From positions 1-64,000 of the forward strand of contig JAZDJQ010000001.1 of assembly GCA_043803765.1 (NCBI GenBank): 64,000 nt of DNA, given 5' to 3'. Below the pieces are notes generated by a model, which saw only the letters and a list, made by a program, of their open reading frames with translations, did no database searches and had not been told where the DNA came from. Positions within the stretch are counted from its first letter, which is position 1. Every line of letters begins with the position of its first letter. The position numbers and the translations under genes were made by a program. This stretch comes from Candidatus Iainarchaeum sp. Lineage in GTDB: Archaea; Iainarchaeota; Iainarchaeia; Iainarchaeales; VGJJ01. This document shows positions 1-64,000 of the stretch, in pieces.

Positions 1-294
1 ATCAAGTTTATTTATTTTTCCATCTTTGTTGGCATCTTTTACAATTTCCAATTTATATGCTGGTTTTCCATTTCCAAAATGAGTTGCTATTAATCTTTTT
101 AATCCAAGAAATTCAAAATTTAAAGAAAAATAGTTCCAGAAATTGCTTTCCTCTGGGTCATCACAATTACAAAAAACAATTTTATTTTTGAAGTGAGCTT
201 TGTAATGCCCAAGTTCTCTTTCAACGTCAGATAGTCGCGTATAAAATTCGTCTTTTTTTGAATCTTTTGCTTTGTGTAAATTGCCGTTTGCCAT
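1..294 (-). CDS. Adenine-specific DNA methyltransferase, EcoRI family (5' part; runs off window)
   Basis: Manual translation from ATG at 294: MANGNLHKAKDSKKDEFYTRLSDVERELGHYKAHFKNKIVFCNCDDPEESNFWNYFSLNF. DEFYT and CNCDDP..SNF are typical of M.EcoRI-like MTases. Not in the ORF track. Confidence 0.85.
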   Translation of the reverse strand, partial: MANGNLHKAKDSKKDEFYTRLSDVERELGHYKAHFKNKIVFCNCDDPEESNFWNYFSLNFEFLGLKRLIATHFGNGKPAYKLEIVKDANKDGKINKLD

Positions 295-295
295 T

Positions 296-445
296 TTAGA
301 TTCCTTTTTTTATTTTTTCGTCTAATTTCTGTTGGACAAATTTTGATAAATTTAGGGTTGATTTTTCGATAAACTCGGATTGGTCTTGTCTTACAGTAAT
401 GGTCTTTTTGACAAAGGGTTTTCCGTGTTTGGTTATTGGCATCAT
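296..445 (-). CDS. Small ribbon-helix-helix-like DNA-binding protein (49 aa)
   Basis: Manual translation MMPITKHGKPFVKKTITVRQDQSEFIEKSTLNLSKFVQQKLDEKIKKGI; strand-helix-helix pattern; stop abuts the MTase ATG. Confidence 0.65.
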   Translation of the reverse strand: MMPITKHGKPFVKKTITVRQDQSEFIEKSTLNLSKFVQQKLDEKIKKGI

Positions 446-492
446 GGGAAGAATACCTTTTGGTATATAATTGCGTTTTTAGCCATTATACT

Positions 493-550
493 TATGATAT
501 GTATCATACTACTTAATAAGCCTTTTGTAGTAATACGTATTATACGTATA
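493..550. promoter_or_regulatory. Palindromic operator-like sites between divergent RHH/MTase and transposase genes
   Basis: TATGATA-tg-TATCATA (493-508), TAATACGTATTA (531-542), TATACGTATA (541-550). Confidence 0.4.
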
Positions 551-562
551 AGGTGGTTGAAC

Positions 563-1741
563 ATGAACGCAAGAGAATCCAAAGGAATGGCTATCGCCAA
601 AGAGTCAAAAATCATTCAAGCAGTCGGAGGCTATATCGTCCCTTCACAATCAAGCAACAAGAACTATATCGTGCATGGCGAATCCTGCACGTGCCTTGAC
701 CATGAGAGCCGAGGAATGAAGTGCAAGCACGTTTTCGCCGTTGAATACTATCTCCAAAAAATAACCACCGAAAACGGGCAAGTCAAAGTGGAAACTAAAC
801 GATTAACCTATCCCCAAGCATGGAGCGCGTATAACAAATCACAGGAAACCGAAAAAGAACGATTCTTAGAATTACTCTATGACCTCGTTCAAAATGTTCC
901 TGAAAAGGAATATGTGTTTGGTCGCCCTCTCGTTTCAGAAAAAGATTTGCTATTTGCTTCGGTTCTCAAAGTCTATACGGGTTTTTCGTTGCGCCGTTTC
1001 ATGTCCGATTTGAGAGAGTGCGAAAAGAAAGGATTTATCTCAAAAGTCCCGTGCTTTGCGAGTATTGGTCATTTCATGCAACGAAAAGAGATTATTCCCG
1101 TTCTCCAAAAACTAATTTCATTATCGGCTATGCCTTTGCATAGTGTTGAGTCCAAGTTTGCAGTTGATTCAAGCGGATTTAGAACCACACGATTTAACGA
1201 GTATGCCAAACAAAAGCATGGGACAAAGAAGCATCACGAATGGTTGAAGGCGCACATTTGCACGGGAACAAAAACAAACATTATCGCCAGCGTTGAAATA
1301 ACGGGAGAGAACGGTGGCGATTCTCCCCAACTCATTCCACTAACCCAAAAAATAGTGGACAACGGTTTTAACGTGCTTGAATTGAGTGCGGATAAAGCCT
1401 ATTCTTCAAAAGCCAACCTCGAATATGTGGACGAACTCGGCGCAGTTCCGTATATCCCGTTTCGTCAAGGAACGAGCGGAAAACTGCGAGGTGGAAAATT
1501 TATTTGGCGTAAAATGTGGCTTTACTTTCAATACCACCAAGAACAATTCCTCCAACACTACCACGCAAGAAGCAACGTAGAAACAACCTTCCACATGATT
1601 AAATCAAAATTTGGGGACGCCTTGAAGGCAAAAAGTAGGGTTGCCCAAGTGAACGAACTCCTATCCAAGATTCTCTGTCATAACGTAGTCGTGGTCATCC
1701 ACGAGACTAACGAATTGGGCATAAAAGCCAATTTTGTGTAA
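563..1741 (+). CDS. DDE transposase (IS5/IS4-like) with N-terminal SWIM zinc finger
   Basis: CTCLD...CKH SWIM motif; VDSSGF, ADKAY and RSNVETTF catalytic motifs. Likely start ATG 563 after AGGTGG. Confidence 0.88.
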   Translation: MNARESKGMAIAKESKIIQAVGGYIVPSQSSNKNYIVHGESCTCLDHESRGMKCKHVFAVEYYLQKITTENGQVKVETKRLTYPQAWSAYNKSQETEKERFLELLYDLVQNVPEKEYVFGRPLVSEKDLLFASVLKVYTGFSLRRFMSDLRECEKKGFISKVPCFASIGHFMQRKEIIPVLQKLISLSAMPLHSVESKFAVDSSGFRTTRFNEYAKQKHGTKKHHEWLKAHICTGTKTNIIASVEITGENGGDSPQLIPLTQKIVDNGFNVLELSADKAYSSKANLEYVDELGAVPYIPFRQGTSGKLRGGKFIWRKMWLYFQYHQEQFLQHYHARSNVETTFHMIKSKFGDALKAKSRVAQVNELLSKILCHNVVVVIHETNELGIKANFV

Positions 1742-1797
1742 AAAGAGGCTATCGTGTGTAGAAAGAAGCCCCATTTAGGGACTTCTTACACAAAGCC
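563..1797 (+). mobile_element. Insertion sequence, right part; putative terminus at 1797
   Basis: Transposase followed by TTACACAAAGCC (reverse complement GGCTTTGTGTAA, resembling IS903-group ends). No matching left end found in the window. Confidence 0.5.
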
Positions 1798-1816
1798 GGA
1801 TAGAGGGGGTAACTCC

Positions 1817-2296
1817 TCACGAATGATGGGGTTGGGCGAATGGAATTGTTTTCTGAGGGAGTATCTTCCTCAAATCGCTTGTTTTCATCTTAATGCTCTC
1901 CGTTGTAAGACCAATATTGAACTCTGCCCATTCGTGGTCAAACACACTCTCATCGATATAGGTAGCCACTTGTTGTGCGTGCCCGAATGGAGGAACACTT
2001 CCAATTTCACATCCTGTTTTTTCTAATACTTTTTCTTTTTTGGCAAGTTGGAGTTTTTTGAATTTGAATCGTTTTTGTAATGCTTTCATATCGAGTTTCA
2101 AATCCGCTGCAAGCAATGCTAGGATCATCCCCCGTTCGGTTTCAAGAACCATTGCCTTTATTCCATTATGCAGTTTTCCTTTCCTTGCACGCATGGCCTG
2201 TTCACTCGTATAAACCGGTTCATGTACCATCTGTTCGAATGGGATTTTTTTCTCACGCAGGATAGCAAGAATGCAATCTCTTTCCGTCTGCCCCAT
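1817..2296 (-). CDS. YbaK/ProX-family aminoacyl-tRNA deacylase
   Basis: HEPVYTSEQA, KAMVL, GCEIGSVPPFG, FNIG motifs. Confidence 0.88.
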   Translation of the reverse strand: MGQTERDCILAILREKKIPFEQMVHEPVYTSEQAMRARKGKLHNGIKAMVLETERGMILALLAADLKLDMKALQKRFKFKKLQLAKKEKVLEKTGCEIGSVPPFGHAQQVATYIDESVFDHEWAEFNIGLTTESIKMKTSDLRKILPQKTIPFAQPHHS

Positions 2297-2302
2297 GTGG
2301 AA

Positions 2303-2557
2303 TCATTCGGCCGTATTCTTTTTATGACGCACTTTCAATACGGATAATTCTTCGCGTAGTTTTTTGTCCGAATGAAGAATTTGCTTGGCGAGTTTTCCAT
2401 TCAAATCAACCAATTCATTGTGCTTTTCTTCGAGTGATGTTAAACAGTGTGTGATTTGATGATTAGAATACCGTATGAGGTATACTGCCACAAGCATGGA
2501 GATGAGAAACAATCCCGCGGATACAATGATTTCGCCAGCAATCATAAGTAGTACCAC
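2303..2557 (-). CDS. Small membrane protein (TM + coiled coil), paralog of 2562..2825
   Basis: N-terminal TM helix, LIRYSN motif shared with its neighbour. Confidence 0.7.
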   Translation of the reverse strand: MVLLMIAGEIIVSAGLFLISMLVAVYLIRYSNHQITHCLTSLEEKHNELVDLNGKLAKQILHSDKKLREELSVLKVRHKKNTAE

Positions 2558-2561
2558 TCCT

Positions 2562-2825
2562 TCACCTGCTCTTAGATGTTACTGCCTCAGCAACGGGTTT
2601 GGTTTTGTTTTCATGAAGCGCGTGAATCTCTTTGCGGAAGCTGTCTTCATTCATAATGACAGTCTTTGTCAAGCGCGCATTGAGTTTCATCAGTTCCAAA
2701 TTCTTATCACGCAGGGAAGAAATGCTGCTCATTAATTGTTGATTGGAATAGCGAATAAGAAATACGGCGATCGCCATTTGCAGAACAAATAATCCAAGTG
2801 AGACCATCAACTCGGCGGTTACCAT
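2562..2825 (-). CDS. Small membrane protein (TM + coiled coil), paralog of 2303..2557
   Basis: AVFLIRYSNQQL vs AVYLIRYSNHQI; heptad pattern. Confidence 0.7.
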   Translation of the reverse strand: MVTAELMVSLGLFVLQMAIAVFLIRYSNQQLMSSISSLRDKNLELMKLNARLTKTVIMNEDSFRKEIHALHENKTKPVAEAVTSKSR

Positions 2826-2831
2826 TGCGCA

Positions 2832-4835
2832 TCACTCCCTTCCCAACCCAAGAAGGCGGGATATTAAAGGCTTACGCCTCAATTGTGCTCGTTCTTTCTT
2901 AGAATAGTAGCATTTAGCTAATCCGATGTGGGAAGGAAGCCACGGGGGAGCATGCACAAGCATAGGTGCAGGTGTTCTTCCTTTCTTTTTGTCGGATTCT
3001 TTCCAGCGGGCATAGAGGAGCCAGAAGAAGAATGATAGGAGAATGCCAATTCCTGCATATAATAATAGTAAAAGTCCTTCTCGTGATAATAGTGGTGCTT
3101 GTTCTTCCAGACTGTCGAGCATTGCAGCTAATTTGGTTATTTTAGCTGAAAGGTCTAATAGTTTCGTATTCAGCGTGGTGTATTCTCCTGCGAGAAACAT
3201 TCCTTTGACTTTGGCTAATTCTTGCTGAACGTCAAGCAGCATAATTGTTTCTTCGGATACATCGAATCCGCTTGTTTTCAATTCGTCCAATTTGTTATCA
3301 ATTTGGTCAATGCGCAATTCTAATTCGGAGATAACCTGGGCGTAATAATCATTAGGAGATTGTACATTGAAAAAGATTGTTTTTTCTTGTGTTACGCCAT
3401 ACGCGGTAACGTATACTACTAGAGAATGTTGTCCTATTTTTGCATCGAGCGGGAGGAAAGGAGAATAAGAAAGGGATTTTGATTCTCCTATATCAAGCGT
3501 GGTAGTAAAATTGGATTGTACATATTCTTCTCCGCCTATATCAAAAAGTGACCAGTCGATCTCGACATTTTTTTCTTGGAAATCACCACTATTAAGAAGA
3601 TTAATGACGAATGGAAAGCTTAGTCCAAGAGCGGTTTTGATGGAATTGGGCACTACATCTAATGTGAGGAGGTGTTCTCCCGTAACAGGAAAAGTGATCG
3701 TTTTAGTATCATAAAGAATAACCTCATTTATGGACCGCAGGGAAGCAGATACGATATGGTCGCCTGTCATGATGGGAATGAATCCTGCTTCTGCGACGAT
3801 AGTAGTTGGACTGAATGGAGCCACTGCCATGATCGTTTTTTTCCCAGTAGTAATAGAACCATCAGGCAACGTAATGGTGTACATGACCACGTAATCCGTA
3901 ATGATATTGGTGAGGTTTTGAACACTTATCATCAGTTGGGATGGCGCATTTTTACTAAGCGGTGGGTCAAATGTGATGGACAATAGTTGTGCTTTTTTTG
4001 CCGTTGAAGCACCGCCACCGCCTCCGCGTCCGCCACTCCCTCCCCCCGTGCCACTTCCACTAGTAGTAACTGTCCCAGTGCCTGTTGTTCCCCCCGTAGT
4101 TGTGGTTTCAACGGAGGTAAATGTTCCGGTTCCATTGTGAACATATTTTGAACCGCATGAGAATAGGCTGGATACGGTATAATCTCCTGCGGGGGAAGGG
4201 CCAAAAATAGCATGAACAAACTCTCCGTTGGGTAGTTGGTTCATGAGCGCGTTTGCATCGGCAACTGTTCCATCAGGATAATAGATGGTAGTGTTCGCAT
4301 TGATATCATATACCCGATTTCCGTCTACATTCGTTACTGTATTGCGAATGCTTCCTAACGCCCCAATGTTAATATCGAATCCATCGTTTAGAAAAGACGT
4401 TGTCCAATTAAGGTCTCCTAAATAAACATAGGCGTTGATATCACCCGACCCTGATCCTTGTTTGTATGCGTGCGCTTGAATGAAATATTCTCCGTTCTGG
4501 TCAAAATTATAAGAGAGAGTGTATACTCCGCTTAAGTCATTTGTAAAATTATAATCAGCCAAAGAATTATCCGGTTTGGTGATGGTGGCAAAAACATTTG
4601 CGTCAATAGCAGTCGTTCCAAAACTAGTACCAATAGCAGAAGCAGTAATGGTATGATTTCCTGTTGAGGAAGGACACGTGGTATAATTGAGCGAAACAAT
4701 ATACCCTGCTTCTAAGTGGGGGCTCCAGGTGGTAGTGGATTCAACAGCCGTTGCACTTACAAAAGGAGATAATGAGCAGAGTAAACCCATCAGTACCATC
4801 CACAGTATCCGCGTGTGAGTGCGAGCAATACGCAT
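2832..4835 (-). CDS. Secreted, C-terminally anchored multi-Ig-like surface protein
   Basis: Signal peptide, beta-rich domains, Thr/Gly linker, CARDB-like segments, coiled coil, TM helix with basic tail. Confidence 0.75.
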   Translation of the reverse strand: MRIARTHTRILWMVLMGLLCSLSPFVSATAVESTTTWSPHLEAGYIVSLNYTTCPSSTGNHTITASAIGTSFGTTAIDANVFATITKPDNSLADYNFTNDLSGVYTLSYNFDQNGEYFIQAHAYKQGSGSGDINAYVYLGDLNWTTSFLNDGFDINIGALGSIRNTVTNVDGNRVYDINANTTIYYPDGTVADANALMNQLPNGEFVHAIFGPSPAGDYTVSSLFSCGSKYVHNGTGTFTSVETTTTGGTTGTGTVTTSGSGTGGGSGGRGGGGGASTAKKAQLLSITFDPPLSKNAPSQLMISVQNLTNIITDYVVMYTITLPDGSITTGKKTIMAVAPFSPTTIVAEAGFIPIMTGDHIVSASLRSINEVILYDTKTITFPVTGEHLLTLDVVPNSIKTALGLSFPFVINLLNSGDFQEKNVEIDWSLFDIGGEEYVQSNFTTTLDIGESKSLSYSPFLPLDAKIGQHSLVVYVTAYGVTQEKTIFFNVQSPNDYYAQVISELELRIDQIDNKLDELKTSGFDVSEETIMLLDVQQELAKVKGMFLAGEYTTLNTKLLDLSAKITKLAAMLDSLEEQAPLLSREGLLLLLYAGIGILLSFFFWLLYARWKESDKKKGRTPAPMLVHAPPWLPSHIGLAKCYYSKKERAQLRRKPLISRLLGLGRE

Positions 4836-4886
4836 GCTCAGTGGAACGCATCCTCGTTAAATAGAGTGTGGGTTTCCTGTATACGA

Positions 4887-5864
4887 TTACTCGGTTACGG
4901 TGATTTCAAGGTCAATATAATTTCCGCTTGGAGTTAGAAACCCGTAGGGGGTGTACAATCCTGAATAGTCATCTGCCCATTTTTCATTAAGTTCTTTTGG
5001 TGGGGTAATAGGGTTAATACCAATTGTGTACACCCCGGGGGGGGTATTGGGTTTTACTGTTCCTTCTATGACAACTTTGGTGGCCCATGTAGAACTATAC
5101 TTTGGGAATGTTGGTCCGAGCAGGAAATATGGCTGCCCTGTTTGGTCTTCTGCAATTTTCAAATCAAAAAAATCGGTTCCCTCTTTTCCTGCAACAAGAT
5201 TTATTCCTACATAGTTCTGAATATTCCATCCATTCGTTACAAACACGGTAGCGGTAAACGTTTTTCTGCCAGACAATGAAACCGTGTCAAACTGTTTGTT
5301 AGGATACGTGAGCATGCCATAATCTCCCCAATATTGTAAGTTGGGCTGTGACCATGCCTTGAATGCATAGTTTCGATTAACGCCTGCTGTTTCTAAACCA
5401 TTAAAATAAAACTCGGGCTGTTTGTAATAACCCGGCCCAAGCGTTCCGATTTGATATAACCTGCCTATTTGTAAATCATACGCTACCTCTGCAAAATCGG
5501 CTGGAATGGGGGGTAGACTCAAAAAAATATCTTCTTCATTTGTAATATCACAGCAATCAAAGAAGAATTGTTTAGTTTGTTCGAGTGATTCGTTTCGATA
5601 AATAGAGGCTGATTCAAACAAATCATATTTCTCCCTGTTCACCGAGAAAACTTCTTTCAGGTATTTCGCTTTTGATAATTGTGTTTTGAGAGCATCGGAT
5701 GTTCCGGGAAGAGTAGGCGGAGTTAATGATGTACTTGCCCCTTCTATTGTAGAAGGAATCGTTTCTTGAACAGGGGGGGTTAACAAAAAAAACGCGGCCG
5801 CAACAACGAGAACAATTATTCCAACAACTATCAATAGCGAAAATGTCCCTTTTTTCGATTGCAT
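4887..5864 (-). CDS. Uncharacterised membrane-anchored protein, QPEF/GPTFP family (copy 1)
   Basis: N-terminal TM; LPPIP, YYKQPEFY and LLGPTFPKYSSTW shared with 40837..41652 and 43157..43948. Start taken at MQSKKG. Confidence 0.75.
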   Translation of the reverse strand: MQSKKGTFSLLIVVGIIVLVVAAAFFLLTPPVQETIPSTIEGASTSLTPPTLPGTSDALKTQLSKAKYLKEVFSVNREKYDLFESASIYRNESLEQTKQFFFDCCDITNEEDIFLSLPPIPADFAEVAYDLQIGRLYQIGTLGPGYYKQPEFYFNGLETAGVNRNYAFKAWSQPNLQYWGDYGMLTYPNKQFDTVSLSGRKTFTATVFVTNGWNIQNYVGINLVAGKEGTDFFDLKIAEDQTGQPYFLLGPTFPKYSSTWATKVVIEGTVKPNTPPGVYTIGINPITPPKELNEKWADDYSGLYTPYGFLTPSGNYIDLEITVTE

Positions 5865-5964
5865 ACCCACCCCTGTCTGCTCTTCTACCATACACGCATC
5901 ACCTATTTCCTAATCGGTATAAATCATTTCTAAATTAATAAACCTGCTCACTAAAGCAACAAAA

Positions 5965-6603
5965 TCAGCTGAAGTCGGACCCTAATTGGAATGTTGCATT
6001 GTGGTCACCCGAGCTAACAAATCCATTTCCGTCTCCTGAAAAACATAATTCTTGATTACCAAATGTGGCAAGATTGGTAACGACTCTCCCGCCCGCTGTT
6101 TCATTGAATTGATTGAAATTACGACAGGTAGAAGTATCGGGTGCGGTAGTCGAATCCCCCCCCGCAGACGCGGTGCAGTCTTTCTCCCATCCTTCCATTC
6201 CATTTACTCCACAACCCGTGCTTCCAAGCCACACTTTCAACACGACATTGATATCCGCGCCTGCAAAACCGGATGCAAAGTTTCCATCCACATTAGTAGT
6301 AGCGGTTCCCGTGTTGGCAACGGTCATTCCTGCTTGAGTAGCTGTCTGACAATTCGAATCCCCCGCTCGATTGGAGTGTGGAACGGTTCGTGCCCAGTTC
6401 CCATCGCTGTCCGCGTCATATTCCGCTTTCGATTCGGGAAAGAAGAATGCAGAAGAAGTACAAGGAGAACCATACGATACTGAAATAGATTTAGCCGTGG
6501 CCACGAACCATGTCATCGTCGTTTGGGCGACATTCGCAGCGGCAAACGGACCAAGCAAAAGGAAAAGTAAAAACACTCCGGATAGAATGGCAATGCGATT
6601 CAT
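5965..6603 (-). CDS. Secreted Cys-rich beta protein, putative fibre subunit (212 aa)
   Basis: Signal peptide ending AAA; six Cys; clearly homologous to 41649..42866. Confidence 0.75.
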   Translation of the reverse strand: MNRIAILSGVFLLFLLLGPFAAANVAQTTMTWFVATAKSISVSYGSPCTSSAFFFPESKAEYDADSDGNWARTVPHSNRAGDSNCQTATQAGMTVANTGTATTNVDGNFASGFAGADINVVLKVWLGSTGCGVNGMEGWEKDCTASAGGDSTTAPDTSTCRNFNQFNETAGGRVVTNLATFGNQELCFSGDGNGFVSSGDHNATFQLGSDFS

Positions 6604-6704
6604 ACTGAACAGGGTTGGTAGCCATTCGCTCTTTATAAATATCACGGTTGGGGAGATGGGCATAATTAAGTAGGATAAAAGAAATAGTGGAAAATAGGAT
6701 AAAT

Positions 6705-7856
6705 ATGCAGACTAAAAGTTGGGTGGATGCTGAAGAACACGTTGGAAAAGCCCTGGAGGGGGACCGGCATAAAGCCGTGAAAGCCGTTGCATTGCAAGGT
6801 GCCCAAATTAAATTCGTGATTCGAAAACTGCAGAGTCAGATGCATAAGGAAGACAATTTAGAAATAGTGAAAGGATTGGAATCATTTATTCCTCCAATGA
6901 ATGAAGATTTGCTTCTTGCGTATGCGTTGTCTTCTCCTGAGCGTTTTGAGAAAGAAATGATTCCCCTCCTTAAGGCATGGGGACGGCGCAATCCCAATTC
7001 ATTGATTGAAAAATGGATAGAAGAAATGGAAGAAGCGCTTCTTATCGCGCGCCGAGTAGTCGTACAAAATTTGTCGAAGCACCCCGGAATGAAACCCTAT
7101 CATTTGTTTCAACGAATAGGCGATGCAAAAGAGGAATTGATTGATATTGAAAGGAACGTTCAGGAGAATGAGGATAAGATTCATCGGATTGAGCGGGAGT
7201 TAAAAGAAGCGCGGGAGGAAAAAGAAACGCATTGGTCTCACCCTCGTGCGGAAACATTGCGTCGCCTGCTTGAATCGCGTGAGAAATTATTACAACGTAA
7301 GCAGGAATGGATAATCGGATGGAATAATGCATGGGAAAAAATTCGGCCGGTGCTGGAACGAATGGCGAATCATCCTGAAACGTTTGAGCGGTTGGAGAAT
7401 GCACAACTGCGTATGTTGCAATTGTATTTGGCTAATCCGGCTAATGCACGGCAACGCGATGTGCATGGAGCAGGATTGTTAATGTTGTTGCAATGGATGG
7501 TTCGCACTCTTGAAGAAAAAATTAGTTTTTCGCTTGCCGAGACTGCGGATATGCGGGATGCATTAGCAAGTGCTTTAGAAGATGGTATTTTTACCACTTT
7601 TTTTGAAAAGAATGCCGAATTAGACCATGCGATTGAATTGAATCAGCAGGAGTATATGGAATTACCATTATACAAGGTCATGCGCTCCGCTGAGATGAGA
7701 GAAGTAAGCGCACGGCAAGAATTGAATAAGATTAAATCAGCACACGCTCAAATCAAAGAAACCGTTCATTCAAAACAAGGAGAATTGAATGCATTGTTTG
7801 CAGAACTAAATGAGCATTGTGAACGTCACTTGGGTTTTTCAGTAGCGCGGGAATAG
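6705..7856 (+). CDS. Hypothetical coiled-coil protein
   Basis: Long E/K/L-rich helical ORF; no recognisable motif. Confidence 0.65.
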   Translation: MQTKSWVDAEEHVGKALEGDRHKAVKAVALQGAQIKFVIRKLQSQMHKEDNLEIVKGLESFIPPMNEDLLLAYALSSPERFEKEMIPLLKAWGRRNPNSLIEKWIEEMEEALLIARRVVVQNLSKHPGMKPYHLFQRIGDAKEELIDIERNVQENEDKIHRIERELKEAREEKETHWSHPRAETLRRLLESREKLLQRKQEWIIGWNNAWEKIRPVLERMANHPETFERLENAQLRMLQLYLANPANARQRDVHGAGLLMLLQWMVRTLEEKISFSLAETADMRDALASALEDGIFTTFFEKNAELDHAIELNQQEYMELPLYKVMRSAEMREVSARQELNKIKSAHAQIKETVHSKQGELNALFAELNEHCERHLGFSVARE

Positions 7857-8016
7857 TGGTGCCCCTCACCCCTAATGGTGGACTTCTTACGAAAAAAAAA
7901 CCAAGGTGCAAGAAAATACCAGCTGGTTAGATGCGTGGATTATTCTCCCTCAAAAAAAACTTGCTTATATCCCACGACCAATGTTGCGGATTTTAGCGAA
8001 CTATCAAACGATAAAA

Positions 8017-8691
8017 TTATTGAATTGATTCCACTTTGTCCACGAATTGGGAGAGTGTTTCTACTACGGCATGGTATTCTTCCGATTCAACCATTAGAAG
8101 GAGGCAGATGAGGTTTTCGCTTCGGTTTTTGGCAATAACAGTATGGCAGAATTTTTCAACGGCTTGAGTAGAATTGTATACTAAAAGAGTGGAAACCGAA
8201 TCAATGATTAGAAATTTCGAGTTGCTTGCAATCAGTTTTAGTTTTTCAGCTATGGCGAGATTAAGTTCAACGAGCGCGAGGGGTGAATCGAGAAATGTGA
8301 CATGCGGAAGGTCTACTGTTTCTCTTCCAGTAAGAGCAGTGATTACATCCACATACTTTACATTATCGGGCGCCGTTGAGAGTGTTTTGACTAAGTCTAA
8401 GTAAGGTTTGTTTATTGTCACGTATACTCCGGGCATATTCTTTGATTGGAAATAGGATAGTAGTGCGCATGGAGCAGAGGAATATTCTTTTACTGAAAGC
8501 AAAAATAATGTGGTTGTTCCGGGAAGCAAATTCCCTGCAGCCCCCTTAATTTTGGATTCGTATTCGTGCATCGGGCGGAGCAATTCTTGTAAGTCTTTTT
8601 CAGAAGAAGGATTTCTTTCAGGAGAAACGGGGACAGAAGTAGGAAATGGAGCAGGCGCTTTCTTGGGGAAGGATTTCATTTCAGAACACAC
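8017..8691 (-). CDS. Degenerate RecA/KaiC-superfamily ATPase-like protein
   Basis: GVYVTINKP and FLIIDSVSTL (Walker B-like); no Walker A motif. Confidence 0.7.
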   Translation of the reverse strand: MCSEMKSFPKKAPAPFPTSVPVSPERNPSSEKDLQELLRPMHEYESKIKGAAGNLLPGTTTLFLLSVKEYSSAPCALLSYFQSKNMPGVYVTINKPYLDLVKTLSTAPDNVKYVDVITALTGRETVDLPHVTFLDSPLALVELNLAIAEKLKLIASNSKFLIIDSVSTLLVYNSTQAVEKFCHTVIAKNRSENLICLLLMVESEEYHAVVETLSQFVDKVESIQ

Positions 8692-8772
8692 ACCCTTGCG
8701 TAATAAAAAAGAAGAGGTGGAAAAAAAAGAAAAGTGGAGGGGATGTTCCCCTCAACACTTGTTTTATTGTAT

Positions 8773-9234
8773 TTAGACGGTTCCGCGGCAGCTTCCTGTA
8801 GCGGTAACACCTGTCAACTGACCAGCATCATACGTGATGACGTATGTCAAACTGTATGATCCGGCTGACAATGCATTAGCAGGTGTCAACGTAAGTGTGC
8901 CCGTTTGATTGGGGCTCATAGTGGTGGATCCGCTTGGGGTAACGACTCCTGAAACATAGGTGGTTGCACCCGGATTTGTTCCAGTAATAGTAGCTCCAGT
9001 AATGGTGACACTCTGTCCAGTCTGATTCACGAGTACCAATTGCGATGAAGCAGTTGTCACTTGACTTTGACTCACTGTGAACGGTCCGAACTTGGCATCA
9101 CACTGATTTCCTTGTATCGTGCTGGGGTTGATCAAAACCACCAACGCGGCAACTGCAATCACGATAACGACTAATGCCCAGCCGTACGTCATCAGGTATT
9201 CCAGTGCCGATTGTCCTCGATTCCTGTAATTCAT
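8773..9234 (-). CDS. Type IV pilin (probable major pilin)
   Basis: Class III signal peptide NRG/QSALEYLMTYGWALVVIVI. Confidence 0.9.
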   Translation of the reverse strand: MNYRNRGQSALEYLMTYGWALVVIVIAVAALVVLINPSTIQGNQCDAKFGPFTVSQSQVTTASSQLVLVNQTGQSVTITGATITGTNPGATTYVSGVVTPSGSTTMSPNQTGTLTLTPANALSAGSYSLTYVITYDAGQLTGVTATGSCRGTV

Positions 9235-9382
9235 ACTACATTCTCCTCCTTTGCAAAGAAAGGTACTTGTCTACGCAAGGAAAGATGTGGCGATATTTAA
9301 AGGTGAGTATCTTTTCCTTGTTTATTGTGGGGGGGCTAATACCCCCTACCTATAAATGGCTGATTTGTTTTAGGAAACACGT

Positions 9383-10087
9383 ATGCTCGCGTCAACCGTA
9401 TTGGAACGCACTCCTACTGAAATTATGGGATTAGATGATTTGATTGGAGGAGGAATTCCTAAAGGAAATTTGGTCGTATTAACCGGAGACCCGGGATCAG
9501 GAAAGACTATTTTTTGTCTCCAATATTTGTATCAGGGAGTGGTCAAGCACAATGAGACCTGCATATTTATTTCATTGGAAGAAAAAGCGGAAGAATTGAT
9601 CGAGACGGCGTCCATTTTTGGTTGGGATATTCAGTCTCAAATAAAGCAGGGAAAAATGATTATTCAAACAGTCGAATTGTATGATTTTGATAAGTTGCGT
9701 GATAGTATAGAGGATTTGGTAACGAAGCATAGGGCTTCCCGTCTTGTGATTGACCCGGGGGTTATTTTTCATTTGTATTTTGAAAGAGAACTCGATGCGA
9801 GGAAACGCATATTGAGTTTGGGGAAAATGCTCAAGAAACTAAATGTTACTACGATTATTACGAATGAAAGCACGACGGGCCAACATGGGGGATTGTATGG
9901 ATTGGAGGAATATGTTGCAGACGGCGTTATTTTGCTGTATCACACTCGTGTTGAAAACCGTTTTGTGCGGAGCATTGGAATACTCAAAATGAGAGACACT
10001 AAAATTAGTGACAAACTTCGTCCTGTGCGCATTACCCCGCAGGGAGTGGAAGTCCTTCCCAAGGAAGAATTGTTTTCAGAAGTATAG
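9383..10087 (+). CDS. KaiC/RAD55-family ATPase
   Basis: GDPGSGKT, SLEE, EEYVADGVI, LKMR. Confidence 0.9.
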   Translation: MLASTVLERTPTEIMGLDDLIGGGIPKGNLVVLTGDPGSGKTIFCLQYLYQGVVKHNETCIFISLEEKAEELIETASIFGWDIQSQIKQGKMIIQTVELYDFDKLRDSIEDLVTKHRASRLVIDPGVIFHLYFERELDARKRILSLGKMLKKLNVTTIITNESTTGQHGGLYGLEEYVADGVILLYHTRVENRFVRSIGILKMRDTKISDKLRPVRITPQGVEVLPKEELFSEV

Positions 10088-10106
10088 CACGTACAACATT
10101 ATTTTT

Positions 10107-11117
10107 TCATTTTCCTAATAAAAGGGAACCGAACGCCGTGTCCAATACGAATCGGATTAGGTAGAATAATCCATAGGAAAAAAACAGGATAACTGGAATA
10201 TACTTCACGCCATCTTTTTCTTTTCCTGTTGAAATCGAACCAAGGATGAGCGATGCGAATATTCCTCCAACGAACAATATGATTTGGGCAAAGAAAAATA
10301 CGAACTCGGGGGAAATGATGGCACTTTGCCCCCCAACAAACGAACTTAATCCTCCAAATCTTCCTCCGGCCGCCCCGATAACAGACGGGTCAATTGAGGG
10401 TTGTGCGGACATCTGGGCACTCATAACGGCAACAATAAAGCTTGATACGGCATAGAGTGCCGGCCCCCCGAATGCGGCAGAAAAGAATATGAGAATCACA
10501 TAAATGGAGATGGATGCTTTCGCTTCACTCTGCAAGGCGAGCTGCGTGCGCAGGTTGCGTGAGAGTTGCATGAGCAAATCCGCAATTTCTCCCCCGGAAG
10601 AGATGCCGCGGGCGAGCAGCCACATTGTTCGCTCTACAAGGGTTGATTTGATATGTTTCGAAATGTCGAGTATGGCACGTTCAACCGGCGTTCCGGATAA
10701 AATGCGCGTCGATACCCTTTTCATTTCTCCTTCAAATGGACCGAATTCGGGACGTGCGCTTACTAACATCGCACGTTCCGTTGTGAGTCCTGCTTTGATA
10801 TTGCTTGCGATGAGTTGCAGTGCATCCGGAAGAATTTTTTCCACTTGTTTTCCTCTTGATTCTGCTTGCAAATCAAGAAAGAGATAAATTCCCCCTATTA
10901 CAATGAAAAACGTAATGAAAAATCCAATGATAACGAGAAAATATGGCCATTGAAGGGCAAGGCTGGTGAATACGGTTGAAACAAATCCAAGCATGGCTGC
11001 CATCACCAAAATATTAATCACAAACTTACGCGAAGAAATGCGTATTCCGAGGTAAGCGAATTGTTGTTCGAATGCATCTTGGATGCGGTGCCAAATATGG
11101 GGATTGGAAGATGCCAT
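10107..11117 (-). CDS. Type IV pilus membrane platform protein (TadC/T2SSF)
   Basis: LPDALQLIASNIKAGLTTERA, GGEIADLL; multiple TMs. Confidence 0.88.
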   Translation of the reverse strand: MASSNPHIWHRIQDAFEQQFAYLGIRISSRKFVINILVMAAMLGFVSTVFTSLALQWPYFLVIIGFFITFFIVIGGIYLFLDLQAESRGKQVEKILPDALQLIASNIKAGLTTERAMLVSARPEFGPFEGEMKRVSTRILSGTPVERAILDISKHIKSTLVERTMWLLARGISSGGEIADLLMQLSRNLRTQLALQSEAKASISIYVILIFFSAAFGGPALYAVSSFIVAVMSAQMSAQPSIDPSVIGAAGGRFGGLSSFVGGQSAIISPEFVFFFAQIILFVGGIFASLILGSISTGKEKDGVKYIPVILFFSYGLFYLIRFVLDTAFGSLLLGK

Positions 11118-11119
11118 GT

Positions 11120-12013
11120 TTAATCTCCTAATAGGGATGGTCGTTTACTTTTTACGATTCCCATGTACATGAATTGTGCCACTCCTACTCCAATAAGAAG
11201 AATCCAGAAATATAATTCTGAAATATGGATTTGGGGAAAGGAAGAAAGAACAATAAGAAATGTGATACCTAATGCTGGAACGATGACGCCTAACATCATG
11301 TAAACAAGAGATAGTATTTTCATTTGACTTTCATAGTTTCGTATTTGAATGGATTGTGCTTCGGTGAGCGTATCTACACTTTCGGATAATACGGCTGAAA
11401 TATCTGCACCGGCTCTCATTCCATTTACGATTTGCCAGAGGGCACGGCGAAAGAATATGCTTGGATTGTTTTCTGCAATCCGTTCAAGGGCAACTTCTTG
11501 AATAGTTCCCGTGCTTATTTGGTCAACCGCTTTTTTGAACTCGCGCGAAACAGCACCGTAGTTTCCTTCTGCTACTACTTTCATCGATTCAAACAAACTA
11601 ACTCCGGAGCGTATCTGAACGAGTACGGTGCGCAGGGCAAACACAAGATTTCGATCCAAATCTCTTACTTTTTTCTTTACTCGAATAATGGGAAAAGTAA
11701 CAAGTTGAATAAATACGAGAAGAGAAAAAACACTGCTCACAACGAATGGAAGAATAAAGTTGAGCTGTCCGAACAATCGAAATGTTATGACAAAAAAGAG
11801 GAAGGAGAAGAAAATGAAATAGAATAGAATGATAACGAGTGACATGGTGGCGTATTCTTTCGCACTCACGGGAAGTTCTGCTTTGTGCATATCCTCATCC
11901 TTGAGTGGCATAATATGACTGAATTGGGTGCCTACTCCAATGAGGTGCTTGGAGGCCCAGCGCAGTAAAGGCACAGGCAACACGTTGAGTGGCATGTTAA
12001 ATCGCGCAATCAC
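11120..12013 (-). CDS. Type IV pilus membrane platform protein (TadB/TadC, T2SSF)
   Basis: LVFALRTVLVQIRSGVSLFES, GADISAVL; multiple TMs. Confidence 0.88.
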   Translation of the reverse strand: MIARFNMPLNVLPVPLLRWASKHLIGVGTQFSHIMPLKDEDMHKAELPVSAKEYATMSLVIILFYFIFFSFLFFVITFRLFGQLNFILPFVVSSVFSLLVFIQLVTFPIIRVKKKVRDLDRNLVFALRTVLVQIRSGVSLFESMKVVAEGNYGAVSREFKKAVDQISTGTIQEVALERIAENNPSIFFRRALWQIVNGMRAGADISAVLSESVDTLTEAQSIQIRNYESQMKILSLVYMMLGVIVPALGITFLIVLSSFPQIHISELYFWILLIGVGVAQFMYMGIVKSKRPSLLGD

Positions 12014-12035
12014 AACACATCACTTTTTCCTTGCC

Positions 12036-15000
12036 TCATCGGATGCCTGCCCTTTTGAGCACGGTGTCCGGATTGGAATAGTATTCGGCCATCACCCTCC
12101 CCACTTCATTAATATCACGTATTTTTTCTTTTACCATCCAGGTGAGGATTTTTTCTTTTTCGGTTATATTCTGGGTGAGTTCTTGTGCAGTAAACCCGGT
12201 ATGGAGTGCTAACTCGTCAAATAAGCGGATGCTTTCTCCATATTTTTCAATTTTGTCGCTGGCGGCGCGCCATCTAAAAAGAATATTGGGTTTGAGAACC
12301 GTTTTTCCTTCATTTCCTGTTTTTTGTGGAACAAATTCAGCTAGTTGTAGAATACGACGCACTCCTAATCGGCGATTTCGAAACATGACTGCGTTCAAGT
12401 GAACTGCTTCAAGCAAAGAAGGAGCAATATCTATTGGAGGGCTTGTGAGTCGTTGAATGGTTTCCTCTGCAGTGTTAGCGTGGACGGTAGCATACACACT
12501 ATGCCCTGTGTGCATGGCTTCAAACATGACTTCTGCCTCGCGTTGTCGACGCACTTCTCCTACGATGATTCGGTCAGGCCGCATACGCAATGCGTTCACC
12601 AGCAGGTCGAGCATTCCCACTCCGCCTTTTCCTTCTGCGTTTGGTTCACGCGTGGTCATGGGAACCCAATGCAAAAAATCGGGGAGAGTAAGCTCGCGAG
12701 TGTTGTGGCACACCACATTATTGCACACAAAACTCTCATTTCGAGGAACACTAAAATCGTAAACAAATCCTTCGAAAGGTCGGCGTTCGATTGAGACAAC
12801 TTGATCCCATTGTAAATCGTTGAATGCCAAATCATGTAATTGTTTTGGCAAATTGGGATAGTTCGTTACATGTTTTCGTAATAGTTCTCGACCAATATTT
12901 CCAGCATATTTGTATGATTTCCATCCCTTGTAGGTGCGTGATACTCCCACTTCAACTTTCAGGGCTTTCTTTATTTCTTTGTAGAAATGATGGGGTAGTG
13001 GAATTACATCGCTTACATCGTGATTGACTGAGGAAAGCCATTTTGCCGCTTTTTCGGTCTTGTGATTAATGACAAAGCCAATTTGTGAAACAAATTTAGA
13101 AAGGAACTTTTGTCCCGAAATTCTTGATTCGTATGTTTTGTCTTTTTTTAATTTCCATTTAACACGCAAGGAGATACCAAAACGGAGGAGAAGAGTCTGC
13201 GTATCTTTGAGCAGTTGCGCAGAGCTTGAGCCCACTACAATATCATTTTTGCGTACCCATCCATCACCTGAGAAGTATCCGCGCAATACGGCTGCTGCAA
13301 TATTTTTTGGAAGATTAAACACCCATTTGGGCATTTTTTTAGTGTAGGCATTTCCACGAAGATTCATTACACGTTCGACAAATTGTTTGAACGGCTTTGA
13401 GTGAATCATCAATGTAACTCCATCTGAGTGCATCTTGGGGGTGGTTCCGAATCGTTTGGCGATGCGGTGAACAATCTCACGAGCCTCGGGTTCTACAACG
13501 GAAATTAATACACTGTTTTTGTCATAACACCCGTCTGCTAGCCAAAGTCCAACAAAAGTGGCCAAATCCTCATCCACTTCAATATCTAAGGGTAATTGTA
13601 AACCCAACCGCGACGTAATCATCCCTGTTGAAGGAGTGTGGTGAATTTGCTGGAGCAGTTGAATGGAAGCAAGGCCCCTACGTCGTGCCCCGTTGATAGT
13701 ATTTTTGGAATAAGAATCTCGTAAAAGAGACATATTTTCAGTTAAAACAGAACGAATTTCCACACTTCGAACAAAACATCCTTCAAATGCAGATAGGTGA
13801 TGACGTAGATTAAATGAAACTTTTTCGCCGGCCCAATCAAGTTCACGCGGGGTCGCGAGCCATGATCCGACAGAAAGCGATTTTCCAGTAACCTCTGAAA
13901 TTTGGCCCGATTTTCCAATCCCAAAAAGTGAATGATCGGGAGTCACTTCAATTACCCGGCCACTTTTGAAAGTAATCGTAAGTAAATCTTTTTTGACCCA
14001 ATGTCGAATAAAATGACTAGGTTCACGCCACTCTATTTTTCCTTCCTTGGTCATAGACGGGATTTGAATCCCTTCATCATTCTCAATGGAAATGTCACGA
14101 ATGGAATCATCTTCAACAATTCCATCAATCAATTTTCCCACCGTCGTTTTAACGGTCTTGTTTTCAAGTTGATAGAGAATTTCCATTTCCCCGGATACAC
14201 TGTCTTCAATCGTGAGAACGCGTTGATTGGGCTGGATGAAAGGCAGCAGCACATTCAACAACGTTGTTTTTCCGCTCCCTGTTCCTCCCGATACCATAAT
14301 GTTGAGCTCGTATTCCATGGCGAGCCAAAGAATGGCGGTAGCATCAGGAGTAGACGTTCCAGCGTTAATGAAATCGGTTGCGGTCCATGGGTCACGGCGG
14401 AAGCGGCGAATAGTAATCGTGTTACCTCGTGAAGAAATAGGAAAAAGAGACGCATTGGCCCTATCTCCTGTAACAAGATGCGCATCTAAAAGTGGATTGA
14501 GTATGGTGACTTGTTTTCCTACGCGCCGGGCAATGATGCTGGCATAGTTTTGAATTTCGGCTTCCGGATGAATCGTAATATTAGTTTTCAACCATCCATG
14601 TTTTTTGTGATACACCCAAACAGGTTCGGTTGCAGAGTTTACTACAATTTCTTCCAAGTTGCCATCATATAATAGGTATTCAATCGGACCTAATCCTGCC
14701 ATTTCATTGACCATGACACTGGCTAGTTTTTCTCTAGACAAAGGGGGAAGGGATGAAAGGGAAGTAGTGAGAAGTGCCATTGCTTTTTCATGGAATGTTT
14801 TCTTTAGATCGGCTACGAATTTTGAATCAAGCATTTTTTCGGATGAGATGTTAACTTCCGTCACGATTTTTGTTTTCATGTCGTTGAGCATGGCTCGTGT
14901 TCCTGCTCCAAATTCGGGAAGATGTAACACATATCGTTTTACAAAATCATTTTCTTCTTTTCCCACATCAACAGTAATAGGAATGTCAGCAGCAACAACA

Positions 15001-15071
15001 TAGGTTTCATCGAGTTTGAATGACATCACATCACGCTTCCGGATCCTTGTATAGGATAAGGGGTTCTCCAA
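12036..15071 (-). CDS. Type II/IV secretion ATPase (VirB11/CpaF/FlaI-like), intein-containing
   Basis: GGTGSGKTT, TIED/TREL, LRMRPDRIIVGEVR, TGHSVYATVHA. True start may be ATG 15026. Confidence 0.92.
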   Translation of the reverse strand: MENPLSYTRIRKRDVMSFKLDETYVVAADIPITVDVGKEENDFVKRYVLHLPEFGAGTRAMLNDMKTKIVTEVNISSEKMLDSKFVADLKKTFHEKAMALLTTSLSSLPPLSREKLASVMVNEMAGLGPIEYLLYDGNLEEIVVNSATEPVWVYHKKHGWLKTNITIHPEAEIQNYASIIARRVGKQVTILNPLLDAHLVTGDRANASLFPISSRGNTITIRRFRRDPWTATDFINAGTSTPDATAILWLAMEYELNIMVSGGTGSGKTTLLNVLLPFIQPNQRVLTIEDSVSGEMEILYQLENKTVKTTVGKLIDGIVEDDSIRDISIENDEGIQIPSMTKEGKIEWREPSHFIRHWVKKDLLTITFKSGRVIEVTPDHSLFGIGKSGQISEVTGKSLSVGSWLATPRELDWAGEKVSFNLRHHLSAFEGCFVRSVEIRSVLTENMSLLRDSYSKNTINGARRRGLASIQLLQQIHHTPSTGMITSRLGLQLPLDIEVDEDLATFVGLWLADGCYDKNSVLISVVEPEAREIVHRIAKRFGTTPKMHSDGVTLMIHSKPFKQFVERVMNLRGNAYTKKMPKWVFNLPKNIAAAVLRGYFSGDGWVRKNDIVVGSSSAQLLKDTQTLLLRFGISLRVKWKLKKDKTYESRISGQKFLSKFVSQIGFVINHKTEKAAKWLSSVNHDVSDVIPLPHHFYKEIKKALKVEVGVSRTYKGWKSYKYAGNIGRELLRKHVTNYPNLPKQLHDLAFNDLQWDQVVSIERRPFEGFVYDFSVPRNESFVCNNVVCHNTRELTLPDFLHWVPMTTREPNAEGKGGVGMLDLLVNALRMRPDRIIVGEVRRQREAEVMFEAMHTGHSVYATVHANTAEETIQRLTSPPIDIAPSLLEAVHLNAVMFRNRRLGVRRILQLAEFVPQKTGNEGKTVLKPNILFRWRAASDKIEKYGESIRLFDELALHTGFTAQELTQNITEKEKILTWMVKEKIRDINEVGRVMAEYYSNPDTVLKRAGIR
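12702..14201 (-). mobile_element. Intein (500 aa) with LAGLIDADG homing endonuclease
   Basis: Begins Ser (SVSGEM) after IED, has VTPDHSLF (block B), GLWLADG and RGYFSGDG, VYDFSV, and ends CHN before Thr+1. Confidence 0.93.
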
Positions 15072-15558
15072 ATGCAGGGTATTTTACGCTTACAAGGCCA
15101 TTGTCTTCTAATGTTTGGAGCTCTTGTGCTACTTGTTCTTCTTTAAGGGCTAACAATCGTGCAATCTCATCTAGTTTTACTGATTTTCTTTTTTTTACTA
15201 AATCAAGAATGCGGTCATAATCGGTTACGATGGGGAGTTCTCTTGAAGAGGAATTAGACGTAATGGTAGAAGTAGAATGAGTTGGAAAAAAAGTACGCGC
15301 ACTTGATTTAATAGAAGAGAGAACGGTTGGTTTGCGGCTAGTTGGAAAAAAGGGCGGTGAAATAGAATCCTTCTGAGTAGGTCGAGTAGGCAAAGAAGAA
15401 TAGGGCAGCGTGGTTGAGGACAGAGAGGATGTTTCCTTTTGTCTCGTTACGGGGGGAATAGGCGATAATTCGGTTGGATGAGAAGATGGAAGGTGCAACC
15501 ATCGGGTAAGCGGAGCAAAAAGGGAGGGCTTCTTACGAGGCGTTTCCAAGGGAGTCAT
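15031..15558 (-). CDS. Protein with S/T/P-rich N-terminus and C-terminal winged-helix domain
   Basis: TDYDRILDLVKKRKSVKLDEIARLL...LQTLEDNGLVSVKY. Confidence 0.7.
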   Translation of the reverse strand: MTPLETPRKKPSLFAPLTRWLHLPSSHPTELSPIPPVTRQKETSSLSSTTLPYSSLPTRPTQKDSISPPFFPTSRKPTVLSSIKSSARTFFPTHSTSTITSNSSSRELPIVTDYDRILDLVKKRKSVKLDEIARLLALKEEQVAQELQTLEDNGLVSVKYPAFGEPLILYKDPEA

Positions 15559-15587
15559 GCTTCACTCAACGGTCTAGAGTTTTTAAT

Positions 15588-16727
15588 TCAAGGGGAGGAA
15601 ATCACGATAGGGGATGTAGCAGGAGAGGCATTTCCAGCATAATCGAGTGCGACGATAGTATATGCCCAATCTCCAATTCCAGGAAGCACTATTTCAGAAT
15701 TGGTGGAAGACGTTTCAAGTAAGGTGGTATAGGAAGTAAATCCTCCTGTGGCAAGTGTTTGTTGGTAGACGCGATACAATGCTACATCAGGGGAGGGGCT
15801 CGCATTCCATGTTAGTAAGTATCCATTTTCCAAAGCATGATAAGTAAGTTGTTCGGGAGGAAGCGGTGAACTCACGTCTTCTTGTACCAAAACGGAAATA
15901 GAATTACTTTCACCCAGTTGAGTCGTAGAATCATATACAACACCTATTGGAAAAAAAGTGGCACGCAATAATACCGCGGATTTTGGAAGAACAATAGAAA
16001 AGGAATGAGTGGATGATTTTCCTTCGGGCAATGTGTCAATTGAAACTTGTTGGAATGCATAGCCGATTTCTTTTTGTCCCGCATCGTACCATGCGAGACG
16101 AATAACATATAATTCGGTAAGAGAAAAATTTCCTTCGTTTAGTATAGACGCAGTGATGTTGGTCTTGGATGTAGTATATGCTGGTGTTGAAATAGGAGCA
16201 AGTGAAATGGAAACGATTGGTTGCATTTTGGTGCAGATGTTTTCCAAACATGCTTCTCCTTGCGGACAGCTGCAAGTACCACAATCCGAAATTAGTTTTT
16301 GATTCACACAACGCAAAGGAAGAGTGCGACTGCATTCTCCTTCAACCGTTGAGTCGATACAAATTGATTTTTTAGGAACGATATGCACAGTCCATTCTTT
16401 TGTTTGGGTTCCTGCTGAAATAAGGAACGTGTGTTTTCCCGCCTCTTCTTCATCAAATAAAAAAACAGGAGAAAAAGTACAAATGGAAGTTGTACAATTG
16501 TATGTTTGTTCGGGAGAACTATTAACACGCAATAATGCTCCTTCTGCTTGCGTAGCAGTAATGTGAATAGAAAATGAATCGCCTGCAAAAACACTTGAGG
16601 GGCCTTCCACAATAAGCGTTGAGGTAGGAATAATGGAAAACGTGTGAGGAGATTGGAAAATGAAATAGAGAACAACCCCGCCGGCCAATAATGCTACAAG
16701 CAATGCTGCTTGGTCGAATGCATTCAT
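15588..16727 (-). CDS. Membrane-anchored Cys-rich/fibronectin type III domain protein
   Basis: N-terminal TM, Cys cluster, PLPPEQL..LTWNAS..YTIVALDYAGNAS FN3 motif. Confidence 0.75.
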   Translation of the reverse strand: MNAFDQAALLVALLAGGVVLYFIFQSPHTFSIIPTSTLIVEGPSSVFAGDSFSIHITATQAEGALLRVNSSPEQTYNCTTSICTFSPVFLFDEEEAGKHTFLISAGTQTKEWTVHIVPKKSICIDSTVEGECSRTLPLRCVNQKLISDCGTCSCPQGEACLENICTKMQPIVSISLAPISTPAYTTSKTNITASILNEGNFSLTELYVIRLAWYDAGQKEIGYAFQQVSIDTLPEGKSSTHSFSIVLPKSAVLLRATFFPIGVVYDSTTQLGESNSISVLVQEDVSSPLPPEQLTYHALENGYLLTWNASPSPDVALYRVYQQTLATGGFTSYTTLLETSSTNSEIVLPGIGDWAYTIVALDYAGNASPATSPIVISSP

Positions 16728-17710
16728 TTGGGAAACACCACGACATTGCTTTTATACGTGCGGAAACCCTCTTTTTGGACGGAATAATTAGCATCTTGAA
16801 AATAGAAATTACTCACGCTTTCCTTGAATGTGAAAATAGTAGTAAAAATGATCGGCTCACCTGCATGAGAGAGAGAAAGACCGTTTCCTAAGGAGATCAT
16901 AATGGGTTGTGAGTTACATGCTCCCCCTACACAAGAATACGTGATGTCTCCCCATTCTTCGTTGAAGTGAAAAGCAATGTTTTTGTCACTTGCAGAGAGT
17001 GAACAATGAGTGCAGTTCTCATCAAGGAAAAAGAGTTGAAAGTAAGGTCCTTTGTTAGCGTTGTAGTCTTCATACACACACCCTCCTGTTCGGGTGCAGG
17101 ACACCATGTTATAATCGTCTGTTGTTTTAGGTAATGAAATAGTGAGAGTGATTCGGTCAATAGAATTTAGTGAAAAGAAATTAGCACAGCCAATGACAGA
17201 ATCCCCATTAAAATGAACAGTATTGGAATCCGCTAGATAATACTGCATGCATTGCGGGAGAATATTGAACCGCGCGGTTGAAGCATGTGTTCCACCCCAA
17301 TTACTTGTTTGGGGAACATTAAAGTCAACCGAAACACCATCAAATGTAGTAGTAGCATTCTGGTCCTCAATGAATATGCGGTAGGCATTCAGCAAATCGA
17401 GATAAAGAGAGAGTTTTCCACTACTAATAGGAAGTGTTTGGGTTAGGGTGAGCCGGTTCATATCTAATAAGTAAGAGAATGGAAGAATTCGTTGCTGAAT
17501 GGAAGGAAACCCAATCGACTGATCGAGCGTGATGATGTCGTCCGTAATATCATCATATTTGGCATTGATGGCATTTAGAATGGAAACTTCTATTGTTGTT
17601 TGTGAAAAACGATTGGAAGAATTGATGGAAAAAATAACAAGACCTAGAAGCACTCCGATGAATAGGAATGTGAGAAACGTAAACAATACCCCGCGAGAAG
17701 AATAATGCAT
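16724..17710 (-). CDS. Minor pilin-like protein
   Basis: MHYSSRG/VLFTFLTFLF class III-like signal; start taken at ATG 17710. Confidence 0.7.
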   Translation of the reverse strand: MHYSSRGVLFTFLTFLFIGVLLGLVIFSINSSNRFSQTTIEVSILNAINAKYDDITDDIITLDQSIGFPSIQQRILPFSYLLDMNRLTLTQTLPISSGKLSLYLDLLNAYRIFIEDQNATTTFDGVSVDFNVPQTSNWGGTHASTARFNILPQCMQYYLADSNTVHFNGDSVIGCANFFSLNSIDRITLTISLPKTTDDYNMVSCTRTGGCVYEDYNANKGPYFQLFFLDENCTHCSLSASDKNIAFHFNEEWGDITYSCVGGACNSQPIMISLGNGLSLSHAGEPIIFTTIFTFKESVSNFYFQDANYSVQKEGFRTYKSNVVVFPK

Positions 17711-17712
17711 AA

Positions 17713-20700
17713 TTATCCCCGCAACCACGCCCAATAGTCGAATGTAAAAAATTGCGTTGAGGGTGTGTAATAACAAAAAATAACATCCTGGTCATTGAAC
17801 GTACATTCTGGAATCGTATAATCAGGATTCACCACCGCGTATAATTCTCCTTCACTTGACACATTGTGCATGAACTCATAGGAGTAGTTCACGCATCCCG
17901 GGTTGAGTTGACCGCAGAGAGGAGGAATCGATACCGTGGAAAGAAGATGGGTGGGTGGTGCATCACGGTAGAAGGAAACACTTGATGAGATAGTATCCAA
18001 GTTGCCGATGCTTTCTACTTTGACAGTAAGATCCACATTATTTGTTCCTAATATGTCCCCTGAAAGAATGCTGATGTTGAGGTCGGCGTACTCAAATGTG
18101 CTGGTTGAAAAAACATTCCAATCCTGCATCTGAGTCGTTCCATTCGCATCCACATATTCAAAATGGGTTCCTGGACTTGGAATGGAAAGAAGCGTTGAAG
18201 AACAGGCAAGTTGCGAGTTACATGGAATATTAATCGTGTATTCTGCTACCCATGGCTGCGGTTCAAGAGTATTAATATCAAAAATGAGTTCGGTTCCTGA
18301 CAATAGGCCGTTTCCATCATCTACGATAATGAGTTGGTCTGAAATTCCTGCAATTAAATTGGCATCAGACGCAATGAGTTGAATTTCCTTGGCAATGATA
18401 TTATACACGTCAATGAGTGCATTCTGGTCGGCAGCAGCATAATATTTTCCTCCCGTAATAGTTGCAATGTTTTGTAATTCAGTCTCATCCGCATCTTTTC
18501 CAAAACCAATTGTATAGATGATAATCCCACTATTTGCTGCAGTAATAGCAGCGGATGAACTGCTCGTCCCGGTATTGGTTAACCCGTCGGAGAGAAGGAT
18601 TTGAAATGGAAGCGCGATGGGATTGTGTCGAATACTAGTGAGTTCGGTTGTAGCATTGTTGATAGCATACCCTGTTGCAGTTGACCCGTTGGCCACTAAT
18701 GCAGCAATATCTGATTTAACTAAATCAAAATTAGATGTAAGCGTTTGGTCAGTGGACGCGGTACTGGAATAGCTTACTAATCCCATTTGGTCGTAATTAG
18801 AATCCCACCCATTGAAGTCAACAAATGTAAGGGCGGCAGACTGGGCTTGTGAAATTTTAGGGCCCGTATCTAAATTGACCGTGGCTAATCCTTCGATTCC
18901 GGAGTCAACGGCAAGATATCCCCACAACACGCTGTCTACGGTGCGCAGTTCAATATCACGATAATTCCACGGAGTAGAATAATACGTGATAACGGAAAGG
19001 GACGATGGAGCAGTAGCATCAACAACATAGACGCTGCTTCCATCCGCCACATACGCAATAGCGTTGTCTACTTTGGTTGCGTATGCCGTTCCCGGCGTGT
19101 TGTATGTGTCGAGCAGCACCATCGAAGAAGGTGTTGAAACATCGAGTGTGCGCAAACCGGATGTTCCATCCGATACATAGGCAACATTCCCAGAAACCAA
19201 AACATCGTATGCTGTTCCGGATGTATTATACGTGTCTAAAAGAATGGGGGTGTTTCCCGATATGTTGAATGAATGCACTCCTGCTGACCCGTCGGCAACA
19301 TACGCCACATTATTGTCTAGAAATACGCGCCAAGGACTAGTAAGGGGATACGCTCCTAGAACAAATGGAGATGATTTGGAAGTCGTGTCTATTTTGACAA
19401 GACCGGGAATGAAATGGGTTTGAAAACGAGCATCCCTATTTTGGGAAGAAGTGTTTTGATATGCTTGCCCGCCCGAATAAGAATTATTAGAAGTCCCCCA
19501 GCGATAATAATTCGAACTGCTTGTAGCAGTAGTTGTGAGAACAAGATAGTACGTGTTCCCCGGAACAAGTGGGAGAATGGATGGAAATACGACATTCACA
19601 TACTGGTAAGACGTGGATACTGCACCGGATGATATTGTTCCTGAAACCAAATCACTTCCAGTAAGGGAACTGCGCACGCTTACGGTAATATTTCCTGAGG
19701 GATTCCCTTGACGATTTACTAAAACTTGTGCCCCTGAAATAAAGGCAATCGTTGGAGTAAAAGATTGCGCTCCATATAATTCAGAGGAACTCCTTCCGAT
19801 GTACAGTTGATTGTTTGTACTCCCAGTATTGCTGATATCATAATTGGTTGAAGAATACGTAACAAGGTATGTTTGATTTCCAATAGTAGCAACCCCGTAC
19901 GCATCCCCTCCTACATCTAAAGCAGAAATGGATAGTGCATTCGAAGGATTAGAAACATCAAAAATATGCAAACCGGATGTTCCATCCGCAAGGTACGCAT
20001 AGTTATTGCTTACTGTCACATCTCTTGCCGTTCCGGACGTGTTATACGTATCAACGAGAGCAGGGATGCCGGGGTCAGTAGCATCAATGTCACGCAAACC
20101 GGATGTGCTATCAGCAAGAAAGGCATAGTTTCCATCGAGTGCAACGGCTTGTGCATCCGTAGTCTCAAGTAAGTAGTCGTAACTCATGCTTCCCGAGCGG
20201 TCAATAACAAGCATCATGTCAACCGGTTTTCGTGCACCTGAATTAGTTGTAACGGAGAGTGTTACACTAATATTTTGGTCGCATGTCCACGGCCCGGGAG
20301 GAGTCACATTTACATCGAATTGAATGTTGATATCGGGCAGTGATTGTAATGAAAGAGAAGTGAGAAAAGGATTGTATGCAAATGGATTGGCAATAGAAGA
20401 AGAAAGGGCTCCGCTGCATTCGGATGCGGGTTGTTGTTTGATGAATATTCTTCTCCCGTGAACGAATGGCGCGTTTGTTGGAAGCGCAGTTCCAGTTGTA
20501 AGCGTTTGAACATTGGCATCGGGAAAACAAGAAACAAAATCTTGTGAACTTTGGCAAGCCGAAATATCAAGCGGGTAGGATTGCATTTGGAGATAAAAAT
20601 CATACGAATTAGGAAGAAGGGTGCGGGCATGAGTATACACATTTTGTAATGTTTGCATGGAAAAACCATTGACATCAATCTCATGCGAGACATACCCTGA

Positions 20701-20877
20701 ATGATCTAATGCAACAAATAAGTCATCCACATATTGATCAGTAATGCGCCGTTCTTCCAGCTTTCCAATAGGGTGCGTTGGAAGCGTGGCAAAAATAATA
20801 ATACCAATTGCCAGAATGAATGCCAGCACTACATCCGCCGTAAAGGCAAAACCGTGAGAGGAAAGATTACGACTCAT
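17713..20877 (-). CDS. Pilin-like adhesin with vWA domain and LVIVD repeats
   Basis: SHG/FAFTADVVLA signal; DRSGS MIDAS; repeated AYVADG..GL..DV units; ILLSDG. Confidence 0.82.
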   Translation of the reverse strand: MSRNLSSHGFAFTADVVLAFILAIGIIIFATLPTHPIGKLEERRITDQYVDDLFVALDHSGYVSHEIDVNGFSMQTLQNVYTHARTLLPNSYDFYLQMQSYPLDISACQSSQDFVSCFPDANVQTLTTGTALPTNAPFVHGRRIFIKQQPASECSGALSSSIANPFAYNPFLTSLSLQSLPDINIQFDVNVTPPGPWTCDQNISVTLSVTTNSGARKPVDMMLVIDRSGSMSYDYLLETTDAQAVALDGNYAFLADSTSGLRDIDATDPGIPALVDTYNTSGTARDVTVSNNYAYLADGTSGLHIFDVSNPSNALSISALDVGGDAYGVATIGNQTYLVTYSSTNYDISNTGSTNNQLYIGRSSSELYGAQSFTPTIAFISGAQVLVNRQGNPSGNITVSVRSSLTGSDLVSGTISSGAVSTSYQYVNVVFPSILPLVPGNTYYLVLTTTATSSSNYYRWGTSNNSYSGGQAYQNTSSQNRDARFQTHFIPGLVKIDTTSKSSPFVLGAYPLTSPWRVFLDNNVAYVADGSAGVHSFNISGNTPILLDTYNTSGTAYDVLVSGNVAYVSDGTSGLRTLDVSTPSSMVLLDTYNTPGTAYATKVDNAIAYVADGSSVYVVDATAPSSLSVITYYSTPWNYRDIELRTVDSVLWGYLAVDSGIEGLATVNLDTGPKISQAQSAALTFVDFNGWDSNYDQMGLVSYSSTASTDQTLTSNFDLVKSDIAALVANGSTATGYAINNATTELTSIRHNPIALPFQILLSDGLTNTGTSSSSAAITAANSGIIIYTIGFGKDADETELQNIATITGGKYYAAADQNALIDVYNIIAKEIQLIASDANLIAGISDQLIIVDDGNGLLSGTELIFDINTLEPQPWVAEYTINIPCNSQLACSSTLLSIPSPGTHFEYVDANGTTQMQDWNVFSTSTFEYADLNISILSGDILGTNNVDLTVKVESIGNLDTISSSVSFYRDAPPTHLLSTVSIPPLCGQLNPGCVNYSYEFMHNVSSEGELYAVVNPDYTIPECTFNDQDVIFCYYTPSTQFFTFDYWAWLRG

Positions 20878-21370
20878 ATAGCGTCAACGTGACCTGGGTT
20901 TCAACCCCATTGATAGTGACTAATCGCTGGACAACGCTTGCGTTCTTATTGACACCGGGCGCTAACCCAGTTGAGAGTGAAATGCCTCCAGAAAATTCAA
21001 CGTAAAAATCATAGTATGGAAGGGAAAGTGCAATTTTTGTTTGTTCATACTCTAAATTACCATAGTTAACAAATGCGACTACTTTTTCCGGGGAAAGAAC
21101 CCTGTCTTTTTGGGCAAGTCCTATTTGTTCAACACTATTCAAATTACCCATATGCTCCCAATTGGAAGGTGCCCCAGGATTCTTAATAATAAATTCGGCA
21201 AGGTTAGATGCCGTAGCGTCAAGGACGCGGCGATCAGCAAGACTAGTAGAAGCGTCTTGAAGAGAATCCGAGTAATAAAAAAATCCTGCAAGAAGAAGAA
21301 GAAAGAATAGAACAGAAAATAATAAATCGGGCATACTGGCTTGCCCTTTTTTGGAAAAAATGCAGTACAT
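20867..21370 (-). CDS. Minor type IV pilin
   Basis: KKG/QASMPDLLFSVLFF. Confidence 0.8.
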   Translation of the reverse strand: MYCIFSKKGQASMPDLLFSVLFFLLLLAGFFYYSDSLQDASTSLADRRVLDATASNLAEFIIKNPGAPSNWEHMGNLNSVEQIGLAQKDRVLSPEKVVAFVNYGNLEYEQTKIALSLPYYDFYVEFSGGISLSTGLAPGVNKNASVVQRLVTINGVETQVTLTLYES

Positions 21371-21374
21371 GATA

Positions 21375-22538
21375 TCATCCCTCGAATGTCTGGGCGGCGA
21401 CTACATCCCCAAACGGATTAACCAGTGTGGCAGTAGTTCCAATTGTCTTCCAGAGCGGAGCAGTTTGATTAAGATAAATAATGCTTGTTGAATCCACCCC
21501 TTTGCCGGTGAACACTTTAGCTGACCCGTTCAAAATGTACGGTGTTGGAAACGTGATAAGGAGATTTCCATCTTTCAATAATGAAAAATTGGATAACTCG
21601 AGCGGTTGTAAAGCAGTGAATTCGATGAACTCGTTGGAGGTAAACCCTTCATCCACTTCGGTTTCGGTAATGATGACTAGTGGGGAACCATCCGGTCCGA
21701 AACCGGGGTTAGTATAGCCGCAGTCATAGCTGAAATAGAGTGGAATAATTTCATAGAGACAAGAACCCATACAGGAATAATGCTGCCACACTTTTGTAGT
21801 ATCCACACAAGTGTAGGTGTCGGGCCCGCACGTAGCCGATGAACAACTGTCTTCGGATTCAGTAAGGGAAAGTTCGCTCTCAGAAAGAATTTCCTCATTC
21901 ACTGTTTCAGAATTGAATGCGATTGTTTCCGTCGCCCAAACCCTGTCGAATAATGCAAAATAAGGATAACGTGAAATGTCCTCGCATACGACATGAATAA
22001 CATCGGGTTCGGCTGCATAAATTCTAGGATTAGAACCAAATAATACCGCACTTCTATCCACGATTAGAAAATTGGTTCCTATAAAATGACTAATATTTTT
22101 CACTCGAATAGTAGCCCCCTCAAGAAGAAAGCTCGGGTTTAGTGAAGCATCCAACACCAAATCAACGCGAACACCCCGCTTGATAGCTAAACGTAAGTGA
22201 TCCCTAAACTCTTTAGGGGAAGGGGTGCGAAGAACCGCTTCAATTGAAATGGATGCCGAGTCCACGTGCGTGAGGAGTTTTTCCAGACAGTCTTGGGAAG
22301 AACAATCATAGGTTTGGGCACATTGGAGTTGAGCATGCTCTTTTGCTTTAGCCACATCGATTCCTTGTTGAATGGTGATAGGTTGTGGAGGAAGTTCACT
22401 CGAATAAGTTGGGCGTGTTTGTTCCAGAGGAAAAAAAAGAATCAACAATCCGGCAACAGCAATAATGGCGATTGGTCCAATGAGCCATTTCCAATCAAAT
22501 CGAAAAGAGGACAACGCATCAGCATCATTATCGGGCAT
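21375..22538 (-). CDS. Membrane-anchored PLD-fold + lamin-tail-domain protein (HKD motif degenerate)
   Basis: AIKRGVRVDLVLD, GTNFLIVDRSAVLFGSN; C-terminal IITETEVD..NEFIEF..TATLVNPFGDVV. Confidence 0.7.
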   Translation of the reverse strand: MPDNDADALSSFRFDWKWLIGPIAIIAVAGLLILFFPLEQTRPTYSSELPPQPITIQQGIDVAKAKEHAQLQCAQTYDCSSQDCLEKLLTHVDSASISIEAVLRTPSPKEFRDHLRLAIKRGVRVDLVLDASLNPSFLLEGATIRVKNISHFIGTNFLIVDRSAVLFGSNPRIYAAEPDVIHVVCEDISRYPYFALFDRVWATETIAFNSETVNEEILSESELSLTESEDSCSSATCGPDTYTCVDTTKVWQHYSCMGSCLYEIIPLYFSYDCGYTNPGFGPDGSPLVIITETEVDEGFTSNEFIEFTALQPLELSNFSLLKDGNLLITFPTPYILNGSAKVFTGKGVDSTSIIYLNQTAPLWKTIGTTATLVNPFGDVVAAQTFEG

Positions 22539-24139
22539 TACACCACCACCAGGTTGAGGTTGTCTAAATAGATTCCCAATCCTTCGGTAGCAGAATCCCA
22601 ATCCGAGAGAGCACCGCCAATTTCAAGATAGTATGTTCCACTACCACTCACAAGAGAAGAAACATCCTGAAGGAAAAAACCATACGTGTCGATTGGTTGG
22701 TCAGCCCACCAAATTTCATTAGAAGCATCGGCATCATTATCTCCAGTATCAATGTTGCTTCCCAAATAAGAAAAAGTACTCGCATTTCCAAATCGAACTT
22801 TCAGCCAGGCTTCCTCTCCGGCGTCTAATGAATTACCCCATCCTGCATCCGCATCAATCATGTAAGTAAAACTCAACAAGACTTGGGCGCCGGACCCAAT
22901 TAAGGAAGCGACATCCGCATTGATATCGAACTGAACACCGTATCCTCCTCCAGCAAGTGGACCTACTACCGCGTCGTCATCAGGATTTGCATCCGCCCCA
23001 GCAACCCCTCCGCCTAGTTTTATTTCAAGACGATGAGTATTTCCTACAACACTATCATTTGTATCGTCGTCCATGTTAGGGTCCGCGTTAAAGTATACGG
23101 CAGAAGGAAGAGAAGTGGTGTACAAACGTGCGTTCCAATCCCAACCGTCGTTTCCCATACCAACACCAAATGTATTAGCGGTGCTGTTGATATCCGTTTT
23201 GAAATCAAGGGGTGGTGGCAAATCGGATTGTAACTCCCACAAATCAAGAAGAATACCATTCTGAGTATAATTGATATCGATTCTCCCATAGTCAAGTGAA
23301 ATCATTTGTTCCGTTCCAGACGGTTCATACGTCATCCGAATTCGGGCATTGTTTGCTAAATTCCAATCCGAGATACAACTCACCATGTTAGGAGATTGAT
23401 AATAGAGTTCGGTAAACGAAGGAGTGTACTCTTCGATGTCCAACCACGTAGTGCCGTTATAGCATTGTATCATGGATTTGCTTCCGCCCAATCCAATATG
23501 ATAGGATTCAAAATGTTTGATGAGTACTCGAACATCGGTTGGTTGATTTGCACTCGTTAAGCCCGCATTGGAAAAACGAAATTCCACCCAATCAGGGTCA
23601 ACAAACATATCGTCTGTCGAAACAGCGTATAACGCATCATCAAACGCTACTTCTTCTACCCATATTTGATTTTGGTCATCAATAAGCAGAATGGTTCCTT
23701 CGGATTGTTCAAAACCCGTGTCGGGAGGACCTGTTATAGGATTGAATGGAGAATAATTCAAATCATTTGTGAATACAACCGTTCCATTAATATCAAACGC
23801 ACGAATAATGCCGGCATACAATTGAACATTGGATGCTTTTCCAAGAAATGGACAAAAAAAATCCCCTACAAGAATGTTGTTGTTCACCACATTCAAATCT
23901 TTTGTTATTTCAAACTGTGTTTCAGAATAAGGAGGATTGGAACTCATATACGTAATAATAGAACTCACTTTCGTACAGAGAGCAAGTTCTTCAGCATTTT
24001 GTTGAGATATTGTTGATTGTTGCTTCGTTTGTTCGATGATAAGAAGCACCACTACAAATAGTAATAGAATAACCGCGGCAGCAGTCAAATATTCAACCGA
24101 CACCTGCCCCTTTGTTGAACGGGAAAATTTTTTTATCAT
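22538..24139 (-). CDS. Large minor pilin with acidic C-terminal domains
   Basis: TKG/QVSVEYLTAAAVILLLF. Confidence 0.82.
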   Translation of the reverse strand: MIKKFSRSTKGQVSVEYLTAAAVILLLFVVVLLIIEQTKQQSTISQQNAEELALCTKVSSIITYMSSNPPYSETQFEITKDLNVVNNNILVGDFFCPFLGKASNVQLYAGIIRAFDINGTVVFTNDLNYSPFNPITGPPDTGFEQSEGTILLIDDQNQIWVEEVAFDDALYAVSTDDMFVDPDWVEFRFSNAGLTSANQPTDVRVLIKHFESYHIGLGGSKSMIQCYNGTTWLDIEEYTPSFTELYYQSPNMVSCISDWNLANNARIRMTYEPSGTEQMISLDYGRIDINYTQNGILLDLWELQSDLPPPLDFKTDINSTANTFGVGMGNDGWDWNARLYTTSLPSAVYFNADPNMDDDTNDSVVGNTHRLEIKLGGGVAGADANPDDDAVVGPLAGGGYGVQFDINADVASLIGSGAQVLLSFTYMIDADAGWGNSLDAGEEAWLKVRFGNASTFSYLGSNIDTGDNDADASNEIWWADQPIDTYGFFLQDVSSLVSGSGTYYLEIGGALSDWDSATEGLGIYLDNLNLVVV

Positions 24140-24540
24140 GTGTTCGTCACACTCGCATTCACATCACCCATCGAAATTGCCAGCGTGTAAATCCCCGCAT
24201 CATGGTACAAGTATGCCGGCATAATGTTCGTTTTAGTGAATGCAAACAAAGTACTGCTCCCCCCTAATTGAGAAAGAGTAGCACGAACCGTATTCTGTCC
24301 GACTCGAAATTCAGTCAACCCAACAGGAAGTTGCACATCCACTAACACCGTGTTTCCAGGCCCTTTAGCATACACAAAATCAACTGTCGCCGCCACCTCA
24401 TCTACGGCAGCCTGCGATTGAATAAGTTGGACAGAACTAGAATAGGACACGAATGCATACGCAAATAGGATGGCAGAAAAAAGAAGGAGGAAAGCCGTAA
24501 AGGTAAGATACTCCAACCCAACTTGCCCACGGAAGCGCAT
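24136..24540 (-). CDS. Minor type IV pilin
   Basis: FRG/QVGLEYLTFTAFLLLF; VYAKGPG. Confidence 0.85.
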   Translation of the reverse strand: MRFRGQVGLEYLTFTAFLLLFSAILFAYAFVSYSSSVQLIQSQAAVDEVAATVDFVYAKGPGNTVLVDVQLPVGLTEFRVGQNTVRATLSQLGGSSTLFAFTKTNIMPAYLYHDAGIYTLAISMGDVNASVTNT

Positions 24541-24620
24541 TTGGGAAGGATATTAGCATGGAATAAAAACCCAAGGCAATGGAGGCGGTTTAAAGGAAGA
24601 ACGCTTTATGTATATGGACA

Positions 24621-25202
24621 ATGACGTCGGATGCACGGCTGATGTTCTATAAGATGCTCCTCGACAAGTACGCCGCACTAATCAACGAGAAAGAACAGCG
24701 AAGCATTGAAGAAATTAAGACGTTGGTTGACTCGAATGATATGAGCATCCAGAGCATGATTTCCCAGTTTAAACCCGATTCCTATACTGTTGAGCGGGAC
24801 TATCTTTTTACTGCACAACAAACATTTGAGTTCATCACACGGGAAATCAAATATGTTCCAAATGACATGAACATCAACTTTTGGCTCAACCCAAAAGATA
24901 TTCTTACACACAAAGTGTCAGACGACGAGGATTTAGCCATCGTATTATGTTCATCCCTTTTGGCATTAGAAGATAAACGCGCATTCGTATATGTCATGGA
25001 ACTAGAAGATTTACGTACGCATGCCGTTGTGATAACAGACGTGAATGAGAAAACACTGCTTCTCGACCCAAGCGTAGGGCATGGTTTCTTCAAATACTAC
25101 GGAGACAAGTCATTCGTCTTCAAAAAATACCGTTTTGATGGAAAAAAACTCAAACGCGCACTCTATCGTTTTAATAGTGAAACGTATGAGCAATTTATCT
25201 GA
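24621..25202 (+). CDS. Transglutaminase-like fold protein lacking the catalytic Cys
   Basis: IKYVPND..FWLNPKDIL..SDDEDLAIVLCS..HAVV..LLDP. Confidence 0.75.
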   Translation: MTSDARLMFYKMLLDKYAALINEKEQRSIEEIKTLVDSNDMSIQSMISQFKPDSYTVERDYLFTAQQTFEFITREIKYVPNDMNINFWLNPKDILTHKVSDDEDLAIVLCSSLLALEDKRAFVYVMELEDLRTHAVVITDVNEKTLLLDPSVGHGFFKYYGDKSFVFKKYRFDGKKLKRALYRFNSETYEQFI

Positions 25203-25203
25203 T

Positions 25204-26295
25204 ATGACTTCCGTCGAAATGCCTGGAATTACATTATACCATCTTCTTCATGAATTAAACAAAACATGGAAAGGAGGATACATTCAACAACTGCGCCAAG
25301 TTGAACACGACACATTTCTACTCAAACTGCGCACCAAAGAAAGAACAGGAGAACTGCTCATTCGATTTCCACACACAATCATCGAAACCAATCGCAAATG
25401 GAAACCGGCAGAAACACAACCCGGGATAGTAAAGCAGACCAAAAAAATAATAGAGAATGCTCGCATAGAAAAGATAGTATTAATTGGAATGGACCGCATA
25501 CTCGATGTGCAGTGCCAAGACCTGCACATCATCATTGAATTATTCAGCCAAGGAAACATGATACTAACCGATGCAGATTACAAAATCATTGAAGTCTATC
25601 GTGCAAAAGAATGGAAAACCCGAATATTAAAGAAGGGAAACAGGTATGAACCACCCCCTGGTCCGGAAGCGTGGGAAAAAATGGTGAACATGCCGTTGTG
25701 GGAAAAAAATAATACACTAGGAAGCTGGCTCGTATCACAAGTGGGAATACCCGGACCATGGACTAAAGAAGTGTGCGAGAAAATAGAATGCAATCCAGCA
25801 CAAACAACGCCATTGTCAAACGAAAAATGGAAAAAACTACAAGCGCTTCTCCAAAAAACAATGAAAGAAACAAACGATTTTCAATTAGTAGAATGGAAAA
25901 ACAAACAAATAGTAATTCCATCAATTGGATTGAAAGCAGAAGGAAAAATACTTTTCAGCGGAGAGTGGAATAAAATACAAGAAACAATAGAAAATCGCCC
26001 GATGCAGGACAACCACACGGTAACAACAGAAAGTAAGAAGGCTAAAGAATGGAATGCGCTTGAAATAAATAAAATACGACAGCAAAGAATGAAAGAAGAG
26101 TGGAATGCATACGCCGATGAATTGAAAAAAAAAGGCGAATGGATTTATACTCATTTTGAGCACGTGGAAAAACTATTAGATGAAATTAAACGAGTAAAAA
26201 ACAATACAAACGCAATCAAAAAAATAGACGAACTGCCTTTTATTAAAAAAATAGACACTAAAAAAGGAATCGTAGAAATTGAAACGGAGAAATAA
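25204..26295 (+). CDS. NFACT/Rqc2 (FbpA-N) family protein, C-terminally short
   Basis: GMDRIL, IIELFSQGNMILTD, YEPPP, KGEWIYTHF. Start uncertain (25186 or 25204). Confidence 0.78.
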   Translation: MTSVEMPGITLYHLLHELNKTWKGGYIQQLRQVEHDTFLLKLRTKERTGELLIRFPHTIIETNRKWKPAETQPGIVKQTKKIIENARIEKIVLIGMDRILDVQCQDLHIIIELFSQGNMILTDADYKIIEVYRAKEWKTRILKKGNRYEPPPGPEAWEKMVNMPLWEKNNTLGSWLVSQVGIPGPWTKEVCEKIECNPAQTTPLSNEKWKKLQALLQKTMKETNDFQLVEWKNKQIVIPSIGLKAEGKILFSGEWNKIQETIENRPMQDNHTVTTESKKAKEWNALEINKIRQQRMKEEWNAYADELKKKGEWIYTHFEHVEKLLDEIKRVKNNTNAIKKIDELPFIKKIDTKKGIVEIETEK

Positions 26296-26323
26296 GAGAG
26301 GGGGTAACCCGTACACCCTGCTC

Positions 26324-26593
26324 CTATCGGTCGGCCATGGCCGTAATCTCACGCTCATCTACAATGAAAACGTCTGAAACAGCCGTAACCGCAGCATATG
26401 GAATTTGAATAACCCTGTCCTGCAAGCTAATACGCTTGATGACTTTGGACTCGGGATCGACTTCCACAATCAATGCCTCGATATTCCCTGAATTCTCATC
26501 TACGAGAAGGTCGGATAACCGCCCTACCTCATCCCCCCGGTTAGTAATCACTCGTTTAGTCGCCAGCTGGCGTGCAATTGCATATTTGTACAT
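26324..26593 (-). CDS. PRC-barrel domain protein
   Basis: MYKYAIARQLATKRVITNRGDEVGRLSDLLVDENSG..IPYAAVTAVSDVFIV. Confidence 0.85.
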   Translation of the reverse strand: MYKYAIARQLATKRVITNRGDEVGRLSDLLVDENSGNIEALIVEVDPESKVIKRISLQDRVIQIPYAAVTAVSDVFIVDEREITAMADR

Positions 26594-26886
26594 ATGGTTG
26601 AAACCCCCTATATTGAGGGCATGAACGATTATGAGATATAAAAATGTAGCAGGGAAAGAAGGGCAGGAATGAAAAAAACAACCCCTATTTGGGGGAAATA
26701 GCGCGCTTCTTCTTGGATAAAGAAGGAGGATGAATGTCCTCCCATGCCGCCTGCTCAATCGCAGAGCGGAAAGAAAAAGGGCTAATGGACTTTTTTCGCT
26801 TAGAAGGGGAAACAACCACACCACTAGTAGGGCAAAAGGAGGATTTAAACCCGGGTTTTTAATCGTTTTTGAAAGAACGAGTAAAT

Positions 26887-27999
26887 ATGACCATTTCCAA
26901 CCCTATCGTGTCAGAAAACACCACTCAAACCAACTCCCAGGTCACGGGAGCCTATCGAATAGAGCTAGAGAAACAACAGTACCGTTTCGTAGGAAACCAT
27001 TCCTCCGTAAAAGTATGCGGATGGACCAAAAACATGCTCCGAGGAGAAGGTGGCTGTTACAAGTTCAAATTCTATGGAATACGAAGCCACCAATGCATGC
27101 AAATGACTGTAAATATGAGCTGCGCCAATCGATGCACGTTTTGCTGGAGAGGACACAAAGCACCGGTTGAAACAGAATGGAAAGGAAAAATAGATGACGC
27201 GATGTTTATCATAGAAGAAAGTCTGCGTGCACATGAAAAACTATTAGCCGGGTTTGGAGGAAATGAGAACGTGTCAAAACAATCATTTGAGCAGAGCAAA
27301 CACGTGAGACATGTTGCATTAAGTCTGACAGGGGAACCGATTGCCTACCCCCAAATAAATGAATTGTGCAAAAAATTCCATGCCAAGAACATTTCAACAT
27401 TCATTGTAACAAATGCACAATACCCAAATGCGATTCACAATCTCGAAACAATCACACAACTATACTTGAGTTTGGATGCCCCTACAAAAGAAATTTTGCA
27501 CGAAGTAGACAAACCATTATTTCCGGATTATTGGGAACGATATATGCAATCATTAGAAGAAGTTTCACAGAAAAAATACCGAAAGACAGCGCGCCTCACA
27601 ATAATCAAAGGAATAAATGACGTTTTCCCAGAAAAGTATGCAGAACTCATTCAAAAAGGAGATTTTGATTTTGTGGAAGTAAAAGGATACATGCACGTAG
27701 GAGAAAGCCAAAAAAGGCTGGAACGAGACAAAATGCCCACTTTTGATGAAGTAAAAACATTCGGATTGCGCGTGTTAAACGAAATGAATAACAAGTACGA
27801 GTTAGCAAGCGAACATATTCCGAGTGACGTGATACTATTAGCGAAAAAAAAATACAACAAAAAAACATGGATTGATTTTGAGCAGTTCTTTGAAATAATG
27901 AATGGAAAAAACCCGGATAAAAACTTGAGCGCTGAAAAATACTCCACTTCAACTCAAGAAGTTAAAGAAAGCACATCCAATTACGAAGTCATACAATAA
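26887..27999 (+). CDS. taw1: 4-demethylwyosine synthase (radical SAM)
   Basis: CYKFKFYGIRSHQCMQMT, CANRCTFCWR, LSLTGEP, EVKGYMHVGES. Confidence 0.92.
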   Translation: MTISNPIVSENTTQTNSQVTGAYRIELEKQQYRFVGNHSSVKVCGWTKNMLRGEGGCYKFKFYGIRSHQCMQMTVNMSCANRCTFCWRGHKAPVETEWKGKIDDAMFIIEESLRAHEKLLAGFGGNENVSKQSFEQSKHVRHVALSLTGEPIAYPQINELCKKFHAKNISTFIVTNAQYPNAIHNLETITQLYLSLDAPTKEILHEVDKPLFPDYWERYMQSLEEVSQKKYRKTARLTIIKGINDVFPEKYAELIQKGDFDFVEVKGYMHVGESQKRLERDKMPTFDEVKTFGLRVLNEMNNKYELASEHIPSDVILLAKKKYNKKTWIDFEQFFEIMNGKNPDKNLSAEKYSTSTQEVKESTSNYEVIQ

Positions 28000-28011
28000 A
28001 TGGTGCAATGA

Positions 28012-28410
28012 TTAATGAGATTGACGGGCAACATAGAAACGTTCCAGCACCCGCGCATGCAAATCCCCTACAAAATGAAATTCGCGCGAACGGGTAGTAC
28101 TACGTAAACGTGTGCGTCGAACGTTGAATCGACGCACAACCTCACCAATAGGAAGATTGGTTTCCTGTAATAAACGAACAACACTAGGTGCGGATTTTTT
28201 CATATCCACTTCTGAAATCGCGTGAACGATGGGTTTTCCATTATAATCGAAACGAATATGGCGAACCATTTTGTCCGAAGAATTGCGCCGGCTTTCCAAC
28301 TTGAAAATAGCAGTAGGAAAGTTCTCCATCACAAAATGAGTGGTTCCAATAGGGTGTTTCAATAGGGTAGCAAACCAGCGAGGAGAGCGCATACCCAAAA
28401 TGGCATCCAT
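28012..28410 (-). CDS. Chorismate-lyase-like (DUF98/UTRA fold) protein
   Basis: GKPIVHAISE, LPIGEVV, ERF motif pattern. Confidence 0.5.
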   Translation of the reverse strand: MDAILGMRSPRWFATLLKHPIGTTHFVMENFPTAIFKLESRRNSSDKMVRHIRFDYNGKPIVHAISEVDMKKSAPSVVRLLQETNLPIGEVVRRFNVRRTRLRSTTRSREFHFVGDLHARVLERFYVARQSH

Positions 28411-28442
28411 ACGTTAAAAAACAAGAGTGGCTTGTTGAACGC

Positions 28443-28700
28443 ATGGAGGATCACGCAAAAGGAAAAAAGGGAATCCCGCCATTGTTTTGGGCAGGGATGC
28501 TACTTATCATAATGGGAGTTGTACTAGGAGCCTATGTCGCCCCCTACATGGAAGGATGGATTAACCCCGAGCGAGCAGAGGCAATTCAAAACGCACAAGA
28601 TTTGGCTGCCCAAAACACATTACTGAAAAACCAAATAGATTGTTTAGTAAATGGAATCAATCTTAATCACGGAAAAACAACCATTACCGAATGCACGTAA
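28443..28700 (+). CDS. Small membrane protein with coiled coil
   Basis: Single TM followed by QNTLLKNQIDCL. Confidence 0.65.
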   Translation: MEDHAKGKKGIPPLFWAGMLLIIMGVVLGAYVAPYMEGWINPERAEAIQNAQDLAAQNTLLKNQIDCLVNGINLNHGKTTITECT

Positions 28701-28970
28701 CTTCCTCCCGTCCTAAAGAGGCAAGATTCTTACAAAAAATTACTAAAACACTGAAACGCGCCCTGCAGGGCATAACACTAAACTACGGCGGGCTGAAGCC
28801 CGCCGGGTTTCACTTCCCGTGAACGGCTTGCCGAGAACCAAACGCAAAGCCGATTCATCCACCGGCTAAAGCAGGCAGGGTTCTCGGCAAGGGGTTCCTA
28901 AACAGCTATTCAAACAACAACAACAAAAACGCGATTCGATTTTATCCCATAGTCATGGCAGCGGGTTTTA
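28701..28970. mobile_element. Non-autonomous IS200/IS605-like hairpin remnant (PATE-like)
   Basis: CGGCGGGCTGAAGCCCGCCG hairpin plus related TTCCTCCCGTCCTAAAGAGG and TTCATCCACCGGCTAAAGCAGG; 12-bp IR TTGCCGAGAACC/GGTTCTCGGCAA; no ORF. Confidence 0.6.
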
Positions 28971-29036
28971 GCGAACCATCAAACGAATAAAATTTTCTCT
29001 AGATTTTTAATTGGAATCCCCGCCTGACAAGAATGT

Positions 29037-32000
29037 ATGCGGTTGTTACTGATACTAATCATCCTTCTTCTTACCGGGTGCATTCAGAACAAAATGACGG
29101 CAGGAGAAATAGCGGTTTGTATTGAATCAACACACGTAAGTGTGACGACCATCCCACACTGCCTTTCATCTACTGCGTGTGAGAAAGAATGGGATGCAAA
29201 AATCAAATTAGGAACATTTAGCAAAACGCTAGTCGGAGGAACAATATATCAAGCAAGAAACGGGATTGAAAAAACATGGGAATCGCTCAACAAAGCAGCC
29301 GAAACATTAGAAAAAGTTAAACAATCTTGTGAGAAAGGAAGTTTCCTAACAATATCATCAGAAGGATCGATTGCTACTGGACAAATATATGCTGCATTGA
29401 AATCAAGTGAAGAAGCCCATGTTCAGGCAATCAATTCAGCCGTTTCAGCCGTAACAAGCGGAAGTAAACGAGAATTAATCTGGGTAAAAGATTCAATGGC
29501 ATTCAACGCATACGCAGAACTGCTTGCGCTCACCCAATCATTGGCTGGAGAAGAAGAAACCAACCCCATTGCAGAGAAAGTAAAAGAAAATCAGGCATAT
29601 TATGAAAAAATAGGCACGGTGCTCTCTGAAAAAGAAATACCGCATTATGCGATAGCACTAGATGACGCCTACAAGTGGTATGATACTGGGATAAAAGTAT
29701 TTTATCCAGACAAAAAACAACCCATTCTGTGGTTTTCAACAATTTGGAAAACAGGAATACAATCCATCATCAGTTCAACGAATTGGGAAAAACAACTAGC
29801 TACTATTCAACAAATTCAAGGAGATGAAGTCATTCAGAGCATCACCCGCGTTGTCTCGCCCGACAAGGGAAGTGCGATTGAAATAATCCGATTAATTGAC
29901 ACATTGGATAAGGGGATAATTGAATTAGAAAATGAAGAAAATAATAAAATGAATGATTTGACAGCAAGATTAGAAAAAAGTAAAGAAAAACTAGAAAAAA
30001 ACAAGATGATGCAGCAGGAACAAGAGGCAGGAAAACTACTCGCAACCTATTACAATACGAACCCGCCAATAATGGAAAAAAATGAAAAAAAAGAATATAA
30101 CAAAATAATTCTAGAGATTGAAGAAACGATAGAAAAAGTGAAAAATGAAAAAAAACAAAATCCATTGCCAATAGGAAAGAGAGTTGCAACATTGAGGGAA
30201 ACAGAGAGAAAAATAACGGAGATCGAATCGTTCATGAAAGAGGAAGAGCAAAATGCGGCAGAATGGGGTGCGTGGTGCAAAAAAAAGAGCAACGAGGAAA
30301 AAATAACAATAATTACCGAATATGCGTGCACAGCCCTGTTAGAAGAACACAACTTTATGGAAGAAAACAAGGATGGTGCGCTCGCACAAACAAGATTGAT
30401 TACTTGCGTGAACGAATTGAATAATGCGTATTTGGCAATAGAAGAAAAAGGAACAGAATGGAAAAAAGAGGATTTTATTTATCAGTTCGGGGAAGAGGCG
30501 GCCGAGTATGGGTGTAAAAGCCAATTACAAAATATTGCGAATGAATATGAGAATAATTCACTTACGCAAGAGTTGCATGAACTGGCAAAAAAAACCGCGC
30601 GCGAGTCAGTTGCACTCCAAGCCGCATTGGAAAAAAAGCTGGTTGCTCAAGGAAAAAAAGAAATTTTGACAAAAGCAGAAAAAACACTGGCAAAAGTAGA
30701 AAAGTGGCTGCCACTATCAAAACAAATTGCGGTGATTATTGAATTGGAGGAAGTCAGCAGTTCAATGCAGATAGAACTATACCAAATAATAAATGAAAAT
30801 ACCCAAAAAGGCAATTGGATTTTCAGCCAACCTAACAAAATAGTAGAAAATGGGGAAGGAGAAGAAGAAGTGTCTTTTTTTGTTGAAAATCCTATTGGAA
30901 AAGAAGTAGTATTAGACAACCCGATTCAATTGAAGAATCCCTTTACTCAATTCGTATTTACCAATGAAAGTGAAAATAAGATAAAGAAAGGAGAACCCAT
31001 CATCATTAGTAATGGGGTTATTCCAATTCAAGGAAAATGGGTAAATGGAAAAGCCAGTTTTCAATGGGGGCAATCACAAATAACAAAAGAAATTGGAATG
31101 ATTTGGGGAAACGTAGCAGAACAAATAATCAAAATAGAAATGAACAATCCTGCACAAAACGGGATAATAGAATGGAAAACAGAATTGCCTGATTCAATAA
31201 ATGAAAAAACAATAAATGCATCTCACGAAGGAAAAAGTAGTAGTGTTGAAAAAATAGACAAAATAGCGAAAGGAACAATCTATGTAAACGAAGCGATTGA
31301 AAAAATAATTGTTTCATTTCAGCAAGAAAACATATTTCACACAACCACACAGGAATCTTCTATTCAGAATGGAGAAAAAAAATTAACACAATACGTGGTA
31401 ACAATTCAAAGCCACCTCCAACAAGAAGCGGTTGGTGATGTAACAACAGGAATTTTACTAAATTGGATAGGTGGAGAAACGGCCGCGTTTGATGAAAAAG
31501 GAAAAAAAATAGGGTATGTCGTCGGCCCATTAGGAGAAATTATCCTAAGCAAAATTGCCTTTTCTCCAATGGGAATAAGAGAAATAACAATAATCAAAAC
31601 GGAAGAAGCGAATACCGCCACGAATGTAAAAGAAATATTACTGGAAAAAATAATTGATGCAACAAAAAGCAACAATATCGAATTTGCAGCGGAGGCTGCT
31701 AAATTAGCAAGTGTGATAAAAAATGAAACGGATATTGAAAAATTTCCTGCGCATGCACAAAAACTAAGCGCACTATTAGACAAAATAGAAAAAGAAAAAA
31801 ACACAGCAAACCAGACCTATGCAAATTGGGACGCGGTGATGGAAAAAATAAATGAAAATAACGTTTGGAATGAACAGATTGAAATACTCGCACAAAAGGG
31901 AAAAATGGAAAAAGAGAATGAAAAATGGAAAGAATTGCAACAAACGACCGCAACACTAGAAAAGATAGTAAACGAAGAAATAGAAAAAAATACAACACAA

Positions 32001-32729
32001 GACAAGGAACCTACTAAAATCGCAATAGAAAATATATTGCAGAAAATTGGAAAAATAGAGGAATGGATTGCCAAATACAAAATAGGAATTAACATTGGAT
32101 GCGCAAAGCTTGGAGAAATAGGGTATTATTGCCCAATAACAGAGGAAGGGCTTCGAGATATTACTAATAAAACAAAGAAAGATAGAAAAGTAGCCGAAAA
32201 CTTACAAAAAAAAGCGATTTTAGAAAATAAAGACACAGAAGAAACGGCTTTGCTGTCTGAACGTGTTCAGAATAATTTAGAAAACATTTCAAACGGATTT
32301 TCAGCAATAAAAGAAACGGCCGCTATGTTATTGGAAGAAATAACAAAAAATGCCAATCTATCAAACAATGAAGAAGTGAAATCGGCAAAGGAAAAAGCAG
32401 AAAACTTTTTTGAAAACGAAGAATATGGAAAGAGCATTTTCGTTTCTAAAAATTTGGTTAATTATTTAGCAGAAAATAAGATGATTGGATTAGAAAACTT
32501 CCCGGCAGAAGGGTGGCCATTAATAGGACTGATAATAGGAATTGGCGGATTTATTGCATATCGTTATCGAAAAAAACCAGTAGAAGAAAAAAAACAACAG
32601 AAACCACTGCCAAGAGCGCACACAACAACACAACCTAATTTTCCATCGAGCGAACCAATTTATAGTGGCGTATCAAGACCCCTGCGCAAGCAAATGGAAG
32701 ACCGATCAGCAGTGAAAGAAGAAGCATAA
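29037..32729 (+). CDS. Large lipoprotein-like coiled-coil protein with C-terminal TM
   Basis: LLTGC lipobox-like N-terminus; E/K-rich helices; WPLIGLIIGIGGFIAY anchor. Confidence 0.75.
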   Translation: MRLLLILIILLLTGCIQNKMTAGEIAVCIESTHVSVTTIPHCLSSTACEKEWDAKIKLGTFSKTLVGGTIYQARNGIEKTWESLNKAAETLEKVKQSCEKGSFLTISSEGSIATGQIYAALKSSEEAHVQAINSAVSAVTSGSKRELIWVKDSMAFNAYAELLALTQSLAGEEETNPIAEKVKENQAYYEKIGTVLSEKEIPHYAIALDDAYKWYDTGIKVFYPDKKQPILWFSTIWKTGIQSIISSTNWEKQLATIQQIQGDEVIQSITRVVSPDKGSAIEIIRLIDTLDKGIIELENEENNKMNDLTARLEKSKEKLEKNKMMQQEQEAGKLLATYYNTNPPIMEKNEKKEYNKIILEIEETIEKVKNEKKQNPLPIGKRVATLRETERKITEIESFMKEEEQNAAEWGAWCKKKSNEEKITIITEYACTALLEEHNFMEENKDGALAQTRLITCVNELNNAYLAIEEKGTEWKKEDFIYQFGEEAAEYGCKSQLQNIANEYENNSLTQELHELAKKTARESVALQAALEKKLVAQGKKEILTKAEKTLAKVEKWLPLSKQIAVIIELEEVSSSMQIELYQIINENTQKGNWIFSQPNKIVENGEGEEEVSFFVENPIGKEVVLDNPIQLKNPFTQFVFTNESENKIKKGEPIIISNGVIPIQGKWVNGKASFQWGQSQITKEIGMIWGNVAEQIIKIEMNNPAQNGIIEWKTELPDSINEKTINASHEGKSSSVEKIDKIAKGTIYVNEAIEKIIVSFQQENIFHTTTQESSIQNGEKKLTQYVVTIQSHLQQEAVGDVTTGILLNWIGGETAAFDEKGKKIGYVVGPLGEIILSKIAFSPMGIREITIIKTEEANTATNVKEILLEKIIDATKSNNIEFAAEAAKLASVIKNETDIEKFPAHAQKLSALLDKIEKEKNTANQTYANWDAVMEKINENNVWNEQIEILAQKGKMEKENEKWKELQQTTATLEKIVNEEIEKNTTQDKEPTKIAIENILQKIGKIEEWIAKYKIGINIGCAKLGEIGYYCPITEEGLRDITNKTKKDRKVAENLQKKAILENKDTEETALLSERVQNNLENISNGFSAIKETAAMLLEEITKNANLSNNEEVKSAKEKAENFFENEEYGKSIFVSKNLVNYLAENKMIGLENFPAEGWPLIGLIIGIGGFIAYRYRKKPVEEKKQQKPLPRAHTTTQPNFPSSEPIYSGVSRPLRKQMEDRSAVKEEA

Positions 32730-33015
32730 TAAGAAAACCGTGTGCTGCAGACACAAGAACGGATCCACTCGCCGATTGTTCCATTACCGTCACCCAAAAC
32801 AAAGGAGTAAGAAATAAAAACGTCGTGCCAATGAGCAGCGGCAGCACGGAAATAATTACTGCACGCCCTAATCGCCACTCATCTTTTGAAACAAAAAATG
32901 CAAAACCAAAAGAGAACAATATTAATACATACAATCGCCACGTCTCAAAATAGACAAAAAACAAGTAAATAACAAATGTAAGAACGATTGAAAATATCCA
33001 ATGAGTGGCGCGCAT
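32635..33015 (-). CDS. Small polytopic membrane protein
   Basis: About four hydrophobic segments; start taken at MRATHW. Confidence 0.6.
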   Translation of the reverse strand: MRATHWIFSIVLTFVIYLFFVYFETWRLYVLILFSFGFAFFVSKDEWRLGRAVIISVLPLLIGTTFLFLTPLFWVTVMEQSASGSVLVSAAHGFLIMLLLSLLIGLPFACAGVLIRHYKLVRSMEN

Positions 33016-33016
33016 G

Positions 33017-33469
33017 TCATACCCCCACATCGAGCGGCATAAGATAAAAACCAGCAGGATACTGCGCACGAACATAAGGACCCACGTTGTCTATTTGTTC
33101 TGGGGAAACATAGGTAAACTCATTCGTGACAAAAGAAGGATACATATTATACGTTGTTAGAGTAGTGTGAGATGCATTGAGAATAATAACTACATCCTCT
33201 GTTGTAGTTTCAGGTGTTTGAGAAAATTGAACAGAATTGCCCCCTGGAAAAAGTAACCCGACACGACCATCTTGTTCAATAACTGCTTGCGGATTAGAAG
33301 CAAATATGTGTTCAATTGAATGAGTTACTTTTCCAATGAACGGATTGCTTGGTTGAAATGAAGAAGTAACGAACGCGGTGGGATTCAAATCCGTATAACG
33401 AAAATAGAGAAAGGACAATCCTAAAAGAATGAGAATGCCTGCCCCAATAGCAAAACGGTTCAAATGCAT
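33017..33469 (-). CDS. Hypothetical membrane-anchored protein
   Basis: N-terminal TM; abuts the next gene. Confidence 0.6.
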   Translation of the reverse strand: MHLNRFAIGAGILILLGLSFLYFRYTDLNPTAFVTSSFQPSNPFIGKVTHSIEHIFASNPQAVIEQDGRVGLLFPGGNSVQFSQTPETTTEDVVIILNASHTTLTTYNMYPSFVTNEFTYVSPEQIDNVGPYVRAQYPAGFYLMPLDVGV

Positions 33470-33523
33470 ACTAGAATTAATCGGTTGGAATATTTAAAAG
33501 AAAAAGGATGCGAACAAGGGTCG

Positions 33524-33670
33524 CTAAACCGCTTGTTCGACTTTTGCCCTGCGAAAATTAGCATATGGGCGAAATTTTGTTTTGGTCCATGCAGTGGGCT
33601 GCTTGGAGCGGAGCTTGAATTCCTCCTCCAAAAGTTTTAGGCGCAATTCTTCTGTAATCTCAATCTTCAT
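33524..33670 (-). CDS. Small hypothetical protein (48 aa)
   Basis: Manual translation MKIEITEELRLKLLEEEFKLRSKQPTAWTKTKFRPYANFRRAKVEQAV with GAAGGGG upstream. Confidence 0.5.
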   Translation of the reverse strand: MKIEITEELRLKLLEEEFKLRSKQPTAWTKTKFRPYANFRRAKVEQAV

Positions 33671-33843
33671 GGGAACCCCTTCCAAACGGTGTTTCTAGAT
33701 TCACCGCCCCACTGGCTCGGCAGGACGATAAATAGACTAGGAAGTAGATAATAAGGTCGTTTCTTCTATATAAGCATTACTTCAAATGAAGGGGCGCTAC
33801 TAATGGGGTGATAAATATAAACAGAAGTGGGTGCTTTTGGTAT

Positions 33844-34092
33844 ATGCTCAAATTACACCAACGGAGGCTTCCTGAAGGGAAGATCGTCAAACCAGAGGAT
33901 AGAATATGGAAGGAGCAGTTCGACAAGATGTCTCAAGAGGACCATCGAGAGAAACTTCGTATGTTAGGGTTGGACGACGAGGAAACGGATGAATTAGTTG
34001 AAGATTTTGAAGAGGTTAAAAAGGGGAAAAAAGGAAAAATTCTAAAAGAATGGGAAGATGGGGTCATCCCTGAAGAAATAGAAAATAAGTGA
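33844..34092 (+). CDS. Small acidic hypothetical protein
   Basis: MLKLHQRR...LGLDDEETDELVEDFEE. Confidence 0.6.
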   Translation: MLKLHQRRLPEGKIVKPEDRIWKEQFDKMSQEDHREKLRMLGLDDEETDELVEDFEEVKKGKKGKILKEWEDGVIPEEIENK

Positions 34093-34151
34093 TTAAAAAA
34101 AAGTGGTGTTCGCAGCGCGTGTTTAATTACTGAAAGCTTGTTTATCAATGA

Positions 34152-35036
34152 ATGGAATTATCAAGCAAAAGTGAAGAAAAAATTGTTGAAATGCCCGTTC
34201 AACAATTTGCACACCAAAATACGATTAATGAATTTAGACAAGAATTATTAGTAACGGGCTATTCTCCTAAAACGATTAAAATGTATTTAATTTATTCTAA
34301 AAAATTTTTGGAACAAACTCAAAAAGAAATATCCTCGCTTTCAAAACAAGATGTTATTGCATTTCTTGCAAAGGCAAAAGAGAAGAATGTTTCGAACGCA
34401 ACGCTTTCGCTAATGCATTCTGCATTAAAGTTTTTTTTAACAGAACATTTGAAATTGAATGTGGTAGATGAAATTAAAATTCCTAAGAAGGCAAAAAAAC
34501 TGCCAGTAGTATTAACTGTTTCAGAAATTAAAGATATTTTTCAGCACACCCGCCATGGAAGAAATAGATTATTACTACAATTTATTTATTCAACAGGTTG
34601 TCGAGTGAGCGAAGCGGTTAAAATGAAAACAGAAGATATTGATTGGGAAAATGGGGTTGCACGAGTGCAAGGGGGAAAAGGAAACAAAGATCGTATTGTT
34701 GTGATTTCTCAAAAATGGGCAGGAAACATAAAAAAATATTTAAAACGTAAAAAAAATAATTCACCTTTCCTTTTTTCAAAAAAAAATGGAAAATCGTTAT
34801 CGACAGACACCGTGGAACGAATCATTCGGAATGCTGCAAAGGAATTGGGTATAACAAAAAGGGTTACCCCCCACGTGTTACGTCATTCTTTTGCCACTCA
34901 CTTGCTAGAAAGTGGAGAAAATATCAGAAAAATTCAATTATTATTAGGTCATGCTAATTTGAGTACAACAGCCATCTATACCCACGTGAGTAAAGAGGAG
35001 TTGAAAAAAGTGCAAAGTCCGTTAGATAAAATGTAA
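34152..35036 (+). CDS. xerA: Tyrosine recombinase XerA
   Basis: SAM-like N domain; TGCRVSE, GKGNKDR, TPHVLRHSFATHLL, LLGHANLSTTAIYTHV. Confidence 0.88.
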   Translation: MELSSKSEEKIVEMPVQQFAHQNTINEFRQELLVTGYSPKTIKMYLIYSKKFLEQTQKEISSLSKQDVIAFLAKAKEKNVSNATLSLMHSALKFFLTEHLKLNVVDEIKIPKKAKKLPVVLTVSEIKDIFQHTRHGRNRLLLQFIYSTGCRVSEAVKMKTEDIDWENGVARVQGGKGNKDRIVVISQKWAGNIKKYLKRKKNNSPFLFSKKNGKSLSTDTVERIIRNAAKELGITKRVTPHVLRHSFATHLLESGENIRKIQLLLGHANLSTTAIYTHVSKEELKKVQSPLDKM

Positions 35037-35059
35037 TTATGTATTCAAGTAATACATAA
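35037..35059. promoter_or_regulatory. Inverted repeat TTATGT-N11-ACATAA, site 1
   Basis: TTATGTATT caagt AATACATAA directly after the xerA stop. Confidence 0.5.
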
Positions 35060-35193
35060 CAATGTAGTGCCCCGACACTTCCGGTAATAATTTAAAATGA
35101 TAAAATTGCCCGCGTTAATACCCTAGTATTATATACCATATTTGGGTTCTATGCATACTTGATTTTTTGTATTAAATCAGGGGGAAACAAAAT

Positions 35194-35523
35194 ATGACCG
35201 TACGACTATCAAAACTGTTCGGCATGGACATCTATACAGATAATGCTGAATATAAGGGAAAAGTGTTCGATCTCGTGATTAATCTCGAGAAGGGAAAAAT
35301 AGAGACCATGACGACAGAACCATTAAAGGTTCGAACTAAACTAGAAGCTCGAAAGATTATATCGGAAAAAAGTATTCCTTACCAAAACATTCTATCGGCT
35401 AAAGATATTTTGTTGGTAGGAACACGAAATCGTGCTCCAGTAGAGGAACCCGAAGAGGAATCACGTTCTCGTACAGGAACGCTGCATCGACCACCCTATC
35501 AACCCTATACTCGACGTCATTAA
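35194..35523 (+). CDS. PRC-barrel domain protein
   Basis: LSKLFGMDIYTDNAEYKGKVFDLVINLEKG..IPYQNILSAKDILLV. Confidence 0.85.
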   Translation: MTVRLSKLFGMDIYTDNAEYKGKVFDLVINLEKGKIETMTTEPLKVRTKLEARKIISEKSIPYQNILSAKDILLVGTRNRAPVEEPEEESRSRTGTLHRPPYQPYTRRH

Positions 35524-35553
35524 TTTTTCAGACGCCATATAGGATTAAATAGT

Positions 35554-35580
35554 ACTTATGTTTCATAAAACAACATAAGT
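35554..35580. promoter_or_regulatory. Inverted repeat TTATGT-N11-ACATAA, site 2
   Basis: ACTTATGTT tcataaaac AACATAAGT. Confidence 0.5.
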
Positions 35581-35630
35581 GTGGTTTAGTAATATTATGA
35601 TTCAGTAGTGGAAGTGTGGGGGGTATCCTA

Positions 35631-36230
35631 ATGGTTAAAGCATACTATATTCAATACAAATTTATCCTACCAGAAGCAATTAAACATTCAACGTATACAT
35701 ACCAAAAGCTCTTTCGGGCAATTTATGGTTATACTCAAAATGTGACTAAATCAAATGGTAAAGTTTATCATTATCACCGAAAAGGGGTATTTTCAGACGT
35801 ACCCTACATTCGTCCCGGAAAGAATGCAATTATTATTCACCCATCTTCTTTTCCTAAATTTAAGCAATTTTGTGCTACTGGACAGAATCCTTCCCATAAT
35901 TGGCGTTCTAAAGGGGATTGGAAGGCTGTTTATTATATGGATGAAAAAGAAATCGATGACACAAAAGTGGTGAGGGCATTAGAAGACCTTTTAGATCGAA
36001 CCTATATTTCTCCAAACGAAAAAACACCCCAACCCATTACAGAAGGATTGAGCACAATCTTGGACAAAATCAAACTAAACGAAACGATTGAAGAAAGAGA
36101 AAAGCAGCACGTTTTGAATGAATCCCAATCGGTTCTTTCCAACGAGTGGTTTCGTTCTCATTACACCCACTCTCAAAAATTAACTGATTTTAATGATAAA
36201 GTGAAATCACTGCGTGGGTTTCATAGTTGA
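35631..36230 (+). CDS. Hypothetical protein, possibly Cas2/PaaX-like ferredoxin fold
   Basis: YYIQYK..QKLFRAIYGY..KGVF..GKNAIII pattern; fold call is inference. Confidence 0.6.
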   Translation: MVKAYYIQYKFILPEAIKHSTYTYQKLFRAIYGYTQNVTKSNGKVYHYHRKGVFSDVPYIRPGKNAIIIHPSSFPKFKQFCATGQNPSHNWRSKGDWKAVYYMDEKEIDDTKVVRALEDLLDRTYISPNEKTPQPITEGLSTILDKIKLNETIEEREKQHVLNESQSVLSNEWFRSHYTHSQKLTDFNDKVKSLRGFHS

Positions 36231-36680
36231 TTCTGCCTCGATTTCCTCTTCTATCAATTCTTTCACCGACACGATAAGATTCTTCTTTCTCCACTTCATT
36301 TTTCCCCCCACCATATTCGCTTCCAACAACCCCGAATCAACCAGTGTTTTGAGGTAGGGGTATAAGCTTCGTTCATTTTGATAAGTAATCCCAAATAACT
36401 CATTCACGCGACGTAATATTTCTTCCATACTCACCCACTCTTCATAATCTAAGACTTTGGTGATGTGGTGTGCTTGTGTTCCTTCTTTGAATGTTAAATG
36501 ATCCCACAGATTGACTACTCGATACCTGTTGGTAGTCGTCAAAGGGGTCAATCGTTCACTTCCCCTAGTTAATGAATTTTTTCTTGCTATTTCTCTAAAC
36601 TCATTTGTCTGATTGTCTTCTGCCCATCGTTGAATGCTGCTAACCGACCTAAAGAAGCTTCTAAGCAACATCTTCAACAT
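36207..36680 (-). CDS. Winged-helix DNA-binding protein
   Basis: WVSMEEILRRV..SLYPYLKTLVDSGLLEA..GGKMKWR. Confidence 0.72.
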   Translation of the reverse strand: MLKMLLRSFFRSVSSIQRWAEDNQTNEFREIARKNSLTRGSERLTPLTTTNRYRVVNLWDHLTFKEGTQAHHITKVLDYEEWVSMEEILRRVNELFGITYQNERSLYPYLKTLVDSGLLEANMVGGKMKWRKKNLIVSVKELIEEEIEAESTMKPTQ

Positions 36681-36779
36681 GGTAATTACCGTAATGATAG
36701 TAATTACTTAAAAACCTTATGGTAATTACTAGTAATTACCAAAAACCCACAAAAAACAAAAACAATTGTGGTAATTACG
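36681..36779. repeat. Cluster of palindromic GTAATTAC octamers
   Basis: Perfect copies at 36682, 36700, 36722, 36732 and 36771, a degenerate one at 36691; 36721-36740 is a perfect 20-bp palindrome. Confidence 0.85.
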
Positions 36780-37013
36780 AAAAAAGTTAATAAATTCGAT
36801 TAAAAAAACAAAATGGGCGGAAAGAAAATGATTCCAACAACAAAACAAAAACAAAAAGAATCAAAAAACGTTAATTTTTTAATCAAAATCAACGAAAATT
36901 GTCGAAATGAGCCTTTGTTTTTCAGTAGTTGATAGAAAAAATGCACTTTTTATCAATTATGAGGGCACAAAAACAGTCCGAAAAAAGACTTTCGAAAAAA
37001 AAGCAATATCGAG

Positions 37014-37088
37014 TAGCGGGGGAAGGATTTGAACCTTCGATCTTCGGGTTATGAGCCCGACGGGCACTCCAGGCTGCCCCGCCCCGCT
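37014..37088 (-). tRNA. Initiator tRNA-Met (CAT)
   Basis: Full cloverleaf, A1:U72, GGG/CCC anticodon stem, CAT anticodon; position 8 is C. Confidence 0.95.
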
Positions 37089-37199
37089 TTAACGTTATTT
37101 AGTTAGTGTCTAGTTGTTGCTTTTTGGTTGATTTCTTTTCTTTTATTGCTTTGCACCATTCTTATTAAATGCGTGCTGTTGTCCTAATTTGTGTGTTTT

Positions 37200-37739
37200 T
37201 TAGAGTATTTTTTGAAGCGAAGTCAACTCGGTTCTAAGCGTAGTGATATTCTTTTGCATCTCCTTTTGTTTCTTTTTTCCATCTACTGGATTCATTAATT
37301 CCCCACATTCGGGGCATCTAAATTCGTATTGTGCGGCAATCTCAAAAGGTGTTTCTTCGCACTCTTTTTTACATACAAACATTTCATGGCTGTTTTCAAA
37401 TCGCGCTCTTTGTTCTAGTTTTTGGAGCATCTCTGCTTGTTGTTCTAAAATTAATTCAACGATTCGTCGTTGTTTGATTTCCCACGTGTAGGTATACCAT
37501 CCCGAGTTTTTATTTTTTGTTTTGTTGTAGCACGCAATTCCTCGGTAGTGGAGCCGATTTAGGATGCTTCGTATTTCTGTGATTTTGAGGTGCTTCATTC
37601 TGTTTTCAATATCTTCATCCAAGCATTTCCCGTTTTTTTCTAAGCAGATTTTTACTACTTCTTGTGCTTCTTCTCCCCCGACCGCAGTGAGAAATTCTCT
37701 TGCAATTTTGAAGTCGAGTAGTGTGTTGGGTTTCGTCAT
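37200..37739 (-). CDS. tfe: Transcription factor E (TFIIE alpha)
   Basis: IRSILNRLHYRG, SGWYTYTW, C..C/FRCPECG zinc ribbon. Confidence 0.92.
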   Translation of the reverse strand: MTKPNTLLDFKIAREFLTAVGGEEAQEVVKICLEKNGKCLDEDIENRMKHLKITEIRSILNRLHYRGIACYNKTKNKNSGWYTYTWEIKQRRIVELILEQQAEMLQKLEQRARFENSHEMFVCKKECEETPFEIAAQYEFRCPECGELMNPVDGKKKQKEMQKNITTLRTELTSLQKIL

Positions 37740-37772
37740 TCCATCTTTTAGTATCGATACGGTTTAAATCAC

Positions 37773-38306
37773 CTATTTTTGCGTTTGCACATTTTTTCCT
37801 CGCGCGCTTGGAATAATGGTCTTTTTTCCTCCTTTGAAAACAAATTCTTCTTCCTTCCCCACCCACAAGTAATGTAGAAACACACTGAGTGCTGCCACTT
37901 CGCTGTGCGGTTGTCTTGTGATGCTAATATTGTAGTCGGCTTCTTGGTAGGCCGTTCCCGGAACTTTGTCTGCTCCTATCATGATGACTATTTTTTCTAG
38001 TTTTTGGATTTGTTTGATTGCGTCGCCCGGTTGTTTTCCATACATTGTGAGGTGGATAATGTGATATCCTTTTTCTTTGAATTGTTGTAGGGTTTTCCAT
38101 GGGTTTTTGTAGAATTCTATTTTGAATTTTCCTCCGAATGTTTGATTTATTTTTTCTACTGTTTGGGCAATGTGGTGGTCGTTTCTCTCGTTCAGCAATA
38201 TTCTCTGGGCACCGAATGCTCTTGCGACTAACGCGCAATGGGTTGTGATGCGGAGATCCCTATATTCTCGGTCGCTTAATCGGAGCACGACGATGTTTTT
38301 AGTTAT
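37773..38306 (-). CDS. trm56: tRNA (cytidine(56)-2'-O)-methyltransferase
   Basis: RDLRITTHCALVARAFGA, HLTMYG, QPHSEVAAL. Start probably ATA 38306. Confidence 0.92.
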   Translation of the reverse strand: MTKNIVVLRLSDREYRDLRITTHCALVARAFGAQRILLNERNDHHIAQTVEKINQTFGGKFKIEFYKNPWKTLQQFKEKGYHIIHLTMYGKQPGDAIKQIQKLEKIVIMIGADKVPGTAYQEADYNISITRQPHSEVAALSVFLHYLWVGKEEEFVFKGGKKTIIPSARGKNVQTQK

Positions 38307-38441
38307 CGGGTTTCCTCCTTGGTTGCAGCAGGGGTAAACGGGGTGGTGAGCTATTTTTCCTTTTTTTCACTCCTTTTTTCTTATCCGTCTCGTATTTAAA
38401 CCTCCTCCCCAGATAATGGTGCATATTGGGTGATGCATCAG

Positions 38442-40595
38442 ATGAATCGATTCTTTTTGTTGGTTGGGGCGCTTCTTCTTTTCTTGGGGGGTGGCACGAG
38501 TGTTTTTGCCCTCTCGTCGTTGGAATATTCAGGTCCTGATCTTTTTCCCACGGATCCTTCATGTCAGTCTATCAATGATGGTTGTCCTAATCCTCATTAT
38601 ACATCGTTCTCTTTCACGTATACTTCGGATCAGGCGATTTCTCCTAATGGGGGTTTCAGGATTGGTATTGGGTGGATGTTTAATGGGTTGTTTTTGGGTG
38701 ATTTGCTCCCTAATTGGGGTTCCCCTCAATTCTTTTTTCCGTCCTTCCCTAATTATACAACTGTTTCTTCTCCCGTTCCTTTTTCAACTTCGAAACAGTG
38801 CACGGGTAGTTTTTGCAACTCCCAAGTGTCGTTTCCCAATGGTCTTCCTTCCGGTACTCCGGTAACAGTATTGTTTGGTGATACTTCGGGTGGCAGTCCG
38901 GGCATACTTGTCCCTGCTATCGAGTCTAATGCGCAGGTCTTTCTTTCAGAGGATTTTTCAGGTTCCCAGACGTTTGTGTTGGCTCCGGATCCTCACCCCA
39001 GACTGCATGTTACGGGCACGCATGCGGACAGGGTAGTAGTGATTGGTCCTTCCACGGTGAATGTGGGGGAATATGCGATGTTTGTTGCGAAGGTGATGGA
39101 GGGTCCCGATGCGTATGAGCATAATTCGTTTACGGACGGGAATTTTTTGGGCACCTTTTCTTTCTCTTCTACGGATTTCCGTGCGCGCATGCCCCCCACA
39201 GTTGGGATGTCTCTGGCGGATGGTGGGGTGAGGAAGTTTTGGATTCGTTTTTCCACTCCGGGGATTCATTCCGTCAATGTTCATGCGAATGGTGTGGGTG
39301 TTGATTTGGTTGGAGTGAGCAATCCTATCGAAGTGCGTTCCGGTCCGGTGGTGGGTACTCCCAGTAGTCCAGTTCCAGACAATTACAACCTGTATTGGGG
39401 TTCTTTGCATAATCATACTGCTGTTGGGGGTCATGCGTTGAGTACGACTGAACAGGCTTTTGATTTTGGCAGGGAGTACGCTCGCTTAGATTTTCTTTCA
39501 ATGAGTGAGCATTGCGGTACGGAGGAGTTTAATTTCGCTGAGTTGGAGAATATGGCGGATGCCCGTTATATTCCTCGTGTTTTCGTGACTTTTCCTGCGT
39601 ATGAATGGACTAGTTCTTCAGAGGGTCATCGTCATGCAATTTTCAAGGATTCGGCTTCCGCATTCAGTTTCTGTGATACTGGTACAAATCAGATTGGGGA
39701 ACAGGAACAGCTTGACTCTTCGTTGAGCACGTTTTTGTCGGATGTAGGAAGTGTGGGGGGTATCGCGATCCTGCACCACCCTTCTTGGAATCATGTTTCG
39801 GGGGTTAATTGGGGTTCGAAAGATTCCAATGCGCAGCGTTTGGTGGAAATCTATTCTTGGCACGGTCGTTCGGAATACTATAATAATCCTTTATTGATTC
39901 ACAACTCACCGAGTGCGCAGTTTGATGCGAAGACGGGAAATTTTGTCCAGGATGCCTTGGCGTCTGGTTATCGTTTAGGTATTACGGCGGATGCTGATAA
40001 TCATTTTGGTATGCCCGGTTCTAATGCTACTAAGGGGTGGTTGAAGGGGTTCTATGCGCGTAATGGGTTGACGGCAGTGTATGCTCCTTCTCTCACGAGG
40101 GACTCCGTTTGGAGTGCGTTGAATGCTCGCAGGGTATATGGGACAACCGGTGCGCGTATCCAGTTGAAGTTCACTAGTGGTTCTCATTGGATGGGGGAGG
40201 AGTTTTCCTCTGTTTCGATTCCGTCCATGAGTATTCGTGTTCTCGGTACAACACCACTAGATTATGTCAAGATTTTCCGTGATGGGAAGGAGGAGGTGTT
40301 TTCTTGGACGGGTGATGGTTCGTTGTCGAATATTGATTTGCAGTTCACTGATACCAATGTGATTCCTTCGAATACGTATTCCTATTATGTTCGGGTTCAT
40401 CAAGCCAATGATCATTATGCGTGGTCTTCTCCTATGTGGATTACGTATCTGCCTGCGCGTTTTTCTTCCGCGGATTCTTCTGCCTTGTATCTCGAAGAGT
40501 TTGTTTCCTTCCTTTATCCTCCTTTGTTTTCTTTGGAATTGGTGAATGCGTTGGTTGATTCGGCCACTAATTTGGGGCGTTTTTCCTTCAGGTGA
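38442..40595 (+). CDS. Secreted PHP-fold metallohydrolase (DUF3604/CehA-McbA-like)
   Basis: Signal peptide; WGSLHNHT, SEH, YEWT, HHP, VEIYSWHG, ADNH, RRVYGTTG. Confidence 0.82.
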   Translation: MNRFFLLVGALLLFLGGGTSVFALSSLEYSGPDLFPTDPSCQSINDGCPNPHYTSFSFTYTSDQAISPNGGFRIGIGWMFNGLFLGDLLPNWGSPQFFFPSFPNYTTVSSPVPFSTSKQCTGSFCNSQVSFPNGLPSGTPVTVLFGDTSGGSPGILVPAIESNAQVFLSEDFSGSQTFVLAPDPHPRLHVTGTHADRVVVIGPSTVNVGEYAMFVAKVMEGPDAYEHNSFTDGNFLGTFSFSSTDFRARMPPTVGMSLADGGVRKFWIRFSTPGIHSVNVHANGVGVDLVGVSNPIEVRSGPVVGTPSSPVPDNYNLYWGSLHNHTAVGGHALSTTEQAFDFGREYARLDFLSMSEHCGTEEFNFAELENMADARYIPRVFVTFPAYEWTSSSEGHRHAIFKDSASAFSFCDTGTNQIGEQEQLDSSLSTFLSDVGSVGGIAILHHPSWNHVSGVNWGSKDSNAQRLVEIYSWHGRSEYYNNPLLIHNSPSAQFDAKTGNFVQDALASGYRLGITADADNHFGMPGSNATKGWLKGFYARNGLTAVYAPSLTRDSVWSALNARRVYGTTGARIQLKFTSGSHWMGEEFSSVSIPSMSIRVLGTTPLDYVKIFRDGKEEVFSWTGDGSLSNIDLQFTDTNVIPSNTYSYYVRVHQANDHYAWSSPMWITYLPARFSSADSSALYLEEFVSFLYPPLFSLELVNALVDSATNLGRFSFR

Positions 40596-40694
40596 AGAAT
40601 TCTCCGGTTTACTCTAATGAATCGAATCCGGTAAGTGTTTTCGAATTGGGTGGTTTTACTTAGGGCGTATTGGAAGAGAATGTGTTTTGTTATA

Positions 40695-40786
40695 GCAAAA
40701 AGCCTAATTATTTGAACATTTGATGGGCTTTTTGCATATAGCAAATTGCTCAATAAAAGTTCAGGAACAAAACCAATTTGCTATAT
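40695..40786. terminator. Two adjacent inverted repeats between convergent genes
   Basis: GCAAAAAGCC-N21-GGCTTTTTGC and ATATAGCAAATTG-N25-CAATTTGCTATAT. Confidence 0.4.
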
Positions 40787-40836
40787 CTTCTAAAAGTGGA
40801 GCAGAATAATTCCTTGGATTTTTTTTTTAAGAATTA

Positions 40837-41652
40837 CTACTCTTTTACGTGCAATAGAAGTGTCGCCAGTCCTTCCGTGTCAATAATGATAGTGTTAACT
40901 TGTATGTAGGGGGGGTATTTTTCCATCCATTCCTTTTCTAGTAATGGGTTGGGTTCTTTTGCATAAATTCGTAGAACATATTCTTTTGTCCCTTCGGTTG
41001 GAGTGATTGTTCCTCGTATTCTTATTTTTTTCATCCATTCGGGCGAGAATGCTGGGAACGTTGGTCCAACGAGTATGTCGTTGGGTTCGAAATCTACTGC
41101 GTAGGTTGTTTCGGGTTCGATGGTGGTGCGAAAACTCAGTCCTTGATAGTAGGTGCTTCCCCACCCTCCTCCAATGAATAGGGTAGTGTCGAACTCCGTT
41201 TCTTGAGTGGAAATGACAGCTTCTTGCGTGGCAGGGGTGGATTGGATTCCAATGGTGTATGTCTTATTTTCGGGGGCGTTTATCCATGTGTTTATTCCTG
41301 TTGTATGGAACGTGGGGTGAAATTCGGGTTGCATATATGTTGCGTTTGTTATTTCTGCTAACTTGTTCATGTTTCCATCTTTCCATACTTGTGTGTGTTC
41401 TTCAAATTGTGTGGGCATTGCAGGTAATTGTGTAAAAATTTCTTTTTCGTTGTTTAATCCATATACTTCTTTGAAAAATTTTTCTACTTCCTCGAGAGTG
41501 ACTCCTTTTTTTTGGGCTCGTTGTTCAAAAATGTGGTGATTATGAATTTTTTCTATTGGTTCTGTTTTGGGTATTGTTTTAGTTGTATCATCGTGGATGC
41601 ATCCTGTCATTAGAATGAGTAGTATGATTCCTATTTTTTTCCAATCCATCAT
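40837..41652 (-). CDS. Lipoprotein-like QPEF/GPTFP family protein (copy 2)
   Basis: MMDWKKIGIILLILMTGC; LPAMP, YMQPEFHP, LVGPTFPAFSPEW; start overlaps the upstream stop. Confidence 0.78.
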   Translation of the reverse strand: MMDWKKIGIILLILMTGCIHDDTTKTIPKTEPIEKIHNHHIFEQRAQKKGVTLEEVEKFFKEVYGLNNEKEIFTQLPAMPTQFEEHTQVWKDGNMNKLAEITNATYMQPEFHPTFHTTGINTWINAPENKTYTIGIQSTPATQEAVISTQETEFDTTLFIGGGWGSTYYQGLSFRTTIEPETTYAVDFEPNDILVGPTFPAFSPEWMKKIRIRGTITPTEGTKEYVLRIYAKEPNPLLEKEWMEKYPPYIQVNTIIIDTEGLATLLLHVKE

Positions 41653-42866
41653 GAGTAATCTGCCCCTGCTTGGAATACTTTGTTGTGGTCTCCTGCCGAA
41701 ACGAATCCGTTGAAATCTCCCGAGAAGCACAATTGGTTGGTATCTTCTGCCCCTAATCCTGTGATGAGCCGGCTGGCAATGGTCGCGTTGCCCGAGTCCC
41801 ATTTTTTGCAGGCGGTGGATGTTATGGGGTTGGTAGTTCCGGTCACGCTGCAGGGTTCTTCCCATCCTCCCATTCCCCATGTTCCGCATCCATTGCCCGT
41901 TCCCATCCATGCTTTCAGCACGATATTGGCATCGCTTCCGGAGAATGCACTGGTGAAGTTGCCGTCAATATTAACCACCACGTTTCCCGTGTTGGTGATC
42001 GTGTAGGGAGATAGTGTGTTGTCTTGGCAGAAATTGGCTCCATAGTAGATAGTGGCATAGGCTAAATCGGAGAATAGGCATTGGATGCCCGCTCCCGAAG
42101 TAGCTACGTATCCTTGGATAAGTAGTGTTACATTCTGGTCGGATGCAATGTAGGGGGTCATGTCACCATATATTTCTCCATAAAATGAACGTATGTTGAG
42201 TCCGGTTGAAAATTGCTCTAATGGTAATGATGCTATTGCTTCATAGGTGCCGCTGTTGTAGTTCCAGATGAACATATTGATATCAACTGATCCGCCACCT
42301 GCGCTAGGACACCCCGCGGCCCCTCCATGAGCATCTCCTGCGTAATCGAATCGTATTCCCGAAACCGTGTTTTCGTTTTCTGCGATGGGAACTACGAATC
42401 GTGCGGTGGGGGCGTTTCCAATACCACTTGTTCCAGTGTAGGCATACTCTCCATCTACTTCATATCGCACGGTGATTGCATCATATTCGCTGGTATTGAA
42501 TTCGGTGGTGGGGGTGTTGTTGTTGGTTGGGGGTTTTCCTGTGCCGTTTCCGTCATAGATGTAGTAGGTGCTGCTGGGAGAGGTTACCCCTTGGTAGTTG
42601 TATTCTTTTTCTGTTGTTTCGTTTCGGTTGGCGGTCGGTCGTACTTTTGCCGCGTTTCCATCATCATCCGGGTCGTATTGGGCGTTTCCTTCTACGAAGA
42701 AGAATGCGTCTGCCGCACAACTTCCTCCGTATGTGATGGTGATGCTTCGTGTGCTGGGTACGTTGAATGTGAATGTGGTGGTTGCGGTTGTTGCGGCGTT
42801 CAGGAGGGGCATGCTGATGATTAGTATGAGAAGCAATCCGATGGTTATTGTTGTTCTCCTGCTCAT
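41649..42866 (-). CDS. Secreted putative fibre subunit with ~190-aa inserted domain (405 aa)
   Basis: Signal peptide; both ends align with 5965..6603 (AFFF.E, DGN, CQ, GCG, LCFSGD.NGFVS.GDHN). Confidence 0.78.
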   Translation of the reverse strand: MSRRTTITIGLLLILIISMPLLNAATTATTTFTFNVPSTRSITITYGGSCAADAFFFVEGNAQYDPDDDGNAAKVRPTANRNETTEKEYNYQGVTSPSSTYYIYDGNGTGKPPTNNNTPTTEFNTSEYDAITVRYEVDGEYAYTGTSGIGNAPTARFVVPIAENENTVSGIRFDYAGDAHGGAAGCPSAGGGSVDINMFIWNYNSGTYEAIASLPLEQFSTGLNIRSFYGEIYGDMTPYIASDQNVTLLIQGYVATSGAGIQCLFSDLAYATIYYGANFCQDNTLSPYTITNTGNVVVNIDGNFTSAFSGSDANIVLKAWMGTGNGCGTWGMGGWEEPCSVTGTTNPITSTACKKWDSGNATIASRLITGLGAEDTNQLCFSGDFNGFVSAGDHNKVFQAGADYS

Positions 42867-43156
42867 TCTGGAAATCAAGCGTCTTCCTAATATAATGCTT
42901 ATTAATCCTGAAGGCTTCACTCTCAAAGTATTGGAAAAAAGAACTAAAACAAGGACATTGGCCCGCTATTACTTTATTTTTTTTATAAATGCATTTTATA
43001 GACAACGCCAACTCCTAAATCACCACCCTTTTTGGTTTTCTTCTCATTGGTATCATTCGTTGGGCGTGGGGAAGTCGTTTTTGTTCGTTTTTGCTTCTTT
43101 TTGCGTTTCATTTTTTGTGAAAAGCTTTTAGTTTCCAAACAGTATGGAATCCTATC

Positions 43157-43948
43157 ATGCGTAACGATTTTCCTTTTTCGCTTTCCCCCAGTGTTTTTCG
43201 GATAATCGCTTTTTTTATTTTTGGAGTAGTGGTTTATTTTTTGTATTCTTCTTTTTTTTCTTCCCCTTCCCATTCTATTTTTGTGGTGGATGATATTGTG
43301 GGTTGTGAGAATCTGGATCGTTCTTCGTATGGTGTTTCTTCTTCTATTTTTGGTGATCTTCCTTCTCCTCCTAAGTGTTTTGTTTCTATTCTTTCTGCTT
43401 TTCGTAACCGGTCTTTTGTTGATCTTAATTTTTTTGATTCGTCGTATTATCTTCAGCCAGAGTTTTATCCTAATTTTTTGTCTGAGGGTCTGCGTGTGTG
43501 GAAGAATCCGGATGATGCTCATTATGGAGTAGTGGGTTATGGTTCCTATCCTTCCCATTCCGATGTTCGTGTTGTTGCTCCTACAAAAGTGTATTTTTTT
43601 GTTTTTTCTGGGTTTGGGGTTCGGAGTGTTCAATCTGTTTCTCTTCGCGTTGTTTTTGAGAATCCGTCCGATGCTAATTATTTTTCTGTTTCATTAGATG
43701 AGGATACTTCGCAGGATTTTTTATTGGGCCCTACTTTTCCTAAGTTTCATCCTTTGTGGGTGCATCCGGTTATTCTGACGGTAATTCCTCTTGATTCTTC
43801 GTCTTCTCATTCGGCTACTATTTCAATCCAGACGGTTCGTTCGCTGGCGGATTTTTCTTCGGATCCTATCACGGAATTGTTTCTTTTTTTTGATTCGACG
43901 GATTATGTCGGGGGTCGGCAGGTTTATCGTTTGACTATTCGTGAGTGA
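43157..43948 (+). CDS. Membrane-anchored QPEF/GPTFP family protein (copy 3)
   Basis: TM; LPSPP, YYLQPEFYP, LLGPTFPKFHPLW. Confidence 0.75.
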   Translation: MRNDFPFSLSPSVFRIIAFFIFGVVVYFLYSSFFSSPSHSIFVVDDIVGCENLDRSSYGVSSSIFGDLPSPPKCFVSILSAFRNRSFVDLNFFDSSYYLQPEFYPNFLSEGLRVWKNPDDAHYGVVGYGSYPSHSDVRVVAPTKVYFFVFSGFGVRSVQSVSLRVVFENPSDANYFSVSLDEDTSQDFLLGPTFPKFHPLWVHPVILTVIPLDSSSSHSATISIQTVRSLADFSSDPITELFLFFDSTDYVGGRQVYRLTIRE

Positions 43949-44030
43949 TTTTTATTCAGTTTCTTTAATTGTTCTCATTGGGGCCGTGTTTAACGTCATT
44001 CATTTTAAATCAAAAGTTCCCCTTTTCTTG

Positions 44031-47000
44031 ATGTCTTTCGTTCATGGAAGAGTGTTGATTCATTGTCTTAGTGTTCTTTTTCTTGTTGCGGTGATATCAT
44101 GGCCGGTGATTGGTCAGGAGTTGATAGTGGAGCGGGTCTTGCCGGATGCTCCTCTTTTTTCTATTATATCCCCTCTTGATAATGATGGGGTGAGTGGGGA
44201 TGTTCTTTTTATCATTAAGCCTTCTTCTCCTCTTTCTCGTTCATCCATTCGTTTGATGGATCGTTCTTCTGATTTTGTTTCTTCTTTTTCTGAGTCGGAA
44301 TCCTATACGGTTTCATGGCCTTCTTTATCCGTGCGGGATGGGGAGTATTCTTTTGAGATTTCGGCTTGTGATGATTCGCGTTGTGAGACGCGTGAGTTAA
44401 GTGTTCGAGTAAGAAATGGGCTTGAGGATGTTTCTGTTTCTCCAGATGATTCTACCGTTTCTCCTGTTTCGGATGATTCCATTCCAAGCGGCAGTTCTTC
44501 TTCTCCTTCTTCTTCTCGTCCGGATGTTCGTGAATCCAATCGTTCATCTTCTACTATTTCGGTGACTCCTTCTAATCATGTTGGGGCATTCTCTTTGTAT
44601 CGTGGTTCGACTCAAAAAAACTCGACGGGGGATGATTTTGTGATTCGTCCCGGTTCGTATTCGGTGGATGCTCATTTTTTGGAGAATGCGTTGAATGTGC
44701 ATGTTGAGAATGTTCGTCTTGATTCTTCTAATGTTTTGTTTTTTTTTGAAAACGATGTGTTGGATTCTTTTTCTATCGGGAAAGTTAAGTATTCTGTTTC
44801 CCGTTCTTCTTCATTATCTATTCCTTATTCCTTTGGTTCTGCCTCGCTCGATCTTGCAGGAGAGCCTCTTTCCTATAATTGGATTTGTTTGAGTTGGTCT
44901 CGTTCTAGGGAAAAGTGTGAGAGTGAGTGGGTTTCTCCTTCTTCTTCTCTTTTTACTTTTGATTTTGTTTCATCCGTTGTTGTTTTGGCTCATGCTGCTC
45001 CCGTGGCTGTTCCTACTGCCCCTGCGGGTGTTCCTACCCCCGTGTCAACGGTTTCTCCTGTTGTTCGTCCGGTCGTTGTTTCTCCGGGCGTTGTGTCTCC
45101 TCCTGTTGTTTCTCACGATGATGTTGTTTCTCTCTCTGCTTCCAATCTTCCTGCACGCGCTATTTTGTTTGATGGGAATGGGAATGAGATTCGTTCTTCT
45201 TCTGGGCGTTTTGATGTTGCGAAGGGTGTTTATGATGTAGGTATTTTCTTTATTGATTCTCCTATTGGTTTCGTTTTTCTTGAAAATGTCCGTGTTGACC
45301 AGAATGGGGTGTTGCTCATTGCAGATGATTCGGTTGATTATTCTTCTATTTCTTCTCCTCCTGATTCGAATTGGTTGGGGATTGTTTCTTTTGATTCTGA
45401 ATATTCTTTTTCTGCCGGGCTTGTTTCGATTCGTCCTCCCGAGAGTGTGAGTGGATATTTTGAGTGTTCTTCTTGGGATGTGAGGGAGAAAAAGTGTTCG
45501 GTTTCATTTGAACCTGTTTCTTCTTCTGATTCAATGGGAGATCTTTCTCCTCTTTTTTCCCGTTTTCGTGAGTCCTTGCCCGATTCGGCTCAATTTTCTT
45601 TTGTTTCTCTCCCTCTTGCATACGGTTGGAGTGTTTCTCCTATGAATATTCTTTTGGAACAGCCCTTGCTTAGTTTTGCAGCTAATGATATTCCGCATAT
45701 GAAGGCGACTGTTTCTAATTATTTCATTGATTCGGGGGATGTTCCTATTGTTGCTTCTCTTACTTTTCCGGATGGTTCGGTTCATGATTTGGATTCAAAT
45801 GCGATTGTTCCTCTTTCAAGTGGAGAATTTGATATTTTTCCTTTTCGCCCTCGTAATTTTGTTCCCGGGTTGTATACGATTACCGTGAAGGGTAAATCCA
45901 ATAGTGAGTCGCTTGTTTCTTCACGTCCTTCTGTTGTTTCTTTTTCTCCTCCTTCGTCTTCTCCTTCTTCTCTTTCATTTGCTTCTCCTCCCGTTTCTGC
46001 TTCTCGTTCATTTTATTGGGGTCTTGTTGCGGTGAACACGATGCATAGTATTTATCGTCCGGGGGAAACTGCTGAGTTTGAGATTGTGGTATTGGATAAG
46101 GAGAGTTTTGGGGTGAAGGGTGCTTCGGTTACTCTTTCAATCACGTCTCCCATCTCGGGTTCATCTAGCGTACTTTCTACTCCTTCTGGAATATTGGAGA
46201 CGACAACGCCGGGTATTTACATTGCCAAGCTTCCCGTAACCGAGGAGGGAACTTATCGTGTTTTGGTTGATGCGTTAGCCGATGGTATTGATTCGTCTAT
46301 TCAAACTACTTTTGATGTTCATTCTCGTTATGATTTTGATATTGTTCGTTGGACGGCTACTAAAATAGATCCTGCTCGTCTTCCCGTCCCTGTCGAATTG
46401 ACGATTAGTCCTGTTTCGAGCACGGTAAAGAATGTTACTGTTCGTGAGTTTGTTCCTAAAGAGTTTGATATTGTTTCGGATCAAAACGTTTGGGTGTATG
46501 AGACCGCGAATGAGAAGGTGATTGAGTGGAGAAGTGTGGCGTTGGATTCCAATGCTCCTGCGGTATTATCTTATTCTTATTCGGTTCCAGACCTAAAACC
46601 GTGGTTGTATCTTTTGGGTCCTATTGAAGTGAGTCCTATTTCTTCTATTCCTTCTCCTCGTGATTCTTTTTGGGAGGCGCGTAGTTGGATGGTGGCCGTG
46701 GATGAAAATCCTACTTCCAAATTGTTCTTTCGTCGAACGGGGTTTAGGACGGTCGCCGTGGAGCCGTCGCCGAATGATGTGAATTGTGGGGTGGGGTGTG
46801 ATATTGATTCTTACCTTGCGGGGGTTCAGTCCTTGTATAACCTTTCCGATATCAATGGGACTACTACCGATACGAACGCGGGGGTTACGGGAACGACGGC
46901 AGGTATTAAGAAATATTTTTCAGCGGTATCGTGGGCGCTTGTTCCGCAGACGATTGTTACCTCCGGTACGTGGATGGCTGGAATTGCGTGTATCACCGGC

Positions 47001-48608
47001 AGTACCCTTGATAATAACACGGCTCCTGCTTTTGCTATTTATCGCTGGATTGCTGAAACGGATAGCAATGGAGAACGTATCGTGAGTCGATTTAATGCTT
47101 CCGAGATGTGTCCTATTACAACGGCGGCAATGCGCCAAAACACTAAAGCGGGAAACGTATCGAGTGTTACTTTTAATCGGGGGGACAAAATCGTGGTGGA
47201 GGTCTTGGCGGCAGTGAATTCCACTGTCCCGCCGCCTACTAGTCGTACTATTAGTTATCGTTTTGGAAATTCGAGTACCCCAAATGATGGTAATGTTATT
47301 CTTCCTTCGGGTGTTACGTTGCGTTTTGTCGGAGACGCTAATACGATGTTGGTTTCTCCGTCGAATGATTCGAATAAGGCGATTAATGTTCCTTTTGTAG
47401 TGGATACGAATGCGACGTGCGAGCCCCATTTGGATAATGAGTCCTCTTATTTTGATTGTGGGGATGTGAATGCGGTTCTCCAGTATTGCGTCCTCTCTTC
47501 CGGTCAGTGTGGGTCATTCTCCGACATGAATTCGGATTCTTCTTCTCCTTTGTATATTTCAAGCGGTTCTTTTGTGCAGAGTGATGATGTTCTCAATATG
47601 AGTGACACGAATACGTTTTCTTTTACTGTTTCCGGGACGCAGGTTGGGAGTTACACGTTGCGTTCCAAGGTTGATGGGGATTGGCTTCTTGCTACTAAGT
47701 ATTCTAGTGGTGCGAATGATCGTAATATCACTATTTATGTTCCCCCCGATATTAACATCACCAAACTGGATGGTTATCTGGATACTGGCGATTTTCCTGT
47801 TTTCAATTATTTTGTTGATGGAAATCTCATGATTGATTTTAATGTGTTAAGTGTTGATAGGAATAGTTTGTTGTTGGATTTGAATTATTCTTCTTCTGCT
47901 TCCCCGTATACGGGAACGGCGGTTGTGGATGATGTTAATTTGTCATTGCTTCCTTCTTCGGGTTCTTGGTATTGTGATGATACTGATTTCACTGATATGA
48001 CTACTTGTGGGATTGATTGGAATATTTCAGCAGTAGCGGATGGTAATTATTGGATTCATGCTACGTTATCCGATTCGTTGAATAATATTGATATCGATGT
48101 TTCCGATCGGAATGTGGGAATTGGGAATTTTGTTCCGCCTGATTATTCTTTTGTTCTTTTCCTTCCTTCTTCGGGTTGTACATTAGGGAAGGGTAATATT
48201 ACGGGGGGTGTTTCCTGTCAAAAGGGATACATGGAGTCCACCGACACGACGGGTGTTTCGGATGCTAATCAGATTGCTCCAGAGGGTCAGTCTGCCTCGG
48301 TTCCTTTTTTTGTTTATGATAATCAGTCTTCTACTTCTTCTGATTTGAATATTGTTTTGGATTTGAATACTGCTCTTTCTGCAGAGCTTCGTCTTAAGGC
48401 TTCCTTGAGTGCTTCCGGGTATGAATCGGGTTGTTCGGGTGATACTGCTGTTGGGTGTATTCTTCTTTCTACTTCTACTCAAAATATTGGTAAGGCGGTT
48501 TATTCGGTTGGTTCGCAGGATTTGAATGTCTGGTTTTGGGGTGATTTTGTTTTGGCTTCGGTTGGGAGTTCGGATGTGAATGTGGATAGTAACAGCATCA
48601 GTCCGTGA
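44031..48608 (+). CDS. Giant secreted multi-domain surface protein with C-terminal subunit-like domain
   Basis: Signal peptide, Ig/MG2-like domains (IYRPGETAEFEIVVLD), no C-terminal TM; last ~155 aa resemble 5965..6603. Confidence 0.75.
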   Translation: MSFVHGRVLIHCLSVLFLVAVISWPVIGQELIVERVLPDAPLFSIISPLDNDGVSGDVLFIIKPSSPLSRSSIRLMDRSSDFVSSFSESESYTVSWPSLSVRDGEYSFEISACDDSRCETRELSVRVRNGLEDVSVSPDDSTVSPVSDDSIPSGSSSSPSSSRPDVRESNRSSSTISVTPSNHVGAFSLYRGSTQKNSTGDDFVIRPGSYSVDAHFLENALNVHVENVRLDSSNVLFFFENDVLDSFSIGKVKYSVSRSSSLSIPYSFGSASLDLAGEPLSYNWICLSWSRSREKCESEWVSPSSSLFTFDFVSSVVVLAHAAPVAVPTAPAGVPTPVSTVSPVVRPVVVSPGVVSPPVVSHDDVVSLSASNLPARAILFDGNGNEIRSSSGRFDVAKGVYDVGIFFIDSPIGFVFLENVRVDQNGVLLIADDSVDYSSISSPPDSNWLGIVSFDSEYSFSAGLVSIRPPESVSGYFECSSWDVREKKCSVSFEPVSSSDSMGDLSPLFSRFRESLPDSAQFSFVSLPLAYGWSVSPMNILLEQPLLSFAANDIPHMKATVSNYFIDSGDVPIVASLTFPDGSVHDLDSNAIVPLSSGEFDIFPFRPRNFVPGLYTITVKGKSNSESLVSSRPSVVSFSPPSSSPSSLSFASPPVSASRSFYWGLVAVNTMHSIYRPGETAEFEIVVLDKESFGVKGASVTLSITSPISGSSSVLSTPSGILETTTPGIYIAKLPVTEEGTYRVLVDALADGIDSSIQTTFDVHSRYDFDIVRWTATKIDPARLPVPVELTISPVSSTVKNVTVREFVPKEFDIVSDQNVWVYETANEKVIEWRSVALDSNAPAVLSYSYSVPDLKPWLYLLGPIEVSPISSIPSPRDSFWEARSWMVAVDENPTSKLFFRRTGFRTVAVEPSPNDVNCGVGCDIDSYLAGVQSLYNLSDINGTTTDTNAGVTGTTAGIKKYFSAVSWALVPQTIVTSGTWMAGIACITGSTLDNNTAPAFAIYRWIAETDSNGERIVSRFNASEMCPITTAAMRQNTKAGNVSSVTFNRGDKIVVEVLAAVNSTVPPPTSRTISYRFGNSSTPNDGNVILPSGVTLRFVGDANTMLVSPSNDSNKAINVPFVVDTNATCEPHLDNESSYFDCGDVNAVLQYCVLSSGQCGSFSDMNSDSSSPLYISSGSFVQSDDVLNMSDTNTFSFTVSGTQVGSYTLRSKVDGDWLLATKYSSGANDRNITIYVPPDINITKLDGYLDTGDFPVFNYFVDGNLMIDFNVLSVDRNSLLLDLNYSSSASPYTGTAVVDDVNLSLLPSSGSWYCDDTDFTDMTTCGIDWNISAVADGNYWIHATLSDSLNNIDIDVSDRNVGIGNFVPPDYSFVLFLPSSGCTLGKGNITGGVSCQKGYMESTDTTGVSDANQIAPEGQSASVPFFVYDNQSSTSSDLNIVLDLNTALSAELRLKASLSASGYESGCSGDTAVGCILLSTSTQNIGKAVYSVGSQDLNVWFWGDFVLASVGSSDVNVDSNSISP

Positions 48609-48830
48609 TAAGGTCATTCCCGTGTTTTTCTTTCCCTTTGCAGGATATTTTTAGTGGAGTTGGGGGTGTTTCTTCCTCGGGTTGTTTTTTTCCCGGATGG
48701 TCTTTTTTTAAATGGTTTCTCGGCCTTTCCTACTATGATACATCCTGCCAATAATTAGGCTGTCATGTGGGGCGAGTTGTTTCTCACGTGTTGGTAGTTG
48801 GTAGGAGTATTTTCATTGTAGTGGAAAATT

Positions 48831-48904
48831 GGGGCCATAGCTCAGTCTGGTAGAGCAGCGGACTCTTAATCCGCGTGTCGAGGGTTCAAATCCCTCTGGC
48901 CTCG
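48831..48904 (+). tRNA. tRNA-Lys (CTT)
   Basis: Cloverleaf; anticodon arm GCGGA-CT-CTT-AA-TCCGC. Confidence 0.95.
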
Positions 48905-48912
48905 TTTGTTAT

Positions 48913-48974
48913 TTTTTTCCCCGGGGTTTTTTCTGTGAAGAAAAAAGGCCGGTTCTGAATCCCTCTGGCCTCGT
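48913..48974 (+). repeat. tRNA-linked hairpin unit plus copy of the tRNA-Lys(CTT) 3' end
   Basis: 38-mer identical to 50153-50190, then GGTTCTGAATCCCTCTGGCCTCGT. Confidence 0.85.
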
Positions 48975-49023
48975 CTTGTTTTTTTCCCATTCAGAGGATT
49001 GCAATAGAGCCCCCTTGTTCCTA

Positions 49024-49779
49024 TTATTTTCTCTTGAGCGCTTCCGTAAAAGATTTGATTCCTTCAAACAGGTCCACGGGGACGAGGATGACCGTGTTGC
49101 TAGGCGTTGGTCCTAATCCATCGATGGATTGGAGTGTTCGTAGTTGCATGGCCCCTTGCGTTTCTCCCATGATGCGTGCGGCTTCTGCGAGGTTCTTTGC
49201 TGCGAGCTTGTCTCCTTCGCTTTTGGTGATGTTCGCTCGTTTCTCTCTTTCCGCGCTTGCCTGTCTTGACATGATTCGTTTCAGGTCTTCCGGCATCTCA
49301 ATGTCTTGCATTTTGATGCTTTCTATTTCCAGCCCCCATTGTTTGCTTTCTTTTTCTACGATGGCTGCTATTTGTTCCCCTATTTTTTGTCTTTCCGCCA
49401 GCACGTCATCTAGGTTCATGTTTCCTATCACATCGCGTAGTGCGGTTTGAGCATATTGGGATACCGCGTATACGTAATCTTGTACGTGGATGATTGCTTT
49501 TTGTGCATCTTCGACTCTAAAATATACAACTCCATTGATTGCAACTGGAACATTGTCTTTGGTGATGGCTTGCTGTCTTGGAATGTCCATGGTGAGCACG
49601 CGCATGTCCACGGTTACACTGCGGTCGATGATGGGGATGATGAAATTGAGTCCGGGGGATAGTGTTCCTTTGTATTTTCCTAGCCGGAAAATGACGGCTG
49701 TTTCATATTGTTGAATGAGTCGAATGCTGGCGACGATAATTAAACCCACTACTGCAATTCCAACAAATTCCCATACCAT
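49024..49779 (-). CDS. SPFH/band 7 (stomatin-like) protein
   Basis: FRLGK..PGLNFIIPIID, ITKDNV, AQTALRDVIG, AMQLRTLQ. Confidence 0.93.
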   Translation of the reverse strand: MVWEFVGIAVVGLIIVASIRLIQQYETAVIFRLGKYKGTLSPGLNFIIPIIDRSVTVDMRVLTMDIPRQQAITKDNVPVAINGVVYFRVEDAQKAIIHVQDYVYAVSQYAQTALRDVIGNMNLDDVLAERQKIGEQIAAIVEKESKQWGLEIESIKMQDIEMPEDLKRIMSRQASAEREKRANITKSEGDKLAAKNLAEAARIMGETQGAMQLRTLQSIDGLGPTPSNTVILVPVDLFEGIKSFTEALKRK

Positions 49780-49978
49780 GTTTTTGCCCCCTTGTTTATT
49801 CTTTCTTTCTTCCTATCTTTCTAAAAACCCCTTTCTTCACGGGTTGCTTTATAACCATTATTTGGTGATTTTCCTAGGTACATTGCCATGGTTGCGGTGG
49901 TGTTTTTTCCCCCCGCTGGCATTCGATGGACAGCAATGGGTTTTCCAACTCTTTGTTTTCCTGTATACGCTCAACGAG

Positions 49979-50052
49979 GGGGCCGTAGCTCAGCCTGGTA
50001 GAGCAGCGGACTTTTAATCCGCGTGCCGTGGGTTCAAATCCCACCGGCCTCG
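49979..50052 (+). tRNA. tRNA-Lys (TTT)
   Basis: Cloverleaf; GCGGA-CT-TTT-AA-TCCGC. Confidence 0.95.
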
Positions 50053-50107
50053 TTCGTGCGTAATCTCGCGTGGTGAGGAAGTAAGGGTTTCTTTTCAGGA
50101 ACCCAGA

Positions 50108-50264
50108 TTCCCGTGTTTTTTTTCTGGTTAGAAAAAGGCCGTTGCGTAGCCATTTTTTCCCCGGGGTTTTTTCTGTGAAGAAAAAAGGCCGTTGCGACAG
50201 CAATTTTTCCCCGGGGTTTTTGCCCAAAGGCAAAAAGGCCGGTTCTGAATCCCACCGGCCTCGT
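50108..50264 (+). repeat. Three ~50-nt hairpin repeats plus copy of the tRNA-Lys(TTT) 3' end
   Basis: Units end AAAAAGGCC at 50140, 50190 and 50240, then GGTTCTGAATCCCACCGGCCTCGT. Confidence 0.85.
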
Positions 50265-50373
50265 TGTTATTTTTTCCCCCTATTAACCCGTTTGCTATTT
50301 TTTTCTTACCCAAACCTTTTTTTCCTCCAGTTGTGCTTAATTGTTCTATAATACTTTCGGGAGGTATTTCCTT

Positions 50374-50934
50374 ATGGTTCGAAAATCGGTTCCTAAAAAA
50401 TCATCCAAAAAGTCCCTTTCGGTGGATGTGAACGCATCTTCTCCTTCTTTTGAGATGAGTGCGCTTCATTCCCAGCTTCGTAGTATGCAGGAGCGTATGG
50501 ATCGGTTGTTTAATTCTTCTTTGTTTGAGGATCCTCTTACGGGTTTGTCTCTTTCTGTTCCATTGCGTTTTCCTTTGAGGGGAATGTCTTCTGATTTTCC
50601 TCTTGCGCGTCCTCTTTCTGATTTTTATGAGACGAAAACGCAGGTGTGTGCGGATGTTGATTTGCCCGGGATAGAGAAGAAGGATATTCAACTGAATGTT
50701 TCTCAGGATAGGGTGGAGATTAAAGCATCCAAATCTCATGAGTCAAGGGAAGATACGAAGGGAGAATTTCGTATGGAGCGTTCCTATTCTGGTTTTTATC
50801 GTACGTTTACGTTGCCTTCGCATGCCGATACGTCTAAGTTGCATGCGACATTTGAGAATGGAGTGCTTCACCTGCGTATTCCCAAGCGTAAGTCGTCTTC
50901 TTCTCCTTCTTCGCGTCGTGTTCCGGTTGAATAG
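50374..50934 (+). CDS. Small heat shock protein Hsp20
   Basis: DLPGIEKKDI, ERSYSGFYRTFTLP, ATFENGVLHLRIPK. Confidence 0.93.
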   Translation: MVRKSVPKKSSKKSLSVDVNASSPSFEMSALHSQLRSMQERMDRLFNSSLFEDPLTGLSLSVPLRFPLRGMSSDFPLARPLSDFYETKTQVCADVDLPGIEKKDIQLNVSQDRVEIKASKSHESREDTKGEFRMERSYSGFYRTFTLPSHADTSKLHATFENGVLHLRIPKRKSSSSPSSRRVPVE

Positions 50935-50994
50935 TGGCAGGTTTTTTTTTCTTCCTGCCTTCTTTCTTATAAACTCGGCTCGTTTCTTACTATT

Positions 50995-51183
50995 ATGGTT
51001 TCAACTAGGGTATTGCATCGTTCTACGAATGACCGTATTTTGGGCGGGGTGTGCGGGGGCATTGCGGAGCATTATGGGTTGGATTCTTCTATTGTTCGTT
51101 TGGGTTGGATTCTTCTTTCTCTTATTTGGGGTATTGGAATCGTTTTGTATATTGCGGCTTGGCTTATTATTCCAAAAAAGTGA
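50995..51183 (+). CDS. PspC domain protein
   Basis: LHRSTNDRILGGVCGGIAEHYG..YIAAWLIIP. Confidence 0.92.
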   Translation: MVSTRVLHRSTNDRILGGVCGGIAEHYGLDSSIVRLGWILLSLIWGIGIVLYIAAWLIIPKK

Positions 51184-51225
51184 TGTTCGGTTTGTCTATC
51201 CTTTATAATATCTAATTTTCTTCTT

Positions 51226-51960
51226 TTGGTTATGCCTTCTTCTTCTATTATTGAAGCAAGGAAAATCACCAAGACGTACACGTTGGGCGAAGTTCCTTTG
51301 CATGTGTTGAAAGGGGTTGATGTTCAACTCAAGCGCGGGGAGTATGTTTCGATTACGGGTCCTTCGGGTTCGGGTAAAACGACTCTTCTTGATGTTCTTT
51401 CCGGTCTCTTGCGTCCTTCTTCAGGGGATGTGTTGATTAATGGTAATAAGGTTTCGGATATGGATGATAATGAGTTGGCTTTGGTGAGGGGTCAAACGAT
51501 TGGTTTTGTTTTTCAAACATTTAATTTGATTAATCGTATGACGGCCGTAGAGAACGTGATGCTTCCTCTTTGGTTTCAAGGCATTCCTCTAGTTGAGCGT
51601 AAATCTCTTGCGGAGAAAACCCTTTCGGATGTGGGGTTAGGTGATCGTCTTTATCATAAGCCCACTCAGCTTTCAGGTGGTCAACGTCAGCGGGTAGCGA
51701 TTGCTCGTGCTCTTGCAACGAATCCGGATGTTATTGTGGCGGACGAACCAACAGGTAATTTGGATTCGGTGGCAGGTGCCTCCATTCTGAATATTCTGGA
51801 TTCGCTTCATCAAAAGCAGAAGAAAACCATTCTGGTGGTGACGCATGAGAAGTATGTTGCGGAGCGTGCCGAGCGTATCATTAATATTAAGGATGGTCTT
51901 ATTCAGTCTAGTCATGTTGTTAAAAAATCCCGTTCGAGGGTGAAGGAGGACTATAAATGA
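51226..51960 (+). CDS. ABC transporter ATP-binding protein (LolD/MacB-like)
   Basis: GPSGSGKT, LSGGQRQRVAIARAL, ADEPTGNLD. Confidence 0.95.
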   Translation: MVMPSSSIIEARKITKTYTLGEVPLHVLKGVDVQLKRGEYVSITGPSGSGKTTLLDVLSGLLRPSSGDVLINGNKVSDMDDNELALVRGQTIGFVFQTFNLINRMTAVENVMLPLWFQGIPLVERKSLAEKTLSDVGLGDRLYHKPTQLSGGQRQRVAIARALATNPDVIVADEPTGNLDSVAGASILNILDSLHQKQKKTILVVTHEKYVAERAERIINIKDGLIQSSHVVKKSRSRVKEDYK

Positions 51961-53198
51961 AATATATCGTGTTGGCCATTTTGGCTTTTTGTATGCTGGC
52001 GGGTCTGGCTCATGCGCAATTGGTAACCGTGTCATCGTATAATATTGATCCTTCTCCTACCATTCCCGGTCAAACGTTCACCTTGTATGCGTATGTCTAC
52101 AATAGTTCTCCTATTTCGGCTATTGATACTGTTTTTACTCTTGAGCTGGGTTCTGATACTACCGATTCTTCTTTTCCTTTTTCCATTGAGCCTACTGATA
52201 CGCTCACGCGTAGTTTGGGAACCGTTCTTGGTTTTTCCACGGTGCTAGTGAAATATCAGATTCAGGTTGACCCGGCTGCATTAGATGGGCAGTACACGAT
52301 TAATTTGAAGGCGTCTTCCCAAAATCAATCGGGCGGGGTGCTTCCGATTGTGATTAATATTGTTGCGCGTAAGCCTATTCTTTCTATTATTCAGTCTTCT
52401 CCTACGCAAGTAGAAATTGGTCATACGGATTCTTTGCAGCTTACATTGAAAAATACGGGTTCTTCTACTGCTACTAATATTTTAGTTAGTTTGCAGGAGG
52501 ACCGAACGGTGACAAGTACGGGTGCTGTTGTTGAGCGTGATATTGTTCCATTGGGTGCTTCTACTCAATTTGTTTCCTCGTTAGGGGTGGGCAGTACTAC
52601 GATTGTGAATGTTCCTATTTTGGTTAATCCTTCTGCTTCCTCCAAGCCCTATTATGTTCCGGTAACAATAGAGTATTATGATGAAAACAAGTCATTGTAT
52701 ACGGAAACGAGTTATCTCGGATTAAAGGTGGTGGGCAGTCCTAATTTGGAAGCCATTGTTGCAGATGCTGAACCATTGCTTGTTCCCGGGGGAAAGTCTC
52801 GTTTGACGATTGATTTGTTCAATAATGGTTTGGGTCCTGCTAAGTTTGTTCAGGCTCAAGTGGATGCAGGTTTCTTTTCCATTCCTTCGGACGCATTTTT
52901 CATTGGCACCATTGAGTCGGATGATTTTGATTCTCTTCTATTGGATGGAATTGTTTCTTCTTCTGTTTCTCCTGGGGAGTATCCGGTGGATGTTCATATT
53001 CAATACAAGAATGAGTTTGGCGACTCGTTTTCATTTACCAAGGTAGTGAATGTTCGTGTTTATAGTCCGGGGGACGTTCCTTCTGCGAATGGGGATAATG
53101 GTTTTCCCATTTGGATTTTTCTCATTGTGATAGTGGGGATTGGATACTGGTGGTTTAAGATTCGTAAGAAAAAGAATGGGAATGGTAATGGAAAGTGA
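51957..53198 (+). CDS. COG1361 S-layer-domain protein
   Basis: Signal peptide, tandem Ig-like domains (LKNTGSSTATNI), C-terminal TM; typical position between ABC ATPase and permease. Confidence 0.8.
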   Translation: MKYIVLAILAFCMLAGLAHAQLVTVSSYNIDPSPTIPGQTFTLYAYVYNSSPISAIDTVFTLELGSDTTDSSFPFSIEPTDTLTRSLGTVLGFSTVLVKYQIQVDPAALDGQYTINLKASSQNQSGGVLPIVINIVARKPILSIIQSSPTQVEIGHTDSLQLTLKNTGSSTATNILVSLQEDRTVTSTGAVVERDIVPLGASTQFVSSLGVGSTTIVNVPILVNPSASSKPYYVPVTIEYYDENKSLYTETSYLGLKVVGSPNLEAIVADAEPLLVPGGKSRLTIDLFNNGLGPAKFVQAQVDAGFFSIPSDAFFIGTIESDDFDSLLLDGIVSSSVSPGEYPVDVHIQYKNEFGDSFSFTKVVNVRVYSPGDVPSANGDNGFPIWIFLIVIVGIGYWWFKIRKKKNGNGNGK

Positions 53199-53219
53199 TT
53201 CGGGGGAGCTTTTTTTTCC

Positions 53220-54446
53220 ATGAATCCTTTAACTGAGGTTCCATCTTTTGCTTTGAGTAATTTGACTCATCAGGGACTGCGTTCCTATCTTACATTGTTG
53301 GGCGTAGTCATTGGGATTGCGGCGATTGTTACTTTGTTTTCGTTAGGTTCCGGTCTCAATAATGCGGCGACGGAGCAATTTGAGAAACTAGGAAGCAATA
53401 CTCTCTTCGTTGCTCCTGCGGGTTCTTCCGGCGCGGGGGGAAATGCCCCTAGTACGAATGTTAAGACTCTTTCTCAATCCACGGTTGATAAGATTAAGGC
53501 CATTCCTCAAGTGGAGTTGGTGTTGGCCCCATTAGCATCATCGGCAAGTATTGCTTTTGGTCGTGAGGTGGTGCAGGCTTCTTTTATTGCAACTACCGCA
53601 GAAGAGGGGAAGGCGTTTGTAGATACGGGTTTTGTTGAATTGGATGAGGGTCGTGATTTGGAGAATAAGGATGTTTTTTCTGTTGTTGTTGGGAACACTC
53701 TTGCTAAGGATGCGTTTAGTAAAGAAATTCGTCTTGGTGATAAAATTGATATTGAGGGTCATTCTTTCAGGGTGGTGGGTATTACTAAGGCGAATGCTCA
53801 ATCCTTTGGTGGGGGTCCTAATACGAATAATACTATTTTTGGTACTAAGAAGGGGTTTAATCAATTGTTTGCTGAAACGAATCCTGTTTTTCTTTTGGTG
53901 AAAACCACTTCTCGTGATGATGTTGATTTGGTTAAGAGTAAAATTGATCGTCTGTTTGAATCGATTTATGGGAAAGACCAAAAAGTATTTGCCGTTGCTA
54001 CAAGTGACCAGTTGCTTGAACAATTGGGCCAATTTTTGGCGATTATTCAATTAGTGTTAGTAGGAATTGCGTCTATTTCTTTGCTTGTTGGCGGTATTGG
54101 TATTATGAATACGATGATTATGTCCGTGTTAGAGAGAACGAGTGAGATTGGGGTGATGAAGGCGATTGGGGCTACTAACACTCTTGTATTGAGTGTTTTT
54201 ATTGCCGAAGCAGGTTTTATTGGTTTGGTTGGGGGTATTTTTGGTGTGCTGATTGGGTATGCTCTTGCATTTACCGTGGGTGCTATTTCGATTGCCTCGG
54301 GTCTTGCGTTAAGAGTAGAACTTGACCCTTTTCTTGTTGGGGGGTCTCTTCTTTTTGCTATGATTGTGGGAATGGTTTCAGGTCTTATTCCTGCACGAAG
54401 GGCGGCACGCATGGATCCGGTGGTGGCATTACGTGGAATTGAATAG
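53220..54446 (+). CDS. ABC transporter permease (MacB/FtsX family)
   Basis: RSYLTLLGVVIGIAA, GGIGIMNTM..ERTSEIG, PARRAARMDPVVALR. Confidence 0.93.
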   Translation: MNPLTEVPSFALSNLTHQGLRSYLTLLGVVIGIAAIVTLFSLGSGLNNAATEQFEKLGSNTLFVAPAGSSGAGGNAPSTNVKTLSQSTVDKIKAIPQVELVLAPLASSASIAFGREVVQASFIATTAEEGKAFVDTGFVELDEGRDLENKDVFSVVVGNTLAKDAFSKEIRLGDKIDIEGHSFRVVGITKANAQSFGGGPNTNNTIFGTKKGFNQLFAETNPVFLLVKTTSRDDVDLVKSKIDRLFESIYGKDQKVFAVATSDQLLEQLGQFLAIIQLVLVGIASISLLVGGIGIMNTMIMSVLERTSEIGVMKAIGATNTLVLSVFIAEAGFIGLVGGIFGVLIGYALAFTVGAISIASGLALRVELDPFLVGGSLLFAMIVGMVSGLIPARRAARMDPVVALRGIE

Positions 54447-54482
54447 AGTTCTTTTATTTTCATTAATTATTATTTTGCATTT

Positions 54483-55706
54483 ATGAATCCAATAATGGAA
54501 GTTCCTTTATTCGCGTTGCGTAATTTGAAACAGCAGTCTCTTCGTTCCGCGCTCACGTTTTCGGGTGTCATCATTGGGGTGGCGGCTATTATTACATTGT
54601 TTACATTGTCAGCTGGTCTGAATGAGGTGGTTGAACAACAATTCGAGCAATTAGGGAGCAATACGTTGTATGTTTTTCCTTCGGCTCTTTTTTCTGGAAG
54701 TGGAGTGTCTTCGATTAATCTCAAAACTCTTTCTGAGAGTACGCAGGATAAAATAAGATTTGTTCCAGAGGTGCAGTCCGTGCTTCCGCAGGTGTATGCG
54801 CAGGGAACGATGCAGCAGGGAAAAGAAAAATCTCTTGTATACATTGTGGGTTCTTCTCCTTCGGATGTGCAGGACTACATGGATGCGGGTTTTCTTGTGG
54901 TAACAGAGGGGCGTATCTTTAAGTCAAATGAAACATTTTCTGTTTTGGTTGGGGAGGATCTCGTTGAAGACGCGTTCACCAATCCCATTCGTCTTGGAGG
55001 CAGTCTCATTATTGAGGGAAAATCATTCAAGGTAATCGGCTTCATGTCTCAGCCATCTAAGGTGGCAGGTGACCCCTCTTCTCCATCTAATTCTCTTATG
55101 ATTTCAGACAAGGGGTTTGCACAGCTTTTTTCTCAAGTAGACCCGTTATTTCTTCTCGTCAAGGTGAATACTGCATTGGATGTAACGCCGGCAAAAGAAA
55201 AAATCGAGCGAGTATTAGAGAAAGTGTATGGGAAGGACCAGCCTTATTTTTTAGTATACACGTCAGAGCAACTTCTTGATCAATTTAATCAATTGTTTGG
55301 GATTGTGCAGCTTGTTCTCATTGGAATTGCGTCTATTTCTTTGCTTGTAGGTGGTATTGGTATTATGAATACGATGATTATGTCCGTGTTAGAGAGAACG
55401 AGTGAGATTGGTCTCATGAAAGCAGTAGGTGCCACCGATACGCTCGTATTGAGCGTTTTTCTTGCCGAAGCGGGCATTATTGGCTTAGTTGGAGGTATAT
55501 TTGGTTTGATTATTGGGTATGCTCTTGCATTCGTGGTGAAAATCGTTGCAGATGCCTCGGGTTTTGGTTTAGTGATTGAGTTGGATCCTTTTCTTATCGT
55601 GGGGGGTTTGCTTTTTTCCATTCTTATTGGCATGCTTTCAGGTTACATTCCTTCTCGCAATGCCGCAAAAATGGACCCAGTAGTTGCCATGCGTGGAACG
55701 ATTTAA
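54483..55706 (+). CDS. ABC transporter permease (MacB/FtsX family), tandem paralog
   Basis: Same motifs as the upstream gene. Confidence 0.93.
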   Translation: MNPIMEVPLFALRNLKQQSLRSALTFSGVIIGVAAIITLFTLSAGLNEVVEQQFEQLGSNTLYVFPSALFSGSGVSSINLKTLSESTQDKIRFVPEVQSVLPQVYAQGTMQQGKEKSLVYIVGSSPSDVQDYMDAGFLVVTEGRIFKSNETFSVLVGEDLVEDAFTNPIRLGGSLIIEGKSFKVIGFMSQPSKVAGDPSSPSNSLMISDKGFAQLFSQVDPLFLLVKVNTALDVTPAKEKIERVLEKVYGKDQPYFLVYTSEQLLDQFNQLFGIVQLVLIGIASISLLVGGIGIMNTMIMSVLERTSEIGLMKAVGATDTLVLSVFLAEAGIIGLVGGIFGLIIGYALAFVVKIVADASGFGLVIELDPFLIVGGLLFSILIGMLSGYIPSRNAAKMDPVVAMRGTI

Positions 55707-55757
55707 TGCTTTTCAAAAGCCCGTTTTATAAGCGTTCTGGGATGACTTTTCTTTATT

Positions 55758-55831
55758 GGGGCTGTAGCTCAGCCTGGGAGAGCACATCGCTGAAGACGAT
55801 GGTGTCGCGTGTTCAAATCACGCCAGCCCCA
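55758..55831 (+). tRNA. tRNA-Phe (GAA)
   Basis: Cloverleaf; CATCG-CT-GAA-GA-CGATG. Confidence 0.95.
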
Positions 55832-56046
55832 CTTATTTTCTATTTTGTTGATGCTGTTTTACGTGGAAGTCGATTTTGTCTCCATTTTTTTGGGGGGATT
55901 GTGCTTCTTTTTTTTGTTAGGATGTGCGGCGCATTCCATTACCTAGCTATTTCGCTTTTTTTGAAATCGCATCCAGCAAAAATACCCTTGTCGCGGGTGG
56001 CGTTTTTCCCACGATTATGCGGGACATAAAAGACCGATGGACTAGT

Positions 56047-56157
56047 CTATAGTTTTCCAATTGCTTCCAATAGTTTTCGGTGCGGTTTCACCAGCTTGTT
56101 GAACAGTTCAAACTCTTCCCTGACGATAGCCAATCGTTCCTTATCGCTTAAACGCAT
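56047..56157 (-). CDS. Putative 36-aa antitoxin of the Doc-like toxin
   Basis: Manual translation MRLSDKERLAIVREEFELFNKLVKPHRKLLEAIGKL; overlaps the toxin 3' end. Confidence 0.55.
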   Translation of the reverse strand: MRLSDKERLAIVREEFELFNKLVKPHRKLLEAIGKL

Positions 56158-56539
56158 TGATTTTTCCATGTTGTATCCACTCCTTGATTTCTTCGTCCGT
56201 ATAATATCCCTCGCGTATTCCCGTCATGGTTTTGGCGTTGTCGGGATTGTCTGCAATGTTTGATTTAGCATTGTTCAGCGTTAAAAAATAAGTGGTCGCG
56301 AGTAGAGCCGTGCGTCGATTCCCGCTGGCAAATGCATGTTTTTGGATGATTCCTTTCATCAAAATAACTGCCTTGTCATACGTATCTCCTTTCGTTTGTT
56401 CACAGTTTCGCAAAACTTCTCGTATTTTCGTCTCACTCAACACTTTGGGCGAGTCGGCCTTTTTGGCCTTCAACAGCATTAGCGCCAACAGGTTGAGTTC
56501 GATGATTTTCTCCACGGAAGGATAGCCAATCATATCCAT
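56141..56539 (-). CDS. Fic/Doc family (death-on-curing) toxin
   Basis: KAVILMKGIIQKHAFASGNRRTA. Confidence 0.85.
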   Translation of the reverse strand: MDMIGYPSVEKIIELNLLALMLLKAKKADSPKVLSETKIREVLRNCEQTKGDTYDKAVILMKGIIQKHAFASGNRRTALLATTYFLTLNNAKSNIADNPDNAKTMTGIREGYYTDEEIKEWIQHGKINAFKR

Positions 56540-56569
56540 TTTCCGGAATGACTGCCTAAAAAAGGTATG

Positions 56570-56600
56570 GGTGTCGCGTGTTCAAATCACGCCAGCCCCA
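56570..56600 (+). repeat. Exact 31-nt copy of the tRNA-Phe 3' end (att-like)
   Basis: GGTGTCGCGTGTTCAAATCACGCCAGCCCCA identical to 55801-55831. Confidence 0.92.
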
Positions 56601-56614
56601 TTTTTTTTCCTGAA

Positions 56615-57037
56615 TTAGTATTTCAATGGATCGATTCGTTTTATTCCTTGTACCTTGTCAAAATCCGTGTCGGCTGAAATGATTTCCTTGACATCATTTA
56701 GTTCCATTGTTGCCAAATGGATTCTGTCGGCGCCAAATAACGTGTTTTCATACGTTGCGGCTTTCTTGATGGTGAATAAATCAGTATCTTGCCACGCGAT
56801 AGGATAACTCATGAGTGCGTCCATATTTTTTGGCAAATCTAGCTCTCTTTCCTTTTGTCTTCTTTTTTCACTATTTATTTTTTGGATGACTCCAATCATT
56901 TCAATGAGGGTTAACTGTGATGACGTCACTTTTAGTTTTCCATTTTCAATGTCTTCTAGGATTCTCGTGCATGCTTTGCCATACTTGTCGCTGTTTTCGA
57001 TAGCGTACCCAAATATGTTGGTGTCAATATATTTCAT
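56615..57037 (-). CDS. vapC: PIN-domain toxin VapC
   Basis: YIDTNIF, TLIE, ADRIHLAT, IISADTDFD. Confidence 0.9.
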   Translation of the reverse strand: MKYIDTNIFGYAIENSDKYGKACTRILEDIENGKLKVTSSQLTLIEMIGVIQKINSEKRRQKERELDLPKNMDALMSYPIAWQDTDLFTIKKAATYENTLFGADRIHLATMELNDVKEIISADTDFDKVQGIKRIDPLKY

Positions 57038-57264
57038 AGGTTGGCTCGGACATTTTTGATGAGATTCACCATGTCAATGTTCAATCGTACGTTTTGGGTG
57101 GTGAGAAATTTAGTGGGATTCTTAATCCGTTTGGGGGCGTCTACCAATACTTTTCCTCCAACAATGTACCATTCAATCATCTGTCCGGGTTTGGCTCCGA
57201 GAAAATCGGCTATTCTCTTGGGCACGGTAGCCTGGCGCTTGCTCGTTAAAGTGGATTCATCCAT
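57034..57264 (-). CDS. AbrB/MazE-type antitoxin
   Basis: STLTSKRQATVPKRIADFLGAKPGQMIEW; 4-nt overlap with vapC. Confidence 0.88.
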   Translation of the reverse strand: MDESTLTSKRQATVPKRIADFLGAKPGQMIEWYIVGGKVLVDAPKRIKNPTKFLTTQNVRLNIDMVNLIKNVRANL

Positions 57265-57269
57265 GTAAA

Positions 57270-57287
57270 AGTATTACCCGTAATACT
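57270..57287. promoter_or_regulatory. Operator palindrome of the antitoxin-vapC operon
   Basis: AGTATTAC-cc-GTAATACT between a TATA-like box and the ATG. Confidence 0.6.
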
Positions 57288-57457
57288 ATTTAACCTTTTG
57301 GGAGCCGTGCCGCCGCTGAAGTGTTCCGTGCATATCCAAATCACGCTAATCCTATTTCTAAAATAACATATTATTCTATTTTCTTGTGTTTTGCATTTTT
57401 TTTGCAAATTATAAAGAGGACACTAAATAGAAATAGACAAGACCTTTGAGAGAACTA

Positions 57458-58408
57458 TTATTTGGCCGCAGATAATCGATTAGCCACTTCATTCTCGAGT
57501 CTCATGAGAATCAATCTAACGACAAATGCACTGTTCTGAAACTCGTGCCGGACATCGGCCGCCACCTCTTTCATCGGTCCGCTAATGACCCCCAAGCGAT
57601 AAGTGTGTTGGCGCAGGATTGAACAACCTTTTTCAAGATCCTTTTGAGCTTCCTTCACCCTATAGCGAAGAGATTCATATTCTGTTTGCATTGGAGCATG
57701 GGAAAAATAATCATTAAATTGTTCAATGATATTTTTTCCGGCGTTCCTTCCTGTAGCTGAAAAAGAATCTACTAATTCCTCACATAACGGCGACGTGAAA
57801 ACGCGCAAAAAATATCTCAAAGTACGACTGTCAGCTTCCTGTTTTGAATATTCTTTTCGAATGGCCGTCAAATCCGAGGCCAACATTGGCAACGTGATTC
57901 TCTCCAATCGAAGTTTTTGCGATTGTATACTCAAATCATGCAGATTTATTGCGATAATGCCAATTTGGTTTTGCATGTTGTGACGAACGGTTGCGGTTTT
58001 AGCTGAAGATTTACTTATTGACTCCAAACTCCAAGTGAGTTTTTGTAGTCTATTTTGTGCTTCAAGGAGATCTTTTTGTCCATCAAAAACAGCCAATTCT
58101 AATTCACGCAAACGTTTCGTGGAATTTGAATCAGAACCTACAATCTCCTCCATCGAACGCCTAATGCCTGGGGAAGGAAAATATTGTGCATACAACTGCC
58201 TAAGCGAAGGAGAAGCAAACCGGCGGAGAAATAGTTCACGTTCATGCCACGAACCATGTTCCCCCGTTTTCTTTTTTTTCCGACGAATGCGCATAATCTC
58301 TCGTGCAACCGTTGAAATCGTCGTTGGACGGTTTCGAATGGGCCCCATGTAATTTGTCCATTTAGACTTAATTTGCCGGCGCAATCTCGATAGGAATGAA
58401 GATGGCAT
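57458..58408 (-). CDS. Hypothetical helical/coiled-coil protein
   Basis: 316-aa ORF with basic N-terminus; no motif recognised. Confidence 0.6.
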   Translation of the reverse strand: MPSSFLSRLRRQIKSKWTNYMGPIRNRPTTISTVAREIMRIRRKKKKTGEHGSWHERELFLRRFASPSLRQLYAQYFPSPGIRRSMEEIVGSDSNSTKRLRELELAVFDGQKDLLEAQNRLQKLTWSLESISKSSAKTATVRHNMQNQIGIIAINLHDLSIQSQKLRLERITLPMLASDLTAIRKEYSKQEADSRTLRYFLRVFTSPLCEELVDSFSATGRNAGKNIIEQFNDYFSHAPMQTEYESLRYRVKEAQKDLEKGCSILRQHTYRLGVISGPMKEVAADVRHEFQNSAFVVRLILMRLENEVANRLSAAK

Positions 58409-58516
58409 GCGACTAAAAAATGAAAATGGGTATTTAATGATAGGTGACGAATTACTGGCTGGACGGTGTGCTTTTTACAATAATTTCCTGTGCGCACGTT
58501 CGTTTTTTTTTTAAAA

Positions 58517-59986
58517 TTATTTAATGTTCCTCATCTGCGGGAAGAATAATACGTCGCGGATCGTGGGCTGGTCGAGTAATAGCATCACCATTCGATCGAT
58601 GCCGATTCCGAGTCCTCCCGTGGGGGGCATTCCGTATTCCATGGCGAGAATAAAGTCCTCGTCTACGGGCATTTCTTCTCCTTTTGCTCTTCCTTCTTTT
58701 GCTTGTTTTTCAAGTAATTCGCGCTGTTTGAGTGCATCATTCAATTCCGAATACGCGTTGCTTATTTCCCATCCGTTGATGAATGATTCAAACCGCTCAA
58801 TGAATCCTTTTTCGGTTCGGTGTTCTTTGCATAAGGGGGTTGTTTCATACGGGTAATCGGTGAGGTGCGTGGGCTGGGTGAGGTGTTTTTCCGCTACGGC
58901 TTCGAATAATTCGTTGATGATTAATCCTCTTATTTTTGGGTTTTCCATTTTGTTTCCTGTTTTGGCAATCTCTTTGAGTAATTCGTCATCACTCAATTGG
59001 TCCACGTCAATGTCGGCGTATTTTTTGATTGCTTTTTTCATGGGGAGTCGCTCCCATTTTTCTCCCAAATCGAAGTCAACTCCTTGGTATGTGAATCGTT
59101 CGTTTCCGTGTACGGCCATGCATGCTTCACGGTATATTTCTTCGGTTAGTTTCATCATATCATGATAATCGGCATATGCCCAGTAGCATTCCATGCTCGT
59201 AAATTCCGGATTGTGTGTTTTATCAATGTCTTCGTTTCTGAAATTTTTTCCTATTGTGTATACTTTTTCCATGTTTCCAATCGTGAGTCGTTTCAGATAC
59301 AATTCGGGTGATATGGATAAGTATAATTCTTGGTCGAGTGCATTGGATTGTGTGGTGAAGGGTCGTGCGTTTGCTCCTCCGTATTGTGTTTGCAGGGTGG
59401 GTATTTCTACTTCTACAAATCCTTGTCGATCTAACACGCGTCGTACTGCTTGAGTGATTTTGCTTCTTCCTACAAAAACACGTTTGACTTCTGGATTCAT
59501 GAGTAAGTCCAAGTATCGTTGCCTATACCTTGCTTCGATATCGGATAGTCCATGCCATTTGTCGGGGAGTGGTGCAATGCTTTTTCCTAGTATTCCTATT
59601 TTTTCTGCTAGTATGCTTATTTCTCCTCGTTGTGTTCGTATTATTTTTCCTTCGGCGAACCCGTAATCTCCTGCGTCCAGCATTTCGATGAGTTCAAATC
59701 CTTCGGCGGGTGTTACTCCTGCTTTTAATTGTACTTGTATTTTTCCCGTATCGTCCCACATGTCCAAGAATGCTAGTTTTCCAAATCCCCGTATGCTCAT
59801 TATTTTTCCACAGATTTTTGCTTGTTCGTTGCTTTCTTCCCCATTTTGTAGTCCATTAAATTTTCTTTTTATTTCGCTTGCAGTGTGCGTTCGTGAATAC
59901 TGATAAGGATAAGGATTGATTCCTTTCTCTTTGAGCGTTTTGAGTTTCTGTATTTTGCTCGTACGTAGTTCTTCAAACGTGGTCAT
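58517..59986 (-). CDS. lysS: Lysine--tRNA ligase, class II
   Basis: OB fold, RYRQRYLDL, SPELYLKRL, FRNEDIDKTHNPEF, YGMPPTGGLGIGIDR. Confidence 0.96.
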   Translation of the reverse strand: MTTFEELRTSKIQKLKTLKEKGINPYPYQYSRTHTASEIKRKFNGLQNGEESNEQAKICGKIMSIRGFGKLAFLDMWDDTGKIQVQLKAGVTPAEGFELIEMLDAGDYGFAEGKIIRTQRGEISILAEKIGILGKSIAPLPDKWHGLSDIEARYRQRYLDLLMNPEVKRVFVGRSKITQAVRRVLDRQGFVEVEIPTLQTQYGGANARPFTTQSNALDQELYLSISPELYLKRLTIGNMEKVYTIGKNFRNEDIDKTHNPEFTSMECYWAYADYHDMMKLTEEIYREACMAVHGNERFTYQGVDFDLGEKWERLPMKKAIKKYADIDVDQLSDDELLKEIAKTGNKMENPKIRGLIINELFEAVAEKHLTQPTHLTDYPYETTPLCKEHRTEKGFIERFESFINGWEISNAYSELNDALKQRELLEKQAKEGRAKGEEMPVDEDFILAMEYGMPPTGGLGIGIDRMVMLLLDQPTIRDVLFFPQMRNIK

Positions 59987-60051
59987 GCACTACTTTTGCC
60001 TCTGCCTACTCTTAAAAACAGGTGCCGGTTCTTCTGGGTACAATACCCGTT

Positions 60052-60792
60052 CTATACTTCTTTGAATGCTTCTTGTGTACTTGATATTTGGATTCCTCGC
60101 GGGGTTATTTGCAATGGGTGTAAGTCTTCCGAATGGTGGGTTGCCCGCAGTTTGCGTACGTGCAGGGTGCGGTTGCTTTGGCTTCCCATTCCTAAATAGT
60201 GCAGCATGAATACTCCGTCTACTACGAATTCTTCTATGCCAAATCGGGAGTATACTCCTCCGTCTCCTTCTCGTACTTCACTCACCATGAGTGTGGTAAC
60301 GCCTGTTCTTTCGAGCATATAACTTATTTTCAAAATGGCTTTTCGTACTTCATTTGCATTGTCATAATTGAATCCCAACGCGGGCAGTGAGTCAATTACG
60401 AGTCTTTTTGCTCCAATTCTTCGGGTGGTGCGCATGATTTCAAGTAATAGTTTGTCTAAGTCAAATCCAGTGGGCATGCTGAATTGTTCTTCGCTCGGCA
60501 TTCCTATTTTGGTGATGCTTCCATCAATAATTTCAACAATGTTTTCATCCTCTAGTTTTCGTAAATCCCATCCGAATGATAGCATGTCTTCTCTCAATAG
60601 ATTGGGCCGTTCATCTAATGTAACATATACGCCGGGCTGCTTATACTGCATTGCTCCTGCGTAAATGTATTGAGTGCAGAAAATACTTTTTCCTGTTCCA
60701 GTTGCTCCCGATACAAGGAAGCTTCTTCCTTCTGGAAGTCCTCCTTCGATGAGTTCGTCCAATCCGGTGATTCCGGTGGGAATGCGGTCCAT
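60052..60792 (-). CDS. KaiC/RAD55-family ATPase
   Basis: GATGTGKS, LVIDS, EEFVVDGV, RKLRAT. Confidence 0.9.
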   Translation of the reverse strand: MDRIPTGITGLDELIEGGLPEGRSFLVSGATGTGKSIFCTQYIYAGAMQYKQPGVYVTLDERPNLLREDMLSFGWDLRKLEDENIVEIIDGSITKIGMPSEEQFSMPTGFDLDKLLLEIMRTTRRIGAKRLVIDSLPALGFNYDNANEVRKAILKISYMLERTGVTTLMVSEVREGDGGVYSRFGIEEFVVDGVFMLHYLGMGSQSNRTLHVRKLRATHHSEDLHPLQITPRGIQISSTQEAFKEV

Positions 60793-60937
60793 TCTTTCAT
60801 GAATTCGTTGGTTTCTTTTAAGCCTGCGTATCGGTTGAGTGTAATTTCCATGCAATTTGGGGAACGTTTTAAAGACCCATTTCCCTCTTTGTCCCTATTG
60901 TCCCTTATCTTAGGGCGATGAATGGGAGGAAATACAC

Positions 60938-61756
60938 ATGTCTGATACAATTGGGGAGCACCATATGCATCACCCGCCTGTGAAGGGCGATGATTTTCAT
61001 GCTTATGTGCTTCCATTAAGCATACTTTTGGCTGCTATAATCATCGGCTGGTCGATGACGACTTCTGCGGCTGCATTGGGTAAGAGTTTCGCTAATATTG
61101 CAATTAATGTTCCTTCGAATGGGGGAGATAATTTGCCAGTTCTTCCTACCGACCAAGAGGATTTGGCTCCTTCCATAACTAAGACGATGGCCGAGCTTTT
61201 GGCGGATGCCCCGGGTGGCATTGGGAGTGATTCGGCTCCTCTTGTGATGGTGGAATACTCGGATTATCAGTGTCCTTATTGTAAGGTTTTTTTCAAGGAT
61301 ACGGAAGGGCAGCTTATTGATAAATATGTTGAATCGGGGCAGCTCCAAATTTTCTATAAGGATTTTCCTTTGAGTTTTCATTCAATGGCAGCTAACTCTG
61401 CAAATGCTGCTCGTTGTGCAGGGGAACAGGGAAAATATTGGGAGATGCATGATAAAATATTCGAGGAGACCTATGCGATTTCCCCTTCTGCTACTTCTCA
61501 GTATACAATAGACGATTTGAAGAAGTGGGGTGCTGATTTGGGATTGAACACCACTCAATTTGATTCGTGTGTGGACAGTTCGAAGTATGATGCCGAGATT
61601 CAGGCTGATTTGGTCGAGGGTCAAACGGTAGGGGTTGGGGGGACTCCCAGCTTTGTAATAGGTTTGCGCGACCAGCCCGGTCAGTTAATCGTGGGGGCTC
61701 AACCGTATTCTAGTTTTGAGATGGTGGTTGAATCGCTTCTTCAACAGGCCAATTAG
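60938..61756 (+). CDS. Membrane-anchored DsbA/thioredoxin-like oxidoreductase
   Basis: EYSDYQCPYC, KDFPL, GVGGTPSF, GAQP. Confidence 0.9.
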   Translation: MSDTIGEHHMHHPPVKGDDFHAYVLPLSILLAAIIIGWSMTTSAAALGKSFANIAINVPSNGGDNLPVLPTDQEDLAPSITKTMAELLADAPGGIGSDSAPLVMVEYSDYQCPYCKVFFKDTEGQLIDKYVESGQLQIFYKDFPLSFHSMAANSANAARCAGEQGKYWEMHDKIFEETYAISPSATSQYTIDDLKKWGADLGLNTTQFDSCVDSSKYDAEIQADLVEGQTVGVGGTPSFVIGLRDQPGQLIVGAQPYSSFEMVVESLLQQAN

Positions 61757-61841
61757 TTAATATTGTGGGGGAGGTTTAGGGATTTTTTCCCCTTTCCTTT
61801 TCCCACTCCTTTTTATTTTCTCTCTTCTTTTTTTCCTGTTC

Positions 61842-62357
61842 ATGAAGCACTTGTTGTTCTTTTCTTTTGTTGGTTTTCTTTTTTTGTCCGGTTGTATTTC
61901 GGCTAAATACGAGTCGCGTGACACATCAAGCATTGCTCCAACGTCTATTTCTTCGTTCCAGCTCCTTCCAAATGCTACCATCTGCACGGAAGATGGGAAA
62001 CCCATTATTCGTTTGTTTTCTACTACCACATGCCCTCATTGTCATTGGATTAATTCTACCATTAATGGGGTTATGGATGAATATGTTGCGGAAGGAAAGA
62101 TTGTTGCGTATCATTGGGAATTGGATAATGGGGATAATCAATTGACTCCTAATAGAGAGTCTTCTATTCTTCCGGGTGAAGTGGAGTTGTTTCAGTCCGT
62201 TAATCCCCAGCAGACCGTTCCAACCTATTTGTTTGGGTGTAAGTATTATCGTGTAGGAAACGCCTATGAGTCTATTGATAATACTGATTTGGAAGCGGGT
62301 GAGTTCAAAGCGGTGATTGAGAAACTCATTTCTGAAGTTTCGGCTAATTCCACTTAA
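61842..62357 (+). CDS. Thioredoxin-fold lipoprotein
   Basis: LSGC lipobox-like; CPHC; TVPT cis-Pro loop. Confidence 0.82.
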   Translation: MKHLLFFSFVGFLFLSGCISAKYESRDTSSIAPTSISSFQLLPNATICTEDGKPIIRLFSTTTCPHCHWINSTINGVMDEYVAEGKIVAYHWELDNGDNQLTPNRESSILPGEVELFQSVNPQQTVPTYLFGCKYYRVGNAYESIDNTDLEAGEFKAVIEKLISEVSANST

Positions 62358-62413
62358 CATTGGGGAACTAGTTTATATTTTTCTGCGTTTCATTTTGGTA
62401 TGGAGATGTTTGT

Positions 62414-62656
62414 ATGATGAATCACGCTATTACGATTTATTCTATTCCTTCGTGTGCCTATTGTAAGATGGAGAAAGAGTTCTTGATAGAGCATAACATT
62501 GTATTCAAGGAAGTAGATGTAGCCGAGGACACGCAAGCAGCCCAGCGAATGATTATGAAGTCCGGTCAGTCCGGTGTTCCCGTTACTGAGATTGATGGGA
62601 AAATTATTGTGGGCTTTGATAAGTCCGCATTGAAAAAACTCCTCGATATTGCCTAA
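62414..62656 (+). CDS. Glutaredoxin (NrdH/YruB-like)
   Basis: CAYC; SGQSGVPV; IVGFD. Confidence 0.9.
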   Translation: MMNHAITIYSIPSCAYCKMEKEFLIEHNIVFKEVDVAEDTQAAQRMIMKSGQSGVPVTEIDGKIIVGFDKSALKKLLDIA

Positions 62657-62660
62657 TTCG

Positions 62661-63692
62661 CTATGAGCAGTTCTTGGGTGGTTTTTTAATAAATTGTTCA
62701 AGGATGTCGGTGCATTCTCGGATGTCGTCTCGGCTGGCGATACTGTGCGTGGTATGAATATTTCGGATGCATACCCCCATTGATGTTGCGGGAACCCCTC
62801 CTTTGGATAATGAGATAGTGAGTGCATCTGTGGTTCCGAAGTTGCTCACTTCTAATTGGATGGGTATCTTCATCTGTTTTCCTAGTTTTCGGATGTAATT
62901 ATTGATGCATGCGTTTCCAATCATTTCGTCGTCTTTCATTGTGAGGACGGGCCCCTTTTCTACAATTTTGGTTGGTTCATCATTCATGTCGTTCGCATTG
63001 CTCACATCTACTGCAATAGCAATAGCGGGTTCTACTTGGTAGGTGGAGACTTTTGCTCCATACAATCCTACTTCTTCTTGTACAGTGAAAACATAGTAGA
63101 TATCATTTGTGCATTTTTTGAGTCGTTTAGCTAGTTCGAGTAGGATGAAGCATCCGATTCGGTCGTCAAGTGCTTTTCCTGCAATGAAATTTTTGTTTCC
63201 TATTCTGTGGTCGACTCGTTCTAGGCTTAGGTACGCTCCCACGTCTATTCCTTTTTGTTTGATTTCAGTCGCGCTGAGTCCAGTATCCACAAATAAGCTG
63301 TTCATCTCGGGTAGTTCGCTCATTTCGTAATCATTGTTTATTTCTTTTGTGGACACGATTCCTTTTACATTTTCTTTTGTTCCAATGACTTCTACTGTTT
63401 GTCCAATTACGTTGACGGTGTTGATTCCTCCAACTGCGCTCACGTACATTCTTCCGCTTTTGTCGATGCGTTTGATCATCAATCCTATTTCGTCCATGTG
63501 GGCGGCGAGCATGATGCTTGGTTTTTTTCCTTTTTTGTGGCAGATGAGGTCTCCCATTCTGTCTACTTTTGTAATATCGACGAGGGGTTTCATTCGTTTG
63601 ATGATATATTCTCGTACGAGTTCTTCGTTCCCCGATACTCCATCTAAATTCATTAATTCGTGCAGGATTTTATAATCCATTTTTTTATCCAT
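62661..63692 (-). CDS. M42 family aminopeptidase
   Basis: AAHMDEIG, KALDDRIG, VQEEVGL, GTTDA, IHT. Confidence 0.93.
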   Translation of the reverse strand: MDKKMDYKILHELMNLDGVSGNEELVREYIIKRMKPLVDITKVDRMGDLICHKKGKKPSIMLAAHMDEIGLMIKRIDKSGRMYVSAVGGINTVNVIGQTVEVIGTKENVKGIVSTKEINNDYEMSELPEMNSLFVDTGLSATEIKQKGIDVGAYLSLERVDHRIGNKNFIAGKALDDRIGCFILLELAKRLKKCTNDIYYVFTVQEEVGLYGAKVSTYQVEPAIAIAVDVSNANDMNDEPTKIVEKGPVLTMKDDEMIGNACINNYIRKLGKQMKIPIQLEVSNFGTTDALTISLSKGGVPATSMGVCIRNIHTTHSIASRDDIRECTDILEQFIKKPPKNCS

Positions 63693-63698
63693 TTCTCG

Positions 63699-64000
63699 TC
63701 ACCTCATTCCTCTTGTTACTTTTTCAATAACTGTCATTCCTTCATTTACTTCTTCTTTTGTTATATTCAACGAGGGGGAAATCCTTATTCCTTCCCATCC
63801 GCACCCTAGAACGATAACTCCTTCCTTAAAGCATTTTTGCTGGAATAGGTTTCTCATTTTGGTATTTTTAACGTCGAATGCCCGCATTAATCCTATTCCT
63901 CTTGGTCGGTGGATTTTGTCCGTTTTCGCATGGATTTCATTTAACCATTTTCCTATTTCTTTTCCTTGTAGTGTGGCATTTTGTAGGAGTTTTTTCTTTT
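63699..64000 (-). CDS. Class III aminotransferase (3' part; runs off window)
   Basis: RGIGLMRAFD..GVIVLGCGWEGIRISPSLNITKEEV. Confidence 0.8.
   Translation of the reverse strand, partial: KKKLLQNATLQGKEIGKWLNEIHAKTDKIHRPRGIGLMRAFDVKNTKMRNLFQQKCFKEGVIVLGCGWEGIRISPSLNITKEEVNEGMTVIEKVTRGMR

Follow-up and report, generated by a model that had tools for sequence, protein, structure and literature searches.

A candidate archaeal fibre subunit with a donor-strand-like N-terminus and a membrane-anchored, chaperone-like partner

To our knowledge, fibres that are built by donor-strand exchange and require a chaperone were for a long time known from Gram-negative bacteria only. In 2026 such fibres were described from two further groups, as the Elr/WxL pilus of Gram-positive bacteria (bioRxiv 10.64898/2026.10.17.759780) and the Pam pilus of Candidate Phyla Radiation (CPR) bacteria (PMC13278184). 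In Enterococcus faecalis the Elr/WxL pilus is described as having the pilins ElrD and ElrC, a membrane-anchored chaperone (ElrE), a tip (ElrA) and a base (ElrB); its strand exchange was demonstrated, and the account cited places the WxL system in Bacillota only (bioRxiv 10.64898/2026.10.17.759780). The Pam pilus, according to its description, has the pilins PamA/B/E/T, the membrane-anchored PapD-like chaperones PamC and PamD, and the anchor PamR (PMC13278184). In literature searches on archaeal filaments, DPANN and Iainarchae pili, no description of a chaperone-guided donor-strand system in archaea was found among the matches listed.

The Saci_0406 threads are reportedly an archaeal donor-strand filament of the TasA superfamily. 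To the same superfamily belong the described cannulae of CanA and CanX and the bundling pili of AbpA (PMC12518558, PMC9715654).

Here we describe a locus in a window of 64,000 nucleotides from Candidatus Iainarchaeum sp. (contig JAZDJQ010000001.1); the window is the whole stretch of DNA that was analysed, and the features discussed are listed in Table 1. The gene of main interest encodes P0001, and we see an even chance that this protein makes up the shaft of a surface fibre whose subunits are joined by donor-strand exchange, with a membrane-tethered chaperone-like protein helping. The locus as a whole has about an even chance of being the archaeal counterpart of the two chaperone-guided pilus systems reported in 2026, Elr/WxL and Pam, which are built by donor-strand exchange. 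Like the Pam hosts as described, the host is of the ultra-small episymbiont type with a single membrane (PMC13278184); the two systems belong to different domains of life, and no sequence relation between them was found. In contrast to the Elr/WxL system as described, the host is an archaeon with no cell wall and no sortase, the partner proteins form three class-specific clades, and the locus has no Pfam match to WxL, DUF916 or DUF3324.

Table 1. Positions in the window of the genes and sequence features discussed in the text
Feature	Position	Strand	Basis or remark
Two paralogous small proteins with TM helix and coiled coil, 87 and 84 aa	2303..2825	(-)	
667-aa protein, candidate base anchor: signal peptide, Ig-like domains, coiled coil, C-terminal TM helix	2832..4835	(-)	
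Partner 1: N-terminal TM helix, Pro/Thr linker, helical domain, PapD-like beta-sandwich	4887..5864	(-)	
P0001, 212 aa, short family member, candidate fibre subunit	5965..6603	(-)	
D-A-D-S-D-G-N loop of P0001, residues 63-69, possible calcium site	6397..6417	(-)	conservation
TTMTWFV of P0001, residues 28-34, candidate donor strand	6502..6522	(-)	conservation and monomer model
Sec-type signal peptide of P0001, residues 1-23	6535..6603	(-)	alignment consensus F-A-S-A|N-V; probable cleavage after A-x-A
Partner 2: lipobox-type N-terminus (LMTGC), clade adjoining long family members	40837..41625	(-)	
Long family member (paralog), N-terminal strand TTFTFNV	41649..42866	(-)	
Partner 3: clade adjoining giant proteins	43157..43948	(+)	
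1555-aa surface protein, candidate adhesin with family-like C-terminal domain	43941..48608	(+)	
DYSFVLFLPSSGC, strand-like segment	48141..48179	(+)	directly before family-like domain of 1555-aa protein
Distant family-like domain, residues about 1421-1538 of 1555-aa protein	48201..48554	(+)	hhalign

The subunit family and its N-terminal strand

P0001 has 41 homologues, and its family, which forms 48 clusters at 50% identity, is restricted to the order of the window in a search of 201 genomes of the phylum. The start of P0001 at 6603 matches the aligned starts of 34 homologues; a TATA-like element (tttataaa, 6632-6639) probably falls within the longer alternative ORF of the gene. An earlier note on this DNA had proposed that a signal peptide is followed by a strand, and our results agree. 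The N-terminus MNRIAILSGVFLLFLLLGPFAAA is signal-peptide-like (residues 2-21 form a helix in the AlphaFold2 model) and leads into NVAQ-TTMTWFV, with the predicted cleavage four residues before TTMTWFV. Throughout the family the position is the same: in 58 of the 62 family proteins matched, the candidate strand lies at the extreme mature N-terminus, 3-6 residues past the A-x-A site, and the other four are three truncated records and one protein with an internal strand.

The conservation seen in the P0001 family is far beyond chance. Among 35 aligned homologues the residues T28, T29, M30, T31 and W32 are invariant, as are the six cysteines (48, 85, 131, 143, 160 and 187). The C-terminus had been called nearly invariant, and indeed L186, C187, S189, G190, G199 and H201 are unchanged in the same homologues. 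In a wider alignment of 37 diverse sequences, TTMTWFV is the most conserved window of seven residues (3.42 bits against a mean of 2.41). It is separated from the next strand by a gap of just 4-5 residues, often with Pro; judged by sequence, TTMTWFV also looks like the A/A' strand of a self-contained Ig-like domain. Further, D63, D65, D67 and N69 do not vary among 35 sequences, while distant members keep them less strictly; the three Asp lie in a DxDxDG pattern, which we take to be a calcium-binding motif.

Pfam and NCBIfam have no family for P0001, the paralog or any of the three partners. A Pfam search of 37 family members including P0001 gave no match at E up to 1, and a PDB profile search with P0001 returned nothing but a cyanovirin at E 0.62. 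Two candidate assignments by sequence were rejected, the WxL pilins (no Pfam match to PF13731 for P0001 or the 37 members) and the TasA superfamily, whose PF12389 (Peptidase_M73) is absent from the genome at E up to 10. The Protein Atlas links P0001 to unnamed clusters only; its feature score of 0.83 to a WxL cluster counts, on the tool's scale, as no more than a lead.

The AlphaFold2 monomer of P0001 has a mean pLDDT of 75, with about 80-93 at residues 90-200. At residues 30-33 it is under 50 and the strand is left unplaced and unassigned; since the whole stretch 21-90 scores only 51-66, this may reflect the shallow alignment of 35 sequences. AlphaFold2 likewise leaves the N-terminus of cannula-like subunits unstructured in the account cited, and the possible calcium site is a second likeness between P0001 and the cannulae (PMC12518558).

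All structural matches of the P0001 model have Z of 6.7 or less, below the tool's guide value of 8, under which a match may reflect only a common arrangement. Read within this limit, donor-strand filament subunits and pilin domains make up 16 of the 25 best rows in an unbiased search of 48,161 chains, among them Hyper2 (Z 6.5, rmsd 5.1, 137 aligned) and Csu (Z 6.4, rmsd 3.4, 114 aligned). When the Foldseek candidates were compared again, such proteins made up 23 of the 24 best rows, with CanA at the top (7uii, Z 6.7, rmsd 3.5, 118 aligned). For the protomers of the TasA superfamily Z is 6.7 (CanA), 6.4 (cannulae), 5.8 (TasA), 5.7 (AbpA) and 4.8 (thread), and for chaperone-usher subunits 6.3-6.4 (CsuA/B) and about 5.1-5.6 (FimA, CfaB and CooA). 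A direct Foldseek search of the model against PDB gave no match at E 0.001 or better.

P0001 has its best fold neighbours (Z 4.8-6.7) among cannulae, AbpA and threads, with which it shares a Sec-type signal peptide and may share a jelly-roll or Ig-like sandwich. As described, these filaments donate the N-terminal strand to the next subunit, and P0001 would do the same. In contrast to them it has no PF12389 or other sequence link, it has three disulfides, and it comes from DPANN and not from Thermoproteota. With the Pam pilins, as described, it shares paired cysteines and, putatively, an Ig-like fold and donor-strand exchange, whereas those pilins consist of two domains and the strand that they donate is a linker (PMC13278184). 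Elr/WxL pilins, as described, start in their mature form with an amphipathic donor strand and continue with an incomplete beta-sandwich, and P0001 would resemble them in both respects.

The fold neighbours also bear on a different reading, namely that P0001 polymerises without a chaperone, primed by calcium, into a donor-strand fibre like cannulae, TasA or threads, and that the partner protein is only a surface anchor or has some other role. Its best fold rows (CanA, Hyper2, CanX, TasA and AbpA) and the invariant DxDxDGN loop suit this, as do the neighbours from an Atlas structure search, which lie in clusters carrying PF12389 and are rated by the tool 'under the bar'; cannulae, in the account cited, need calcium and donor-strand complementation and no chaperone (PMC12518558). 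However, neither the 37 members (E up to 1) nor a search for PF12389 in the genome (E up to 10) gave any link by sequence to the TasA superfamily, and the adjacency, co-occurrence and PapD-like fold of the partner would be left without a role. While the sources cited describe cannulae, AbpA and threads as chaperone-free or leave their assembly undescribed, a membrane-anchored partner is found beside every P0001-type gene. We consider a chaperone-free fibre quite improbable.

Weak Foldseek matches of P0001 to CBM32 and CBM61 (E 0.05-0.13) would suit a monomeric soluble or surface protein, for instance a glycan-binding module or an S-layer accessory, with the N-terminus serving as a processing or recognition motif. 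The sequence families put no other constraint on function. These matches are, however, weaker (TM scores about 0.2-0.3) than those to filament subunits, and a monomer would leave the partner, the strand common to the anchor protein and the modular fusions unexplained, which makes it very unlikely in our judgement.

The paralog carries ATTATTTFTFNV where P0001 has its N-terminal strand. BLASTP matches the two proteins in the C-terminal half (E 2e-37) and in the N-terminal part (E 1e-12), and between the matching parts a loop of the paralog is enlarged by an insert of about 200 aa. As had been stated for this pair, the six cysteines are in register: all six are aligned.

The C-terminal domain of the 1555-aa protein has no BLASTP similarity to the family that can be detected (E 0.34); a search of the genome with the family HMM found the two window genes only, P0001 and the paralog, and not the 1555-aa protein. 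A profile comparison based on its single sequence gave 21.6%, whereas an alignment of five giant-protein C-termini was matched to the family by hhalign at 92.5% (E 4.9e-7, 116 columns). The segment DYSFVLFLPSSGC is conserved in four of the five aligned giant homologues, the fifth being a fragment without that region, and would be the equivalent of TTMTWFV. The earlier suggestion of an adhesin-fused copy without the strand is not supported by the 1555-aa protein. Further, the N-terminally extended homologues P0053, P0056 and P0059 keep the strand internally. In this the fused archaeal forms differ from tip adhesins such as FimH or ElrA, a point against the fibre reading. Adhesins with a C-terminal pilin domain would otherwise be a likeness to chaperone-usher pili, where they form the tip, and to the Elr/WxL system as described, where the domain is an attachment module for a variable payload.

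For head-to-tail polymerisation through the N-terminal donor strand, as earlier proposed, the position and the conservation of the strand still speak, while the argument from a strandless adhesin fails. Polymerisation fits because the strand is at the mature N-terminus, has the highest conservation and is unplaced in the monomer (pLDDT below 50). It also fits because the nearest folds are mostly donor-strand subunits, all at low Z, and because the operon has the set of components known from chaperone-guided donor-strand pili, as supported by experiment for Elr/WxL and modelled for Pam. We infer that P0001 may take part in strand exchange.

Partner genes and a candidate base anchor

In all 30 related loci, which were collected with a closer family alignment, a partner gene adjoins the family gene; in 28 it follows directly on the same strand, and in two it lies directly upstream. 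Both genes occur together in 39 of the 201 phylum genomes, whereas two have the partner only and 159 neither; the single genome with the family only has a weak match with three stops. The partners fall into three clades, one for each class of adjacent gene (long 100/100, giant 97/92, short 81/67); the number of label changes is two, the lowest possible. The start of partner 1 was set at Met10 of the ORF, after the database record. The earlier note mentioned neither a membrane-anchored partner gene nor an anchor protein sharing the strand.

The partner model (pLDDT 87) consists of a TM helix, a linker, a helical domain (residues 47-163) and one sandwich (175-315). Residues 173-316 match PapD-like folds with Z up to 10.0, including HYDIN (8.9) and CEP192 (8.6-9.5), and the pilus chaperones EcpB (8.2), YadV (8.2) and SafB (7.8). 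Foldseek finds Caf1M at E 6.7e-5, and CsuC, FaeE and DraB are further fold neighbours. The sandwich, as modelled, thus has a PapD-like Ig fold, which is a common one. The Protein Atlas gives generic Ig-like leads only, at 0.85 or less. An enzyme is less likely, since no position of the partner alignment is an invariant Cys, His, Ser or Asp.

Several described identities were tried for the partner and rejected. A member of the PapD chaperone family (PF00345/PF02753) would be expected to match Pfam, and 32 partner sequences gave no match at E up to 0.1. A chaperone with two Ig domains and an L-shaped cleft does not agree with a model of a helical domain and a single sandwich. For a WxL chaperone (DUF916, DUF3324 and a C-terminal TM helix) there is no Pfam match, and the anchor is N-terminal, a TM helix or a lipobox. 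The sole NCBIfam line, Amuc_1099_fam, scored 17.9 bits where the cut-off is 50 and was disregarded.

In comparison with Elr/WxL as described, the candidate chaperone is likewise tethered to a single membrane, and it matches WxLIP (9i1y) at Z 9.0 (rmsd 3.7, 107 aligned); the archaeal protein differs in its N-terminal or lipobox anchor and in combining a helical domain with one sandwich. The Pam chaperones also carry a TM helix, whereas in their description they have two PapD-like domains and a C-terminal helix (PMC13278184). Chaperone-usher pili (Fim, Pap, Caf1, Csu and CFA/I) provide fold neighbours for both subunit and partner; unlike them, the locus has no usher, no outer membrane, no second chaperone domain in the partner and no Pfam membership.

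The close pairing of the genes would also suit a docking module, where the family domain binds its cognate membrane-anchored partner 1:1 in the manner of cohesin and dockerin, with no polymer. On the cell surface the short form would display nothing, the long form a domain inserted into a loop, and the third form a giant adhesin; the N-terminal strand would be part of the module's own sandwich or augment the sheet of the partner. The agreement between partner clade and neighbour class suits such docking no less than it suits a shared chaperone. In addition, no family-type gene of the window lacks a partner of its own, family and partner genes agree almost perfectly in presence and absence, and the strand is retained in the N-terminally fused and giant forms. 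As in cohesin-dockerin display, a displayed module would be paired with a membrane- or wall-anchored sandwich, and the partner sandwich matches the cohesin CaCohA2 (E 4.3e-5); unlike dockerin, which is a small calcium-binding module, the family domain forms a sandwich about 190 aa long, and no sequence relation was found. Docking is harder to reconcile with locus L028, where three tandem long-form genes have a single partner, and with tandem arrays in two genomes (G014 and G056). The fold neighbours of the subunit are mainly polymerising subunits and not dockerin-like modules, and the identity of 60-76% among the short, payload-free forms is oddly high for a mere anchor. Docking also leaves the matching N-terminal strand of the 667-aa membrane protein unexplained, and on the whole we find it unlikely.

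The mature N-terminus of this 667-aa protein reads STTTW..Y.V.L.Y..C. Across the whole genome, a signal-like stretch followed by [ST][ST]xTW has four matches: P0001, the 667-aa protein and two spurious ORFs of 66-77 aa. A profile comparison of the 667-aa protein with the family covered 26 columns at E 0.02 and gave nothing in global mode; the similarity to P0001 is not significant as homology, and we therefore treat the common N-terminus as a motif. The gene lies 3' of the partner and has matches in 16 of the 30 loci; downstream of it the genes for the 87- and 84-aa proteins are conserved, being present in 11 loci. A base subunit that combines a donor strand with a membrane anchor, as this candidate would, is described for Elr/WxL, and the terminator of Pam is described with a TM helix and an N-terminal strand (PMC13278184).

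A possible assembly pathway and its meaning

For a donor-strand fibre with a chaperone-like partner, we propose the following order of events. After Sec export, removal of the signal peptide would free the amphipathic strand TTMTWFV at the N-terminus, behind which lies a putative disulfide-stabilised beta-sandwich missing one strand. The partner, encoded directly downstream and anchored in the membrane by its N-terminus, may bind the subunit by its PapD-like sandwich and be displaced when the next subunit delivers its strand. The 667-aa protein, with its matching N-terminal strand and C-terminal membrane helix, would plug the last subunit and tether the fibre. The paralog and the 1555-aa protein, which each have a partner paralog of their own, would attach adhesive payloads by means of the family domain, and the DxDxDGN loop may add a dependence on calcium.

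Taken jointly, the locus may encode an archaea-native chaperone-guided donor-strand pilus that serves as a host-attachment organ, built from an unnamed family of an Iainarchaeota order, three partner clades and a TxTW base plug. Here a single-sandwich chaperone would have split into three clades, for the shaft subunit, for adhesins with a loop insert and for giant tip adhesins, and a coiled-coil stalk protein would plug the base of the fibre with the TxTW strand that it has in common with the subunit. This combined proposal is plausible to us at somewhat less than even chance.

The family is compact, with about 190 residues, three disulfides and a possible calcium switch, and can be expressed directly. 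If the reading of P0001 as a donor-strand fibre subunit is true, the logic of chaperone-guided assembly would extend to the third domain of life, and the fibre would be a testable candidate for the attachment of tiny, probably host-dependent DPANN cells.

The candidate subunit and its N-terminal strand

The N-terminal strand, the cysteines and the conserved C-terminus of P0001, the short family member and candidate fibre subunit, are real and highly non-random features. The best single explanation, to which we give an even chance, is that P0001 would be the subunit of a donor-strand fibre assembled with the help of a chaperone. This reading is based on position, conservation, a weak resemblance in fold and the logic of the operon. 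The features of the locus are collected in the table.

Genes of the subunit locus and its surroundings
Feature	Position	Strand	Residues	Description
DDE transposase	380-1741	+		at the edge of the conserved operon
tRNA-editing-domain gene	1817-2296			next to the transposase
Two small paralogous proteins	2303-2825	-	84 and 87	N-terminal TM helix and coiled coil
667-aa protein	2832-4835	-	667	after partner 1; signal peptide, Ig-like domains, Gly-rich linker, coiled coil, C-terminal membrane helix, basic tail
Partner 1	4887-5864			directly downstream of P0001; N-terminal membrane helix, Pro/Thr-rich linker, globular part
P0001	5965-6603	-	212	candidate fibre subunit
RGQSALEYL protein	8773-9234	-		class III (type IV pilin-like) signal peptide
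T2SSE ATPase	12036-15071	-		type II/IV secretion-type
KGQVSVEYL protein	22538-24139	-		class III signal peptide
RGQVGLEYL protein	24136-24540	-		class III signal peptide
Partner 2	40837-41625			after the long paralog; lipobox-like LMTGC
Long paralog	41649-42866	-		ATTATTTFTFNV at the strand position
Partner 3	43157-43948			overlaps the start of the 1555-aa protein
1555-aa protein	43941-48608	+	1555	candidate adhesin

As the earlier note had described, P0001 has a signal peptide and its mature part opens with an alternating strand. The signal peptide, MNRIAILSGVFLLFLLLGPFAAA, is typical of the Sec type; after it comes NVAQ-TTMTWFV-ATAK-SISVSYGSPC, where TTMTWFV (residues 28-34) is the candidate donor strand. 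A longer reading frame begins at 6663. We favour the start at 6603, since this methionine is the start in all 34 aligned homologues and a TATA-like tttataaa, a putative promoter, lies inside the longer frame at 6632-6639.

The long paralog has an insert of about 200 residues after its first 80. BLASTP aligns it to P0001 with E 2e-37 over the C-terminal half and 1e-12 over the N-terminal part, and all six cysteines are in register, as had been claimed. A word-indexed search returned 41 proteins at E <=0.001 among 226 candidates, the named ones being from Candidatus Diapherotrites or unclassified archaeal MAGs. With phmmer, run exhaustively against 1.84 billion cluster representatives, only 48 pass the same threshold, 35 of them at or below 1e-10. 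In 35 aligned close homologues T28, T29, M30, T31 and W32, the cysteines 48, 85, 131, 143, 160 and 187, and D63, D65, D67 and N69 are invariant. The same is true for much of the C-terminus, which had been described as nearly so. When the alignment is widened to 37 sequences, which share as little as 25% identity with P0001, no other seven-residue window is as conserved as TTMTWFV, at 3.42 bits per column (mean 2.41). Pfam and NCBIfam contain nothing matching P0001, the paralog or any of these 37 members, and a profile search of the PDB sequences gave only a cyanovirin (E 0.62).

The position of the strand was scored with the pattern 'strand ... Y-G-x-x-C', which is matched by 62 of 87 family proteins. 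In 58 of these the strand is 24-49 residues from the annotated start, right after a signal-like stretch and 3-6 residues past an A-x-A site. Three others are N-terminally truncated, one being a shortened translation of the window's paralog, and in P0056 the strand is at residue 425. By eye, P0053 and P0059 have large N-terminal domains that lead through a Pro/Ala/Thr-rich linker into the strand. The main rival explanation, which we regard as unlikely, is that the family domain is a docking module to which its cognate membrane anchor binds 1:1; that fused forms keep the strand is explained no less well by this rival than by the donor-strand reading. In addition, P0047, P0054, P0059 and P0064 carry large extra domains in the second loop (after GGW..C) or at the C-terminus, sites additional to that of the paralog's insert. 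The family domain thus tolerates payloads at several sites.

Across the phylum the family is found in 40 of 201 sampled genomes, with all matches confined to the window's order; within the window's own taxonomic family, each of the 17 other genomes carries it. In the genome of the window (1.02 Mb, 19 contigs, 93% complete) an HMM search finds no copies beyond the two in the window. Some family genes of other genomes (G023, G033 and G056) contain one internal stop.

The membrane-anchored partner

The earlier note overlooked the partner gene. The three partners in the window are 25-28% identical to each other (E 5e-22 and 3e-14). In all 30 related loci from other genomes a partner adjoins the family gene, directly downstream on the same strand in 28 and directly upstream in two (L019 and L020); in L028 three tandem long-form genes are followed by one partner. 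Among the 201 genomes 39 have both genes, 159 neither, two only the partner and one only the family, the last through a weak match that contains three stops. Because the genomes are related and hence not independent, we attach no statistic to this co-occurrence.

A maximum-likelihood tree of all 32 aligned partner sequences contains three groups, which correspond to the classes of neighbouring gene: nine rows adjoin long or N-extended forms (support 100/100), seven adjoin giant proteins (97/92) and 16 adjoin short forms (81/67). The neighbour-class labels change twice on the tree, the minimum possible. Such class-specific clades would be explained by a docking module at least as well as by donor-strand exchange.

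The model of the partner is confident (pLDDT 87) and opens with a TM helix and a disordered linker; a helical domain spans 47-163 and a beta-sandwich 175-315. The sandwich resembles PapD-like/ASH/MSP-type Ig folds (Z up to 10.0), WxLIP of Enterococcus faecium (9.0) and the pilus chaperones EcpB (8.2), YadV (8.2) and SafB (7.8). Foldseek matched Caf1M (E 6.7e-5), CsuC, FaeE and DraB, and also a cohesin (4.3e-5) and, in GH123 enzymes, the N-terminal domain (1e-5); this fold is very common. The partner alignment has no invariant Cys, His, Ser or Asp, which argues against an enzyme.

In two loci the partner gene is split in two reading frames by a stop or frameshift (L004 2023-3096, L007 6706-7829). 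Another locus (L010, JAGVNS010000104.1) is titled 'Thaumarchaeota archaeon'; its label or binning looks wrong, because it has the window's gene order and a partner protein with 70% identity to the one in the window.

The rest of the operon and the 1555-residue protein

Homologues of the 667-aa protein, the candidate base anchor, are found in 16 of the 30 loci (BLASTP, E <=1e-5), 14 of these matches being on the partner's strand and downstream of it. The match in L018 is weak and directly abuts the partner, and that in L019 is on the opposite strand. Thirteen aligned homologues have a mature N-terminus of the form [ST][ST]xTW, with a strand and a Cys after it; the window's copy reads STTTWSPHLEAGYIVSLNYTTC, where P0001 has TTMTWFVATAKSISVSYGSPC. 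As homology, a profile comparison between this protein and the family is not significant (26 columns, E 0.02). As a motif, however, it is specific: searching every six-frame ORF of the genome for a signal-like stretch with [ST][ST]x[ST]W behind it gives four hits, namely P0001, the 667-aa protein and two spurious ORFs (66 and 77 aa).

The two small proteins with a TM helix and a coiled coil after the 667-aa gene have no family match and are kept in 11 related loci. The T2SSE gene, part of a neighbouring type IV pilus-like locus, is broken by an intein with a LAGLIDADG endonuclease domain, and the three proteins with class III signal peptides adjoin two T2SSF genes and KaiC-like genes. In 10 related loci, too, the gene of the RGQSALEYL protein is found beside the subunit operon, together with the KaiC-like and DUF7504 genes. 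On the + strand the AT skew goes from about +0.23 to +0.40 at 24-34 kb to -0.13 to -0.48 at 36-64 kb, where it spans genes of both strands, and the GC drops to 0.34-0.39 around 30-38 kb.

The 1555-aa protein shows no similarity to P0001 by BLASTP (E 0.34) or HMM, and a single-sequence profile comparison with the family gave 21.6%. When five homologous giant C-termini were aligned and compared with the family profile, the match reached a probability of 92.5% over 116 columns (E 4.9e-7), which extend from the 'Y-G-x-C' landmark to 'D-F' near the end. Just ahead of the aligned part is a conserved [DE][YFL][ST]F[VSA]L.[LY]P[SA][ST]GC, in the window DYSFVLFLPSSGC, with the alternating pattern of the family strand and the trailing Pro found in many members. 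This copy had been proposed to lack the strand; since a conserved strand-like segment precedes the family-like domain, the loss cannot be confirmed, and if anything the copy seems to keep a strand. Giant proteins with such a C-terminal domain adjoin the third-clade partner in six of the seven rows of that clade.

Predicted fold and known fibres

The AlphaFold2 model of P0001, built with the 35-sequence alignment, has a mean pLDDT of 75 and a pTM of 0.69. Residues 90-200 form a confident beta-sandwich (block means about 80-93), residues 21-90 are at 51-66, and the strand core (30-33) is below 50 with no strand assigned. Foldseek found no match in the PDB at E <=0.001. Compared with 48,161 representative chains, 16 of the best 25 rows, counted from their titles, are donor-strand filament subunits or pilin domains: a Hyper2 cannula-like tube (Z 6.5, the best; rmsd 5.1, 137 aligned), the Csu pilus (6.4; rmsd 3.4, 114 aligned), Pyrodictium cannulae (6.4), TasA (5.8), AbpA (5.7), and PapG, FimA, CfaB, CooA, FimH and the Saci_0406 thread (4.8-5.5). 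When Foldseek's 1000 best candidates were examined again, 23 of the first 24 rows were of this kind, with CanA (7uii) on top (Z 6.7, rmsd 3.5, 118 aligned). Since models that match nothing clearly commonly score Z below 8, as the structure aligner itself warns, this enrichment is suggestive but no proof. For P0001 the Protein Atlas gave unnamed clusters only, with two weak leads, WxL (0.83) and structure rows from PF12389-carrying clusters, both below the tool's bar.

According to the preprint on the Elr/WxL pilus (10.64898/2026.10.17.759780), ElrD is a pilin whose incomplete sandwich is accompanied by an N-terminal donor strand of 15 residues; the tip adhesin ElrA has a C-terminal pilin domain and a variable payload, and the base subunit ElrB a donor strand and an anchor without an acceptor domain. 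For the CPR Pam pilus, a preprint (PMC13278184) reports chaperones that are PapD-like and anchored in the membrane, and a terminator that has both a TM helix and an N-terminal strand. In cannulae, according to PMC12518558, donor-strand complementation is primed by calcium, and for cannula-like monomers AlphaFold2 mostly gives an unstructured N-terminus. Archaeal threads (PMC9715654) served as a further comparison.

By sequence the window locus is a member of none of the Elr/WxL, Pam or cannula families. Unlike these systems, its partner combines one sandwich with a helical domain and an N-terminal anchor, such partners form three class-specific clades, and the host is an archaeon. The locus nevertheless has a candidate for each part of the Elr/WxL, Pam and cannula-type systems. 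Polymerisation by strand exchange in any form, a chaperone-free variant included, is in our view somewhat more likely than not.

Follow-up and report, generated by a model that had tools for sequence, protein, structure and literature searches.

At archaeal chromosomal origins such as Pyrococcus oriC, Sulfolobus oriC1, and Haloferax oriC1, ORBs are bound by Orc1/Cdc6 proteins. As these origins are described in PMC4010727, the locus analyzed here resembles them in having inverted elements with a C/G-string and TTCCA, which are unique in the genome, lie at a skew switch, and have AT-rich DNA beside them. It differs in that it has no adjacent initiator gene, its pair of elements encloses a PRC-barrel gene, and Orc1 binding is putative. 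The C/G-string and the TTCCACT core are shared with the published ORBs (consensus in PMC1868953 and oligonucleotides in PMC1904270); however, the C-string and TTCC are 9–10 nt apart in those published sequences and 4 nt apart here, and their second dyad half (GGAA) is missing from the element of this locus.

Sulfolobus oriC3 lies beside a winged-helix gene (WhiP) and is described in PMC4010727 as having neither ORB nor mini-ORB. The present locus likewise adjoins a winged-helix gene and not orc1/cdc6, but differs from oriC3, as described there, in having ORB-like elements. WhiP is related to Cdt1, whereas the winged-helix protein encoded here (wHTH) is predicted to be a small PadR-like single domain. 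UBP, a lineage-restricted protein that is not an initiator, binds a specific motif (ucm) in Sulfolobus oriC1 (PMC12141716) and would be a parallel to wHTH. In that account, UBP binds at hundreds of places and ucm is located between the ORBs, whereas the GTAATTAC boxes of the present work are found at one locus only. Unlike ucm, these boxes are separated from the ORB-like pair by 1 kb and lie over the promoter of their putative binding protein.

The wHTH gene also resembles those of autoregulated PadR/MarR-type repressors in its winged-helix fold and in the palindromes over the TATA box and start of its own gene. It differs from them in scoring below the Pfam PadR threshold, in having 3–9 sites where such repressors have one or two, in lacking a second target cluster elsewhere in the genome, and in its fixed place beside the putative origin across the order. 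In bacteria, DnaA boxes at dnaA and iterons at plasmid rep genes place the sites of one protein both at the origin and over its own promoter. The present locus could be likened to these dnaA-oriC and rep-iteron systems in this respect, and initiation by wHTH would be an analogy only.

We read the skew inversion as marking the main chromosomal origin of this small DPANN archaeon (Diapherotrites/Iainarchaeota), with the ORB-like pair as its core, orc1/cdc6 located elsewhere, and GTAATTAC as the operator of an autoregulated, order-specific wHTH; we give this reading a probability of about 0.68. It was built computationally throughout, from composition, motifs, and synteny.

Strand composition at the locus

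The window, i.e., the whole stretch of DNA that was analyzed, comprises 64,000 nt of a 1.02 Mb genome (G000). The features of the locus are as follows.

34152..35036, plus strand: xerA, encoding a tyrosine recombinase of the archaeal Xer type; leftmost gene of the cluster conserved at the putative origin locus
35067..35091, plus strand: left ORB-like element (C-string, 4 nt, TTCC core), pointing to the PRC-barrel gene; PWM score 29.8 bits; intergenic
35194..35523, plus strand: PRC-barrel gene (Pfam PF05239, 2.3e-6, 27.9 bits, cut-off 21.2), enclosed by the ORB-like pair
35601..35625, minus strand: right ORB-like element, in the opposite orientation to the left one; highest-scoring PWM match of the genome (32.5 bits); strict 16-mer match
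35631..36230, plus strand: gene of a 199-aa protein (P0122); the ORF as listed starts at 35616; convergent with the wHTH gene
36207..36680, minus strand: wHTH gene, for a predicted 157-aa winged-helix DNA-binding protein (P0001); weak PadR match; structure modeled
36682..36778, no strand: five GTAATTAC palindromes at −9, −27, −49, −59, and −98 from the wHTH ATG; read as the wHTH operator
36779..37012, no strand: A-tract spacer, possibly an unwinding region, with small conserved islands
37013..37083, minus strand: tRNA-Met (CAU), adjoining the spacer; conserved within the genus
37200..37739, minus strand: tfe, transcription factor E alpha (Pfam TFIIE_alpha 1.1e-17); first gene of the strongly T-rich right domain

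By AT skew at third codon positions (AT3), the plus strand is A-rich to the left and T-rich to the right of the switch, whichever strand the genes are on. To the left, AT3 skew was +0.26 to +0.44 at 24–34 kb in genes of both strands, and to the right it was −0.3 to −0.8 at 37–70 kb, again in genes of both strands (−0.49 for tfe). The strong A-rich left domain extended only over ~24–35 kb, and 1–24 kb was neutral. The initial annotation had placed a skew inversion independent of gene direction at ~37.05 kb. The independence of gene direction was upheld and the inversion was the largest in the genome, but its location was shifted to 35.3–36.2 kb by third codon positions; the cumulative third-position (A−T) curve peaked at 35705 with a plateau at 35346–36151. 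The raw-skew switch appears at ~37.05 kb because the A-tracts of the intergenic spacer pull the raw skew to the right. The annotation had also proposed a genome-scale skew check: the step of 0.89 at 36000 of contig C1 was the biggest left/right step among the 230 positions tested in G000, and in a closed genome of the same genus (G015), the largest of 505 positions was a step of 0.82 at 166 kb, at the orthologous locus.

The gene order of xerA, the PRC-barrel gene, the 199-aa gene, wHTH, tRNA-Met, and tfe is conserved, and the switch recurs there in relatives of several families. It was also observed at the orthologous locus in G013, G014, and G040, and G035, G025, G018, and G027 each had a step there of 0.25 or more. 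Among 10 further genomes, three had no step (one of them with only 1.9 kb on one side) and one had a small opposite step. In two closed genomes of other families, the locus divides the chromosome into a T-rich and an A-rich half of similar size (G033, about 600/640 kb; G019, about 420/420 kb), and tfe and the position of xerA are retained in both. The right T-rich domain of G015 covers only about 25 kb, the remainder of that half being neutral or A-rich. An assembly chimera or a recent inversion breakpoint, which the annotation had named as refuting its origin reading, would account for the sharpness of the switch and for nothing else; it is extremely improbable, as independent assemblies of many species, three closed genomes among them, share both the gene order and the switch. 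Conservation of the locus in relatives, another check that had been suggested, was thus borne out across genera and families.

On the strands that leave the site, T and G vary together, and this polarity fits an origin. The switch is read as an origin because the rRNA operons of both G033 and G019 are directed away from the locus, as are most genes of G019 (by summed counts, about 71% of coding positions in one half and 73% in the other, about 72% overall). A switch of origin polarity was thus present at the genome scale, with a weak contrary gene-strand bias in three genomes (G000, G015, and G033), where 56–58% of the coding sequence is on the A-rich strand, which runs counter to co-orientation with outgoing forks.

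This slight lean would be co-oriented if the forks converged, which bears on a second alternative: a replication terminus or fork trap, with wHTH as terminator protein and xerA for dimer resolution. In Bacillus subtilis, the gene of a small winged-helix terminator protein is autoregulated and adjoined by sites that the protein binds, a precedent that could apply here by analogy, and only 1.2 kb separates xerA from the wHTH gene. The xerA assignment comes from scores of 272.6 bits to the NCBIfam XerA equivalog NF040815 (cut-off 220) and 2e-46 to Pfam Phage_integrase. A perfect palindrome after xerA was considered as a dif candidate and rejected, as it is not kept in G015, G033, and G019. We consider a terminus improbable: the strands that leave the site are enriched in T and G, a leading-strand signature, the rRNA operons and most of the G019 coding sequence point away, the ORB-like elements lie at the skew crossing, and the opposite switches are gradual (at about 22–34 kb of contig C7 in G000, about 340 kb in G033, and about 350 kb in G019). 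The conservation of the switch across genera and families, together with its polarity, favors an origin over a terminus, a misjoin, or a recent inversion.

The ORB-like pair and the Orc1/Cdc6 genes

The initial annotation had seen no obvious ORB; however, an inverted ORB-like pair (35067–35091, plus; 35601–35625, minus) lies just outside the interval it had flagged (36207–37200). The cores face inward and the C/G-strings outward, with the PRC-barrel gene between them. The right element is 80 bp from the cumulative AT3 peak. In G000, G015, and G013, this peak lies within the pair or adjoins it, and its distance from the pair is 0.6 kb in G033 and 2 kb in G019. The best two intergenic PWM matches in each of G000 and G015 are this inverted pair, and the remaining matches in both score below 19 bits, except for one genic site. 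In about 1.55 Mb of DNA from relatives, all 23 PWM matches of at least 19 bits were located 0.76–2.4 kb from wHTH, mostly as inverted pairs. The left element is kept in the same spacer in G033 and G019, in which the PRC-barrel orthologues are likewise flanked by an ORB-like pair.

The strict 16-mer matched twice in G000, one match being the right element. Across the phylum, 74 matches were found in 60 of 151 genomes (none for the backwards control), and most of them lie no more than 2.4 kb from the wHTH gene; of the 49 matches outside the genus, 38 were within 3.7 kb of it. The element is also present in sister orders without wHTH, and in G148, from another order, it lies 1 bp from a PRC-barrel gene. 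The sister-order matches in G041 and G079 were discarded as origin-locus elements owing to their unrelated contexts. The third ORB-like copy in G000 sits within an unrelated gene.

The pair could alternatively serve the PRC-barrel and xerA genes in regulation or recombination, e.g., as the ends of an invertible segment, with the switch merely nearby. Inverted repeats around a short segment beside a tyrosine recombinase gene would suit this explanation, as would the accompaniment of the PRC-barrel gene even in G148 and the genic third copy. We judge it unlikely to a similar degree as a terminus, since the orientation of the PRC-barrel gene relative to xerA is the same in G000, G033, and G019, the two copies differ outside a 12-nt core, the elements are like ORBs, and they coincide with the skew crossing in five genomes.

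No orc1/cdc6 was found within the window, in keeping with the initial annotation; the two copies of the genome are on contigs C13 and C10, and in closed relatives, orc1/cdc6 is 47–160 kb from the locus. The adjacent orc1/cdc6 or other initiator gene of ORB-type origins was thus not found here. Among seven regions upstream of orc1 genes, the ORB-like core was clear in one (G015) and partial in G033. The lack of an adjacent orc1/cdc6, this scarcity of the core upstream of orc1, and the departure of the element from published ORBs count against the origin reading. The pair also encloses a 330-bp gene and not a plain AT-rich unwinding region, which counts against it as well; the spacers adjoining the boxes are 63–75% AT, and the richest tract is 1 kb away. 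That tract, the most AT-rich DNA of the locus (72–82% AT across 36660–36960), includes much of the A-tract spacer, whose islands on the minus strand contain CTCA-y-T three times and TTAAC twice. The CTCA-y-T islands upstream of wHTH were dismissed as ORBs because they do not score ORB-like in G000. An Rfam scan of 35500–38000 returned only the tRNA.

From the switch, its conservation, the motifs, and the synteny, we infer that the site is an origin. Its core would be the inverted ORB-like pair around the small PRC-barrel gene (35067–35625), to whose elements the Orc1/Cdc6 proteins encoded elsewhere in the genome would bind. Forks would leave in both directions, and the strand that is more often single-stranded would turn T- and G-rich, giving a switch that does not depend on gene strand.

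The wHTH gene and the palindromes

The winged-helix gene and the repeats beside it were correctly noted from the start: wHTH (36207–36680, minus) begins 1 nt from the first GTAATTAC box. All five window copies of this octamer, noted as perfect palindromes, lie at 36682–36778, compared with 0.75 expected in the window, and none of 100 shuffles reached five. The whole genome has nine copies, the other four being inside genes, and this locus holds the sole GTAATTAC cluster in two whole genomes. Boxes were present upstream of wHTH in all 20 loci examined, and paired boxes occurred in 67 of 151 genomes, where nearly all listed sites adjoin wHTH. A TATA-like TTTTTAA (36708–36714 on the plus strand, −34 to −28 from the wHTH ATG) is bracketed by boxes, and this layout around the TATA box and start is kept in 13 aligned loci of the genus. 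A literature search for GTAATTAC gave only unrelated primer-type matches.

The operator reading follows because the boxes flank the TATA-like box on both sides and cover the start, so that palindromes overlap both the core promoter of the regulator gene and its start. The array is most simply an operator of the wHTH promoter, with wHTH as its probable binding protein. A dimeric wHTH would repress its own leaderless promoter via GTAATTAC, 1.1 kb to the right of the ORB-like pair. In family f3, further boxes lie beyond the 3′ end of the wHTH gene and at a distance of about 1.8 kb, which exceeds the needs of a simple promoter operator.

The PadR (PF03551) match of wHTH is below the family cut-off (19.3 bits against a gathering threshold of 27), and 16 of 17 members of the wHTH family match PadR weakly (best E 2e-4). 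The structural model has a core at residues 52–141 (pLDDT 81–94) forming a single winged-helix domain of about 90 residues, and its Foldseek PDB list was headed by the Fur, PadR, and RosR regulators at E values of about 1e-3 or weaker. No NCBIfam family, no significant PDB sequence match, and only weak PHROG matches were obtained, and a protein-atlas comparison returned generic archaeal wHTH clusters only. Exactly one match was found in 125 of 151 phylum genomes and none in the 11 genomes outside the order. Of the 55 high-quality genomes in the phylum sample, 52 have the gene in single copy, and it never lies elsewhere than at the putative origin locus.

The 199-aa protein is confined to proteins labelled Iainarchaeota or Diapherotrites and was found in 35 of 41 relatives, always within 1.4 kb of wHTH on the same contig, with 54 invariant alignment columns. 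It had no Pfam, PDB, or PHROG match. Its model is confident (pLDDT 89) with generic fold matches only (Foldseek best E 0.014; VIA-align ferredoxin-like and helical-bundle matches at Z below 8).

The initial annotation had favored an origin served by a novel initiator. This no longer leads, given the ORB-like pair at the skew zero crossing, the two Orc1/Cdc6 genes elsewhere, and the operator layout of GTAATTAC. A broader version has wHTH, perhaps with the 199-aa protein, acting as an origin factor, whether as an initiator, an accessory of helicase loading or licensing, or a centromere-like partition protein; the GTAATTAC array would then form an origin nucleoprotein complex and autoregulation would be a by-product. 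We hold this to be rather unlikely. Its attractions are that no other target is visible, as no other GTAATTAC cluster occurs in two whole genomes, that the single-copy gene always stays at the origin locus, and that the family f3 boxes lie at both gene ends, reaching towards the ORB region. The pooled skew change is also steepest across the box/A-tract spacer (+0.48 to +0.11), which is the AT-richest DNA as well, and the Sulfolobus UBP/ucm pair, as reported in PMC12141716, offers the precedent of a non-initiator on an essential origin motif. However, plain autorepression predicts the box layout around the TATA box and start, in G000 and G015 the cumulative skew peaks at the ORB-like pair and not within the array, and the ORB-like element also occurs in sister orders without wHTH. 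The fold is that of generic winged-helix regulators (Fur, PadR, and RosR), and wHTH has no profile similarity to the winged-helix domain at the C-terminus of the genome's own Orc1 (hhalign probability 0.2%, E 0.29). We are equally doubtful of an order-wide module of wHTH and the 199-aa protein inside the origin, acting from the GTAATTAC array by the AT-richest DNA in licensing, helicase exit, or centromere-like segregation.

Implications for replication in the order

Our literature search found no experimentally mapped DPANN origin, only placements based on skew or orc1, and one Diapherotrite genome was rotated to its cdc6 gene, according to PMC5905446. If the ORB-type origin reading is true, origins in this order belong at the xerA/PRC-barrel/wHTH locus and not beside orc1/cdc6, which would change how closed genomes are rotated and how their skew is checked. 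It would also mean a short ORB variant for Orc1 binding, and the two conserved uncharacterized proteins of the origin locus would become candidate lineage-specific replication or segregation factors. Should the less likely module of wHTH and the 199-aa protein act at the origin, the Orc1/ORB origin of these DPANN archaea would rely in addition on a winged-helix factor private to them.

Strand asymmetry at the xerA–trm56 locus

The genome under study is a 1.02-Mb archaeal genome in 19 contigs, and the window covers the first 64 kb of a contig of 99 kb (C1); named relatives of two locus proteins carry Diapherotrites/Iainarchaeum labels. Near 36–37 kb, the raw AT skew of the window fell from roughly +0.3 to roughly −0.35. 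At third codon positions, the + strand was A-rich in genes of both strands between 24 and 34 kb, and between 37 kb and the end of the contig it was T-rich (−0.3 to −0.8) with G exceeding C, again in genes of both strands; 1–24 kb was skew-neutral. As genes on either strand showed the same bias, it is a property of the strand and not an effect of gene orientation, which confirms the inversion regardless of gene direction described in the initial annotation. Among 230 genome positions tested with 20-kb flanks, approximately 9% reached a step of 0.25, and the largest step (0.89) was found at C1:36000. The cumulative third-position curve peaked at 35705 with a plateau at 35346–36151, and thus the crossing lies to the left of the flagged boxes, whereas the previously proposed crossing at ~37.05 kb is attributable to A-tracts in the spacer. 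The features of the locus are as follows.

35067–35091, + strand: left element resembling an origin recognition box (ORB, the site of Orc1/Cdc6), in the spacer beside the PRC-barrel gene
35601–35625, − strand: right ORB-like element, in the spacer on the other side of the PRC-barrel gene
35631–36230: 199-aa gene, left of and convergent with the winged-helix gene
36207–36680, − strand: winged-helix (wHTH) gene, 157 aa, with the boxes directly upstream
36682–36778: array of five GTAATTAC boxes
37013–37083: tRNA-Met, beyond the boxes and the A-tract spacer, near tfe and trm56

The PRC-barrel gene and xerA lie further left of the wHTH gene. The order xerA, PRC-barrel, 199-aa gene, wHTH, tfe, and trm56 was common to this genome and the closed genomes of two other families (G033 and G019), and a misjoin or a recent inversion was therefore ruled out.

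The wHTH matched exactly once in 36 of 41 relatives, among them all 21 high-quality genomes, and was present in 125 of the 151 genomes of a phylum sample, with no match in the 11 genomes of other orders in that sample. For the closed genome of the same genus (G015), which was rejoined from separate stretches, 505 positions were compared; the step was largest (0.82) at 166 kb, the site of its wHTH gene. The same switch was observed in G013 and G014. A T-rich half and an A-rich half met at the locus in both G033 (wHTH at 981 kb, opposite switch at ~340 kb, halves of ~600 and 640 kb) and G019 (wHTH at 770 kb, opposite switch at ~350 kb, halves of ~420 kb each). When flanks were examined in 10 further genomes, the locus coincided with a skew drop of ≥0.25 in six, with no step in three (one flank of one of these spanned just 1.9 kb), and with a small opposite step in one. 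The change in G040 was from +0.29 to −0.73.

The third-position asymmetry was extreme for an archaeon, with AT3 to −0.8 and GC3 to +0.6 (this genome, G015, and G040 C1:151–171 kb). It was interrupted by long neutral domains (C12, the left of C14, and C1 1–24 kb in the genome under study; 340–440 and 490–690 kb in G015), and the right arm from the G015 origin was T-rich for only ~25 kb. The window also contains very large genes at 29037–32729 and 43941–48608 (1230 and 1555 aa), and G015 carries genes of up to 3393 aa at 442–477 kb in a one-strand block with strong skew of its own; these genes are mostly without Pfam matches.

ORB-like elements around the PRC-barrel gene

The conserved ORB-like element is composed of a C-string, 4 nt, and TTCC-ACTA, and its two copies are in inverted orientation. 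Like published ORBs, it has the string and a TTCCACT core; unlike them, it has a different spacing and no second half of the dyad. Using a weight matrix made from 18 instances, the pair and one genic site (C9:5983) scored ~30 bits in this genome and all other sites scored below 19; block shuffles gave 4–7 matches at ≥14 bits. The picture was the same in G015, including one site outside the training set. Searching ~1.55 Mb from relatives, to which G033 contributed 560 kb and G019 520 kb, gave 23 matches at ≥19 bits; all were located 0.76–2.4 kb from the wHTH gene, mostly as inverted pairs 560–810 bp apart.

A strict 16-mer of the element gave 74 matches in 60 of the 151 genomes, and its backwards control gave none. 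Of the 49 matches that fell outside the genus, 38 were within 3.7 kb of the wHTH gene, one was at 13.7 kb, six were on other contigs, and four came from genomes in which wHTH had no match. Of the 25 matches in genus members, 8 were near the wHTH gene, and most others represented the conserved genic site. In G148, from a sister order without wHTH, the 16-mer abuts a PRC-barrel gene. The cumulative skew peak fell inside or beside the pair in three strongly skewed genomes; in G033 and G019 its distance from the pair was 0.6 and 2 kb, respectively.

The two orc1/cdc6 genes are located away from the locus and have nearly no upstream spacer in the genome under study. In G015, an ORB-like core lacking the C-string precedes one of the orc1/cdc6 genes by 98 bp (245039), with a partial match at this offset in G033 and none in G019 or the genome under study. 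The third strong element, C9:5983–6007 (L166; 46588 in G015), is kept across the genus within a 429-aa gene of no known family, just past a HerA/DUF87 ATPase gene. A perfect 9-5-9 palindrome directly past the xerA stop codon (35036–35058) was not conserved in G015, G033, or G019.

The wHTH gene, its upstream boxes, and the 199-aa protein

The five perfect palindromic octamers reported upstream of the winged-helix gene were all recovered, against 0.75 expected, and 0 of 100 shuffles reached five; the four other copies in the genome (nine in total) are genic. Boxes preceded the wHTH gene in all 20 loci examined. The layout is fixed in the genus: a box at −98, two abutting boxes at −59 and −49, TTTTTAA spanning −34 to −28, and another box at −27, after which half-sites or a box continue down to the ATG. 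Paired boxes occurred in 67 of the 151 genomes and in none outside the order; among the 75 sites listed, 72 were within ~0.9 kb of the wHTH gene, two were ~1.8 kb away, and one was on a different contig. G015 has 15 boxes, with the sole cluster at the wHTH locus, and in family f3 the gene's 3′ end also carries boxes. The layout seen in the genus is the one expected if a leaderless promoter were autorepressed, and, judged from sequence, the repeats are best read as a putative operator of the neighboring order-specific wHTH. Between tRNA-Met and the array, conserved non-coding islands (~36790–36960, − strand; 13 genus loci) contain three CTCA-y-T and two TTAAC motifs, with no ORB-like score.

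The predicted wHTH model has a winged-helix core (residues 52–141, pLDDT 81–94). PadR was matched only below threshold, the fold search returned ordinary winged-helix regulators (Fur, PadR, and RosR) with E-values no better than about 1e-3, and no profile similarity to the Orc1 C-terminus was found. A disordered linker joins the winged helix to a conserved, basic amphipathic N-terminal helix (residues 1–21), which varies among families. The 199-aa protein, always beside wHTH, has 54 invariant columns and was found only in Diapherotrites/Iainarchaeum-labelled records; its confident model pairs a ferredoxin-like N-domain with a helical bundle, and no specific structural relative was found. The array is unique and has a fixed position; together with the AT-rich spacer, this suggests that wHTH and the 199-aa protein may take part in origin function. 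This is a live minority reading, and an ORB-type origin is preferred to the novel initiator proposed initially.

Polarity of the switch

The initial annotation favored an origin and named a terminus as an alternative. T and G were co-enriched on the strands leaving the site, as is typical of leading strands. Transcription of the rRNA operons runs away from the locus in both G033 (+ strand, T-rich half) and G019 (− strand, A-rich half), and ~71% and ~73% of coding positions (summed counts) in the two halves of G019 likewise point away. Counting against origin polarity, coding sequence leans slightly to the A-rich strand (56–58%) in G015, G033, and the genome under study; much of the G015 excess comes from one 45-kb giant-gene block. 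The opposite switches were gradual. In the genome under study, a gradual T-to-A switch at ~22–34 kb of C7, with the largest negative step of that genome (−0.58), is a candidate termination zone. We read the switch site as an origin, the outgoing T and G, the rRNA operons, and the G019 coding orientation favoring it over a terminus. Our preferred interpretation of the skew inversion is thus a main origin of ORB type that surrounds the PRC-barrel gene and has no linkage to orc1/cdc6.
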